Positions 1 to 64,000 of a DNA stretch of 64,000 bases are shown here, one piece after another. Position 1 is the first letter of the stretch. Every line of letters starts with the position of its first letter. A program made the translations under genes and the position numbers. Source of the DNA: Geosiphon pyriformis uo1 (Eukaryota; Fungi; Glomeromycota); assembly GCA_016748015.1 (NCBI GenBank), contig JAAOMT010000175.1:532212-596211 (forward strand), in the 5' to 3' direction. Under the pieces are notes generated by a model, which made no database searches, was not told where the DNA came from, and was given only the letters and a program-made list of their open reading frames with translations.

Positions 1-1350
1 TTGGGGTTAGAGTAAATGGACTTTTGTTTTCTACTTTGGTTGAGTTACAAGTTCTTGCTTTGGCTTTGGAATGTGTTTTGTTTTCATGTACTGTGATTCT
101 GTATTTGAAAAGCCAATCTGTAATTGATACATATGTGTCTAAAGCTTTGTTTTCTGTGCTTAATTTTTACAGTTAATGTTGAATTAAAAAAAGACATGTA
201 GCTAATCTTATTAGAAATAAAGATATTTTAGTTAAGTGGGTAAAAATCAAAGAGCATTCAGAAGTTTTGAACAATATTAAAACTGATGCATTGGCTGGTA
301 AGGCCACTTTTTCTTTTTTTTTTGCCAATTAAGATTTGGAAATGGTTTTTGGTGGCCGAAAATACAGCTGTGTTTAATAATGCTCATTATTTTGTTTGTA
401 ATCTGTACCAGTTGATTTGCCATACTTGTTAGAAAGCCAATTCTGATTATGACATAGTTCTAAGTATTATGATTAGAAAGATAGATTGGGCTGCTACTAT
501 AAAAGTCTAACAACCTGATTTGTACATGCTCTTAGAGTTTACTAACAAAAAATTGGCTAATTTGCATATGTATTTGATGAAAACAGTACATAGATGACTA
601 CCAATAGCAGTTAAGAAGAAATTATATAACAAAAATTATTCTGGAATGCTGTGTTTGCTGTATAGTAAAGTAGAGATGTCTTATCATGTTTTTATTTGTG
701 CTAATAATATTAGTCTCTGTGAAAATGTTTTGGTTGAGACTGTTAAGAAATAAGTGTTATTGACAAACTCTTTTTGCTTATTAATTTCTATTATTTTACA
801 TTCACTTTTGTTGTATTTTTCAGACATAGATCTGTATACTGCAGTTTGCAAAGATTTTGTGTTAGAAGATTAGTATGTTAAAGCTGTTTTGGTTTTTGAT
901 AAGAAAGAAAAGACTGCTTTGGCTCTTGTCAAATATGTATAGTTTGTAGTAGAGTTGCATTATATTAAGATATAATTTGTTAAGTCCAAATATAGAGTAG
1001 ATATAGAGAAAACTAAGTTGGTTAAAGATAATAGTGTGATTTTGGACTTGTCTTATTGTGTAGTGTTTTTATTGTTAGATGGGTGATTTGTATGCTTAGT
1101 ATTATAGAATCTTTTACTGTTAGTTTTGGTAAATACAAAAGGTGTCATTTTTTTTCTGGTTTGAACAGTATTCTTTTTGTTGGCATAGATGTGTAATGTT
1201 GTCTTGTTTGGCTTAAATGGCTAGCCACATATAATAAATACATAAGTGTGTTTAGTTTGAGCCACTTAGTTTAGATCTATGTATTAAATAGCAGTTGAAC
1301 TATACTTGTAAATCTTATAATAATAATAAAAAATACAAAAAAAACAAAAA
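1..1350 (+). mobile_element. Decayed 3' portion of an RNase H-bearing LINE (RNase H, C-terminal Cys/His region, 3' UTR, A-rich tail)
   Basis: Start translates GVRVNGLLFSTLVELQVLALALECV, homologous to the LINE at 23-30 kb (GISVSGLVFSTLAKLQAIALALECV). Many stops. 3' UTR gtgtaatgttgtcttgtttggcttaaatggctagccacat matches that LINE's 3' UTR. A-rich tail at ~1318-1350. Confidence 0.85.
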
Positions 1351-1355
1351 ACAAA

Positions 1356-3650
1356 TTAGAACTCTTTGTCTTCTTAATTTTATAATTACAATTAAACAAA
1401 GAATAAAAAAGCTATATTTATTATCTCTTTTAAGATATCTAATAAAGTTTTAATTAAAAAAGTTTTTTCTGTTATAGAAGCTGTTAAACAAAATGTCTTA
1501 AAAGTTTTCTCTTTAAATATTAATAGTGAAAAACTGTTTTTGATGACCACTAAAACATTATTTTTATCTTTGGCTGGTTTTTTTTCAGTTAAAGTTTCTT
1601 TGAAAAGATATATTTAAATTAATTTTAGTATTGTTTTCATTTTTTCTAAGAGCCCAAAAATTTTTAATAACAAATTAGTTAACAAACTGATTTTTTTTTC
1701 TATAGCTTCTATATCTAATATTGTTAATATTATCTTTTTAAAAAAAATAGTTAAAAAGACCAAAAATTCAAAAAAGTGGAAGCAGTTTTTTATCTTTGCT
1801 ATTGTTACACTAAATTTTTTTGTGATTTTTAATAAAATCTTAAATAAAATCTCTGTTGTATTGTTCAACATATTATCTAAGATAAGCCAAAATCAATTAT
1901 TAGTTGTGTTGCTAAATATAATATTTTTTATCAGATTTTTGTTAGTTTTAGAAGCAAAACAATTATTTTTTGTAAAGTCACTTGTTTTTAAGAACTAAGC
2001 TGACCAAATAAAAGCTGAATTATTTTCCTACTGGTTTCTGATGCTGTCACTAATAGTACTTGGAAAATTATTACTAATTATTAATGATTTGCTGAATAAG
2101 TAGCCTCTATTCTGATATTTAATACTACTTTTAAGTTTAAATTGGTTTATATTAAGGCTGTTTTCCAGTCTGTACATAGTTTTTTAAATGCAAAGTCAGT
2201 GTCAAAGAACAATATAAAGCTTTTCTGTATGAAGTTTGTTTCTTAAAGATTTTTGGAAGCTGTTTTTCTGGTTGAGCTTATGAGCTTTGTTTATTAGTTA
2301 TTCTTAAAATTGTTAAGTTTTTGGTAATTTCTAAGTCTGGTTTTTCTTTTGTTGTTGTTATGCTGTATAATATGTTTTTGAATGTATTTACTGTTAATAT
2401 TAAGACAGCTCTTAATATGTTTAATAAAGTTGTTTATGTTATATTGAAGTCTGCTAATGTTTGACAATATATGATTGTTTACTTTAATAAACTGAATTTT
2501 GCTGTATTTGTTTTAAATTATTGATTAATTTTGATAAGTAAGAATAGTGTTAAGATTTTCTCTTTTATGAATTAAAATAAGGCTATTTTGTTTTGTAATA
2601 AGTTTAAAACCAAATTGGTTAACTTTTTTTCTAACTATATTGCTTTTAAAATCAATAATATGATTTTTTAAGTTGGTGGTTAGACATGTTTTATTTTTTG
2701 CTTTCATAATTTTGGTCATTATTTTTAGTTTGCTTTGGTTATATTGGATTTCAAATTAATTTAGATATTATAGTTCTTAAAATTAATATATTAAGAAAGT
2801 ACTATATCTGATAGAAAACTTCTAATTGTTAGCATTGTTTTAGGTATTAAGAAATAAACTATTTGTCTGTAAACTGTAAAATTTTTCTATCTTTTTTTTT
2901 TAAAACTTACAAGGTATTCAAATCACAATTTATAAGTAATGTTTTTTATGTTAAGACATTTGCTCTTTCAGATTCTTCTGAATTTTTTTTTGATGGCTTC
3001 TGCTTTTTTTTTTGTATTTGTTGATAATTTTTTAATTTTTTTTTAACTGGCATTTCTGAAATTTGATTTGATTAAGTTGTCAACTTTAATTAATTCAATT
3101 ATTAAGCCTATTAGTGTATTAATTACTGTATTTAAATAATTTGTTCAAAATAATTTTGTATTAAGCAGTATTTTTAATTTCAAAGTTAATAAAATTATAA
3201 TACATATAAATACTTTTAATAAAACTGTAAATAAACTAAAGTAAGATATAATTGTTTTAAAAAATAAGTATAGTTATAAGAACATTAATATATTTAGTTC
3301 TTATGTAAATTTGTCTGTTATTAATAATAATATGTTTTCTAATTTATTATTACTTTAAAAATATAAACTGGCTGATATTAAGTTTGATGTCTTTAAAATG
3401 GCTGGCTGGTTGGTAGACTTAATTTTTAATAGTGTTATATTGTTTAAAGTTGTTCAAAAGATGCCTTCTTTAAATAAGTTTTCTTCTAAAGCATTAGTAT
3501 AAAATGTTCTTGATTGGTTTGAGTGACTGGTTACATGTAGAAAGAACATAAATTGTGTTTAATTAAGATCCTTAGTTTTGGTTCTATATACTAAATAACA
3601 ATTAAGCTATATTTATTAAAAAATAAAAAAAATAAAAAAAAAATAAAAAC
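1356..3650 (+). mobile_element. Non-autonomous ORF1-only LINE derivative (HAL1-like), decayed, probably 5'-truncated
   Basis: Decayed ORF (*QYMIVYF..NY*LILISKNSVKI; degenerate CCHC knuckle HCFRY*EINYLSVNC at ~2825-2878) homologous to LINE ORF1. It is followed directly at ~3502 by the LINE-type 3' UTR (tgttcttgattggtttgagtgactggttacatgtagaa) and an A-tail at ~3617-3650. No ORF2 seen. Confidence 0.7.
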
Positions 3651-4735
3651 TTTTTAATTTAAATTAAAACATATATATTAAGTTAATAAAAAACAACAAA
3701 TAAAAAATTATCAGAAAAAACCAATATTTTATGTTTTATTAAATTAAAATTTTTAAAAAAATATAATCTATGTATTTATTGTATATTATTAATTAATTAA
3801 ATTTTTTAAATTTAAAACTTTAATATTTTATTAATTACAATAAAAAATTTATATATATTAATTATATAACATATATAATACAATTTTATATTTTGATTTA
3901 TAAAGTTTAGAATTAAACTGTTAATTGGTTTTTAAAGAAATTACAAAAATATTGTTTTTAATTAAGTTGATAAATTTTAAAATATAAAATAAATAAATAA
4001 AAAATTAATTATGACAATATTTTGAATTTAAGAAATATATTTTAAAATTAAACAATTTTAAATTTTGGAATTTTTTCAATTTTGGCAATTACTTAAAAAT
4101 ATATAAATAATATTTGTTTTATTTATTACTAATGGTAAAAATATTTAAACTTAAAAAATTCAAAAAACACAATTGCTTACATTAAAATAATGTAACAATA
4201 AATCAGTTTTTTATTTTAAATGATATATTCAACTGAAAAAATGAAATACTTAAATGTTTGAAGAAAAACTAGATCTCTGAAAGTTTGTTTAAATATTATT
4301 TATTTAATTAATTAATTGGTCAAATTTATTAGTTTATATTGTTTTAAGAGTTTGAAATTTAATCAAATCTAAAAAAATTTAATAGTAAAATAAAAACACC
4401 AATTTTGAAACCTGTTGGGTTTGTGTGTATTATTTAAAACGCACAATAAACAAATAATTACCATTTTACATTTTTTAAGATAAAGTTTGAAATACAAAGA
4501 TGAAAGATAAAGGTGTTTATCAATTTATCGGAGATTTTTGGGGATTTTCGCATGAGATCGCTAAAACTTTCGGGCGCAATCATGATTGCGAATGCTTTGG
4601 GGCATCTGAAATTTTATATAAATCTAATCGGTCTCTTGTCTTAACGCGCCACCTCGCCCCAAATTTGCGTCCATCTTTCTATAGCATATATACTCTTTAA
4701 AACCTAACGACACGTTTCCACCTTAATTAGCAGAA

Positions 4736-5279
4736 ATGTCAGAAACCCCCGAATCCACTGGTAACGTAAGTATGAGTGAAAATACTTTTACAACTTTATT
4801 CCATATATATGTACCCATACTTCTCTCAATAACAGACATATTTATATGTATTTAACAATAGGAAGCTTTCGTAAAAGCCGCCAAAGAAGCCAAGGACTTG
4901 AAATCTAAGCCTAAAGACGGAGATTTACTAAGTTTGTACGCTTTGTACAAACAAGGTATCTTGGGTGATAATACTACATGTGGGTGTACTCAAGTTTAGA
5001 TTCTATCATTATTCCGGTAGAATTATTTAAATTTTTAATCCTTTTTAACAATTAAATGGTATAAAATAGCCAAACCTGGCTTCACGGATTTTAAAAATAA
5101 AGCTAAATGGGATGCTTGGAACGAGAAAAAAGGCAAGTATACCAAATATTTCTTAATCCCAATTTCTATTCTGTTGTTTCGAATGGTTGTGATGAATTTC
5201 TTATATTTTCAAAGGATTGTCCAAAGAAGAAGCCCAAACTCAGTATATTGAACTTGTCGCTAAGCTTCAGGGGAATTAG
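4736..5279 (+). CDS. ACB1: Acyl-CoA-binding protein (ACBP/Acb1), 4 exons
   Basis: Spliced product MSETPESTGN|EAFVKAAKEAKDLKSKPKDGDLLSLYALYKQGILGDNTT|SKPGFTDFKNKAKWDAWNEKK|GLSKEEAQTQYIELVAKLQGN*. ACBP motifs LYALYKQ and KWDAW present. Third intron is GC-AG (5133-5214). Confidence 0.93.
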
Positions 5280-6003
5280 TAATTCTGGAATTTCTTGAAA
5301 AAGCTATATGTTAATGATATAAATGAAATTTTATTTAGCTTTAACATTTATCATTCAAATTTACCAAACATCTATTAAATATTGACTATTGTTCTTTTGA
5401 TCAAGTTTGGCCATTTTAAATTGAGCAAAATTAAAATATTTAGCCTTCGCTTGGAAAGAGGGACCAAGTAGCTTAAATATCTGTTAAATTTAAAGTCACA
5501 TGATATGCGGGAATTTAAACTCGGAGATAATATCCATCTCCAACTCTTACCTAATCGCCTTTTAAGGTCAGGATAGATAACAAATTTAAGGGAAATAAAC
5601 GGGATTCCACTAATTTTAAATTCGATTTCTGTCATATGAACTCGTCTATCCACCATTAATTTATTACAACGATGTAAGAAATGAGAATAGAGGAAAAGTT
5701 AAAGTTTGCCAAAAGGGGATAATTTCAGACTAAGGGAAAATTTGCTTTATGGAAACACAGGATAACAAAGTGCTCCAATTTTGATAATGATCTCATTTTC
5801 AAAGCATGTGTTTTTTGCCTCTCAATTTCTAGTAATGTATTCATTGATGATTGAGCATGCTTTTAAATATTAGGCGAAGAAGCATTTCTGATATCATAAA
5901 AATTTGAAAAAGCAGAAAATAATTACAACTTTTAAAATATAACTGATATGATTGAGGCAGATAAAAGGATTGTTGTGCGATTATGGATGTGTATGATTTT
6001 TGA

Positions 6004-7341
6004 TCAAAGCCTCTTCAAGCTTCTTTTTTTGTCGTTTTGTTTCTTATCAAGTTTCTTCTCAGCGACTCGTTTCTTAGGTGTCACTGTTGGACTTGGTTGA
6101 ATGTTTGCCAATTGATTCTTTTTCACGTTAGTCAACAGCTTGGTTTCATTCACATGATGGGAGTCCACCAATGGTGACATTAATGTATGAGCTAAAGCTT
6201 CATCCGATTTAGCTTCGATCTCCGCTTTGGGTTCATCATCAATTTTTTTTGAGGAAGAGGTTGAAGGGGTAGCTGAAGGTGACGTTGTGGTCATGGTGGT
6301 GTTAGTGATATTGGTGGACGTTATGATAGTAGGGATGGAATTGTTAGCGTTAGGTTTATTAAATACGGATGCGACGTTTGACGCGTGAATATCCGTTAAA
6401 AGACGTGCATGTTTGGCGTAATGATCATAATCCTCCAAGAGTAGCTTCCCGGCTTCTTCATTAAGTGCCGATTCTGCATTTGGAGCAATCAATAGACATT
6501 TCACCGTCTACGCGCAACAACTACTTGTTAAAAGGCGTAATTCTTGTTATGTTTCAGATACCAATGAATGGAAATCAGAATCCGAACCAGTAAAATATGT
6601 TTAATGCCCAAATCCTTTTTCCAGTCCTTCTTTAAAGTATTTACACACACATCTCCACCTCGCGAAACATTAGGATGGAAAATCTTTGTGACAAAGTAGC
6701 CTATTTTAGGTGTCCGATTAGGTTTCACAGATAAATTTCAGAATAATGAGAAAATATTCTAAATAACGAAATCATGTTTCTTACATTTTGGAGGCACGGC
6801 AGGGAATTCCGCGCCAAGGACAAGTTTCACTCTAAAACAACCGTTTTCATATGGTGTGCTCTCTATCATATGTTTTATAATCACATGGATGAGAAAGATC
6901 AATTGTTATAAGAATGTCTGAATACATTAGTTAAGGATAGAGTGCCGGATGTTTCGACAAAGTGACTGTGACATAGAAACTTTAATGATTGAAAAAAGCG
7001 ATAGAAAGAACCAACCGGGTCCTAAAATCCAAGCTTGAACATCACAAATATCTTCGTAATTTACGATTACACGAATCCCTTCTGGTGGGTCCAATTCTAT
7101 GTCTTGTAGCTCTTTAGAGATCCTTTTAATCACAGCCGGTGAAATGTTTTCTATAGAAGACTATAAAAGAAAATTTTGTCAGAGTAATAAAAGGCAAGGT
7201 TGATGCGCATAAGGTATCACTGAATTTTGCATTTCTTCCCACTCTTCAAAACAAACGATTATAACAGCTTTCACACAAAGTCTTGACCAAAATCATCTTA
7301 ACTTTTCAACCTGTAACCCCCAAACAAGGCTACCATACCAT
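6004..7341 (-). CDS. UBE2S: Ubiquitin-conjugating enzyme E2 S (UBE2S-like), about 5 exons, first exon ATG only
   Basis: [56 protein letters not shown] and basic C-terminal tail DKKRSLKRL typical of UBE2S. Confidence 0.92.
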
Positions 7342-7604
7342 GTTTTATAATTTAGAATATTAAGATCGTATATAGGTAGGGCAAGCGTGAAGAAAATAGA
7401 AAAGCAGGATCACTTTTTTTTGAGTACAAAACACTAGAGCAATAAATTCGTCTTGGAAGTTTATGTGTTGGTAAGAAGTCCTTTTATTTTAATATCCCTA
7501 TGAATCTTATGATATCAGAGGCCACTGTTGGAGAAACTGGCTCGGGGAATTATGAAATTTGTCTATCAGGTCACCAATATCAACAAACGTGCCACAATTC
7601 TGGG

Positions 7605-7822
7605 CCAAGTGTGGCTCAGTGGTAGAATTATTCTAAGTTTCTACGGACAAGACAATGATCGAGCGAAAACATATCACAATGATGTACTTAGTTGATCTCA
7701 CTGAGGGCAAGATTTTAGTTCCCACATATTGCAGTGATAGGAAATACATATACGAAAAGCTTTCTTATCTGACCAGTGCCTCGCCGTCCTTCTAAAACCA
7801 AGAGAACAAGTCCTATTTTTTT
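7605..7822 (+). ncRNA. Candidate Pol III-type / box C/D small RNA (unverified)
   Basis: A-box-like TGGCTCAGTGG (7612-7622), imperfect B-box GATCGAGCG (~7657), C-like ATGATGT (7679), CTGA (7701), GTGATAG (7734), CTGA (7769), T7 run (7816-7822). No rRNA target recognised. Confidence 0.2.
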
Positions 7823-8097
7823 CACAATCTTTCACTCAAAAAGTGGTAAGGTGGTACTACATCTTATGCCAACTATGATCGATATTGTATTATTGTAGAT
7901 CTGTATTACTAAGGCACACCTATACGTAACGCGTCCTTGAAGACGCGTGTTGAGACTTGAAAGGGATGTGACACAACTGTACTACCTTTGCATATTTACT
8001 GCGGTCCTGATCAAGGATAATTGCTTAAAATTGGTTAAATTGAAAATGTAAATATTTCACATTTATTCATTGAACATCATTAGTCAATTGTAAAGGT

Positions 8098-10162
8098 TTA
8101 ATCCCCCAAGTTGATCTGGACAGTTTTGACCTCAGTATAATTTTGCAACCCATATTTTCCAAGCTCTCGACCAGTGCCCGATTCTTTGAAGCCACCAAAA
8201 GGGCTAAAAAACAAAAACTAATATTAGCCTGGTTTTTTGGAAAATAGAAAAATCATAATGAATTCTACTTACGCGCTTGTACCAATAATATTATAACAGT
8301 TCACTAAAATTTTGAAATAAAAATAAATATTATGATATATTTATAGCAATTCGAAAAAGTCGACTAAAGCTTACCCCACACAGTTCCAGCCTTGAGAGCA
8401 TTAGAGATCTTAATGGCTCGCGTTATATCTTTGGTAAAGACTGCTGCAGCTAGACCATATTTGGTCAAATGTGCCTTCTCGATTACCTCTTCAGCCGTTT
8501 TGAATTTTGCAATAGCCACTACAGGACCAAATATCTCTTCTTGCATGATTTTCATATCCTCATTCTTGGAAAAATTGAAATTTAAGATATTTAATTTGCG
8601 ATTATGAAAATCTGATGAAAGAGATAACATTTTCATACCACATTTGTGAATATAGTAGGTTTGATGAAATATCCTTCAGTCCCATGTCTTTCGCCGCCCA
8701 AGTATAAGGTAGCTCCATCTTTCTTTCCAGCTTCAATATATGACATAATTCTTGGGAACATATAACAATATGTTATCAGCAAGGAAAATCACTTTGGTAA
8801 ATAAGATAACATATGTTATTATCTACTTACCTATCAAATTGCGCTTTTGATACTTGAGGTCCCTGATATGTATCAGGGTCAAAGGGATTACCCACTTTTT
8901 TTGATAAAACAAATTCTTTGTATTGTTCAAGAAATTTGTCATATACTGATTCTTGAACATATACACGAGAACCAGCACAACAATTTTGGCCATGATTAGC
9001 AAAAATTCCATCATGGGCCCATCTGATTGCTTGATCAAGATCAGCATCTTCAAAAATAATATTCGGTGATTTTCCACCCAATTCTAAAGTGACTTTCTTG
9101 AGATTACTATCGGCCGCGGCTTTAAGAATGCTTTTGCCAACTGCGGTTGATCCTTTGTAAAATATAAATTTAGAAGGGAGCATCAAGTTAAATCCAATCT
9201 AGAATAATGGAGAAAATATCTCAGAGCTTACCAGTAAATGCGACCTTTCCAATTTTCATATGACTAGCGATCGCTGCCCCTGCAATGGGGCCAAATCCTG
9301 AAACAATGTTTACAACCCCAGGTGGAAATCCAGCTTCTCGAATCAAGGCAGCAGCTTTTAACGCACTAAGTGGAGTTTGCTCAGCCGTTTTGAGGACAAC
9401 CGTATTGCCGCAAGCAAGAGCTGGGCCCAATTTCCATGCTAGCATCACAAGAGGATAATTCCATGGAATAATTTGGCCTACAACACCAATTGGTTCATGA
9501 CGTGTGTAACAAAATTTGTCATGCTTTGTCTCTATGACCTTACAAAATCCGAGATGCATGATGATTACAAGAATCAGAATAATTTTCAAAATAATTGATC
9601 CTTATTTCACAATTAATGCCATTCATACACACTTTTCCATGTATTTTATCGGCCCAACCGGCATAATAACGAAAAACATCGATCGAGCCCGGAATGTCTC
9701 CATTCTTTGCAGAATTAAATGCTTTACCGCTATCTAATGCTTCCAACTCGGCTAACTCTTCGCTGTCACGTGTCATCAATTCGGCCAATTTATACAAAAA
9801 TCGCCCACGTTCTTGTCCGTCGACATGTTGCCAAACTTTGTCAAAAGATTCATTAGCGGCATCGACTGCACGATCAATATCTTGGGGTGATGCTTCGGCA
9901 ACTGTGATAATAGGTAATCCAGTGGCTGGATTGATCGTTTCAAAACGTTTGCCACTGACAGACTCAACAAATTCGTTATTTATGAAGAGACCAGTTTGAA
10001 CTTTGGAATTTTATGATTAGGAAGATCATCCAAAATTTAAAAGTCGTACAAAACTTTAACCAAACATGCGTGAATTATACATTTTATCATGAAGAAAATA
10101 ATAAGAATTCACACACCCTCCAAAGTCTTCCCAGTTGGCAAGGTTATCTGTTTTACCGACAT
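8098..10162 (-). CDS. NAD(P)-dependent aldehyde dehydrogenase (ALDH1/2 family), multi-exon
   Basis: [48 protein letters not shown] (catalytic Cys), [22 protein letters not shown], ending [10 protein letters not shown]. Confidence 0.96.
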
Positions 10163-10827
10163 TTTTATGAAAAAGCGAAATTACAAGGAGAAAAGAGGGA
10201 GAATTCAATCAAAGGACTCTGATATTTTCTCATTATTTATTTGTAATCTCACAGCATGATTGGTATTTTTCTGATTGACGCCTTACCTCACCTTTGGAAG
10301 CAGTCTTCTGATTGCTTGTGCTGTCATTGAATGTAAAAAGTTTAGTAATAGATCAGTTCGGAATAGACATTTCAAGTTAAATTATGATTAAATCTGATCA
10401 TTTTGGTCTAGAGGTGAATAATGACTCTTTATACATTAAGTTAATCTACTAACGCTTATTGAGTAGCCAATTAAAGGTAGCCTTCGTATAATTTGGTGAA
10501 TTTCAATCTAATGAAGATAGAAAAAATTTTTGGGGAAAATAAATCCTCAAATCCTTCTAAAGAATCGATCTTTCACTAGAGTAATTGGATATTTAACCTT
10601 AAAGTCAACTTTCTTTTGATGGTTAATATTTTGTCTCGCTAGGTTTTACCTTATTCAAGCTCACATAAATATCAAAACAAGAAGCATAAACGCTAAATCG
10701 ATTACTAATGCTGATTTAAATCGATTAATAATTGTCCTGATGTATCTTCCATTAATATTACTGAAGCTAAATAATTTTAGGTCCACTTCATCCAATAATA
10801 ACTAACGCCAGTTTTATTTAATATAAT

Positions 10828-11607
10828 TTAACGGTTGGTCACAACACCCTCAAACTAAGAAAAAATGTAAGAAATTTTAATAATCGGCAAAAAAAATTTC
10901 TAAAGATTGATGGAAATTTCATCTTACCCGTTGCTTGAACCATTTAACAGTCTCATCCTTGGTCACACGATGATTAAAGCCTACTTTGGTAACAGCACGT
11001 CGTCGTCTTGATACGCGTTGTCCAGGTCGACCAAGCACCACGTAAAAATCCATCCCGTAAATGCCAATGGACGGATCATACTTGATTCCCAAGTCAATAT
11101 GTTCCTGGATACCAAAACCAAAATTGCCGGTCTCTGAAAAATTACTTCGTTTTAACTCGTATTCCTTCACCTTTAAACCACGTTCTAGAATCTCTTCGGC
11201 TTTTGGTCCACGGACAGTGACATGCACAGCAATTTTTTCGTTACGTCGAATACCGAACGAACGAACCGTGTATCGAGCCTTGGAGTAGACGGGCGTTTGA
11301 CCGGTGAGTTGCTCAAGGACCTTAGCAGCACGGGTCAATCGATCGCCAGATTCACCCACACATATATTTAGCACCAGCTTCTCGATACGGAGTTCCCGCA
11401 TCGCGTTTTGGGCTGGTGCCTTTTCTTCTTCAGACTAGTTGGTCAAAAATTGGTAATCGTTGAGTTGACAGGCAACTTTGATTCAAACGATATAATAGCC
11501 AAAATTTAAGCATTTCCCATGGCGAATATTCCCTTTCATTATTTTACTTTTAAATGGGAATTCAACCCGTTGAATAGATTGATACCTACCTTCTTTGCGT
11601 TGACCAT
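10828..11607 (-). CDS. RPL11: 60S ribosomal protein L11 (uL5), 3 exons
   Basis: MVNAKK|[43 protein letters not shown]...KWFKQR|FEGVVTNR*; highly conserved uL5. Confidence 0.98.
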
Positions 11608-11759
11608 GTTGGATGGATGAAAACCTCAAAAGATAATAAATCCTAACAGAAAGAAGGTTTTTTTCATCTTTTATTTAATGTCCAATCGACTAATATCCAT
11701 TGGATATTTATTTCACGTGACTTAAGAAGAGTTATCCTTATAAATATTATTTATTAATA

Positions 11760-12950
11760 ATTTTTTGAACCAATGAAAAAATATATATTAATAAAATAAT
11801 AGATTTAGCAAAAAATAAATAATATGTTTAAACAATTGAAAAAACTAAAATAATTAGAGATAAGATTTTAAATATAATAAATAAATTAAAATTAATTATA
11901 CTTATGTAATTTAAAATATTATATTAATTATAACTATTTTAAAAACAGATTTAAACTTTTAAAGATACAAAACATGTATTAATATTTATAAGTAGATTTA
12001 TTTAACCAGTTACCAAAAAACAATAAATTTAAATTTTACAACTTAAATTTAATGAACTTAATTTAAATTCATATATTTTATTAAAAAACATGTATAATTA
12101 AAAAATAACAGTTTTAATATAAAACATTAAATCAGTAAACCAGTTAAAATTTAAATATAATAAAACCAAAAAATACAATTTTATAATTAAAAACCAAATA
12201 ATTTAGATTTTTACATTTATAATATTATTAATATTTAAAATTTTTTTACTAAATATCAACTTTTTTAATCTAAAATTAAAAAATTAAAAATAAAACAAAT
12301 TTAATTATTATTTTAAAGACCCAATTTGTTAATTTTAAAGACATATAACCAAAAAAACCAATTAATTTAACTTTAAATTTATTATAAAAAACAATTTTTT
12401 TAATTAATAATAAAAAAATTTTAATATTATACTTTATTTTTAAACTTAATTAATTAACAAAAACAATTTTATATACATAATAATATATTATTACAAATTA
12501 ACAAACTTTAATTTAATATTAAAAATTTTATTAAAAACATTAAAAATATTTTTAATTCTATTAAAAAAAATATTTAAAAACTATTATACAAAGTTATAAA
12601 AGCAAAAACTATAAAAAAATAAGAAAAATAAGAAAAAATAATTGACAAATTTTAATTTTAATAATAATACTTAAAAAAACAAACTTTTTACAAAAAAATT
12701 TATTATTTTTATATTAATAAATTTATTTAAAAATTAAAATATTATTTTAATATAACTTAATTTAATCCTATTAATTTTATTAAACATAAAACAAAAAATA
12801 ATTTAATTTTTATTTTATTAGTTTTATTTTTAAAATTAAATAATTAAATAAGTTAATTAATATTATAAATATTTTTTTAAATATTTTTTTATAATGTAAT
12901 ATTTTATTATATTTGAATATTTTTAAAAATTTTGTTAATTTAAAAAGTTT
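11760..12950. other. Extremely AT-rich stretch, probably a fully eroded TE remnant
   Basis: Almost no G/C and no ORFs; adjoins the TE block; family not assignable. Confidence 0.4.
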
Positions 12951-12959
12951 TATGATTTA

Positions 12960-14452
12960 ATTTTTTTTATTATGTGTTTAATAAGTATAATTTAACTACT
13001 ATTTAAATATTAAGCACAAATTAAATATACTAAAATTAAATGTAATTTATGTGCTTTTTATATATAATTAGCTATTTAAGCCAATTTAGACTATATTATA
13101 TTAATGCTATTAAAAGAAAACTTACTTAAAAAAAACATTTTTTAAACAATTTCAAATAGTATAGTACTATTACTTATTCTAACCAGCTATTTAGCTGTTT
13201 TTAATGTTTTAATTTTTTTAATAATAGATTCATATTTTTAAAATAATATTAAACTAGAAAATATATTATTATTTACTGTAGACAAACTTATTTAAAGACT
13301 AGTTATGTCAATATTTTATAGTTGTATTTAGTTTTTAAAACAACTATCTTATGTTTTAGCTTATTAAAAATATTTATATATATCAAAATTTTATTAATTT
13401 TAAAGCAAAATGCTTTACTTGAAACCAAATTACTATTGATAAATTATTTAAACACAATAATAAGACAACTAACAAACTTAATAATAAACTTAACCAATGC
13501 AGAAAGTTTGGCCAAATTAGTTTTTAAAAAAATTAACTGAAAAAACACTATAAAATTACTAATTAAAATTACAACAAAAGAAGCAAAATTAATTAAAAAC
13601 ATAAAAACTAAAGATAATACAGATATAGCAATCTTAACATAAAATTTAGTACTAATAAAACAAAACACAAATATCTTAAAAGTTTTAGGAAAAAAAAATA
13701 AAAACATATTATAATTAACAGTTAAATAATCTAAACTTTGATATTTAAAACAGTATTAGTATTCAAAAATTTTTTATTAAATACAATATTTTTTTAAAGT
13801 AACAGTTTTAATAATAATAGTATCCAAATTACTTTGTAAACTAAATTTGATTAGAGCAAACTAAAAGCAATAATCAGAATTAAATAAACAAAAAATAAAA
13901 CAAGTTTAACTATTAACTTAAAAAATTATATTACTAATTTTAAAGACAATACAGCTAAAAAAAAGTTAATTAACTTGGCTTTAAACTTATTATAAAACAA
14001 AATAGTTTTATTTTAATTTACTAAAAGAAAAATCTTAATATTATTCTTATTTAATAAAATTAATAATTCAAAACAGATATAGTAGTATTTAAATTTTTAA
14101 AATAAATAACTACATATTGCCAAATATTAGTAAACTTCAGTACAACATAAATAACTTTTTTAAATGCATCAAGCACTATTTTAATATTAGCAGTAAACAT
14201 ATTTAAAAGCATATTATATAATACAACAGCAGCAAAAAAAGAACCAAACTTAGAAATTATCATAAATTTGGCAATTTTAAGAGTAATCAAATAAATAAAA
14301 CTATCAAGTTTAACCAAAAATACAGCTTTTAAAAATTGTTAGAAAGCAAACTCTATATAAAAAAGCTTTATATTGTTTTTTACAACTGAATTTACATTCA
14401 AAAAATTATGTATAGACAAAAAAACAGTCTTAATATAAAAACAATTTTAAAT
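12960..14452 (-). mobile_element. Second copy of the ORF1-only LINE derivative, 5'-truncated
   Basis: Reverse complement aligns with ~2135-3620, including the same ORF1-end/3' UTR junction. ORF 14060-14317 reads IWQYVVIYFKNLNTTISVLNY. T-run (tail) at ~12961. Confidence 0.8.
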
Positions 14453-14640
14453 TAATCTTTTTTAACAATTTTAATTATAAAAAAAAAGTTGTTATTTTCT
14501 AAATATTGTAAATAATATCTTATATTAATTTTGTAGACTTTTTTAGTTTGATTTTTTGTTTATTGTTATCAAAATATTTAAGTTATAAAGTAGATTAATT
14601 TTTAATAAGATAAATTAGAATTGTTAAAATTTTTAGCTGT
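14453..14640 (-). mobile_element. Left fragment of the outer (older) dUTPase-Gypsy element
   Basis: Aligns with 18780-18965 of the inner element (start of dUTPase) and joins colinearly to 30185 once the inner element is removed. Confidence 0.7.
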
Positions 14641-15550
14641 TGTTATCAAAAGTTTTTGTTCTTTTTTTTTGATTTATTATTATTATTATTATTATTAATT
14701 CATAATTATAAGAAGCAGTTAAATCTTTAATGACTAAGTTTATCAGCAAATTATTTTCTATAATTTGATTTACTGGATTTATAAATAGAATAACCAATTT
14801 TGTAACAGTTATTTGTATAGTTACTTTATAGTAAAAGTTAACTTTTTTTAAGAAATATTTATCTAAAAACTCATTAAAATATGTAGTTATTTTGTTGTAA
14901 AAATTAACTTATTACAAAATCTTATTTGTATCTTAATTTATATAATAAAAAAATAAAAAAAAATAAAAAAAAGGTAAAAAAAAAAATTTTGTTAAAGAAA
15001 TTGTTTTCTGTTTACCTAAAATTCTTAACAAATTATTGAAATTAGTTGGAATTTAGAAAATTTTAAGTATAATAATTAAAAAATTTATTGTTTTCTAAAT
15101 TGTGATTTTTATTTAACTTGTAAAAATATAAAGAGATAATTAATTTTAAGAAGATTAATTTTAAGTAAGATAGATTTTTTTAAAGAGAAAATTTTTTTTT
15201 ATTCAACTTATTGTAGTATTAGTCTGTAAATTTGTATTTTTTTTTAATAAACTAAAGATATATTTTGGCAAATTACAAATTATTTTTACAAATTATTAAA
15301 TATTTTAATAAACTATTTGTAATTTTGGTAAATTTTTACAAATTTTTGAATATCATTTAGTTTGAAATATTATATAATTTGATTATTTTATTTGTGTATT
15401 ATCCAAATTAGATTATTAGTTTTGTAGTAATATTTAATAATTTGATTAATTTAATAAGTAATAATTGATAGTAATAATATATATTAATTAATAATATAAA
15501 TTATAAAAGTAATTTTATGTTAAATAATAATTTAAATTCTACTAATAACA
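14641..15550 (-). repeat. 3' LTR of inner Gypsy
   Basis: Termini TGTTAT...ATAACA (6-bp inverted repeat). Direct repeat of 22329-23114 plus 30012-30180. Confidence 0.85.
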
Positions 15551-16599
15551 TAATCTTTTTTTCAAAACTGAGTTTTATTAAAATCTAAGTATTATCTGTA
15601 ATTTGTTCTGAAAATTGTTGAAATTTTAGTTTTATAAGCTTTTCAATATATTAAATCTTTAATGTTAAAAGTATTGAATTTTATAGAATATTTTTACAAA
15701 TATTGAATAAATTATAAAGTTTAAAAACTGTTCTAAGTTTGTAATAAGTGTTTGTTAGTCTAACTGCTATTTTGAATTTATTGTAAATTTGTTTTTGTAT
15801 AGTTTTTGAAATAAAATTTGTTGCTTTAAGTTTTAATTTTTATTTATAGTGTCTTTTTAATATAAAAATATCAATAAATAAGAGTATGTTTATTGTTCTG
15901 TTTATTAATACATAGTTTAAATTTTTGTTAAATTATAATATTTGGTGAAATATTAATAAAAATAAATATTACATTTTTTTTAAATACTTGTTTTAACAGT
16001 TTTAATAAGTGAATTTCAGAATAATTTCTTGTGTTTTTTCTATAAAAGTAATAATTTTGTAATTTGTTTACTATTAAGTCTGTAGTTTTTTTTTAAATAA
16101 CTAATTTGATTTTTATTAATAATTATAAATAAGTTAAAAAGTGTTTTTAAAACTAATATTAATTTTTAAAATAGTTATTAAATATTCTGAAAGATAATTA
16201 TAATAATTAAAACTGAAAAAGAAGATTTTTTTTTGCAGAATAGAAAAAAAATAAATAAAAAAAATATTTTTGATATAAAGTTTTTATTTATTTTTGAATA
16301 TTGTAGATATTTGTAATTGTTTATTATTTTGTGTTTTTATTATTAAAAAACTATTAATATAAATAAATTAAATATTTTAGTTCAGTTGTTGTTTTATTAT
16401 AACTATTGGTTTTAAGTTTTAAAAAATATTTTTGAAATTTATTAAAGAGGAATGTATACTAATTTGTGTAATTAATAATTTCGAATTGGTTTTAAAATAA
16501 TAGTATTTTAATCAAACTTTATGTAAACTTTTGTTAAAACTTTGTTATTAGGTTTAACTTATATAATTTATTGCTTAAAACTTTATGAATATTAAATGG

Positions 16600-17500
16600 T
16601 CTATTTTATTTATGTTTAAATTTTCTATTACTATTGTTTTACAGTCTTAGTTCTGTATAAGAAAACTTTATTTTTAACTTTAAATTTATTAGTAATTTAT
16701 GACAATTTATTCTTATATCATTTTTTTTGTTAAGCTTAGAAGTATTTAATATAAGTAACTATAATTTGTTGTTTTTTTTAATATGTTTAAAAAAATATAG
16801 ACTTTTAATTAAAGTGTTTCCTAAAAGTTTTTTTTTGTAATTAGTTGTACTAAATATATTTCTATGATAAAATTAATTAATAATATTGTATTTTTTCTAT
16901 AAATCAAGTTAATTAGTATATGTTTTATAATGTTTTGTTTTAATATTCAATATATTAATAATATTAATAGATAAAAATATTTTATTTCTGTTTAAAATTA
17001 GTTGAAATTTTGGTTAATGATTTACATAATGTTTAGTTACAAATCTATTTGTTTATAAATAATAAGATAATAAGAATAATTTCTTAATATTAAATTATTT
17101 ACAAATTTTTTGTATTAAGTTATTTATAAAATATGTTTTTGATTAAATAAAAGTTTAATTAAGTATCTATGTCTACAAATAATGTTTTTATAAATAAAAT
17201 TTGCTATTAATTTTACATTTATTTTTTATTAACTCTAACTTCAAGCCATTTAATATAATAATTTACTACTATTATAATATAATAATTTTTTTTGATTGTA
17301 ATAAATAATAATCTGATTAAATTAATACCAACTCTATTAAAAGATTATCCAACTTTAATTGGATTTAAAGATTTAATAAAGCAAATTTCTTTTTTTTTTA
17401 ATAACTATTACAAAATTTTACATATTTTCAAATGTTTTTTGCATATAAAACCAAAAATAATGTTCAAGTATTCTTTAAATTGGTTTATTTCTTCTTAAGT
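16600..17500 (-). pseudogene. Decayed retroviral-type integrase
   Basis: LNPIKVG*SFNRVGINLIRLLFITIKKNYYIIIVVNYYIKWLEV and IANFIYKNIICRHRY are A/T-shifted versions of the rve consensus PFDRVGIDLVGPLP..GNRYIIVAVDYYTKWPEA..IICRHG. Confidence 0.75.
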
Positions 17501-17849
17501 ATACTGAAAAAAATTTGTATACATGTTATATAATATTGTTTTTTTTTGTTTTGTTGTATTAATTTGAGTAAATTGGTTGAATTTCTGCAATTTAAATAAT
17601 AGATTTTATTATAATATAAAAAATATTGTTTTAATTAATGTTATAACTAATGTTTTTTATTTGATAACAAGTTTTTGGGTATTATAAAAGTTTTCAAATA
17701 GTTTTTGATATTGTTGTAATTTTCAAGATTTATTGTTATTTGCTTGTTGTTTTTGTTAATTAATAATATGTTGTTAATATTTTTGACTTAATTTTGTCTC
17801 ATTTTTAAAAGATTATTAATATTAAAATAGTAATTTTTTTGGTTTATAA

Positions 17850-18150
17850 TATATAATAAATTTGTAATCAGCAAAAAAGTCAGTTTATCAAAATTGCTTT
17901 GTGTTAAGTTTGAAACTTATTTTGCTGAGTTATTTAAAACCAATATTATTTGTTATAATGTCAAATTTTTTTTTGTTTTATAAATATTGTTAAAAATATT
18001 TGAAAGCCCAAATAACAACTATAACTTTTAATTTTGTTAAGCCATATCTGAGTTTTGTTAACTTAAATGTTCTGTTAACATAAACAATAACTTACTTATT
18101 GCTTTAATTATCTAATTGTAATAAAATAATACTAAATGCTATATAAAAAA
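17850..18150 (-). pseudogene. Decayed Ty3/Gypsy RNase H
   Basis: AFSIILLQLDN..VIVYVNRTFKLTKLRYGLTKLKVIVVIWAFKYF*QYL corresponds to GAVLSQ..VIAYASR.L...E..Y...ELE..AVVWAL..F..YL. Confidence 0.75.
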
Positions 18151-18489
18151 TTTCTATAAATTTAAAACAATTTAAAAGATTTCTTGTTAAAAAATGTTGC
18201 TATGTATTATTTCAATTTCTAATCTATTTAATAAAATAATAAGATGGCTATTAGGATTATAGAATATGATTATAAACTTTTTTATTTCTTTGGATAGATA
18301 AATATTAAAAATTGAAATATTGTGTTTACTGTAAATTTGTTTATTAAATTCGAAAATTTGTTGAGTAGTAGTGAGTTTTGAATAGATGCAAATTTTTTGT
18401 TTTTTAAAAAGTGGAATAATAATTGGTTAGAAAAGTTGAAAAATCTAATAAGATTTATTTTGTATATTAAGAGTTATATTAACTGGAAC

Positions 18490-18900
18490 TGTAAATTGTC
18501 TGATTAAACTAAAATCTTGTGTTTTTCTTTCACTTTTTCCTAATTGTTCTCTATTATTTACAAATTGTAAATTCGAAATGTTAATTAAAAGTAAATAAAT
18601 AGCTTGGACAATTTTTTTAGCATATTTAATCTTAAAAGACTTTTTAATTTCGTTTTCTAATATTTCCAGTATATTCTGTATTGATAATTTCTTTTCTAAT
18701 ATTAATTTTTTTGTTTATTAATAATGATTAGAAAGCAATTTGAATTATTGTTTTTGATGGTATTTTAAGCGCAATTTTAAGACTAATTTTTGTTAGTAAC
18801 TTTGGTTAAAAGACTAAAGTGTTTTTGCCAAAATATTATAAATCATATTTTGTATCAATTTCGTGAACTTTTTCTGGTTTAATCCTTGTCTATTGTTGTT
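18490..18900 (-). pseudogene. Decayed dUTPase domain within Gypsy pol
   Basis: PEKVHEIDTKYDL (motif 1 DAGYDL), IAF*S (ASRSS), EIINTEYTGNI (GVIDAGYTG), KKIVQAIYL (KIAQ), ERKTQDFS (RG..GFGS), in the correct order. Confidence 0.75.
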
Positions 18901-19929
18901 AAAGTATTTGAGTTGTATTGCTAACTGATTTTCAAAAAGATAAATTAAAATTGTTGGTATTTTTTCTTGTTTAAATTTTTCAAATTCAATTTTATATTTA
19001 TTATCTTTAATATATAATAGTATGCTGAAAGCATAACATTTTGAACATTATTGGTTATTACAAAATATAATGTATTTTTTACATAATTAAATGTTTATTT
19101 GTATTAATTATTGAATTTGGGTTTTTTTTAAAAAATAAATATAACTAAAAATTAAATAGTAAAGTTCAATTTTATTTTTATAGTCGAATCCAGTTAATTC
19201 TATTGTGTATTTAATATATTCTGCTTTTTTCATTTGGTAAACATCTTCTTTTGTTCTTCTATTAATCAAAATTATAGCTAATTTATCGATTATTTTAATA
19301 TTATGTAAATAATAATAGAGTTTATTAAGAATATTATTGTATACTGCATTAAAAAGTGTTTTTTTTCAACTTTTTGAAAATTGGTAAAACATATTGGCAG
19401 ATTTGATTACAAATTTTTTTTCTTATTGAAATATTATCCCAATTACATTTTTTAGATAATAATACTTTATATATAAGACAAAAGATTTTGTTTTATTTCC
19501 AGTTCTTTTTGAACTGCCAAATTGTTTTTGGTAGCAGGTTTTACAATATTAAAAAATGTAAGTTTTGTATTATTTTTTTGGTAATATATAAGCTTCTATA
19601 GATCAAAGCTTTTTATTATAATCTTTATATTTAAGTAAAATATAGAGTGGTTGTTTTTTTGGTTCTAGTTTTAAGTATAAAACATACTAACTATTAACTA
19701 TTTTAATTATAAAGATAGATTATTGGTTGATTTTTTTAGATTATAATATTGTTAATTATGATATAAATATTTCAAATAATTGTTTAGTTTCTTTAACTCA
19801 ATTAAACTAAGAGTTGAGTATCATGTAGGTTTTAGTAATTGGTTTTTTTTTCTCTTTAAATTCAAAAACTGGAACTTTTTTGAATTGTTTGTTAAAAGTA
19901 TTATAAGTAACAAATATTTTAGTATATTG

Positions 19930-20280
19930 TTTTTAGTATAAAATTTTGAATTTCTGAGTTTTTCAATCTAAATTTACATTTGTTTTAAAGAGTTAATTGT
20001 TTTTAATAAAAGCTTAATATTAAGATACATTTATGATTAAACATTAACTAAAATAATAATTCTATTAATTGTAAAAAAAATTTGTTAATTCTTCTTACTA
20101 AGATTTTTTTCATATTATTTGTTATAACAATTATAGTTAAGCAGATTAATTAATAGTTTATTAAAGCTATTGTATTAATTAGTAAATAATAATATTTTTA
20201 GTAAATTTACTGTTTAGAATTAAGTAAATTGGCTTTTTTTTAATTTTTGTTTTAGTTTACATAGCTATAATTATTTTTTG
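19930..20280 (-). pseudogene. Decayed retropepsin aspartic protease
   Basis: KKKPIYLILNSKFTKNII corresponds to I.LILDSGSAGSII; paralogous copy at ~31200-31500. Confidence 0.65.
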
Positions 20281-20929
20281 TTTAGTAATAGCTATATTGT
20301 TAAGCAAAAATAATAATTTGTTTATTTCAAATTTGAATAAAAAGATTTAAAAAATTTGCATTTTCAGTAATTTTGACTGGTAAAATAGTATGATTATTGT
20401 GAGATAAGTTTTGTTTTTGTGTTATATTTTTACTTTTAAAAAGTATAGTTTATTAACAACTCTGTTTTTAAACATAGTTAAATAATTTAATCAGATGTTA
20501 TAATAATTAGGTATTTGTTAATTAGAGTTTTAAGGTACCAATTAATTATTGTTAACAAAAAACTAATTTTGTGATGTGAATTGGTTTTATTAAATTAATC
20601 TGTAAACAAAAACTTAATACTATTGAACTGATAATAATTATTTGTATTATAAAGATTGTTGATACTACTATTATTAACTTGGTTGTAAAGTTAGTTAGTA
20701 ATAATTGTTTTGATATTAGAATCTTAATAAGTAATATGTTAATAGCAAAAATTAATAATAAAATTGCTAAGATTAGAAATACCATTAATTATTTTTTTGT
20801 TGTTAATCTTTCTGTATTTTTTGGCAGTTTTATTTTTAGTGTTTTGAAATTTTATAATAATAACAACTTTAAAGTTGATTGTTAGGTAATAAAAAGTTTC
20901 TTTGGTTTTAATATTAAAATAGTTGATAT

Positions 20930-22270
20930 TTTTATTAATTAATAAAATATGTTTCAACTTTTTTAATAAGTTAATTAATTTTTTTTTAGCAGTTGAACTG
21001 GTTTTTTTAATTATAAAGTTGACATGTTTAATATAGTTGGTTTTTTTTATAACCATTTTATAATTTTAAATATATATTATAACAATGACTAAATTTTTAT
21101 ATGCATATAGTCAAATTTTCTTAATATATTTATCTTTTAATTTAGCAATAAATTGATTTAATAATTGGATATTTAAATAGTAATTATTGCTTCTTAATTG
21201 TTTAATTTTTTAGAAAAGTTTATTGAATTTTTTAAGATAAATTATAATAGATTAAGCAAATTTCTGTTTAATATTTTGAAAGTGATTTTAGAGAGTAATT
21301 GAAGTATTATTGTTAATAAACTATTTAAGAAAAGCAGTTTTAAAAGCTGGCCAATTAGCAAAAAGTGCTGCTAAGTTTTTAAATTATTTGGCTGCAGTTT
21401 TTTATAAAAAGTAAAGAATTGTTTTTAGTATTTTAATTGTATTTTATTTATTGATATCTTTGACTTTAATGACTTTATTAAACTATTTTTAAAGACTGGT
21501 TTCAAAGTTTTTTTTTTAAAATTCAGAAATCTTTACAATATAAGTAGTGGCTATTTTTTTGTTTCCATTATTACTAATATGTTTTTTATTGTTTTTTTAT
21601 TGTTTTTTTTATTGATTTAAAAACATTTTTTTTTATAAGTTAGTGTTTTTAAATGTTTACTTAGGTTTTTTGCTAAATAATTAAAAAGATTAGTGTCAGT
21701 ATGAATTAGTTCTGACTGTTAAATTAAATTTTTAGTAAAGTTTTTTAGTTTTAAAAATTAATTGAGTAGTAAATTTGGTATTTGTACTTAAACAAGTAAA
21801 ACTAAAAAAAATGTGATAAAAAATGGTAGTTTAGAATTGACTTTTTGTTTAAGTATTTATAAGTATTAAAAAATTGTTTTTAATATATTAAAAGTTATAT
21901 AAACTAGTTGATTGTTTTTTTTTGCTTTTGTTGTTTATTTCAAATTCAGACTTAAATTCAAGAATGAATTATAAGTTAACAGAATATTTTTCTTTACAAA
22001 ATTTGATAATATTGTAGTCAAATTTTTCAAAATAAGTAATATAAGCATTAGTATTAATATTTTTTAAATCTCTATTTGAGTAATAAATAAGGTTTTCAAG
22101 AAAATTTTACTTAATTTCTGTAATATTATAGTCTTCAAAAAAATAATTATTGATTTGGTTTTTAATGTATTAAAAAAATATTTTCTTAAATGTTGTAATT
22201 TTGTTTTAAATTCTAAATATTGTTTGTAATAAATATAAATTAACTGATAGTATTCTAAAGTTGTTTTGTT
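20930..22270 (-). pseudogene. Decayed retrotransposon gag
   Basis: FANWPAFKTAFLK*FINNNTSITL*NHFQNIKQ...YLKKFNKL...LNQFIAKLKD (Retrotrans_gag-like); paralogous copy at ~32100-32720. Confidence 0.7.
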
Positions 22271-22308
22271 TAATATAGTTACTATTTTGATTTAATTATT
22301 ACTGTATT

Positions 22309-22326
22309 ATTCTTAAAAGAGCACCA
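22309..22326 (-). promoter_or_regulatory. Candidate primer-binding site
   Basis: Minus strand TGGTGCTC... lies 2 nt after the 5' LTR end and is complementary to a tRNA 3' end ...GAGCACCA; tRNA identity not assignable. Confidence 0.6.
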
Positions 22327-22328
22327 AA

Positions 22329-23114
22329 TATTATTAAAAAGTTTTGGTCTTCTTTTTTTGATTTGTTAATGTTATTATTGTTGTTAATTCATAATTATAA
22401 AAAACAGTTAAATCTCCAATAACTGAATTTATCTTTAAATTATTTTTTATAATTTGATTTGCTAAATTTATAAATAGAATGATCAATTTTGTGTTAATTA
22501 CTTGCATAATTATTTTATAGTACAAATTAACTCTTTTTTAAAAAATACTTATCTGAAAATCCATTAAAATGTGTAGTTACTTTGCTGTAAAAATTAAATT
22601 TTTTACAGAAATTTTATCTATAAGTTATCTTAATTTATATAAAATAAAAATAAAAATAAAAAAATTTTGTTAAAAAAATTGTCTTCTGTTTAAACTTAAA
22701 GTTACTAATAAATTACTAAAATTAATAGCTAGTTAATTTCAAATTATTAGTTGAGATTTAGAGAATTTTAAGTATAATAATTAAAGAATTTATTGTTTTT
22801 TAAATTGTAATTTTTATTTGATTTGTAAAACTATGAAAAAATAATTGATTCTAAAAAGACTAATTCTAAATAAAATACATTTTTTCGAAAAAAAAAAACT
22901 CTTTTTTTATATAATTTGTTGTAATACTAGTCTATAAATTTGTATTTTTCTTTTTTAATAAATTAAAGATATATTTTGGCAAACTATAAGTTATTTCTAT
23001 GAATTATTAAATATTTCAATAAACTATTTGTTATTTTGATAAATTTTTACGAATTTTAACAAATTTTTGAATATTATATAGTTTAAAGTATTACATAATT
23101 TGATTATCTTATTT
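22329..23114 (-). repeat. 5' LTR of inner Gypsy, part 1 (continues at 30012-30180 after the LINE)
   Basis: Colinear with ~14641-15393. Confidence 0.85.
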
Positions 23115-23246
23115 TTTTTTTTTTTACATTTTAACGAGTGAAATCCAAATGCTACTTAGTACTATACATCATACAAATGATCTAAACTAGGTGTGAATCA
23201 TGCATTTTCTACATGTGACCAGCCACTCAAGCCAATCAGAACAACA

Positions 23247-26200
23247 CTAGACACCTATATAAACAGAAACCATATCACCTACACTAGAAAAAAACAGACA
23301 AGATTTATGAAACCCAAAGCTAATACCAAAGGCATCAGTAACACCTAATAATTTAACCACACCAGCCGAAAGTAACTTAGAGGGGCCTATAATAGGAAGA
23401 GAGAGAGAACCATTACGTGGAATTAAACCATTTTTCTCTATAAGAGACCTGTGTCTAGCACGAACCAGCCAAACCTCCTCCCAAAAAACAAGACAAAATT
23501 TACGCACAAAGTCTACAACGATCAGAGCTGCCACTTTGGAATCCTTAAAAACAGTAATTGATTCATGGTACCAATCATTAAAAACAAAACCTTTACACAG
23601 AGCCATGCCAACTGCAGCACCAAAAACACAATTTGACAACAATTATAAGACACACAAAGAAGAATGAGAAAAACCAGTGTGAACCTCCCAAGCAGATGCA
23701 TGAACATCAACCAACCAAGTGCAGGCAAAAGCATCAGATGGGCAAGAAAACACATGGTCAGAGATCTCAACATCACCACAATAAAGACATATTATGCTGG
23801 GATAACATCTATCATACAAACGTTTGCATACAGCTACAGGAAGCCAGTGATACAACACCTTTATGAAATATGTTCAACAGTTGGCAGTATGTTTACTAGT
23901 AAAACCAGCAGCCAAATAAAAATCTGGATACCAACCAAAGAAGATCTGAACCAATCCACGTCTGAATACAAGTTACTCAATATGACCCAAGAGCTTGAAT
24001 CCACTTCCTAACCCACACAATAAACTGATTGGAAAACATTATGGACAAAGTGTCTAGAACTACCAGAGACCATAGTACCACCAGCTTTTAGAAACTGTTC
24101 ATTGATTGAAAGAGACAGACAAAAATCAGAAAAAGCAGCAGCCTTAGCAAACTTATCAGCGCACTCATTGCCCATAATGCCAGAATGACCTTTGACTTTA
24201 ACCCAATTCATGTCCAACTGTTTATGACAAATGATGTTAGCAATGTGGTGGTGTTCAATCCAGCACTGATTTCTGAAATCCAGATAAAACAAAACGGATT
24301 CCAAAACACACACATTCAAAGCAGCCTGACTGTCTGAGAACAAATTAACAGAACTAAGAGAGACACACACTCAAGAGCCAGAGCAATAGCCTGTAATTTG
24401 GCCAATGTAGAAAAAACCAAGCCAGACACACTTATACCCAAACCCAAATTAATGTCCTCAAAAAACACTGCAGTACCAGCTTTCATATTGTGAGTTCCCA
24501 GCCCACACAAAGAACCATCCGTATACACAGAAAAACAATTAGAATTAGCATTCAACAGACTGGAACTGACCACATCAAACTCACAGGACCAAAGAATATT
24601 ATGAAGTGCACTGCCATCCAAAAACGGCAGACCAATAAAAGAGAAAATTGTATCTGTAATAAAACAAACAGCAGTATCATACCAAAATGGAACCAGGCCA
24701 CAGAGATCCAATTTCTTCCACTGCTTAAAGACTAACCAACTAAAAACAGCACCATTACAGTCTTGAAATTGTTTCACAAATGCAACACCATACTGGCGGA
24801 GTGAAGAAACACACTTGAAAAATGTCCTATCATCAAGCACAAGAGACAAAAGAGTACCAGACTGAAGGCAAAAGGCACTGGCCACTGAGCCACCCAAAAA
24901 CAAATCCAAATCTGAAAAAATACAGACCATACCAGCCAAATGAATATTGCAGGCACCAGCTGAAAACCTGGAGATCATGGGATCTGTGAGAAAACAACCA
25001 ACCCAAAACACCAACCGAATTCGCAAAAGAAACAATAGAAGCTGATTTACTTTCAGCCTGAATCTGCTTGAATGTTTTTAAACCATATAAAGAAGGATAA
25101 TAGAGTGCATCATTGGGAAAATTGAGAGGCAGACCAGACTTAGATTTTAAACCCTTTTGAATGAAAGCATTCCATTTGTTGCACACACTAGTAGGAACAA
25201 AACTGAACTGAGTTTTGTAACTGATGATAAGAACAAGAACTGCTGACACTAAATATGCAAATTATTTATCTGAAATTGCTTTTTTCAAGACAAGATTGGT
25301 AAAAAACTGAACATTTGAATGCACCCTAATCAAGCTAGGCCTAGACAAACCTTCAGAAGAAAGAAAAATTCCCAGATAATGATGAGGTTCCCCCTTTTTA
25401 GCAACAGAGATAGGCAAGCCACTGATATTAAGAGTAGAGTTTGCTACCCAACAGTTAATAGGGATGGCCACAGTCTTTTCATTATTTATTGAAATGTCAT
25501 TAATCCTGAAGAAATTACTAGCAACATTGAGAATGTGTTAAGTAGTCAACTGGCTATTGCCTACCCAAATTGTATCATCAACAAAAGCACCGGCAGCCAG
25601 AAATAATGTCAGTCCAGCTTGAGATTCCACCCAGCCAGTTTTGAAAATGAAATAAGAATTTAATCTATAGCCACATACAGCCTCCTGCCTCTTGACCTCA
25701 CAAAGAAATGAATCATAAAATATGCACCACAAAAGTGGCAAGAAAACTTCTCCTTGATTTAAGCCATTACACACATGATATCTGTCTGTCAAACCAAAAT
25801 TTGTCATTATCTTGTTAGTGCGACTATTGTAAATGAAGCCAAAGAACCTAATAAAACTGTCACACATCTTGATTCTAACCAAACTTCTCTTAAAGTGTTC
25901 CCAACCAACAGAATTATAGGCTTTGTGCATGTCCTGCAAAACCAATCATAGTTTATGGTTCTTCTCCAAAGCATCTTCAATCACAGAACCAACAGCAAAA
26001 ATTAAAGACTGTATTGTTGTACCCTTCAAAACCGAGAAATTGTCCCCATGCAAAACGTCAAACTTACTATAAGCCAAAGAAATTCTATCTGACAGAATCT
26101 TGGACAGAACCTTGTGGGCTGTTTCAATTAAAGCAATAGAATGGGTATTTATGAAAACACTCTCCCATTTATAGGGTTTAGGAATCATGAAAACCCAAGC

Positions 26201-27888
26201 TTCCTTCTAAAGTTCAGGAACTAATTCACAAACCAAACAAGAGTTCAAAAAAACCAACAGCATATTCAAAACCGACTTGTTACAGTGCTTCTACAATTCA
26301 TTTGAGATACCAAAAAGACCAGCCACCTTCCCATCAGGTAAATTTGAAATGACTGCAGACATCTCATCAAAGCTGATTAAGCATATAACATTAGAGAAAG
26401 TGCCATCAAAAACGTAATCCAGAAGTTGTATTAACAAACTCAAACATTAAACATATCAGAAACCACCCCACATGTTCATGTTCAGCCTTCCATAATCACA
26501 TCTACCCTAGATTTTACCAACTCAGGCTCCAAGACCAGCTTATTACTGACCACCAGATAGTCCAACACCACCTTACGAAAGGAACACTCCAATACACTCC
26601 TGATAGTATAACCTTTATCTAATACAAAGTTCTCCATACACCTGGTAATAGCCTGTCTGATCTGGGATTCTTCTGCACACTTGGATTCCAGAAGCTTGAA
26701 AGAGTGATAAAATTTCTTTGCTTTAGCCAGCACAGACCAAACAGCATCAAAATTAGCACTTGAAAGAAAGACCAATTTTGTTGCCAAGGCACCAACCAGG
26801 TCGAGCTTATTCCACACCTCCAACAGTGACACAAAGGCATCACTGGACACCAAACAAGAAGCTCTCACTAACTTGGAGACCAGCAACTTCAACTTATGAA
26901 ACCTAGAAGATACTTTGGTAAAAACACTATCATAACCCTTAAACCATTTTTTTTTGAATGTTTTATTAGCAGAAAGAACCATAATTCTATGAATGACATT
27001 CCACATTAAATCCAAATTCGTGTAATCCTTAGTCACAGCAAACTCATCTAAAAACACAAAAGCATTGGCAGCTAACATGTCCTAATACTTGCCCCATTTC
27101 AAAACATTAGCACTTTTGACGTCAAATTTCCAATGATTTTTGTTGGCCTGTTTGTGCATAGCAGAAAGCTGCATGTTCAACAAGCCACCCAAGCCCACAG
27201 AAATGGAAACAGCCTTATAATCAGTATCGAAAAATTTCACAATATCCATCACACTGCAATCCACAATTGCATTGACCAAACCAGAAGAGATGAACATGTA
27301 ATCAATCGTTTTAGCTACACCACAAAAATTGCATCAGATAGGTAACTTCGAGAACAAACTCCCACCCAAAGTATTGATCAAGCCCAAGTCGAAACACTTT
27401 TTAAAACTAGCACACCTACAAGAACTATTTTCATTAAAATCACCACCAAAAATGACAAAAAAGGAATCATTCACTGCCTTAGTGACAAAAGAATTGATTT
27501 CACTGGCCTAGAAAAAACAAGCAGCCAAAGAAGTGCCAGCATACAGCCCTAATACAGACACAGAAAGTTTATTCCTAAAGAGCAACTTGATAGATAAAAG
27601 TCGACTAGGAATCTCAGAAACTTTGCACACATGCTTGGCTAGAGAATTGTTCATTATGATCACCACACCAGAACCAAGATGACCAAAGCCCAAACCAGAG
27701 ACAAATACACAAACACCATCAAATTTGTTAGCTATCCAGGGATGAGCATGCCCTTTGAGCTTTGTTTTTGTAAAAATCGAAACCAAATTGTTCATAGAGT
27801 TATGCCAGTACACAATGTCTTCTTGCTTTGCCACATTGTTCATACTTCTGATATTGCACGTGGCTATTTTTCAGATAAGATCTGTCAT
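23247..27888 (-). pseudogene. LINE ORF2 (EN-RT-RNase H), disrupted
   Basis: Chain of ORF fragments from 27508-27843 to 23247-23642 carrying EN, RT and RNase H motifs; probable ATG at 27888. Confidence 0.9.
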
Positions 27889-29858
27889 TGGGAAGGAGAG
27901 TGTTGAGGGGACCCCAAATCTGTACCCAGCTGATCCAATTTTGCTAATATGGAACCAACAGCAACATCGAGAGCCATCAATTTAGATTCAAGCCTACCAA
28001 CTTTAAAGGTGAGAACCTTTGAACTGCACAAACTTAAATCAGAAACAATGTTTTCCAAAACAGAAACTGAGGAAGAGAAATGAGAAGAAGAAAATAGAGG
28101 ATCCAAAGCCATGTCCTGAACAGAGAGCACTACAGAAGAAGCAGAGATGACAGAAGACACAACAGGAGAAACAGAAACCAGAGAAACCAAATCCACACCA
28201 TTCAGTCTATGCACTATTTCAAACACTCAGTTAGACAAAAGCTCGAAGGACCATTCCAATACAGCCAGACAATTAACAATACAAGAAACATCTGAAACTT
28301 CTGTCAGTAATCTACCAGCAGAAGGGGCACCAGACACAAGAGCACCAGGACCAGAGACAGGTTGGGCACCAGTACCAAAAGGGGCAGCAAGTGAAGCAAC
28401 CTGAGCCCAAGACTTGCCACCAAAAAAGACAGGGCAAGCAACTGAAGCATGTCTTTTCTTATATATATTTGCCAAGCAAACCTGATCATGAACAGATGCC
28501 ATCTTTCTCCCACAACTACCAGAGAAACCACCTACTGAACACATATCTGAAACATAACCAAAATGTTCGCACTTGGCACAACAAGTCAAAGAGAGACTGG
28601 CCCAACGTAAACTCACACCCTTGAAGACTGGAACTGAACCAATAGCAGCCAATCTGGTTGTTTCATCATCAAAACAAACAGTCGTACACCTATCATGAAT
28701 GTAAGAAACAGGATTATGACCAATGAAATATGTCTTCCCACCATATGATTCCAACAAATCAGAAAAATTATGGGCCATTGTTCCCATTGGCAAAATATAC
28801 AACAAAGCCCGATGCTGATTCCTGAAAACTCACAATTGTTTATTTTCAGTTGTCAAAGCCACTCGCACAGAATTCTTATCCATGAGAACTGATCACTTAA
28901 AAGCAACCATGCCGGCTATCTTAGCTGACTCAAACTTCACTAAGGCCTTTTGCCATAGACCAATTAGCTGCATTCTGATTGAAACAATCTTACCAAACTT
29001 GAAAAAAACTGATTCTACAGCCAATTTGGGAAGATCAACTGGAATTTTCTTGACCACAATTTCTTAATTTGAATGACTGTTTACTTTTCTTAGTTCATCA
29101 TTAACTAAAATCTTCCCACTGATAGCCAAACTCTTTGCCTTATTCATACTAGCTTCTGAAGTAAAAGTAAATCTGATGATTTCAGGGAACTTTGAAGGAG
29201 TAGAGGCCCCCCCCCCAAAACTATCAACATGATAAAAAATTTTTTTAATTGAGACTAACTTATCACCATTAGTTTTGCCAGGAATGGCAGATAGCTCAAT
29301 ATCTAATGCAAACAATTTTGACGAATTAAAATTCCGTTTCTCTGGTGCACATGATCTGACTGAAGGAGGGCAATTAGATCCATAAAATTTGGGACTTGAA
29401 AGAGGCAAAGTATCTTCACCATCACTTGGAACATTAAAAAAAAAAGATGGTGGCTTACTGTCCAGAATATAGGTACAAGTATGCGTCTTCCTTGGTATGG
29501 TATTGTTTATGTTGTCATCTAAACTCGAAACATCTGACTCTGCATAGCTAGTTTCCTCAGTGATAACATTTTCCAAGTTATTCAAGTTCGAGATACCACT
29601 TATGCTGTCCACTTTACTGTTGACTTTGCTAGCCCACAATCTTCCAATGTTAGGTCCGTCATCACTTTCATCTATAATGTTCAAGACACCAGCAAACGGC
29701 TCTACCAAACTATCAACCACTACAGATTTTTTTGGCTTCTTATAAGATGAACTGCAAGATTGAAGACCAACCGAATGCTTATTTTTGACACCAGACTGGG
29801 TTCCCAATCCAGCCGAAATGGACTCAAAACTACCAGCAGCAAAGCCCACCAGTTCCAT
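27885..29858 (-). pseudogene. LINE ORF1, disrupted by in-frame stops
   Basis: In-frame fragments 29064-29858, 28227-28805 and 27885-28226; zinc-knuckle-like CAKCEHFGYVSDMC; coiled-coil-like C-terminus. Confidence 0.85.
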
Positions 29859-30011
29859 AGCTACAAAAAGGGAAATGTCTGAAGAAATAACTGAAAAAAA
29901 TTGAAGGGGAAAGGGAAAAAGAAGGCTATTTTAGTAACGACTCAATGTTCTCGTCATGACTGGGGGATCAATGAAAAAAAAAGTTTTTTTTTGTTATTTG
30001 ATTTAATAATT

Positions 30012-30180
30012 TTATCTTATTTGTGTATTATCCTAATTAAGTTATTAGTTATATAGTAATATTTAATAATTTAACTAATTTAATAAGTAATAAATAATAG
30101 TAATAATATATATTAATTAATAATATAAATTATAAAAATAATTTTATATTAAATAATAATTCAAATTTTTACTAGTAATA
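30012..30180 (-). repeat. 5' LTR of inner Gypsy, part 2
   Basis: Colinear with ~15383-15550; ends actagtaata (compare actaataaca). Confidence 0.85.
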
Positions 30181-30184
30181 CTGT

Positions 30185-32880
30185 GCTTTTTGTGATCTAA
30201 ATTTAATTTTATCTTAGTTATTTTTAATTAATAATAATATACTAAAGACTTAGTATTTAGAATACTATTGGTTATTATAAAACATAATATATTTTTTATA
30301 TAATTGAATATTTTATTTGTTTTAATTATTAAATTTGAATTTTTTTTAAAAGATAAGTATGACTAAAAGTTAAATAGTAGAATTAATTTAATTTTTATAA
30401 TTGAATTAAGTTAATTCTATAATATATTTAATATATTTAATTTTTTTTATTTAACAAATATTTTTTATGTTTTATTAATTAGAATTATTATTAATTTATA
30501 GATTATTTTGGTATTATATAAATAGTAATAAAGTTTATTAAAAATACTATTATAAGTTACTATAAAAAAAGTTTTTTGTTTTACTTTTTTAAAAATAAAA
30601 AAAGTATATTAACAGATCTAATCACAATCTTTTATTTATAATAATATTAATTCAGTTGTATTTTTTTAATAATAGTTTTCTACATGTAAAACAAAATATA
30701 TTTTTTATTTTTTATTTTACTTGAAACTGCCAAATTATTTTCTGTAACAAATTTTATAATATAAATAAATATAAGTTTTATATTCTTTTTTTGATAATAT
30801 ATAGACTCTTATATATAAAAGTTTTTTATTATAATTTTTGCATTTAAGTAAAATATAAGCTAGTTGTTTTCTTAGCAGTAGTTTTAAATATAAAACATAC
30901 TAATTGTTGGTTTGTTTATTATTTAATATTAATAAAGTTTATTAATAAAAATTTTCAGATTATAAAAATATTAATTGTGATTTAAGTTGTTTGAATAATT
31001 GTTGTTTTGTTTTTTAGTCTAATTAGACCAAAAATTAAATATTATGTAAGTTTTGATAATTGGTTTTTCTTTTTTTTTCGAATTCAAAAATTAGAGCTTT
31101 TTTAAATTATTTATTAAAAATATTATAAATAGCAAGTACATTGGTATATTGTTTTTAATATAAAATTTTTAGTTTTTGTATTTTTTATTTTAAATTAATC
31201 TTGGTCTTAAAAAGTCAATTGTTTTTAACAAAAACTTAATATTAGAGTAGATTTATAATAAAAATTTTAATTAGAATAGTAATTTTATCAATTATAAAAA
31301 AAAAATTGTTAATTTTTTTATTGATGTCATTTTTATATTATTAATAGTAATAATTATTATTTAAGCAAATCAGTTTATATTTTATTTTAGTTTTTGTATT
31401 AACTAATAAGTAATAATGCTTTTAGCAAATCTACTATTTAGAATCAAGCTAATTAATTTTCTTTTAATTTTAATATATATAGCTGTAATTGTTTTTTGTT
31501 CAAAAATTGTTGTATTATTAAGTAAAAATAATGATTTATTTGCTTTGAATTTAAATAAAAAGATATTAAATAAGTTGGTATTTTCAGTTATTTTTGCTAG
31601 TAAAATTGTTATATTGCTAAAAAATTTTTTTTGTTAAGTTATAATTCTATTTTTTACAAATATAGTATAATAAAAATTCTGGTTTTTAAGCATTGTGAAA
31701 TAATTGGGTTGAGTATAAAAATGTTTAAGTAGTTGTTAATTGTTATTATAAAATACTAATTAGTTATTATAATTGATTTTGTTGTTGTTAGACTAAAAAC
31801 AATTTGGTAATATAAATTAGTTAAATTAATAATACTGTTATTTTTGTGATAGAACAGATTAATAATAATTGGGTTGTAGTCTTAATAAATAATAAGTAGA
31901 TGGTAGTGAATTGTATAATTGCTATTGTTAAATAAAATAACATTAATTATTCTGTTTTTGTTGATTTTTTTATATCTTTTAGCAATTATGTTTTCAATGT
32001 TTAGAGATTTCACAATAGTGGCAATTCGAATTTTGGTTTTGATTATTATTTAATAATAATGTATTGCGAGAGTTTTATTGTTGTAGTGACTAATACTTTT
32101 GTTGTTAATTAGCAAAATAAGTTTTAACTTTTTTAGTAAGTTGGTCAATTTTCTTTTCAGCTGTTAAGCTAGTTTCTCCAATGACTAGATTAACAAATTT
32201 GGTTTGGTTTACTTTTTTTATAATCAGCTCATAATTTTTTACATGTAAATAACAATAGTTAAATCTGCTAAAGCATGTAAATAAACTTTTTTAATAAGTT
32301 TGTCTTTAAGTTCAGCAATAAATTGATTTAAGATTTGAGCATTAAAATAATAAGCATTGGTTTCTAGTTGGTAAATTCTTCTGAAAAGTTTGTAGAATTT
32401 CCCAATATAAGTTATAACAAATTTAGATGGTTCTTGTTTAATATTTTAGAAACAGTTATGAAAAGTAATTGAAGTATTGTAGTATGTAAATTGCTTAATA
32501 AAAGCAGTTTTGAAAGCTTATCAATTTGCAAAAGATTCTTCCAAGTTTTTGAACTATTTACTTGTGGTTCTTTTATGAAAGTAAAGAATTGTTTTTAATA
32601 TTCTTATGGCATTTTATTTATTTATATTTTCTGCTTTAGTAACTTGATCAAGCCACTCTTAAGAACTGGTTTTTATATTTTTTTCAAAGAAATCAGAGAT
32701 TTTTGTAATATAAGCAATGGCTATTTCTTTATTGTTTTTTTTTATTGTCTGTGATTGCTTTTTTATTTTCTTTATTTTTATTTTCTACTTTTTCGATAAG
32801 TTCAGAGACATTTTTCTTATTGATTAGTGTTTTTTAAAACTTCTTAAATATTGTTACTAAAATTAAAGATATTAATTTAA
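30185..32880 (-). mobile_element. Outer (older) Gypsy of the same family: gag, protease and pre-dUTPase region, decayed
   Basis: Colinear paralog of ~18970-21700; gag EWLDQVTKA...AFKTAFIKQF; protease LILNSRFAKSII. No LTR recognised. Confidence 0.8.
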
Positions 32881-35475
32881 TTTGTTATAATTTCAAAAAT
32901 TACAATTTGTGCAAAAAAGTTTCAATGTTAATTTATTTCCTAGTTAGTTGATTTATGTTTTTTTTTCAATAAGTATTTTAAGATTTAAAGAATAAATAAA
33001 ATTTTGTTTGAAAAGTATTTTAAAGATTTTAACGTGTTGAAAACCAATTTTTTAACAAAAGTTGGTAAATAATCAGCTTTGAAGTTATTAATTTATAGTG
33101 CGATAAAATAAATCTTAAAAGAAAATTTTAATATCGTGTTACGTTTTATTAATAAATTATTTAATTAAATATTTTTTTTGCTTTATTTATTGAGCGTAGT
33201 TTTTTTCCCAATATATTATTTACAACATATACGTGTTTTAAAATAAGCATAATTACACATTTTTTATATGTGAATAGCCACCCAAAATGATCAAAAATAT
33301 TTTACAACACCTAAAGCCAATTTAATTGCTTATTTATTAACTTTGTATTTTTTTTTAGGCTTTTGGAGCAATTTAGCTTCATTTTCTGGAATAAAAAATT
33401 CAAAGTTTGCACAATGACACTCAAAATGCCGCTTAGACTAACCATCTTGGAAATTAGCAACACAGAATTTTTTCAAATTTAATTCTGTCAATTGCAACAT
33501 CAGTTGTAAAAATATCAAAAAATAAATCTATATTTTGCACCACATGAGATTACAATCATGACTGATTCAAAGAAGTTATCAGCTGTTCAACAAAAAACAG
33601 TTGTCATTAATTGAAGAGATCAGTTTTGGCAGGAAAGTGTTGTTTTCAGCTGCTAATAAGACTGAAATTTTTTTTTTGGTCACAAAACTTGACAATTTAT
33701 TAAAGATAGTAAAATTTTTCGATATTAATACTGTATATAATATTTATTCTTATTTATTTCTGTACAAAATATTATAAATTGTTTCGATTTTGGTTCAATT
33801 TTTTCTTTTAGATTATACCATCACAAAAGACAGTTTTTTTTATGTGTCATTGAATCAATTCAGATACACGTATAATGAAACCATTAGAGAAATACTTGGG
33901 AAAATTTATTTTAAAGATTAATTAATTGTTTGTTTGTTTGTTTGTATTAAAAATTTTTTGATGTCACTAGACTCTTGGGTCTAAATTGTCATAAAACCAT
34001 GAATTTCACAATAGATCAAAATGAACATGAAGATTAGTTGTTTCAGTTGTATCAAAATTATTAATCATAAGCCTAATGAATCAGAATGCTAAGATGCCAG
34101 GATATATTACAGCTTCAAATCTCTTCAATCAGTAAAAATTCCATATAAATTACAAAAGAACTCAATATAATAGTTAAAAATGAATGATTCACTTGTATTA
34201 GCATTCATTGACGTACCGGTTTTATAGATGAGATTTTTGGGCTTCGAGTTAAACGTGAGTGAGTATAATTTAATTTTGAATATTATCTAATATTTACACC
34301 ATTTTTTATCCGACATTTAGAAAGAAACTAAATATTCAGTTATATTACTATTGAATTCAAAATTACTATTATTGCATTAATATTAATAACTCTATATTTT
34401 AAAGAATTATAATAATATCCAAGCATTTAATTTTTTTGCAACTATATTGATAATGATTATTATTTTAAATTTAGAATTAAATAAAAATTTGATCACTCTT
34501 TATTCATTTAAGGTTAATAGTTTTGCAGTTGTTTTCGTCAGATTGGTTCTAACCAAATATATATATATTACCAACATAATTAATTTTTAACTTTTAATTT
34601 TGTTGAAAAGTTAAAAAGACCCAAGATAATTGATTTGTATATATATTTCTTAACCAGTATTATTTTTCTAGTGAAACCTTTTCTTTCAACACTGGGACTG
34701 ACAGTATACATCGTAAATATCATCAATAATAAATATATGGTTTTGACAATATGTAAAGCCCGCTGCTTTACTCTTTGCCGCTAATATCGACCCTCTAAAT
34801 CTTCTACATTCGAGAGATGCCTAATGTCCAAAAAAGTTGAAGATTTAATTTTCTATGAATTTATTTGTATAAAATACAAATTAATAAATATTTTTTAATG
34901 AATTAGCAAATCGTTAAGTGCTATTAATATTTTTATTGAGAATATTCCATAATTCGTGGCTTTTTTTTTATAATTTTGGCTTTGAATTTAATGACTTTTT
35001 ATTTAACATATGTTAGATTATAGATACATTATAAATATACTTTTGTTAAATAAAATTTGAAATTATTTAACATTAATATTTTTTTAAGATCTGATAGCAA
35101 GCATAATTCATTTAAATTGGGAGGGTGATTCAAAAATCTTATAAGAAAGAAGACTGGTTGGGCTAAAAAAATTCTTTTTGAAATTTATTAACGACCTATT
35201 GAAACCGATCAGAGCATTAGATTTTTATTTAAACTAAAAATAGAAATATAAGACCAGGACAAGCATAGTTAGTATTTTTGCGCCTTTGATCTCTATCCTT
35301 TTAAGAATGTAAATGAGGGAATGTAATGAAGTGGGCGTCTACTTTCACGTTCTACCGCTTCAAGACTTAGCCTTCTCGGGAATGTGATTTAACAAATTAC
35401 TGGTTGAAATTCTTATATATTTAGCGTTAGCAAGACGAACTCCTTGAAAATACCCATTTTTGTTGCTTGAAAATC

Positions 35476-37858
35476 ATGTCTTCAACTGCATCAATTGAAA
35501 ACGCAACTTGAACCCTCGACTGGCTTGAAGAAGCATTTATTGTCATTAGAGAAAATTTAGCTATTTTTCCAGCTAGTGAATATTCAAAAATTGCTGACTT
35601 AGTTAAAAATCATCTTGTGCGCAATCAGAAAACACCGGAAGATTTATTCAATTATTTGGAAAATAAAAGTTCAAAGCGTTCGATAGATCATATTTTACTC
35701 GGCTTTTCTTTAGAACATGGGATTGGAACTATTCCTAATTTAAAAAAAGCATTTTTAGAATTTCAGGAAGCAGCGAATGCAAAAGATTCCTTTGGACAAT
35801 TCTTCCTACGAAATTGTTATGATAATGGAATCGGTACTTCACAAGACCAAAAAAAAGCATTTGAACTCTATTCAAAAGCAGCAGAGGCGGGTAATACAAA
35901 TGCGCAATACAATCTTGCACTTTGTTATGATAAGGGAGAAGGAACGACGAAAAACTTGGAAAAAGCATTTGAACTCTATTCAAAAGCAGCAAAGGCGGTA
36001 TATACAATTGCACAAATCAGCCTTAGAAAATATTGTCTAAATGGACTGCAAACAATAAAAGATATGGAAAAGGTGGAAAATCCGAGTCCTCAAACCAATA
36101 TTGAAATGTATTATCGAAATGGATGGGGAATAGCGAAAAGTTTAGAAGAAAAGTTTGAGTTTTATTTAAAAGCAGTATAGATAGGAAATTAAATTGCACA
36201 GTACAACCTTGGAATGTGCTATCAAAATGGATGGGGAAACATAAAAACTTAGAAAAAGCATTTGAAATCTATTCGAAAGCAGCAGACAAATTACTCAAGT
36301 TATCGAAATGATTTTCCTGATTTGAATGCCCTTTATCTCACTTTACACGATCAAAATGACCTTGAACGTTTCATTTTGCAATTTTAAAATCGAGGATTAA
36401 AATTCCCAGGCAATTCTAAAGGAGATTTTTTAGATTTTGAAGCTTTTTTTGACCACCTTTCAGATGAATTCAAATGTCTTAAATTTGGTAACTTGGGTAT
36501 AATCATTACTGGATCTCCTATATGTCCATTTTGCAATACGGATAATGTATTTGAAGCCGGCTTGCCGAAATGTCCGGAATGCTATAGCACATGAAAAAAT
36601 CCACTTTGGTGTAACTCTTGTGAAAAATCACGATTATCAACCATTTGGGGAACATGGAATAGCGGAAATGAAGATATTAATCAGTATATATACCATACAC
36701 AGGAGATTTCTAAAAGCTCCAGAGCATGTTTAGAATGGATTTCTCCCAACGAGATGAAATTTTTAGAAAAGGTGGGAACGGGAGGATTTGGCATTGTTAA
36801 AGAAGGTATATGGGAGAGAGGCAAAATTCTATTTTGGGACGAGAAAAATCAAAAGTATAAAAGAAGTGGAGCTACGAGAGTTGCTTTGAAATGTCGCAAA
36901 TATAGCCAAAACATAGAATATGTCAATTCAGTTGAGGTATTTCCTTTTAAAAAATCCATGTGATTTTACTATTCTGATTTCTTTCTCTAACACTCGAAAA
37001 CGCATTTCAATAGTTTATTGCTCATCTTAACTGTGCTTCTTGCAAATACATTCTTCAATGCTATGGAATAACCAAAGACGTTACAACCAATGAATTTGTT
37101 ATGGTTTTACCATTTGCAGAACACGGGAACCTCAGAGCTTTTCTAAAGATGAACGAAATCACTCTTACTTGGGAAATGGTTCTTCGTGTTCTTCTCCAAA
37201 TCGCTACTGGTCTAAGATTTATACATGATTTAAATCTGGTGCTTGGGGACTTACATCCTGGAAATATCCTTGTTTTGAGATCAAACCCCTTAAAAGTTGC
37301 CATTGCTGACCTAGGATTATGTCGTCCTGCCAATTATTCTCCACAGCCTGGCGAAATTTTTGGTGTTGTTCGATACTTAGCACCTGAAATTTGTAACTTG
37401 TCGCCTCACACCAAATATAGCGATATTTATAGTTGTGCGATTATTTCCTGGGAAATTATTTCAGGAGAAAGACCGTGGAATGGTATTAAAGATCCTATCT
37501 GCATTCAATTTTATACAATTCAGGGAAGGCGCCTCCCGATCCAAAAGCATACACCTCAATGTATTCAGGAAATGATTGAAAAGAATTGGGAGGATAAACC
37601 CCATTGCCGTGATAGTGCAGAAGAACTTCAAAAAAGAGTGATTGCTGCTCGCGACGACTGTAACTTAAATGAATTTATCAGTAGAAAAAGACTTAATTAC
37701 AAAACCATACAAGTTGCTAACCATGATAAGAGTCAAAAAATATTAAGCCCTACAATTTCTCAAAATGGTAAGCCTTTCATTTGTTATATTTAATATCTTT
37801 AAAAAATATGTGGTTTAACCAACTTTTTCCAGAGGCAAATTTGGCATTTGGTAGCTAA
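35476..37858 (+). pseudogene. SEL1-repeat plus TKL-like protein kinase pseudogene
   Basis: ATG 35476 with in-frame TGA at codon 12. SEL1 repeats (KKAFELYSKAAEAGNTNAQYNLALCY). Further stops and frameshifts at ~36178-36600. Kinase GTGGFG, VALK, GDLHPGN, DLG, YLAPE. Confidence 0.8.
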
Positions 37859-38319
37859 TAATAATGGATTAATGAATGGTATGTACATAATCGATGAATG
37901 CAAGTTCTGATTAAATCTACGACGACATCAGTAGGCACTTTAATAATGATATCAAGTATTTGTATTAATATTTAGCTTGAAAAAAATGAAAGAGTTTAAA
38001 GAAGGAATTAGCTCTTAATTTATGTTTAAAAATATAGTATACCCTATCATATATAGGTTTATTTTTAAAAGAAGTTTTCCTCTATTTTGAGTGTGAAGGT
38101 TATTGACTGTGAAGTGAACATGTGACGTTACCAGCGGCTTTTAACCGCTTGCAACGTAAATAATTATTGCTACTCCATATCCGACTCTATTTAACTTCAT
38201 TTACCTCATTACCTACATTTCAGTAAAATGGATCATATGTAACACACACACTAATGTATGTGATGCAATAAAAAGATAGCCACGCACTGAATAAGTATTT
38301 TTATAAATGACTCACATAT

Positions 38320-39070
38320 TACAGCAAAAAACCTTATATCTTAGAAACACATGTTTATACTTCCATTAAGTGGTGTAAAGAAAATAAAAATATAACCACT
38401 TATAATTAAACAAAGTTATCTTCTCTGATAAGATGAGTGTAGAAATTGGAAAGCAATTATGACAGCCAAGAGTTTAACAGCATATTAGAAAAAGATTTAG
38501 TGCTAATTGCTTAGTTCTTACTTTTTAAAGTAAATAAAAATCCATATTAATTTAAAGGTGCTTTACAGAAAAATTATAAGAACCATTAGTATTTAGAAAT
38601 AAACACAAAAATAAACAAATTTAAATACTTAATTTGAAATCTTAAAAGCCAATTTGTTTTAATTTCAGAGTGCAATTAAGCTTTTAACTAGAACTTATAC
38701 TGGTAAAAGTATCAAAAAATAATTAATTAAAATTAAAATTATAACTATTAATGAACTAGCAAATTCTCTAAACCTGAATCCAACTGAGAATATTTAAAAG
38801 CTATTGAAAGACAATATTCAAAAACATGAAGTCTTTTCAAAGTCTTTGGTCAAACCTAAAGTAATAATAGGAGGAATTTAATGCTTTTGTTCTCAAAAAA
38901 GTTATTGTCTCAACGCCAAAGAAGATTAAGGCATTCGAGTCAAATAGAGAGCTGACAAAGTATTAATTAGGTCTAACTTTTCATTTTGTGTTAAAATTAA
39001 GTAAATTGGGAAAGTATCAGAATTTTTGTGTTTAATTTTGAATCAGGCTTTACCTTCTGAAGGTACTGTA
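38320..39070 (+). mobile_element. Tc1/mariner transposase remnant with right end
   Basis: KVIFSDKMSVEIG; LANSLNLNPTENI*KLLK (consensus WPANSPDLNPIENVW); C-terminal ..ELTKY*; ends ...GTACTG-TA at ~39063-39070. Confidence 0.75.
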
Positions 39071-41447
39071 CATGTAGTAATTAGATAATATTTTTTTGAC
39101 AGCGAAAACTAAGTTTTTCAGCAAGAACCATATAGAAAAATAAATGAAGTATGAAATATGTATAACAACTTTTATAATTGCTAACAATTAGAAAGACCAA
39201 AGTTTAAGAAGTTCAAAAAGGATAAATGAATCTAAATACATGCATCTATATTTTTAGAAATCTCTAATCGTATTTATAAGGGTTTTTTCGTAATACCGAT
39301 TATGTAGGCTATTTATTATAGCTCTTGAATACTTATTTATTCATTTTTGGGTGGGTGGAATATAAATTAATTTTGACAAAGGATCATACAAAATCACAAT
39401 TTCATAGAATGAAGTCTGGAATTGTAGGGTACATTTGTGGCAGTTAACAAACTTAAAGTGTTAACAATTTTGCGAAATGACATATGTTGTTTTTCTTTGA
39501 CTTTATACATTAGTAAATCTTTTTGTGGGAGAAGTTTTCACTTTTTCCTATTTTTTGGTACTTGTCAACCATTTATGATTTTTATGTATACCAGGATCTT
39601 CTTTTTTGTTAATCTTGTTTAATTGTGTAAGTTTTAACACAATAACATTATAAGATTAGAGAGTCATAAAAATTAGTTACAAATACAAATTGGTTGTTTG
39701 CGATTAGCTATCAAGTTTTTATATTTAAAAGCAAAAAAATGAGGAAACATCGAAATATTGACATAATTTTGTTAATCCATCTACTGTTTCGTCAAATTCT
39801 AATAAGTTTTTAACCTTGATAGGGTTTTTCGAATAATGTAAACAACAGAATTCCCAATGTACTAATACCAATCTCGAATCTCGAATCTCAATTTCTATTC
39901 TGATTAAATAATTTTTTTCATTTTAACACATAAATTCTAATGATTAATTTTTTTTAACATTATAATTTACAAAAACTACATTTTGAAATTTTAGTTAAAA
40001 TCTGATTTAATATTAATTTAATTTTAATACTATTTCATAATATTTTATAAATAATTCAAATTCTTGAAATAAACCCAAACAAAGCATTAAAATATAATAA
40101 AATGTTTAATTATTTACTAAGACTGTAAAAAAAAGATAAAATTTAATGATTTATATTATATTAAAATAGGGTTAAAAATCAGAAAAACTGTTTTTATTAC
40201 TTGAATAATTATTTTGAATTTAATATTATGTTTTTTAGATTAATTAATGTTTTTATAAATACTAATTTGTAACAAATTAATTAATTAAAAATACATCATT
40301 TTAAATAAATTATAAATTTCCAAGTTTACAAACACAAAATACATTAATACTAATAATTTGATTTAAAAGAAAAATTTGTTAATCAAACACTTTTCAATGT
40401 AAACATTAAAATATTATTTTATTTAATATTTACCAAATTTTCAGTTTTTAAGTAAATTATTGCATATTAAACCAATAAAAAATTTAAAACCAATATTTTT
40501 TATTCTTAAAATAATAATAATAATTTTTGAGAAAAATTATAAGGAACAATTATTCTTTATTTTTAGAGTTATAAAATATTAAATTAAATTAATTAATTTT
40601 TTTAAAGCTGATTTTTATTATTGTATTAAATTATGTTTTATATTCAATAATTTCAAATACTTAAAATTTACATAAAAATTATTTAAATTATAGATTTTTT
40701 AAGTTTTTTTTTATAAAAAAATTCAAATTAATAAAATTGTAAAACTTTTTTAATTCAAAAACTTATTGTTAATAACAAGATTAAAAAATTTATATTTATA
40801 ATTTTTAATTGACATAAAAAAACATTGAATTATTTATAAGTTTTAAATTGATTTAAATAAAATTTAATATTATTTGTCAAACTTTTTATTATTACTTTTG
40901 CTGAATTGTATCAGGTTTTTTTATTTAAATTAAAGCTGATTCTAAAAATGTTGTTTAATCTTCAGAAAAATTTAAAAATATTTAAAAGGGATTCTTAGAC
41001 AAATTTTGTATTTCTGAAATGACTTTGAATAATTGTGATAACAAGTTTTTTTGGTCGTTTGAAACTTGTTTTAAAATTTTGATCTTTTATCTTTTAAAAA
41101 ATTCAAATTCAGTCAAAGTTTATTCTTGTTAATGATATTCATTTTTTGAATTCTTACAGTTGGTTATTTAAATTCAGAAAATTAATAACTAAATAAAAAA
41201 TTGAAAATGCTTTATCATAAATTACTTGGAAATTTTCTAAAATAAATATATAAATTTTTTACATAAAAAATCAATATAATATTTCGAAATCATTTTAGGA
41301 TATATTCGTTTTTTTTTTCATTTTTAAAGTCACAATACACGAATTCTATTTTTGGAAAATTGAGGATCAAAAGGTTTTCGATACTACAAACAATACAAAA
41401 TCGAATACATTCAATACTCCTTTTTAAAAAGGCTTAATATGATTTTC

Positions 41448-42107
41448 TCATACTTTATACATAACATCAGTTCTAATCACATACTTTCTTCCTTTTAGAA
41501 CCGCTGAGCCTTCATGCAATAAAGGATGTTCAAAAACCAAAACCATCCCTGTTTTTGGCACAACTTTAATTGCTTTTTTATCTAATCCAAAACTAAAAAA
41601 CGTAGTTTCACCACCTTCAAAACCTTCATTCAAATACAATTGTATGGTCACGTAACTTTTCTCCGATCCATCAGGTCTTGTATAACATCCATCACAATGT
41701 GGTGCAAATTTCTCTCCAGGGTCATATCTTAGAAATCTCAAACGTTCATTTAGGCCCGACACTGATTTATTATTCCAAATCGCGGGAACAAATGGTTCAA
41801 TTCGACTCCAAATCTCGGCAGCCAATTCCGTGTCATCGCGAATATATCGAGAATTATTTCGAACGTCGGTCATTAATTTTTGTTGATCCAGGCCTACGTT
41901 GACAAGTGCCTTTTCATAGTTACCATGTTCTGAAAGGTAGATTAGTTGTTGACATTCTTCTGAAGTACACACATTCTCAATGGTTAATGCTAATGGCTTT
42001 TTTACACTCTTGCTGCTTAAAAGATTGCCTAAAAATAATGGACTTAGGTCTAATAGCTCAGGGAATAACTTAGTATTAGGTGGATTATTACGAAGAATTT
42101 CTGCCAT
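41448..42107 (-). CDS. 2OG-Fe(II) oxygenase, prolyl 4-hydroxylase-like; intronless
   Basis: LNERLRFLRYDPGEKFAPHCDG (HxD), TIQLYLNEGFEGGETTF, LLHEG (distal His), KYVIRTDVMY. Confidence 0.9.
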   Translation of the reverse strand: MAEILRNNPPNTKLFPELLDLSPLFLGNLLSSKSVKKPLALTIENVCTSEECQQLIYLSEHGNYEKALVNVGLDQQKLMTDVRNNSRYIRDDTELAAEIWSRIEPFVPAIWNNKSVSGLNERLRFLRYDPGEKFAPHCDGCYTRPDGSEKSYVTIQLYLNEGFEGGETTFFSFGLDKKAIKVVPKTGMVLVFEHPLLHEGSAVLKGRKYVIRTDVMYKV

Positions 42108-43314
42108 TCTTTTGAGATTTAAAAAATTGTAAGGAGAATCTCACAGTATATATATATATATATATATGAGAATTCAATAATAAGAAAGTTCATGAATACT
42201 GCGTTTGAATATATTCCGATCGCTAGTTTCTTTTCGGAAATTCTGGTAACCTCCCCTAATAATGGTGTAACGCACATGTAAAAATCCCACAATGCATCCA
42301 TTCTAAGGAATAAATATTGTTTTTGAGTAATTTAATGTGGCGTTGCTAATAACTAATAAAGTTTGCGCAGTAATATATGTACATGATTCAAATGTGGTTT
42401 CTGTAAACCTTTGCTTGGCAATAATATATTCTAAAATTTATAGTGCTATTATTTAAAAATTGTTTTTTCAAACAAACTTAAAAAATTTTTTTTTAATCAT
42501 TTTCAATTCTCAGAGGTGACTTTCGATACGATAAAGAAATCTTCAATTAAGTGCCGCAAATTTACGGGCTCCATTAGGCACACTCTCAGTTTTAAAATAT
42601 CGTGAAAAAATTCTTTTGGAAAAAGGAATTTTCGTAACAATCTTTCTCGTTACGAATTCAAAAATTTTTAAATCTCAATTAATAGAATAAAGAACCTACA
42701 AAGTCTTAAAATTTACGTTTGAGCATTATGAAGCATTCCTGAATTATGGACTAATTAGGTCTGGTAAGAAATACTTTATTTAGTTTAGAGTTGAAAAAGG
42801 ATTAAATTGAATTGAGATGGTTTTTAGAATTTATTAATAAATTCTAAATGTATCAAGACTTTAAAGCAAATATAATCCTTACTGCATTAGTTAGAAACTT
42901 TCGAAAATTTCCATTACTCGGAATTCCTATTATATAGAGATTGCGAAACCGTTTTTCTTTAAATTTTAATGACTGTTTAAGAAAAAACTGAGGTGATATC
43001 ACGAATTCATCATCATATCATCCAGAATTCTATCATGCCAACATTATTCGGTTAGTTCAGAGTGATAAAATCTTGAGATCAGTTGGAAGATAGACGCCAT
43101 GTCATTTGATAATAGCCGATTTCTCAGAGCAAGATATATTTAAGCAAGCAACTTTTTCGCGAGGGAATCTTGTTGTTAAAGGCACTATCTAACTATTTTT
43201 ATCAATTCAATTTGTAAGCTTCCTGCGAAATCTTAAAAATCATTTTCTTATTCCCAAGTTATCTTAATAAAACGCTTGTTTTCCCTCGACGAGAAACTTG
43301 CCTATGATTCCATC

Positions 43315-45126
43315 ATGTCACATTCTTACACTTTACTTCTAACCCTCTCATTCTTGGCTGCAATATTAATATCTGTGAATAGCGGTACTCAATACTTGTT
43401 CTCGGTATATGGTCCTGCCGTGGGAAAAAAACTAAAATTTTCATCAGTGCAATTAAATACAATCTCAAGTGCTGCGAATTATGGCATGTTTCTTTCAAAT
43501 CCACTCTTTGGCTGGATTGTAGATAACCATGGTCCAAGAAAGTTAGTTTAGGTTTCTTATATTAATTTTTACGATTTAATTGTCACGAAGAATCTAATCA
43601 ATTAATATTTTTTTCGTCAATGAAATTATCAAAAATTCTAGATCCACACTCATTGGTGCTGTGGGTTTATTTAGTGGCTTCTTTGGTCTTGCACTAAGTT
43701 ATAATAAAATATTTCCACCTTTCTTTGGGCTTTGTGTGTTTTATCTCTTCTTGACTGGGGTTGGATCCTCAGCAGGTACTTTCTTCACCATCTAAAACTT
43801 TCTTTTATACGACATTTTAATTTTCAAATTTATCGAGCTCGTACTTTCCGAACCATTTTTCCAAGGCTTCATCGCAGCTCTTACCACTCAAGCTAAGAAT
43901 TTCAAGCATCGAGGAACCGCGATTGGTGTTCCAATGGCTTTTTTCGCCATCTCTGCATTCATTTTTTCCGTAACACAAATGATCTTCTTTCAAGATGATA
44001 TATTTCATTTCCTCGTGTTTCTCGCTTTGTCTACTGGAATTGGAGAACTTGTTGCAAGTTATATTTTGCGAGTCATACCTGCTGATATCGCGGAAATCGA
44101 AACTGAAATGGGAACCGAAAGTGAAATTGGGAGCATTTTCGAAGTTAATATCGAAGAGGCAATGATTAGTGAATCATCATCACCATCATCTTTACAAGGA
44201 ACATCAACAGCCCCAATTCCGAGTGAACATCGTCATAATGAACAAACACCATTGCTTCATCGTAAGCAAATTCATAGCCAAGATGAGGATATTGGAGGAT
44301 GGGAATTCTTCAGGAATAAAGATGCACGTTTTTTATTTCTAATCATCTTCCTTTTGGGTGGATCAGGACTGATGTATATAAACAATGTCTCGTCCATTAT
44401 AAAATTTCTTTATAAAAGCACCTCAGCACAACCATTTAGAGATAAGATGGAAGGATTCAGAGCTGAAAATAATTTACAAATATTTCAGAATTTCCATGTA
44501 TCATTGCTTTCGATCTTTTCTTGCTTTGGGAGAATGTCGGTTGGATTCATCTCTGATCTCACAAAAAAAACCTTTCAACTCGACCGTCTTTGGTTCTTGA
44601 TCCTCGCAAGCGTTAGTTTGTTGTCAGGTCAAGTGTTTGCTGGGTTTTTGGTTGAGAAATTAGAAACACTAGGATTAGCTACGGCATTGATTGGATTTGG
44701 TTATGGCAATATGTTTGGAATAGTTCCTACGATCACCAGTGAATGGTTTGGCTTGCGTCGATTTGGCTCAAATTGGTGAGTGGTATTAAAGTCAGGGTGA
44801 GCTGGACAAAAATTGAGACTTGAGAAAACCAAAATTTTCACACATTTGAAAACTTTGTAGGGGTTTTCTTTCATATGTAGGTTAATTCAATCTATCGATC
44901 TAGTATTTTTCCCGAAATATTTTCACGTAAATTTTAAAATTTTTAGGCGATCCCGATTGGAGGTCAAATGCTATCCCTTTTATTCGCGCTGAACAAAGAT
45001 TTTCAGAACCCACATTGTGCCGGACCGAAATGCTATAATCGTGTATTCTGGGTAAGCGGATTAGGATGTATTCTTAGTATGTTTGCAACATGTTATTTGC
45101 TTTTCAGAAGAGTCACGCGAGATTAA
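43315..45126 (+). CDS. MFS transporter, MCH1/nodulin-like family, 5 exons
   Basis: SGTQYLFSVYGP, GWIVDNHGPR, RGTAIGVPMAFFAISAF, GSGLMYINNV, GRMSVGFISD, ITSEWFGLRRFGSNW|GFLSY|AIPIGGQ; multiple TM segments. Confidence 0.88.
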
Positions 45127-45177
45127 AGAAAAGAATGTTCTGATGAAAATTAATTTAATGAATAATCTGATGTAATG

Positions 45178-45204
45178 ATAATAATAATAATAATAATAAT
45201 AATA
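45178..45204. repeat. (AAT)n microsatellite
   Basis: Directly visible. Confidence 0.9.
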
Positions 45205-45657
45205 GAGAACTGATGAGTCTTGTCATTGACTTTTGTACTGTAAACTTCATCAATTAGTGAGTTGAAAGCTTGAATTATTTAAAGTGAAAAAAAAAAGATA
45301 ACCTTTACAGTAACGTTCTTTTAAAGATCTAACAAGAATTTTTGTCGGAACGTGAAAGCAGTATGGTTTATAAAATTAAAATGAGTGCAACTAATAAGTT
45401 TCATTAAAAATATCAGGATTTAAACTTCATAACCTATTTCCCTCTTAATTATAAAGCTACCTCACTTTTAATTCGCCTAGCCAAGATGAATTGGAATTTA
45501 AAGCGTAGATTGTAAAAGTGAGTAATTTATTTAATTTATACTAATACAGGTTGAACAATTATCTCGTATTTTCTAAAACACTCATGTATCAATTGAAAAT
45601 TGAAGCAAGAAACATAATATTGGTACAGCTGAACGTGAATTAGTTCGATTTGACCCA

Positions 45658-46320
45658 TTATCTTCTGGTAAAAACATGATTTCCATTTCTACGTCCATTA
45701 CCTAAACGATATTGTTCGGCTGTAGCACTTGCGGTATCATTCGATGATAATCCGCTCAGTACTTCACCCCGTTCTCCGATAAATCCAACAGCCCATAACA
45801 AACCTCTAACCAATCTGAATATTCCATATCCCAAGACCGCAAATAGGAATGCAATGAAAGCAGCGAAAAGAGCAAATCCAATTACAGGTAATACGACACC
45901 ACACCCGAGTAAAACAAAGAATCCTTCGACGAAAAAGATAAAACCCCCTGCAATTGCGAAACAAATCAATGTCGTAATGGCCAAATAGCCGAGCATTAGT
46001 ACCACAGGAACTGCGTTTAACGCCGCAGCACCATAAAGGAACCATGCCAATGGTGGGAAATAAGATGATAGAGCTTTGTAGATATCAATTACTGGGTAAG
46101 TCATATGGTATAAAGTGCCGATGAATCCTTTATATTGATCTCCACCATCGTAACCTGTCGTACTCTTGAAAGTTTCCGCTGCTTTCTCAGTAAATCTTGA
46201 TGCTGTTTCGGATACTTTAGCTCTAGCTTCTCGGGCTTTCTCCATAGTGCTTTCGATTAAACCTTGACCATCTTCCCCAATAATGTATGGAGTTCCTTTT
46301 GTAGCATCATCGTCACTCAT
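45658..46320 (-). CDS. Promethin/LDAF1-like lipid-droplet protein; intronless
   Basis: Long uninterrupted hydrophobic block PPLAWFLYGAAALNAVPVVLMLGYLAITTL...FFVEGFFVLLG resembling the LDAF1/promethin P.LA...AVPV...TTL...EG pattern; hydrophilic termini. Confidence 0.7.
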   Translation of the reverse strand: MSDDDATKGTPYIIGEDGQGLIESTMEKAREARAKVSETASRFTEKAAETFKSTTGYDGGDQYKGFIGTLYHMTYPVIDIYKALSSYFPPLAWFLYGAAALNAVPVVLMLGYLAITTLICFAIAGGFIFFVEGFFVLLGCGVVLPVIGFALFAAFIAFLFAVLGYGIFRLVRGLLWAVGFIGERGEVLSGLSSNDTASATAEQYRLGNGRRNGNHVFTRR

Positions 46321-47519
46321 GATCTCGAGAGGATTGGAAGATAGGAATCAGGGCGTCCTTTGTTAATTGATTTCCTTTAAATTTTTTTTAGAGTATATAG
46401 GAATAGAAGGAGAAAATGACTTGTTTCATTCGATATTGAAATATTGAATAATTTGTGCCGTATTTTATAAGTTTTTTTAATCATGATAGCTATCAATGCT
46501 GATTTGATTTTACTAAGTTTCATGCGAAATGTATTTTGGAATGACGGAAATTACGAATTATGATAAAACCATCAAATTATGAGATGATATAATGTCGCCC
46601 TCATGTTCAGGAACCCTAAAAATTATGATCATATAACAGTTTTGTTGCCCCAAGATTTCATGATTAGGAGTTAGCAAAATTAAGCGACCTTAAATCTTGA
46701 TTTCTTGGCAATTATAAATTGTAATTTTGTGATCTTTGACGAAACAATAGCAAGGAATATCAAGCTGATGATGCGACAGTTTTGACCGAAGAGATAATTG
46801 AAAATCTTGTTTAAAAATTTAGAAATAATTTTTAAGTGAAGTTATAGGTTTATATTAGAATTTTAAGGTAAAATATTGTTTGATCACCCATCATCAAATC
46901 ATTATTTTTTACTTAATCACCTTTCAAATATTGTGTATATGATTGAGTTTTTTTAGATGAGTTTAAAAATTTTTAAAAATACATGAAACTGATTTCAAAT
47001 TTAATTAATTGATTCAAATCAACTACAATGACTAAAAAAATGTTTTTTTTTTAACTTTCTTATTGTAGATAAAAAAAAAATCAAAAGAATTTTCTAGGAG
47101 ATTCTCAACATAAAGATATCTAAATTGGTTGAAAAATTCTTTACTAGGAATTCTAATAACAATTCATGATTTTTTGAATGATATTTAACTTAAAATTAAG
47201 TTTGTGTAATTTTTTTGATCATTAATTATTAAATCAGTTGTTTATTATTTATATATTTGTAAAATAAAATTTATTCAACCGTGAATGTGAGACTTTAAAA
47301 GTTTTATTATGAGTTGTTTTTAAGAAGGTTTTGTACATTTATTGAGTAAGTTTTAGACGAAAGTATTTTAAATTTCAAAGAATCGTACAACAAAGAAAAC
47401 GCATATTGCATATAAAATTAAAAATTCAACGTTATTTATCTTTCCAAAGAATCAAAATCTTCAATTTTAATGAATAAGGCTAAACTGGCGATAGCTGAAG
47501 ATATTAATCCTCATCAAAT

Positions 47520-47641
47520 TCAAAGAGAATCTAAAAAGATAGAAGGGAAAAGATATTAGCAACTGGTAGATTATTAAAAATTCGATCGAATTAATTCCTT
47601 GATTTTTTCTTTTTACCTTCAGGGAGGTACAAAAATTCTTT

Positions 47642-47684
<43 letters not shown>

Positions 47685-49129
47685 GGATTGAGAAAAATGG
47701 TTGTTAAATTCGTAAAAAATAAATAAATAAATAAATAAATAATCTAACATAGAAACAAAAAATTACGAAAGAAAACCTGTTGATAATCCACTCGTTTGAA
47801 GTGATAAAGGACGACTTGAATAGATTGCTTCGGAATGAATTGGTTCAGAAATGAATGATTCGTCGATTTCACAAATATCTTCTACATGGTTTTCTGCTTC
47901 TAAAAACTGTGCAACTTCGGGTGTAGACTCATTATACTCAAGGGCATTCATTAATCTTATAAGCGTAAACTCTGCTTCCTTAGCGGTAGGTCGATTTGAT
48001 GGGTTGGGGTCCCAACATTTTTTAATTAGTTCAGCATAGCAAGATGGAATTGTATTAGGAATCTGAGGTCTGACACAATTCAAAATATCCATTATGAGAC
48101 TGATGTTATGAGGACGATTATGAAAGGGAGGCTTTAACGTTGCCAGTTCCCACAATAACATGCCAAAACTGTAAATATCACCGGCTGTCGAGTACTCTTC
48201 ACCTCGAAAAACTTCTGATGGAATGTATGGAACCACTCCAAATATTTTTTTTTCAGCCAACTTTTTATTTGCAGGTTGACATAATCCAAGGTCACAAATT
48301 ATTGCGCTGCCAGGATAATATTGTAAAATATTGCCCGAGTGAAGGTCACGATGAACCATACCCGATTCATGAATTTCAACTAATCCCTCGGCAATACTTT
48401 GGGCTATTTTTAATTTAACATGCCAATTAGTAGAATTTGTCGACAAAAATTTCCTCATATCTCCGTATTCGGCAAAGCAGGTTACGAAACCGAAATCAAG
48501 GGTTTTTGGATTTTGAGTGATGCCAATTACTTGAGAAATCTTATCAATGTATCTATTGGAACTCACTATAGATCTTTCAATATTTATCTATTATAATGGG
48601 GAAAATTAATTAAAAATTGAGCGGTTTGAATAGTATTAAATTTTATCGATAACTGAGTAAAATAGAAATATTTGATTGCCTCTTTAAAGATCTCTTCACT
48701 CAATTCTGGATTATTCATGAATTTTATAGCCACATCTTGGGGTCCGCATCTCTTATGATCTAATTCACCATGGTGTTTTATACTATAGGCATTAAGCTTT
48801 CCATCAATCCAGGTTGCTTTATGAATTGTACCAAATCCTCCCTTTGCAATAAAAGAAATATTCTTGAAGCGGTCATAAGGAATCCATTCATAATAAAAAA
48901 ATTTCGCAGAATCATTTTCATTCATGGGTGGTATATAGATTGGATTTTTGACGATATCGTCAACAGTTGCGTTTCCGCTCGAGAAATCTTTATGAAGCTT
49001 TTCAAAAAATAAGAAACGACATGTTTCACACACATTTTTTCCATTATTTCGGGCACTTAATTTGCACTTTGGACATTCGTTGCAATCATGATGATCGGGT
49101 CGAATTCTATTAATTTGAGGTTGTTCCAT
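47520..49129 (-). CDS. TKL-like protein kinase with Cys-rich N-terminus; 3' micro-exons uncertain (unspliced stop at 47763)
   Basis: EWIPYDRFKNISFIAKGGFGTIHKATWIDG, VAIK, VHRDLHSGNIL, DLG, DIYSFGMLLWE, CWDPNPSNRP; probable GC-AG intron ~48588-48679. Confidence 0.85.
47643..47684. repeat. (AAT)n microsatellite
   Basis: Directly visible. Confidence 0.9.
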
Positions 49130-50465
49130 TGGTTCAATTGAGAATATGAATAATTATGAATAATAGGCTAATTTTACGGGTCTTTGTCAATAAATTTGTT
49201 TTTGAACCGCTAATAATGTGCGTTTAAACTTGGGGATCTTTTATATATTGTTTTTATTCTGTATCCGCTAAACCAATTTTGTTTAATAGACATTCTAGCT
49301 TCACATTTAGTTTTTTTCTTGAAGATTAATTTGAAACGGCTGAAAACTTTTTTCTGCATCAAAAATGTATATAGAATTTTCTATAGAAGTTCTTTGTTCC
49401 AAAGATAATCTAACCTAGTCAAATTAAAAACATCCTATTCTTAAGCTTTTGATTGTGATCAAAGATGGTGTAATAGCATTCAAAACTGCAAGCGACTGAA
49501 ATAAGGAAAGAAAAACGCCATAGTACATATTGTACAATAAGAAATCAAATCAAAATTTTTTCATTAAATGTAGTTTATTGTTTTTCTTGATGCAACATTG
49601 AATCGAGAAAAAACCTATATTTTCTCAAGTTTTTAAAATGTCGAGTAATGCGTGTTTTGAAATTCTTTTTAAGTGAAAGATATCTTGTGAATTTGAAATA
49701 AAAAAATATAAGCAATTAAAAATTTTGAAAAAGTTTTATCAATGAGATATCTATCAAAAAAAAAAACTTTGTGTCATGTGATGATTAAGAATAATCAAAT
49801 AAATTATATCTCCAAAAAGTTTTTTCTATCCAATTTTATTAATAATGAAAAAATGCATATTATTTTTAACCTTTACTTTATTAATAAAGAAATTACAGAT
49901 CCAAGTTATTAAGAAAAATAGATATTTTGAGGGATTAAAAATTCAAACTTGAATTGAACTCTTTACAAAAATGTTATGAACTATATAAATCCAATATTTA
50001 ACTCTGATTAAAAAATTACAATGGGATTTATGCATCCAAAACAATGTATATAATGAATTCTAGTCAAGTTTCAAATTTTTGTAATGGCATCCATCATCCA
50101 TCCATCCATAGATATCATAATCTAAAAAAAAGTTTTAAATTCGAATGATAGGTTTGTTATTGACAAAATATTGAAACTATCATAAATTGAAAAATAACAG
50201 ATAAGAATTAATCACTTATCAGTTATCATTTATTTTGATTTATTTCGTATTAGGATCAAAATATAAATGATCATTGATTGATTAATTTTTTTGAGGAAAA
50301 AAAAATATTCTCTCGTTTTTGTTTAAAGAGGTTAGCTAATAGACTAGCTAAAAAAAGTCATAGACTTTTGAACCACTTGACGAAAGAAAATTTTATAAAC
50401 ATAATATATATATATATATATAATCTTTATAGAAAATAGTGATAAAAAAATTATTTAGGACAAAA

Positions 50466-51892
50466 ATGTATTCCCAATTAATCTTGACTATTTTTATTTT
50501 CTTGGGATTTGTTCAAGTGGTTCGATGTCAAAATAAAGATAACAGCACTGATAAATTTGACAAGTTTGTAGTTTTTGGTGACTCTTGGTCTGGTAAGTCT
50601 GTTTTCATATCTATGAAAAGTTGATTCAAAAGTTCTTCGAAAAAGATTTATATAATCATATTTTTCATTCCTTCATAAATTTTTATTTTAGATAATGGAA
50701 ATACATTTCGTTTGACAGGTGGGAACTTTCCATCACCTACAGAATTTTATTATAGTGGTCGATATTCAGATGGCCCTTTATGGTCCGAATTCTTATCAAA
50801 TGTGCTGGGTACCACATTTTTTGATTTTGCATATGCTGGGGCTTCGACAGAGTAGGTGATAATTAAAAATTTGTAGTCAATTTTGTAATGGTGAATTGAT
50901 TCAGACAATGAAAAATTGAAAATTTGAAAATTTTGTAATTCTTCTAATTTTATTTTATAGCAATAATCAAATTCAAGGTAAATTTAGTCAAACATGTGTT
51001 GTTAAATATATAAATTTTTTTTGGTTCTAAATTCCAAGATTTAAATCTTAAAAGCTAAAACATATTTTATTTCTAATCAAAGGATACGTACCAGGAGGTG
51101 GTCTAGAAAATAATGTTCCATTAATTTCTGTTCCAGGATTGATTCAACAAATTGAAAAGTTTAATGAATTTCAGGCGAGTAAAAATGGGACATTGGATTT
51201 AAGTCGTACTTTGGTTTCGGTAAGTTATTTTTCGATAAAGTTTTTGAATATATAAATTGATAAAATCAAGAATAAAATTTTTAAAATAAACCTACGAATT
51301 AATTTTTTATTAGACCTGGCTTAAGGGAAAACAATATTTTACATTTTCTTACACCAACAGTAGTACTGGTATCACCGTTGCCACCCCTCCTGAATTAGTT
51401 ATTCAATCTTTTCTAGAAGCTTGGAAAAAGCTTTATTCATTCGGTATTCGATTTTTCTTGGTTTTAACCCTTCCTTCTATCACCTCTTTTCCATTCTATT
51501 CCAAACTTCCTTCTTCTCTCTCAAGTTTACTTCAAAATATAACCCAACAACATAACGCTCTTTTAAGTAGCGCGATCGTCAATTTTCAAACAACATATCA
51601 AGGGGTGAAATTTTTCTTTTTTGACTTTGAAAAGTTTAAAATGCAATACGTAGAAAATAGACGAGGTTTCAATAACTTGTTTGATGAAATCGGGGTTTGT
51701 GTTAGAGAGGTTACGAAATATGATACCGAAGAAGTTGAAGGGGAAATAAGGGAAAAACAAGGGGTTGAAAAATGTGGAGATGAAGGACAAGTTTTTTGGT
51801 ATGATTTATGGAATTTTGGACGAGATATTCATAAAGCTTTAGCTGAAAGAATTGGAGGGACGTTCAAAGGAGGCTGGAGGGAACAGTTATGA
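50466..51892 (+). CDS. Secreted GDSL/SGNH-fold protein 1 (catalytic His and block-III Asn absent), 5 exons
   Basis: Signal-like MYSQLILTIFIFLGFVQVVRC; VFGDSWS|DNGN; GRYSDGPLW; FAYAGAS; 17-nt micro-exon 50961-50977. Block III reads WLKGKQY; block V reads WYDLWN instead of WDxxH. Confidence 0.85.
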
Positions 51893-52500
51893 ACGAGATG
51901 TTTGTATTCAAAGGAGAGAGTGATAATTAATAATTTATTCGGGAAAATGAGATTTGAAATCTTGAAAATTTAAAAGAGTTGAAAGTTTAATAAGAATTTT
52001 AACCGTTTTCCCTATATCTATATATATATCTATATATGGTAACTAAAATATTTTCAAAGAGTTTTTTACCGTTACGAATTTAATAAAAGAATATAAAGTA
52101 AATTTTTTAAAATGTGTATTCTATAATCTAAAAAATCATTAAAAAATTCAAAAAGAAAAAAAAATGAGAATTTATATCTGAGGAATATATTCAATAGACA
52201 ATAAAGTTTCATGGTATTTCAATTTTAAATAGAATACGTTTTCTTTATCGAACTTGGTGAAAGTGGGGATAAATTTAAATGACAAATCAGAAAAAGAAAA
52301 TTTATTATTAAAACAATTTTCAACTTTTTCGAAGATGAAACGTAAAATATTTTGAGAATTTGAAAAGTCAAAGATTAATACTTAAAAAAATTAGTAAAAA
52401 AAAAAAATTCTTTGTAAAAAAAAAAAAAAAAAAAATGAAATCCAATTATTAAATCTGCTGAAATTGATACAATATACATGTGACATGTAAATTTAAAAAT

Positions 52501-54105
52501 TCAGACGCTTGGAATCTTGTCCAATTCTTTACAATGACCCATTGTTGTCCCAAAATATGGACCAACGTGTGATTTGTTTTCATTATCAATAGAATGATCA
52601 CCGATTCCAGAATTACACTCCTAATAAATTAAATTATTTCAATTTTCAATTTCAATTTAAAGTAACACATCACATCAAAGATCTTACGGTACCGGGTGTT
52701 CGCCACTAGTTAACCCTTTCCATGGTCTATAACCAGCACATTCCCAAAGTGCTAATCCATTAGTTGTTTCATCAACCGGTAGATCACAATTACAATCCGG
52801 CTCAGCTAGCCAATATTCTAATTCATGATGGCGATATTCCTCGGGAGAATTATATAATCTTGGAATGAAATCATTAGTATGTGTCACACGAAAGACGCTA
52901 ATTAGTTGATTGGTTAAAGCGGCAAATGAAGGAGGTCCAATCCTTGGTTGTCCAAATGTGGTAACATGAATTTTTAGTCCCTGTGGTGGCCATTGGTTGA
53001 CATTTCCACGAAGATCAATTTCAAGTGCTAAGGCTGTTAATACTGCGTATGCTATAAAATTTCAGAATTGCGCGATTCCGATTAAAAGTGGAATATTTTA
53101 ATAATATATAGTAAAGAAATATTTACCCCCACCGATACCATGGCCGGTAAAAAATATTTTAGGATTTTTCCATTCACCCAGTACACCTGTTTTATTTAAG
53201 AGGCCTTTCATCAATTCCAAAAACTCTGGAATAAAAATTCCAACGGTAATCTGCAATTCATCGTCAACAAACGTATCGGTCGGTTGAGGAAATGGACTAT
53301 GATATGGTGCAAGTCTTTGCTGTCGTCTTTTCCATCTTTTAAAAGACATTAGTTTATTCTTGAAAAATCCAACAATACTTTTAGTATCATGATCTATATA
53401 TATATTCACTAAATCTGAATAAGAGAAAAAAAAGAAAAAGAAATTTGAATTTGAATTTGAATTTTTTGGAAGTTTTTTTTTAGTGTAATTTTCAAATTTA
53501 AAAGATTTAACTATTAAAAATAAACTTAAAAAACCTCGCCGATCTTTAGGGTCCTCTCCGAATCCTTTTGGAGGTCTAGTTTTAAAAGGACAATAACCAA
53601 AATTAGCAAAAACTGCTAAATGGCTCAAAAACTTGATTGTCCTTTCATCGGTTATTCGATGTCGTTTATAATAGGAAGGAATTTTTTCACGTTTTTCGTT
53701 TTTATTTTTCGATTGAAGATTTGGTGGTGAGTAATAATGATTGAATTTATCAAGATTTTTAGGGAATGAAAACGAAGGTTCTTGATTAAACTTTTCAAGC
53801 TCCAATTTCACGGAACCATCCAAAAGTGATTCAAGTGGAATCAAATGATCAGGAATACGGTAAAGTGTCTTATTATTTAAATTTTTTTGATATTTGGAGG
53901 AGTAAGAGGAGGAGGAGGAGGAGGAGGAGGAGGAGGAGGAGGAGGAGGAGTAGTTGTAGTAGTAGTTGTAAGAGGAGGTTAATATGATTGAAGTGATTTT
54001 AGATAAATAAATGATTGAAAGGAACAGAAAAATGATAAAGAAATATTTCAAATTATTCAGTCGTTTGAATGAGTTTACAATAAACCATTTATTTATTTCG
54101 TACAT
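52501..54105 (-). CDS. Class-3 lipase-fold protein A with N-terminal TM segment; nucleophile Ser replaced by Gly
   Basis: FTGHGIGG|AYAVLTAL, VTTFGQPRIG, FRVTHTNDFIP, YRHHELEYW, HVGPYFG; poly-Ser stalk. Confidence 0.85.
53906..53950. repeat. (GGA)n coding microsatellite (poly-Ser in lipase A)
   Basis: Directly visible. Confidence 0.9.
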
Positions 54106-55072
54106 TTTTTTTTCTAGAAAAAGAGGAAAAATATTTCCTTAAAACATATTTTCTCATTTAATGGTTTTTTTATTTTTTTTTGGATTTAGTACCAAAATAT
54201 TTTTTTACTTAAAAAAAAGATCTTCTTCTCCTACTCGTCCATTTATGATCCTCCTCCATTTCCCGATATGTAAATTCTAGTAAAAATTTTTTTTTTTTTT
54301 TTTTCGCAAAAATGTTCGGAGACAATACAAATGTTAATTATTTTTATGACTAAATTAGGGGGAAAATCTATCAAATTATTAATATGTTTAAAAATATATA
54401 TATATAAATGTGTGTAAAAGTAATTTTCTAAAATTGGAATTGAGAAAAATAATTTGTCAATTTTTTGAGTGTAAATTTGTTTTTTGCTAAATATGCGTTA
54501 AAATTTTTACTTTTAATTATAATTAATTATAATGGTAATTTTTTGAATAAATAAATAAATAAATAAAATAATAAAAATTATATATAGAGAAAAATTAAAA
54601 TGAAAAATAAAAATTTTATACTACAAGTCAGAAACAGTATCCCAATTAATAAATTGTATGAATTTAATTACTTTTTCTAAAAATTCATCTCTTTTAGAAA
54701 TTATGTATGGTTAAAATTTTAGACGACGATAATAAACTTTATGAAACGTGATAAACTCAAGAGTATAAGAAAATTTTTTTTTAACCTTTAAATGATAAAA
54801 TCATCTTTTATTTGAAAATACGAATATTTCATTATTTAAATTAATGTCTTATCAAGTAGTCAATAATCATTTAATGACTGTAAAACATATTCATTAATAT
54901 TTTATTTCTTTAAAAAGGTAAAATACCAGAAAAAAATGATAATTAAATTATTTGCAAAAAAAAATCCAAAAAAGTATTTTTAACATTTTTCTTTTTGAAA
55001 TTTCGCAATACGCTAATCATTTTTAATATATAATGATTAAATGGGTCGTCATTATTTCAAGCTAATCCGTAT

Positions 55073-56919
55073 TTATATTGGACACACACCCATTACGTAT
55101 CCAAAATATGGACCTTTATGAGTCTCGATCGGATCTATTGATCGTTTCAAACCGTAGTGGTTTATGCAATGCTGATATACAAAAAAAGTTGAAGATTAAA
55201 GTTTGGTTATTAATAATATTTTTTTGGTGGGATTTTAACTCTTAATTTCTGCAACTCAAGTAGAAAATTATTAAAAATTTACCGGATTCTCAAGCTCATA
55301 TCCGTGAGGTAATACATCGGTTCTTTTTCCAAAGCATTCGTACACAATCCATGAATTTGAATTTTTTTCCACACACTCACAATCCTTTTCATTTGATATC
55401 CAAATTTCTCTTTGTGAATGCAAGTAACCAACATCTGTATGCGGGTATCGCGGGATATCGTCATCCTGATATGTGACACGATAAACTAAAGGAAAATTCG
55501 GAGTCCAGATTCGATTAATGTATTCCACTTGTGGTGCTGCCGCAAACCGGGGTTGACCGAACGTTACGATTTGAACATTTGAAGATGGATTTAAGCGTTT
55601 CCACATTAGCCCTGTTAGAACTGCGTACACTGTAGGGTATCAAAAAGAGGGGAAAAATCTGAATACGAAAAAATTTATCAAAAAAACCACAATCAGAAAC
55701 TTTTTTTCAATCACAGCAACATACCACCACCAGAGCCCCATCCAGTAATTCTTAATTTGTATTGTGTAACCCACATGTTATCCACAAGGTCCTCAATCAC
55801 TTTGATTAAATTTTTTTTAGCCTTTCTGAAATTTATTTGAAATACTTCATCAATGCCATCTGAATCTGGGCCGTAATATTTTTTATTTCCGATTTCCTCG
55901 TCGGTGTTGTTGATGATATTATTCTTACGATTTTCCCATTGTTTAATTGATAATTCTGTCCCACGAACGTATATTATTATTTCTTTAGGGTTTGAGTTCG
56001 GTTTCGTTATGCCCTCCGCTGCAGGATGAATGAATGGATGAATGGATGGATGGATGAATGGATGGATGGATGAATGGATGAATGGATGAATGGATGAATG
56101 GATGAATGGATGAATGGATGAATGGATGAATGGAAATGAAGAAAATAAGAGGGAGGCAATAAAGTTCAATCCTTCGTGTTGATATTTATTGATTAATTTT
56201 GAAAATTAAAAATTATACTGAAAAGCGAGAACAAATATGAAATAGGTAACCGGTAGTATACAAGTTTTTCTAACCTAATAAACAGCACTAAAATTATCGT
56301 TGACTGACTTATCTCTTTCTAAAAAAACAAAACACTCACCATAAATTCCTTCCCACATTCTACCACCCATCCCTCCACCGCTAAGCCAATTCATACAAGA
56401 ACTTTTTTGAGCATACTGGGCCATCTCTTTAATAAAATCCAAAAATTTCGGATCGTTTATCCTGTTTTTTTCAAAATTATTGTCATTAGTACTATAATGT
56501 CCATGATCAAATACGTTACTACTGATTACAATTTGTTTTTGACTTTTCAAATTTATTTCATTTGAAGAGATTTGTGGGATATTTGAACGAGGTTTATGAG
56601 TAAAGATCGAATTGAAATGATTTGATTGGTGGGTTGTGTTTAAAGTGAATGGTGGTGGTGGAAAGTTAATTGGTGAAGTGATTGATTTCAAACCAAAAGT
56701 GAGTTCGGAATCTTGATTTGATTTATCATTAATATCATTATTATTTAGTTGAAAATTTTCGTTATAATTGTAATTTTTTACAAAAGGTTTCGGTTTAGCC
56801 TCAACGAGAAATAATAAATAGTAAAAAATAAATAAAATTCCTAGAAATATCTTCATTTCTCTTCTATTATCAAATTTCCAAAAATTTTGTGAAAATATTT
56901 TTATTTCTTTTTGAATCAT
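55073..56919 (-). CDS. Class-3 lipase-fold protein B, signal peptide/anchor (alternative start 56856); elbow GWGSGG
   Basis: IIIYVRGT, ITGWGSGG|VYAVLTGL, VTFGQPRF, YRVTYQDDDIP, YLHSQREIW, HKGPYFG. Confidence 0.85.
56024..56133. repeat. (TGGA/TGAA)n compound microsatellite in lipase B intron
   Basis: Directly visible; abuts the minus-strand 3' splice site at ~56020. Confidence 0.9.
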
Positions 56920-57710
56920 TTACGTCAACGAATTTTTCAAAAAAGATTGGTAAGAATCGAAATCAGATGTCAATCAAAAAGTGTATTAAATATGTGTGTG
57001 TGTACATTTACTTGTTTATATTTTTTTTTCATTCCTTTATAATAATATGGAAATCAGAGGTCATCTAACGATCACTAGAGCTTTTTAATAATTTTTGAGA
57101 TGAAATTTTTTTCAAAATATTTAGCATTTAATCCAAATGTTACTTATTTCTTCTTATTTTAGATGGGTATCAATATTGGGGGAACCCTTTTTTTTTTGTT
57201 AAATATCTTTAAAGTTTGAAACATTTTCAAAGTAGAGTAGCAGTAACATGATTTGAGAATAATTAAAAAAATTTAAATTCGTGAATATTAAAATTCAGTT
57301 ACGATAGGAGCCGAGATAACTCGTTTTAATATTTTTTTGAAAGATTTTTCAAAAAATAAATAAATCACATGTTATATATATATAGAAAAGATCCTGCTTT
57401 AAATAGAAATTTTCAATTTGTAATTCTTTTAAATAATAGAACATAATACATTAAAATTATCACTAATCAAACTCTTTAATTTTAGATCAGATCTCAAGAT
57501 AACTAGACTTTTAAGCCTTTATTTGGGAATTAATTTCTTTTTTTCAAAGCGAAAAAATTATTGTTATTCTAAAAAGAAGAAGCTTTATCTTTAATAATTG
57601 TTAACTTTATTCAGGATAGTCCCAATCTATTTTCTAATTATTCAACTATATATTTTTATTGGTACTCATTATTAGGAAGTTCTTTTAGTTATTATTTTAC
57701 CACCATCATT

Positions 57711-57765
57711 ACCAACACCAACACCAACACCAACACCAACACCAACACCAACACCAACACCAACC
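57711..57765. repeat. (ACCAAC)n hexamer repeat
   Basis: Directly visible. Confidence 0.9.
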
Positions 57766-58267
57766 ACCACCACCACTACCACATTCATCCAAATAATAAA
57801 CTTGTCAATGAATTAACTTTGAAATGGCTAAGCTTTGTAACATCTTCAAATATGGATGGTTTACGAACATTTCCTTTCTCGGCTAAAGACTATTTTATCC
57901 GTAGTACTGATTGTCTCAACAAACGGAAGATGTTTGTCATATTTGAACGAATTTATTCAGGGCGAATGCTACCAGAAATTCCAAAAACTACTCATCATAC
58001 TGTTTGTAATACTGATCGAAGATTCGAAATTGAGGGGCATCAGTTTTGATAGATTAAATTGAGAATAGGCTAATAGTAACTGATAACAATGATGAATAAT
58101 GATGGCTAAAAAAAAAATAACTGCCACGCTAATTTAAAAAAAAAGTTTCAGTTGAAAAAAGTTTTTTAAAACCCAATTTTATTCTTACATTCCCAAAGAT
58201 TGAAACATCCTATTTTTTTTATATTTTTTTTTTTTTTTGATAATAAAAAAATTTAAAAGTTAACAAT

Positions 58268-59554
58268 ATGTTTTGTAAATTTTGGGTCTGCTTCGTTTTC
58301 ATATGTTTACCTTGTACTATCACCTGCCTGACCATTAACGTAAAACGTGATTTAAACCCAAAAACAAAATATAATAAATTGATTGTATTTGGAGACATTT
58401 ATTCCGGTAGATTTGAAATGGAAAGAATGAAAAATCTTTTATCGTCTTATATTATTTCTCAAAAATTAATCTTTATTAGATAATGGAAATACATTTAAAT
58501 TATCTGGTGGAAAATACCCGAATCCACCCTCACGTTACTATAAAGGCCGATACACTAATGGTCTTTTATGGCCAGACTACATACAGAAAATTTTGGATAT
58601 TGAGTTATTAAATTTCTCATATGGTGGTGCCACGGCAGAGTATGTATCTTTTCAATATTTAAAGTTTTCAATTGGATTTTTGAATTCAGTGAAAATTAAA
58701 AAAATTTTCAAATATTTTTATTCAAAGCAATGATTATTTTCAAGGTAAATTGATTGATTGATTTTTTTTTTTAAAAAAAAAAACTTTTGGTCTTTGAAAA
58801 ATTTTATTTATTGCCATTTTCTATTTTAAAAAATTTCATCTAAAGGAAAAGCAGGACATTATTTAATACCCGACTTTCCGGTTCCTGGATTCATACAACA
58901 AGTAAAAACTTTTAATGAAACTTATTCAGAAATTACTGATTTCAGCAAATCTTTAGCAGTGGTAAGTGAAAAATATTTAGTTTTCATATCATTTGAACGA
59001 ATCAAAAAATTTTTTTTGTTCAGAAATTTTTTATAATCTTTTTAAATAAATTGAAATTCCGAATATTTAACTAGACTTTTTTAACGGGAGCTGATTACGC
59101 CTACAATTTCAACAACCCTGATCCTAAATCTATCATCTCGGTCTTCCCGGAAGCTTGGAAAATTCTCTATAATAGAGGGATCACTTCTTTTCTCGTACCT
59201 TTACTACCCCGAATCTGGGAAGCACCATTCTTTGGTTCTTTAGACCCTATCGCTCGAGGAAATTTGATCGAGAAAGCTAATACACATAACCAACTTCTTC
59301 AGGATGCTATTGAAAATTTCAAAAAGAGCAATCAAGATGTTGACATGAAGCTTTTTGATACGCCAAATTTTCTCGATAAAAATAATTTTCCTGCAATTTT
59401 AAATTTCACCAATCCTTGTATAAATTATGAAATTGTACCACCAGTTGTATGTCAGGAGCCTACAGATTATTTCTATTATGATTTATACTGTTTATCTAAC
59501 AAAGTTCACTCAGATTTGGGCTGGGAAATTGCAGGTAGAATTGGGGAGTTATAA
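58268..59554 (+). CDS. Secreted GDSL/SGNH-fold protein 2 (Ser, Asn and His catalytic residues absent), 5 exons
   Basis: Signal-like N-terminus; VFGDIYS|DNGN; GRYTNGLLW; FSYGGAT; 17-nt micro-exon 58728-58744; TGADY; YYDLYC. Same intron positions as GDSL 1. Confidence 0.85.
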
Positions 59555-59557
59555 TTA

Positions 59558-59563
59558 TAGTAA

Positions 59564-59596
<33 letters not shown>

Positions 59597-59707
59597 CAGT
59601 TATAGTAGTTATATTAGTTATAGTAGTTATAGTAGTTATAGTAGTTAGAGTAGTTATAGTAGTTAGAGTAGTTGTAGTAGTAGTTATAGTAGTAGTAGTA
59701 GTAGTAG
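59558..59707. repeat. (AGT)n-based compound microsatellite just after the GDSL 2 stop
   Basis: Directly visible. Confidence 0.9.
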
Positions 59708-60070
59708 AATCTTGTAAAGAAAATCTTTTTTTAAAAAGATTTTCTTGAACTGTTTATTTTTATTTTTTTTAGATTTGATTTGTATTTTAAATTTTTGTTT
59801 TTTAGAAGCTGTTTACTTGAAAACTCTATCATTTCATGAACATCATTATTTTTTAAGAAAGAAAACAAAATAAATTATATATTAAAAACAATCCAAATAT
59901 TTTGATGTAAAGCGTATTGGGATGTAGTGGTAGTTATAGTTACGAAAGCAATCAAATATTTTTTACCGATGCAACATGCTCTTCTCTCTTTTTAGTTACA
60001 TTAATTATCTTTATGAAACGATTACAAAATCAAAAACAAAAATTTATAACAAACATTCCATCGAATTTTA

Positions 60071-60110
60071 TCCTAATATATCCTAATATATCCTAATATA
60101 TCCTAATATA
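60071..60110. repeat. (TCCTAATATA)4 tandem repeat
   Basis: Directly visible. Confidence 0.9.
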
Positions 60111-60456
60111 TATATAAATTTAGTTTATTTTAGCTTTAATAGTAAATTTAAGAATGGATATTTTTGCAAAAAAATATCCATTTTTATTATATTTCTTGAA
60201 ATCGTATAAATGAGTAATAAATTTCAGTTATTCATTTATTCATTTGGTTGTTTATTTATTTATATATAATGAGTAAGTGAAAAAAAAATTTCAAAAATTT
60301 CAAACTAAATATAAATTTAAAGGTTTGACAAAAAAATCATTTTTCAAATTATTATATATATATTTTCTAAATTGAAGGAGTTTCTTTTTTTTTGAAAGTT
60401 AATTTTTTTTTTCTTGTTCGATTTTGCAAAAATTTTTTCTAGATATATATTAAAAT

Positions 60457-62107
60457 TTATTGATTCGAACTTTTTAACATAAAATTTCGATTGGGAGGAT
60501 CAGAATGTTGACAAACTCCCATTTTGTATTGAAAATATGGACCATCGTGAGAAAAAATCCCGGATAAGTATCTTGTTTCATGAAATTGAGCATTGCAATC
60601 CTATTTTGGAATTTAAGGATGTAGATTTTAAAAAGAAAATAAAAAGTATAATTTTAAACCGAAATTTTAATAATTCTTTACCGGATGTTCATCACCAGTC
60701 TCCACATTACATTCCCATACAATTTCAGGGGGCTTACTACAATCACATGGGCTCTCTGGAATCCAGTACTCTGTTCCTGAATGGGCAAAACGTACACCTG
60801 ACACCTGATTTGGATACGATGGGATAACATCATCACTATTCGTGACTCGGTTGACCGTGAATTTTTGATTAATATACCGAGCCAATTTAATATCTCCCAA
60901 TCTTGGGGAGCCAAATGTTGTTACAATGACTCGTCGTGTTGAGAATATCTTTTGAAAAGATAATGCCGCTAAAAGTGCCCAAACTGAATCAATTAGATTC
61001 AGTCAGTAAAATACGTACGGTGAGGAAAAGAGATTAGACTAAAGGTAGAAATTTTAATACTGGGTTTATTCTAAAAAAAACTTGTGGGAAATACAAGATC
61101 TTAATATCAATAAAACTCACCACCACCTTCACCATGTCCAGTAAAGTGGAAAGGATAGGCTCGATAAGTTGAATTTCTTATGAACCGGTCAAAAACTTTA
61201 ATCAATTGATCCTCTGCACTTGTATACTCTTGTCCTGTTGTAATCAAATTTTTCCAAACATCAAAACCATTCGGGTCATTTTTCTCAAAATTGTTCGTTG
61301 TAAATTTGGTATAAAACCCTTTTTCGATTAATGGAGGTACATTCATTTCCGGTACTGGATATTGTTGGAATGTATTTTTCTGTTTAAGCAAATTGAGCTG
61401 GGTTAAGTCTTGACCTTTAAAAAAAAAGATAATTTTTCCTTCGATTTCCGTTGAAGGTGATTGTACGCGTGAATCAGCTAATTCAAGAATTTAGGAGCAA
61501 AAAGTTTTTCAATGCTTGAAATCTTTATTTTCTCAATATTTTTTTAAAATACAAGATGTGATTAAGTTCAAATTTTCTTACCATAAATTCCATCTCCAAT
61601 TTTTCCATTCTCATTATTTAGACAGTATGCTTCTTGTGAATAATAAGCCATTTCTAATAGTAATCTTAGTATTCTTGACGAGCTAATAGGTTTTTTCGTC
61701 ATACCAGATGTATTATCTAATTGGTTTCTTTTTACTATTCGCGTCGTCCTTTTAAAATTTAAAGAAGGATCTTTTAATTTATTTTTCCTTCGCATTTCTC
61801 GATAGAAACTATTTTTGAAATTTGATAAATGTGTTTTTGTATCATTTTTAGCGAAAGAGTAATTTTTAGGAAAATTACGTCCAATTCTAAAATTTTCATC
61901 AAGATTTGATGATGATGATGATGATGATGTTGTTGTTGTTATTGTTGTTGATTTTGATGTTGATATTGATGTAGAAAGTATCTTTGGAAATGTGTCCATT
62001 GACCATTTCTCGGCAGTGTATATAAAAATCTTGAAGAGTGTATAAAAAGATAAAACAAATATTATCCAAAAAACCTTTGAAGAGAGGAAATTTAGTTTTT
62101 GTTGCAT
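60457..62107 (-). CDS. Class-3 lipase-fold protein C with N-terminal TM segment; nucleophile Ser replaced by Gly
   Basis: MAYYSQEAYC, FTGHGEGG|VWALLAAL, VTTFGSPRLG, NRVTNSDDVIP, FAHSGTEYW, HDGPYF; Ser/Thr-rich stalk. Confidence 0.85.
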
Positions 62108-62623
62108 TGGTTCAAAAATTTATTAAAATTTATTTCATTGCTTTTAAGGAATTAAATCAAGGTTGAAAAATTTTCTAATAAAACCACAGGCACAACCATA
62201 GAGTTAATAAAGTTTTTCGATAAGCAAATTGTTTTTATGAAGTCATTGTAACAAAAAATCAATATTAGCAATCATAAAATCAAAACAAATTTATTTTCTT
62301 TAGAATATGGGTTTTTTTTTTACTTTTGAGGAAATGAAAATGAATCATCTAGATTGTGAAGGAAGGTTACCCGGCAATTAAGTTTTGAAAGGAATTTTAG
62401 TTGAATAGGAATAATTTTTAACATATAATTCATTTTTGAATAAAAAATAAATCCGTTTTTCCTACTCAAAAACTTTCCCAGATTGCTGATTTTCATGATA
62501 AATATTTTCAATTTGTTTCTTAAACTTTTATCATCGGGGTTTTAACCCCCGAAAATAACTAAAATAACTCCATTTTGTTGACCGAGATCTCGCGAAATGT
62601 TATTAATTTCATTGTCATCATTG

Positions 62624-62625
<2 letters not shown>

Positions 62626-62663
<38 letters not shown>
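62626..62663. repeat. (CAT)n microsatellite
   Basis: Directly visible. Confidence 0.9.
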
Positions 62664-63401
62664 TTACCGATGATCAATAGTATGATAAAATTGAAACTGT
62701 TTGTGAGGAGCCTCCTACATCTTTTGAATACGGTAATTTCTTTACTAGATTATTTTATTTTCTTCGATTTAGATATAAGGGAGCAAGGAATAGACTAATC
62801 GAGTTGAGTTCGAGTTAAAAACTTGATGATTTTTAACAAATAAAAATCAAGAATAAAGTTGACATAATAAATTTTATCATTTTTATAAAATAAATTCAGG
62901 GTTAGAAATATTTCATACAAAAAGATAATCAATTGATTTGAAGTAGAATCAATTAAAATATAAACCTATTGTTATTCAATATTTTTAATTTAGACTATCG
63001 AATGACAAAATTTAATTGATGTAAAATTCAAAATCTTTTTTTATCATAAAGTTTATTTTCATTTATAATAGATTCAGTAAGTTTTTACAAGTTTTATTTC
63101 GATCTCAAAATTCGAAATATTTCCTTTCAAGATTCATTTGAATAATTCATTTCTTGAATATTTGACCTGATGAGTTATTAAGTATACATAAATCAGTTAA
63201 AACATTTTTAATCAAATAAATAAATAAGTTAACAAAGAACCTTTTTCAGGTTTTAAACATTAATGGATTTTTTTGGAATACAAAAATTTTCAACATAATC
63301 TCTTTTCCAATGATTTTTTTTTCATTTAATTCATTGTAACAAATGAATGTTTTTGGCTTTTTCTTCTCAATAAATTTTAAAATGAAGTCCAGTTATAGTA
63401 T

Positions 63402-63612
63402 TCAATTAAGTTCAGGGGAAATAGGCCATGTTTTACTTGATGATCCTTCATAGGGACATCTGCCCATGATGTAACCAAAATAGGGACCATAATGTGAAAA
63501 CCTTCCTTGTAAGTTTCTCGTCTCATGAAACTGTGCATTGCATTCCTATTATAATTAATATTTCAAGAAAAAAATCAAAAAAATTTTTGAGCTCAATAGT
63601 TTAAACTCTTTT

Positions 63613-63653
<41 letters not shown>

Positions 63654-63988
63654 AACTAATATTATTTTCTTGTGTTCAATTCTACTCACTGGATTTTCTT
63701 GGCCAGACTCGGAATAACATTCAAATGCCACTACCCGAAATTTACATTCACACTCATCTAAGGGAATCCAATATTCTTCACGATGATGTCGATATTTCTC
63801 TCCACGATACTCTTTCGGGAATGAAGGAATAGTATCGTCAGCATGGGTAACTCTGTATGAAATCAACCATTCATCAACAAATCGAGCAAACTGGTAATTG
63901 CCAATACGTGGCTGACCAAAAGTTATCACTTCCACATTTATATGAGGGTATTTCCTTTTGAAAGAAATAGCAGTGAGGAGGGCCCAAA
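63402..63988 (-). CDS. Class-3 lipase-fold protein D, 3' part (5' end outside the window)
   Basis: WALLTAISF, VITFGQPRIG, YRVTHADDTIP, YRHHREEYW, CNAQFHETR..HYGPYFG; (CAT)n in last intron. Confidence 0.85.
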
Positions 63989-64000
63989 CTTTTTAAAATA

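What the first reader, a model, noticed from the sequence alone, without database searches (positions are those of the whole stretch)
50466..64000. Cluster of apparently catalytically dead secreted/surface lipase-fold proteins from two unrelated folds
Seen: six consecutive genes (2 SGNH/GDSL, 4 class-3 lipases). The five complete ones have N-terminal hydrophobic segments and shared intron positions, and I saw no disabling stops, yet all five visible active sites lack catalytic residues. Known: class-3 lipases need the GxSxG Ser, SGNH hydrolases need Ser/Gly/Asn/His, and alpha/beta-hydrolase folds are used non-catalytically elsewhere (GID1, neuroligins, EDS1 family). Inference: parallel loss in two unrelated folds at one locus suggests a co-selected lipid-binding, sensing or decoy system at the cell surface. 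That could matter for a symbiotic fungus if the Glomeromycota assignment holds, since AM fungi are fatty-acid auxotrophs.
Basis: partly seen in the sequence, partly recalled or inferred. Interest (0 to 1): 0.88.

Follow-up and report, generated by a model that had tools for sequence, protein, structure and literature searches.

The report
Serine-less lipase and GDSL gene cluster
This stretch of the Geosiphon pyriformis genome holds four intact lipase-shaped genes that lack only the catalytic serine and two GDSL-type genes that lack their catalytic histidine. The lipase-like genes belong to a genome-wide family of about 300 such genes that this scan has already met elsewhere, and nothing tested here shows that the two kinds work together.

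Summary
Window 50466-64000 carries six consecutive, intact, intron-bearing genes: two GDSL/SGNH-like (+ strand) and four class-3-lipase-like (- strand, the last cut by the window end).

- **Lipase-like genes.** g3, g4 and g5 have Gly where the nucleophile Ser should be (GHGIGG, GWGSGG, GHGEGG). All four, g6 included, keep the triad Asp and His.
- **GDSL genes.** GDSL#1 keeps Ser but has Asn->Lys and His->Asn. GDSL#2 has Ser->Ile, Asn->Ala and His->Cys.
- **RNA.** Spliced RNA contigs confirm the g4 model, Gly elbow included, and the first GDSL#1 intron.
- **Organism.** It is Geosiphon pyriformis, a Nostoc-hosting glomeromycete.

The loss is not local. The genome has 298 GHGxGG sites against 48 GHSxGG sites. 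The window's lipase-like genes fall in separate old subclades of one large Gly clade. The Gly elbow is the most conserved block of the family, and pN is below pS throughout.

The scan has already reported this family on other DNA of this genome. A dead GDSL copy also sits in a GDSL cluster with no lipase hit listed on its contig. GDSL genes lie near lipase-like genes somewhat more often than chance would give, but this is not decisive.

Best reading: secreted or membrane-anchored proteins that bind a ligand without cutting it. A linked two-fold system is unproven.

The parts
50466..51892 (+). GDSL#1: four-exon SGNH/GDSL-like gene with a signal-peptide-like N-terminus (MYSQLILTIFIFLGFVQVVRC). 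Block I is GDSWS|DNGN (Ser kept), block II AYAGAS, block III GKQY (Asn->Lys), block V YDLWN (His->Asn).
   Evidence: An RNA contig splices 50591->50691 (GT..AG) and joins GDSWS to DNGN. A second RNA contig covers 51357-51627. Exon 4 starts at 51314 after an AG. hhalign to the paralogue profile gives 98.9%, E 2.8e-17.
52501..54105 (-). g3: class-3-lipase-like gene. It has an N-terminal hydrophobic segment followed by a Ser-rich run. Elbow TGHGIGG at 53128-53148, Asp in RVTHTNDFIP (52852-52890), His in KSHVGPYFG (52549-52575).
   Evidence: The donor GGG G|GTAAAT follows the elbow. No piece of g3 matched Pfam. The Asp-bearing exon's best paralogues elsewhere are 49-52% identical. It falls in the GHGIG subclade. 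The one RNA run laid had no contig on it.
55073..56919 (-). g4: class-3-lipase-like gene, transcribed. Exons run ...-56340, 56018-55725, 55629-55283 and 55171-55073, with the 3' UTR reaching at least 54992. The mature elbow is TGWGSGG-V-YAVLTG. Asp lies in RVTYQDDDIP and His in ETHKGPYFG in the last exon.
   Evidence: A 1044-nt spliced RNA contig, with GT..AG introns at 56019-56339, 55630-55724 and 55172-55282. Pfam Lipase_3 scores 26.5 bits on exon 55283-55629. Nearest relative is P0001 at 51% identity, in a starred branch.
58268..59554 (+). GDSL#2: four-exon SGNH/GDSL-like gene with a signal-peptide-like N-terminus. Block I is GDIYS|DNGN (Ser->Ile), block II SYGGAT, block III GADY (Asn->Ala), block V YDLYC (His->Cys). 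It is transcribed divergently from g4, with 1.35 kb between the two starts.
   Evidence: hhalign to the paralogue profile gives 99.5%, E 1.3e-22. Its intron positions match those of GDSL#1.
60457..62107 (-). g5: class-3-lipase-like gene. It has an N-terminal hydrophobic segment followed by a Thr/Ser-rich run. Elbow TGHGEGG at 61122-61142, Asp in RVTNSDDVIP, His in FSHDGPYF (60532-60555).
   Evidence: The NCBI model P0113 (247 aa, partial) is 96-100% identical over its three exon pieces, 61651-61580, 61478-61122 and 60987-60670, and reads GHGEGGV. The GHGEGG pattern hit at C777:593331-593350 equals window 61120-61139.
63402..64000 (-). g6: 3' part of a class-3-lipase-like gene, cut by the window end. 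Asp lies in RVTHADDTIP (63816-63854) and His in FSHYGPYFG (63474-63500). The elbow is outside the window.
   Evidence: Pfam Lipase_3 scores 39 bits. It groups with g5 on a branch with 80% support, inside the starred GHGEG subclade. The complete lists of GHSxGG pattern hits contain nothing on contig C777.

Best explanation
The four lipase-like genes are ordinary members of the giant Geosiphon pyriformis family of class-3-lipase homologues. An ancestor of that family swapped the nucleophile Ser for Gly, probably by one AGY->GGY transition, and the family then expanded to about 300 copies.

Shown:
- The genes are intact, and g4 is spliced and transcribed.
- They keep the whole lipase scaffold: the elbow, the triad Asp and His, six conserved Cys and, in most copies, the lid Trp.
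- They evolve under purifying selection.

Inferred:
- They enter the secretory pathway through an N-terminal signal peptide or signal anchor, and many carry a Ser/Thr-rich stalk.
- They use the preserved pocket to hold an acyl or lipid-like ligand without forming the acyl-enzyme. In effect they would be natural counterparts of the inactive Ser146Ala Thermomyces lipase that was crystallised with oleic acid.
- They would therefore act as binders, sensors or traps rather than as hydrolases.

The two GDSL-like genes are divergent members of a separate family of roughly 13 genes in which catalytic residues have been lost to different depths. They keep the structural core and one is transcribed, so they are most likely non-hydrolytic secreted proteins too.

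I read the adjacency of the two kinds as two tandem-expanding secreted families sharing a neighbourhood, not as a demonstrated two-component system.
For: - **Census.** The own genome has 298 GHGxGG sites (reversed-pattern control 4) against 10+38 GHSxGG sites (control 0). The Lipase_3 search gave 783 first-look candidates.
- **Gly codons.** All four Gly codons occur at the nucleophile position.
- **RNA.** The g4 mRNA contig keeps GWGSGG-V across the confirmed intron, and GDSL#1 is spliced.
- **Independent model.** The NCBI model of g5 reads GHGEGGV.
- **Protein library.** Among the best 150 of 1.84 billion representatives there are 94 Gly-elbow domains. Asp is present in 69 of 69 and His in 57 of 64 where the motif could be found.
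- **Family alignment A1.** Among the 43 Gly-type proteins, G221, H222, G223, G225 and D281 are invariant, His355 is kept in 35 and the lid Trp in 31. The elbow block has the lowest entropy, 0.80 bits against 2-3 elsewhere. Six Cys are conserved.
- **Selection.** pN is below pS in every pair (medians 0.45 and 0.73). Rough omega is 0.14-0.29 for Gly-type pairs and 0.16-0.27 for Ser-type pairs.
- **Intactness.** 148 of the 150 best exon matches have no stop.
- **Fold.** The AF2 model of paralogue P0001 has pLDDT 79. Its best structural matches are Aspergillus niger feruloyl esterase A, Rhizomucor miehei lipase and Thermomyces lipase, with target TM-scores up to 0.79. Sequence alignment puts its Gly on Ser146 and its Asp on Asp201 of Thermomyces lipase.
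- **Tree.** g3, g4 and g5+g6 lie in different subclades of one Gly-dominated clade of 108 rows.
- **GDSL.** The scaffold residues (W, L, Y and G of WxxLYxxG, the Cys pair, the Asp of DxxH) are kept while the catalytic ones are replaced.
Against: - No binding or activity data exist, and I cannot name the ligand.
- Near-total retention of Asp and His is unusual for a dead enzyme and may mean that some chemistry remains.
- Gly at the elbow could be held by the steric needs of the strained turn rather than by function.
- RNA evidence is one small run kept as contigs, so it gives no levels.
- Secretion is inferred from reading the N-termini and from the conserved Cys, not from a predictor.
- dS is near saturation, so the omega values are rough.
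- GDSL loci lie near lipase-like genes more often than my rough background predicts, which leaves a functional link possible.
Confidence: 0.6

Rival explanations
1. The lipase-like proteins are still enzymes. The conserved His-Asp pair, with Gly opening space at the elbow, would act as a general base on water or on a substrate hydroxyl. The Gly-rich strand-turn-helix could alternatively bind an anionic head group. Either way they would be neo-functionalised rather than dead.
For: Asp is kept in 69 of 69 Gly-elbow domains and His in 57 of 64. Asp281 is invariant and His355 is kept in 35 of 43 Gly-type proteins. The elbow GHGxGG is the most conserved block. No other scaffold change separates Gly-type from Ser-type copies. 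From my own knowledge, not tested here: cofactor-free dioxygenases of the alpha/beta-hydrolase fold work through a His/Asp dyad without using the elbow Ser as a nucleophile.
Against: Nucleophile-less mutants of this very fold are used as inactive proteins, for example 1GT6, the S146A Thermomyces lipase with bound oleic acid. No new conserved nucleophile candidate appears in Gly-type copies. The position after RG, which supplies the oxyanion hole in Thermomyces lipase, is not conserved. Asp and His may be kept for structural reasons.
Confidence: 0.17
2. The GDSL-like and lipase-like genes of this locus form one co-selected system. They would be co-expressed and perhaps physically associated surface proteins.
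For: Besides this window, lipase-like hits lie about 7 kb from the GDSL genes on C602 and C412 and about 21 kb from the one on C714. That makes about 4 of 10 GDSL loci, against a hand-estimated 6-10% background. g4 and GDSL#2 are divergently transcribed with 1.35 kb between their starts. GDSL#1 and g4 both have RNA.
Against: Most of the roughly 300 lipase-like genes sit in arrays for which no GDSL neighbour was reported (notes, unchecked), and the GDSL family has only about 13 members. The GDSL copy next to lipase-like genes on C412 has a complete S-G-N-H set. A dead GDSL copy (L039) sits in the C785 GDSL cluster, where no lipase hit was listed. The window's lipase-like genes belong to different old subclades, and GDSL#1 and GDSL#2 share only 31% identity, so the locus is not a duplicated module. 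The distance threshold was chosen after looking. I could not fetch flanks to check further.
Confidence: 0.12
3. They are young pseudogenes or neutrally drifting copies with no function.
For: Catalytic residues are missing. g3 has no RNA contig in the one run laid. NCBI models in the family are often partial or fused.
Against: The exons are intact and the splice sites conserved. 148 of 150 best family matches have no stops. pN is below pS while dS is saturated, which means long survival after the loss. Motifs stay invariant across copies that are only 30-50% identical. g4 and GDSL#1 give spliced RNA.
Confidence: 0.03
4. Alternative splicing or a wrong gene model hides a normal GHSxG or DxxH.
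For: An intron sits directly after the elbow, and the gene models here were built by hand.
Against: The Gly codon lies inside the exon, upstream of the donor. The g4 RNA contig reads GWGSGG-V-YAV across the junction. The NCBI model of g5 reads GHGEGGV. The sequence after the junction (V/x-YA-x-L) continues the canonical GHSLGGALA helix with no residues missing. The GDSL block V substitutions lie deep inside the last exon.
Confidence: 0.02

Closest known systems
Fungal class 3 lipases and feruloyl esterase A (Rhizomucor miehei lipase 3TGL/4TGL, Thermomyces lanuginosus lipase 1TIB/1DT3, Aspergillus niger FaeA 1USW)
   Same: They share the Pfam family (Lipase_3) and, for the modelled paralogue P0001, the fold, with target TM-scores up to 0.79. 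Also shared are the strand-elbow-helix G-H-x-x-G-G, Asp in xxDxVP, His near the C-terminus in a YFG motif, disulfide Cys and the lid Trp.
   Different: The nucleophile Ser is Gly. The oxyanion-hole position after RG is not conserved. The proteins carry long N-terminal extensions with a hydrophobic segment and, in g3 and g5, a Ser/Thr-rich run. Copy number is about 300 in one genome.
Thermomyces lipase S146A (PDB 1GT6), an engineered inactive lipase crystallised with oleic acid
   Same: It is the same fold with a small residue at the nucleophile position and an otherwise intact pocket, and it still holds a fatty acid (title, alignment). This is the mechanistic model for binding without cutting.
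   Different: It is a laboratory mutant with Ala, not a natural gene family with Gly. No ligand is known for the Geosiphon proteins.
Plant EDS1 / PAD4 / SAG101 lipase-like domains
   Same: They are class-3-lipase-fold domains used non-catalytically, and they appear among the structural matches at lower rank, with query TM-scores of 0.33-0.41. That they signal without hydrolysis is from my own knowledge.
   Different: They are intracellular immune signalling heterodimers fused to an EP domain. EDS1 and PAD4 keep the Ser. There are a few copies per genome, and no sequence-level kinship closer than the fold.
Rozella allomycis class 3 lipase-domain protein EPZ35680.1 (P0134)
   Same: It is a natural fungal Lipase_3 protein with GHGQGGA, that is Gly at the nucleophile position, and Asp (NSNDLVP) kept.
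   Different: It lies in the canonical Ser clade of the tree, so its loss is independent. It is apparently a single gene, not an expansion.
SGNH/GDSL hydrolases (Pfam Lipase_GDSL), including the intact Geosiphon paralogues on C785, C714 and C412
   Same: Shared features are block I GDSxS-DxGN, the GR(F/Y)S(N/D)G motif, the block II Gly, the WxxLYxxG core, the Cys pair, and the same intron positions as the paralogues.
   Different: GDSL#1 lacks the block III Asn and block V His. GDSL#2 lacks the Ser, Asn and His. No window exon reaches the Pfam cut-off on its own.

Membership tests
Class 3 lipase (Pfam PF01764 Lipase_3) | Significant match to the family profile | tested here: met
   Scores against a cut-off of 22 bits: the g4 exon at 55271-55630 gives 26.5 and the g6 exon gives 39.0. 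The g5 pieces give 16.8 and 12.4, below the cut-off because they are single exons, and no piece of g3 matched. g3 and g5 join the family through their paralogues.
Class 3 lipase (Pfam PF01764 Lipase_3) | Alpha/beta-hydrolase fold of the Rhizomucor/Thermomyces type | tested here: inconclusive
   This is met for the paralogue P0001, which is 51% identical to g4 in one exon. Its AF2 model has pLDDT 79 and its best Foldseek matches are 1USW, 3TGL and 1TIB. I did not fold the window genes themselves, because I did not build joined models.
Class 3 lipase (Pfam PF01764 Lipase_3) | Nucleophile Ser in G-x-S-x-G | tested here: not met
   g3 has GHGIG, g4 GWGSG and g5 GHGEG. g4 is confirmed in RNA and g5 in the NCBI model. 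The column aligns with Ser146 of Thermomyces lipase in the paralogue. The g6 elbow is outside the window.
Class 3 lipase (Pfam PF01764 Lipase_3) | Triad Asp | tested here: met
   The motifs are THTNDFIP, YQDDDIP, NSDDVIP and HADDTIP. The column is invariant in the family and aligns with Asp201 of Thermomyces lipase.
Class 3 lipase (Pfam PF01764 Lipase_3) | Triad His near the C-terminus | tested here: met
   The motifs, all in the last exons, are KSHVGPYFG (g3), ETHKGPYFG (g4), FSHDGPYF (g5) and FSHYGPYFG (g6). I placed the His by motif analogy with DHLSYFG and AHLWYFG of the solved lipases, which I recalled from memory. The HMMER alignment stops before this region.
Geosiphon Ser-less lipase-like family (this scan's earlier reports) | G-H-G-x-G-G elbow followed by a phase-1 intron, a second intron after E(N/H)P, and a last exon with H-x-G-P-Y-F-G...C | tested here: met
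   g4 departs by having Trp for His before the Gly. All window copies fall inside the Gly-dominated clade.
SGNH/GDSL hydrolase (Pfam PF00657) | Significant match to the family profile | tested here: inconclusive
   The window exons are below the cut-off; the best is E 0.083 on GDSL#1 exon 2. Homology is shown through paralogues: hhalign gives 98.9% and 99.5% against a profile of six Geosiphon paralogues, four of which pass the Pfam cut-off.
SGNH/GDSL hydrolase (Pfam PF00657) | Block I nucleophile Ser (GDS) | tested here: inconclusive
   GDSL#1 meets it with GDSWS-DNGN, which is RNA-confirmed. GDSL#2 does not, having GDIYS.
SGNH/GDSL hydrolase (Pfam PF00657) | Block II Gly | tested here: met
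   The motifs are AYAGAS (GDSL#1) and SYGGAT (GDSL#2). I read these directly and made no profile alignment of that exon.
SGNH/GDSL hydrolase (Pfam PF00657) | Block III Asn (G-x-N-D) | tested here: not met
   GDSL#1 has GKQY and GDSL#2 has GADY, against GNDY in the intact paralogues.
SGNH/GDSL hydrolase (Pfam PF00657) | Block V D-x-x-H | tested here: not met
   GDSL#1 has D-L-W-N and GDSL#2 has D-L-Y-C, so Asp is kept and His lost, against WDxxH in the paralogues.

The most novel reading that the evidence does not exclude
The roughly 300 Geosiphon proteins may not be dead. One possibility is a new activity class of the class-3-lipase fold that works through the strictly kept His-Asp pair and an invariant Gly-rich elbow, either by general-base chemistry or by capturing an anionic head group. 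Another is a diversified surface repertoire that recognises lipids of the Nostoc partner or of other microbes, with some members, as at this locus, acting together with nucleophile- or His-less GDSL proteins.
Probability: 0.15. Interest if true: 0.85.

Novelty: new variant of a known kind. Interest (0 to 1): 0.55.

Why it matters
Non-catalytic relatives of enzymes are known. A lineage-specific expansion to about 300 copies of a lipase that lost only its nucleophile, while keeping Asp, His, the lid, the disulfides and the elbow under selection, is not described in the papers I could search.

It would be one of the largest gene families of the only fungus known to house cyanobacteria inside its cells. 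From my memory of the genome paper, which I could not read here, that fungus cannot make its own fatty acids. If the proteins bind or sense lipids, they bear directly on how such a fungus recognises or taps its partner.

For this particular finding the added value is negative but useful. The locus is an ordinary sample of that family lying beside two decayed GDSL genes, and the appealing two-folds-one-system idea has no firm support yet.

Tried and rejected
- **Word-indexed protein searches.** g3 exon 1 and the GDSL#1 last exon gave no hit at E <= 0.001. The window's own gene models seem absent, or outside the length range, in that collection.
- **GDSL flanks.** I did not try again. Co-location therefore rests on the coordinate lists, and one search's list is cut after contig C571.
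- **Gene neighbourhood of g5.** The look-up of encoding contigs on P0113 found nothing on record.
- **g6 elbow.** It is not a GHGEGG site and not in the complete GHSxGG lists. I could not read it.
- **Literature.** The Geosiphon genome paper (Curr Biol 2021) is not held. Five papers mention both Geosiphon and lipase; I read three papers, one of them among those five, and none describes this family.
- **ESM Atlas.** The look-up of P0001 returned only generic Lipase_3 clusters.
- **Joined models.** I built, searched and folded no joined (spliced) protein model of any window gene. Exons were searched one by one by reference, and a database paralogue (P0001) stood in for the fold.
- **Complex prediction.** I did not run complex prediction, because I do not claim that the proteins bind each other and only exon pieces were available.
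- **Segmental duplication.** I rejected the idea that the locus is a duplicated GDSL-plus-lipase module. g3 and g4 are in different subclades from g5 and g6, and the two GDSL genes share only 31% identity.

Full report
**What is in the sequence**

The window is AT-rich (GC about 28% in this part) and intron-rich. It equals G000:C777:532212-596211 of a 128-Mb, 792-contig assembly.

Reading the frames and the splice sites gives six consecutive genes:
- GDSL#1, 50466-51892 (+)
- g3, 52501-54105 (-)
- g4, 55073-56919 (-)
- GDSL#2, 58268-59554 (+)
- g5, 60457-62107 (-)
- g6, 63402 to beyond the window end (-)

Pfam Lipase_3 is over its cut-off on the Asp-bearing exons of g4 and g6. It is below cut-off on the shorter g5 pieces and absent for g3. 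g3's Asp-bearing exon instead finds the family's paralogues across the genome.

The GDSL exons do not reach the Pfam cut-off on their own. Their last exons do match a profile of six Geosiphon GDSL paralogues, with hhalign probabilities of 98.9% and 99.5%. Four of those six paralogues pass the Lipase_GDSL cut-off.

**RNA evidence**

One small public run holds spliced contigs on the 6-kb stretch I laid, 50400-56399.

A 1044-nt contig follows g4 through three GT..AG introns (56019-56339, 55630-55724, 55172-55282). A 151-nt contig splices GDSL#1 from 50591 to 50691. A 271-nt contig lies inside the GDSL#1 last exon.

Translating the exons separately shows that g4 exon 56018-55725 ends in ...ITGWGSGG plus one base. 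The next exon supplies the two bases that make Val and then YAVLTG. The mature elbow is therefore T-G-W-G-S-G-G-V-Y-A, with Gly at the nucleophile position of G-x-S-x-G.

It carries ETHKGPYFGYVMGVC. By analogy with DHLSYFG and AHLWYFG of the Rhizomucor and Thermomyces lipases, which I recall from memory, this is the triad His. Equivalent last exons exist in g3, g5 and g6.

No contig lay on g3. Contigs cannot show absence or expression level.

**Active sites**

The lipase-like genes lack only the Ser:

| gene | elbow | Asp motif | His motif |
|---|---|---|---|
| g3 | GHGIGG | THTNDFIP | KSHVGPYFG |
| g4 | GWGSGG | YQDDDIP | ETHKGPYFG |
| g5 | GHGEGG | NSDDVIP | FSHDGPYF |
| g6 | outside the window | HADDTIP | FSHYGPYFG |

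The NCBI model of g5 (P0113) independently reads GHGEGGV. That model is partial: it starts at an internal Met and runs into the last intron.

A phmmer alignment of the close paralogue P0001 to Thermomyces lipase puts its Gly on Ser146 and its Asp on Asp201.

For the GDSL genes, the alignment with intact paralogues gives the following:
- GDSL#1: Ser kept (GDSWS-DNGN), Asn->Lys (GKQY), His->Asn (YDLWN)
- GDSL#2: Ser->Ile (GDIYS), Asn->Ala (GADY), His->Cys (YDLYC)

Both keep the block II Gly, the WxxLYxxG core, the Cys pair and the Asp of DxxH.

All five complete genes begin with a hydrophobic segment. In the GDSL genes it is signal-peptide-like. In g3 and g5 it looks more like a signal anchor and is followed by a Ser/Thr-rich run.

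**The loss is genome-wide, not local**

The organism is Geosiphon pyriformis. Of the 30 library hits whose source I looked up, 24 are NCBI proteins of that species.

In its genome the Lipase_3 profile finds 171 matches among 783 first-look candidates. The DNA pattern for G-H-G-x-G-G plus the first intron base occurs 298 times, against 4 for the reversed control. The two Ser versions occur 10 and 38 times, against 0 for the control. All four Gly codons are used.

Among the best 150 of 1.84 billion protein representatives found with the g4 exon, I counted 94 Gly-elbow domains, 25 Ser, 7 Ala, 5 Asp and 2 Asn.

Sources of the hits I looked up:
- Of the 24 non-Ser-elbow proteins checked (19 Gly, 3 Ala or Ala/Asp, 2 Asp), 22 are Geosiphon.
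- The two exceptions are a Rozella allomycis protein (GHGQGGA) and a protein from a JGI metagenome contig (GHGSGGA). They look like independent single losses.
- Of the 6 Ser-type hits checked, 3 are Geosiphon. The others are Coemansia, Panaeolus and a fly.
- One further look-up (P0119, from ENA metagenomes) has a canonical GHSLG elbow.

A quick maximum-likelihood tree of the exon after the elbow has 131 rows, few columns and many open forks. It separates a canonical Ser clade of 23 rows from a clade of 108 rows that is 82% Gly. g4 pairs with P0001 on a starred branch. g5 and g6 group together inside a starred GHGEG subclade. g3 lies in a GHGIG group.

The window's four genes therefore inherited the Gly from old, different branches of the family.

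This scan has already reported the same family on other contigs of this genome (s1-502560, s1-502559, s1-495494, s1-499117). My counts and conclusions agree with those notes and were obtained independently.

**Are the genes maintained?**

In the 56-protein alignment A1, G221, H222, G225, R254, R275, D281, H296, E300 and E338 are invariant.

Among the 43 Gly-type proteins, the nucleophile Gly is 43 of 43, the triad His 35 of 43 and the lid Trp 31 of 43. Six Cys are conserved, which fits disulfide-bonded secreted proteins. The elbow block has the lowest entropy of the whole domain, 0.80 bits against 2-3 elsewhere. No column other than the nucleophile distinguishes Gly-type from Ser-type copies.

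Pairwise Nei-Gojobori estimates on the Asp-bearing exon give pN below pS throughout, with medians of 0.45 and 0.73. Rough omega is 0.14-0.29 for Gly-type pairs and 0.16-0.27 for Ser-type pairs. dS is close to saturation, so these are only rough figures.

Of the 150 best genome matches to g3's exon, 148 have no stop.

An AF2 model of P0001 has mean pLDDT 79 and pTM 0.76. Its best Foldseek matches are feruloyl esterase A, Rhizomucor lipase and Thermomyces lipase, with EDS1 and PAD4 further down the list.

Together with the RNA, this rules out young pseudogenes and mis-splicing.

**Is there a two-fold system?**

The GDSL family has about 13 members:
- two in this window
- seven on C785
- one each on C714 and C602
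- more distant ones on C412, C718 and C673

Their states vary:
- The copies on C714, three on C785 (at 289546, 370196 and 527708), and those on C412, C718 and C673 show a complete S-G-N-H set.
- L034 (C785 at 224930) has lost block III.
- L039 (C785 at 257803) is dead: GDI, GAD, DPIS.
- I could not read the copy on C602 or the C785 copies at 280454 and 284267.

Lipase-like hits lie about 7 kb from the GDSL genes on C602 and C412 and about 21 kb from the one on C714. None was listed on C785, although one search's list is cut before that contig.

I grouped the first 100 GHG sites by hand and got about 51 clusters per 100. From that I estimate that 6-10% of the genome lies within 21 kb of a lipase-like gene. 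Four of about ten GDSL loci would then be nominally enriched, with binomial P of roughly 0.003-0.013. The threshold was chosen after looking, and both families are tandem-expanding secreted families. The neighbour on C412 is an intact GDSL enzyme, and a dead GDSL gene exists on a contig with no lipase hit listed.

The locus is also not a duplicated module. GDSL#1 and GDSL#2 share only 31% identity, and g3, g4 and g5/g6 come from different subclades.

I could not fetch flanks to go further. I rate a functional link at about 12%.

**Mechanism**

*Shown:* these are intact, selected, partly transcribed genes with a complete lipase scaffold minus the nucleophile, and GDSL scaffolds minus the general base.

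*Inferred:* the proteins enter the secretory pathway and use the preserved pocket to hold an ester or lipid-like ligand without forming an acyl-enzyme. The engineered S146A Thermomyces lipase does exactly this with oleic acid (1GT6).

The strict retention of Asp and His is the main fact this reading does not explain. It keeps open a neo-functional catalytic or head-group-binding role, which I rate at about 17%.

**Limits**

- I built, searched and folded no joined protein model of any window gene. Exons were handled one at a time by reference, and a database paralogue stood in for the fold.
- Read laying was given 6000 letters.
- Secretion, ligand and location are untested.

Noticed in passing
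P0134 (Rozella allomycis EPZ35680.1) and P0089 (JGI metagenome 3300033572; locus L041:133-1191): Two Lipase_3 proteins outside Geosiphon also have Gly at the nucleophile position (GHGQGGA and GHGSGGA). The Rozella protein sits in the canonical Ser clade of the tree. P0089 sits on a long, unreliable branch and lacks the family's H-x-G-P-Y-F-G C-terminus. Both look like independent single losses.
   Followed up: partly
window 60670-61651 (P0113), and many library proteins of 540-1286 aa (P0002-P0005, P0008, P0009, P0014, P0060): NCBI gene models of this family are often wrong. The model of g5 lacks the N-terminal exon and the His-bearing last exon and reads into an intron. Many long models hold two lipase domains, which probably means neighbouring genes were fused. 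Family counts based on annotated proteins will therefore be off.
   Followed up: partly
window 47763-49129 (-): Two adjacent ORFs just upstream of the cluster carry a protein-kinase-like glycine loop (FIAKGGFGTIHKATW). I did not analyse them further.
   Followed up: no
window 12001-22000 and 30001-32000: These are long blocks of extreme AT content (GC 13-19%) with strong GC skew, set between genic blocks of 35-39% GC.
   Followed up: no
window 63590-63640, 53880-53960 and 59555-59650: Trinucleotide runs lie in or next to the genes. An ATG/CAT run in the last intron of g6 reads as poly-Met. A Ser-codon run lies in the N-terminal region of g3. A further Ser-like run lies just after the GDSL#2 stop.
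   Followed up: no
G000:C785:224930-527971 (loci L034-L037, L039): Seven GDSL paralogues lie spread along contig C785, with four of them clustered at 257-290 kb, and they show graded active-site states. L035, L036 and L037 are complete. L034 has lost block III. L039 has lost Ser, Asn and His (GDI, GAD, DPIS), the same Ser->Ile and Asn->Ala as GDSL#2, although the two are only 25% identical.
   Followed up: partly
own genome, GHGEGG sites: The residue after the Gly tracks the subclades. There are 30 sites with Glu (GHGEGG), g5 among them, and they form their own branch in the tree. An acidic residue next to the empty nucleophile position is unexplained.
   Followed up: partly
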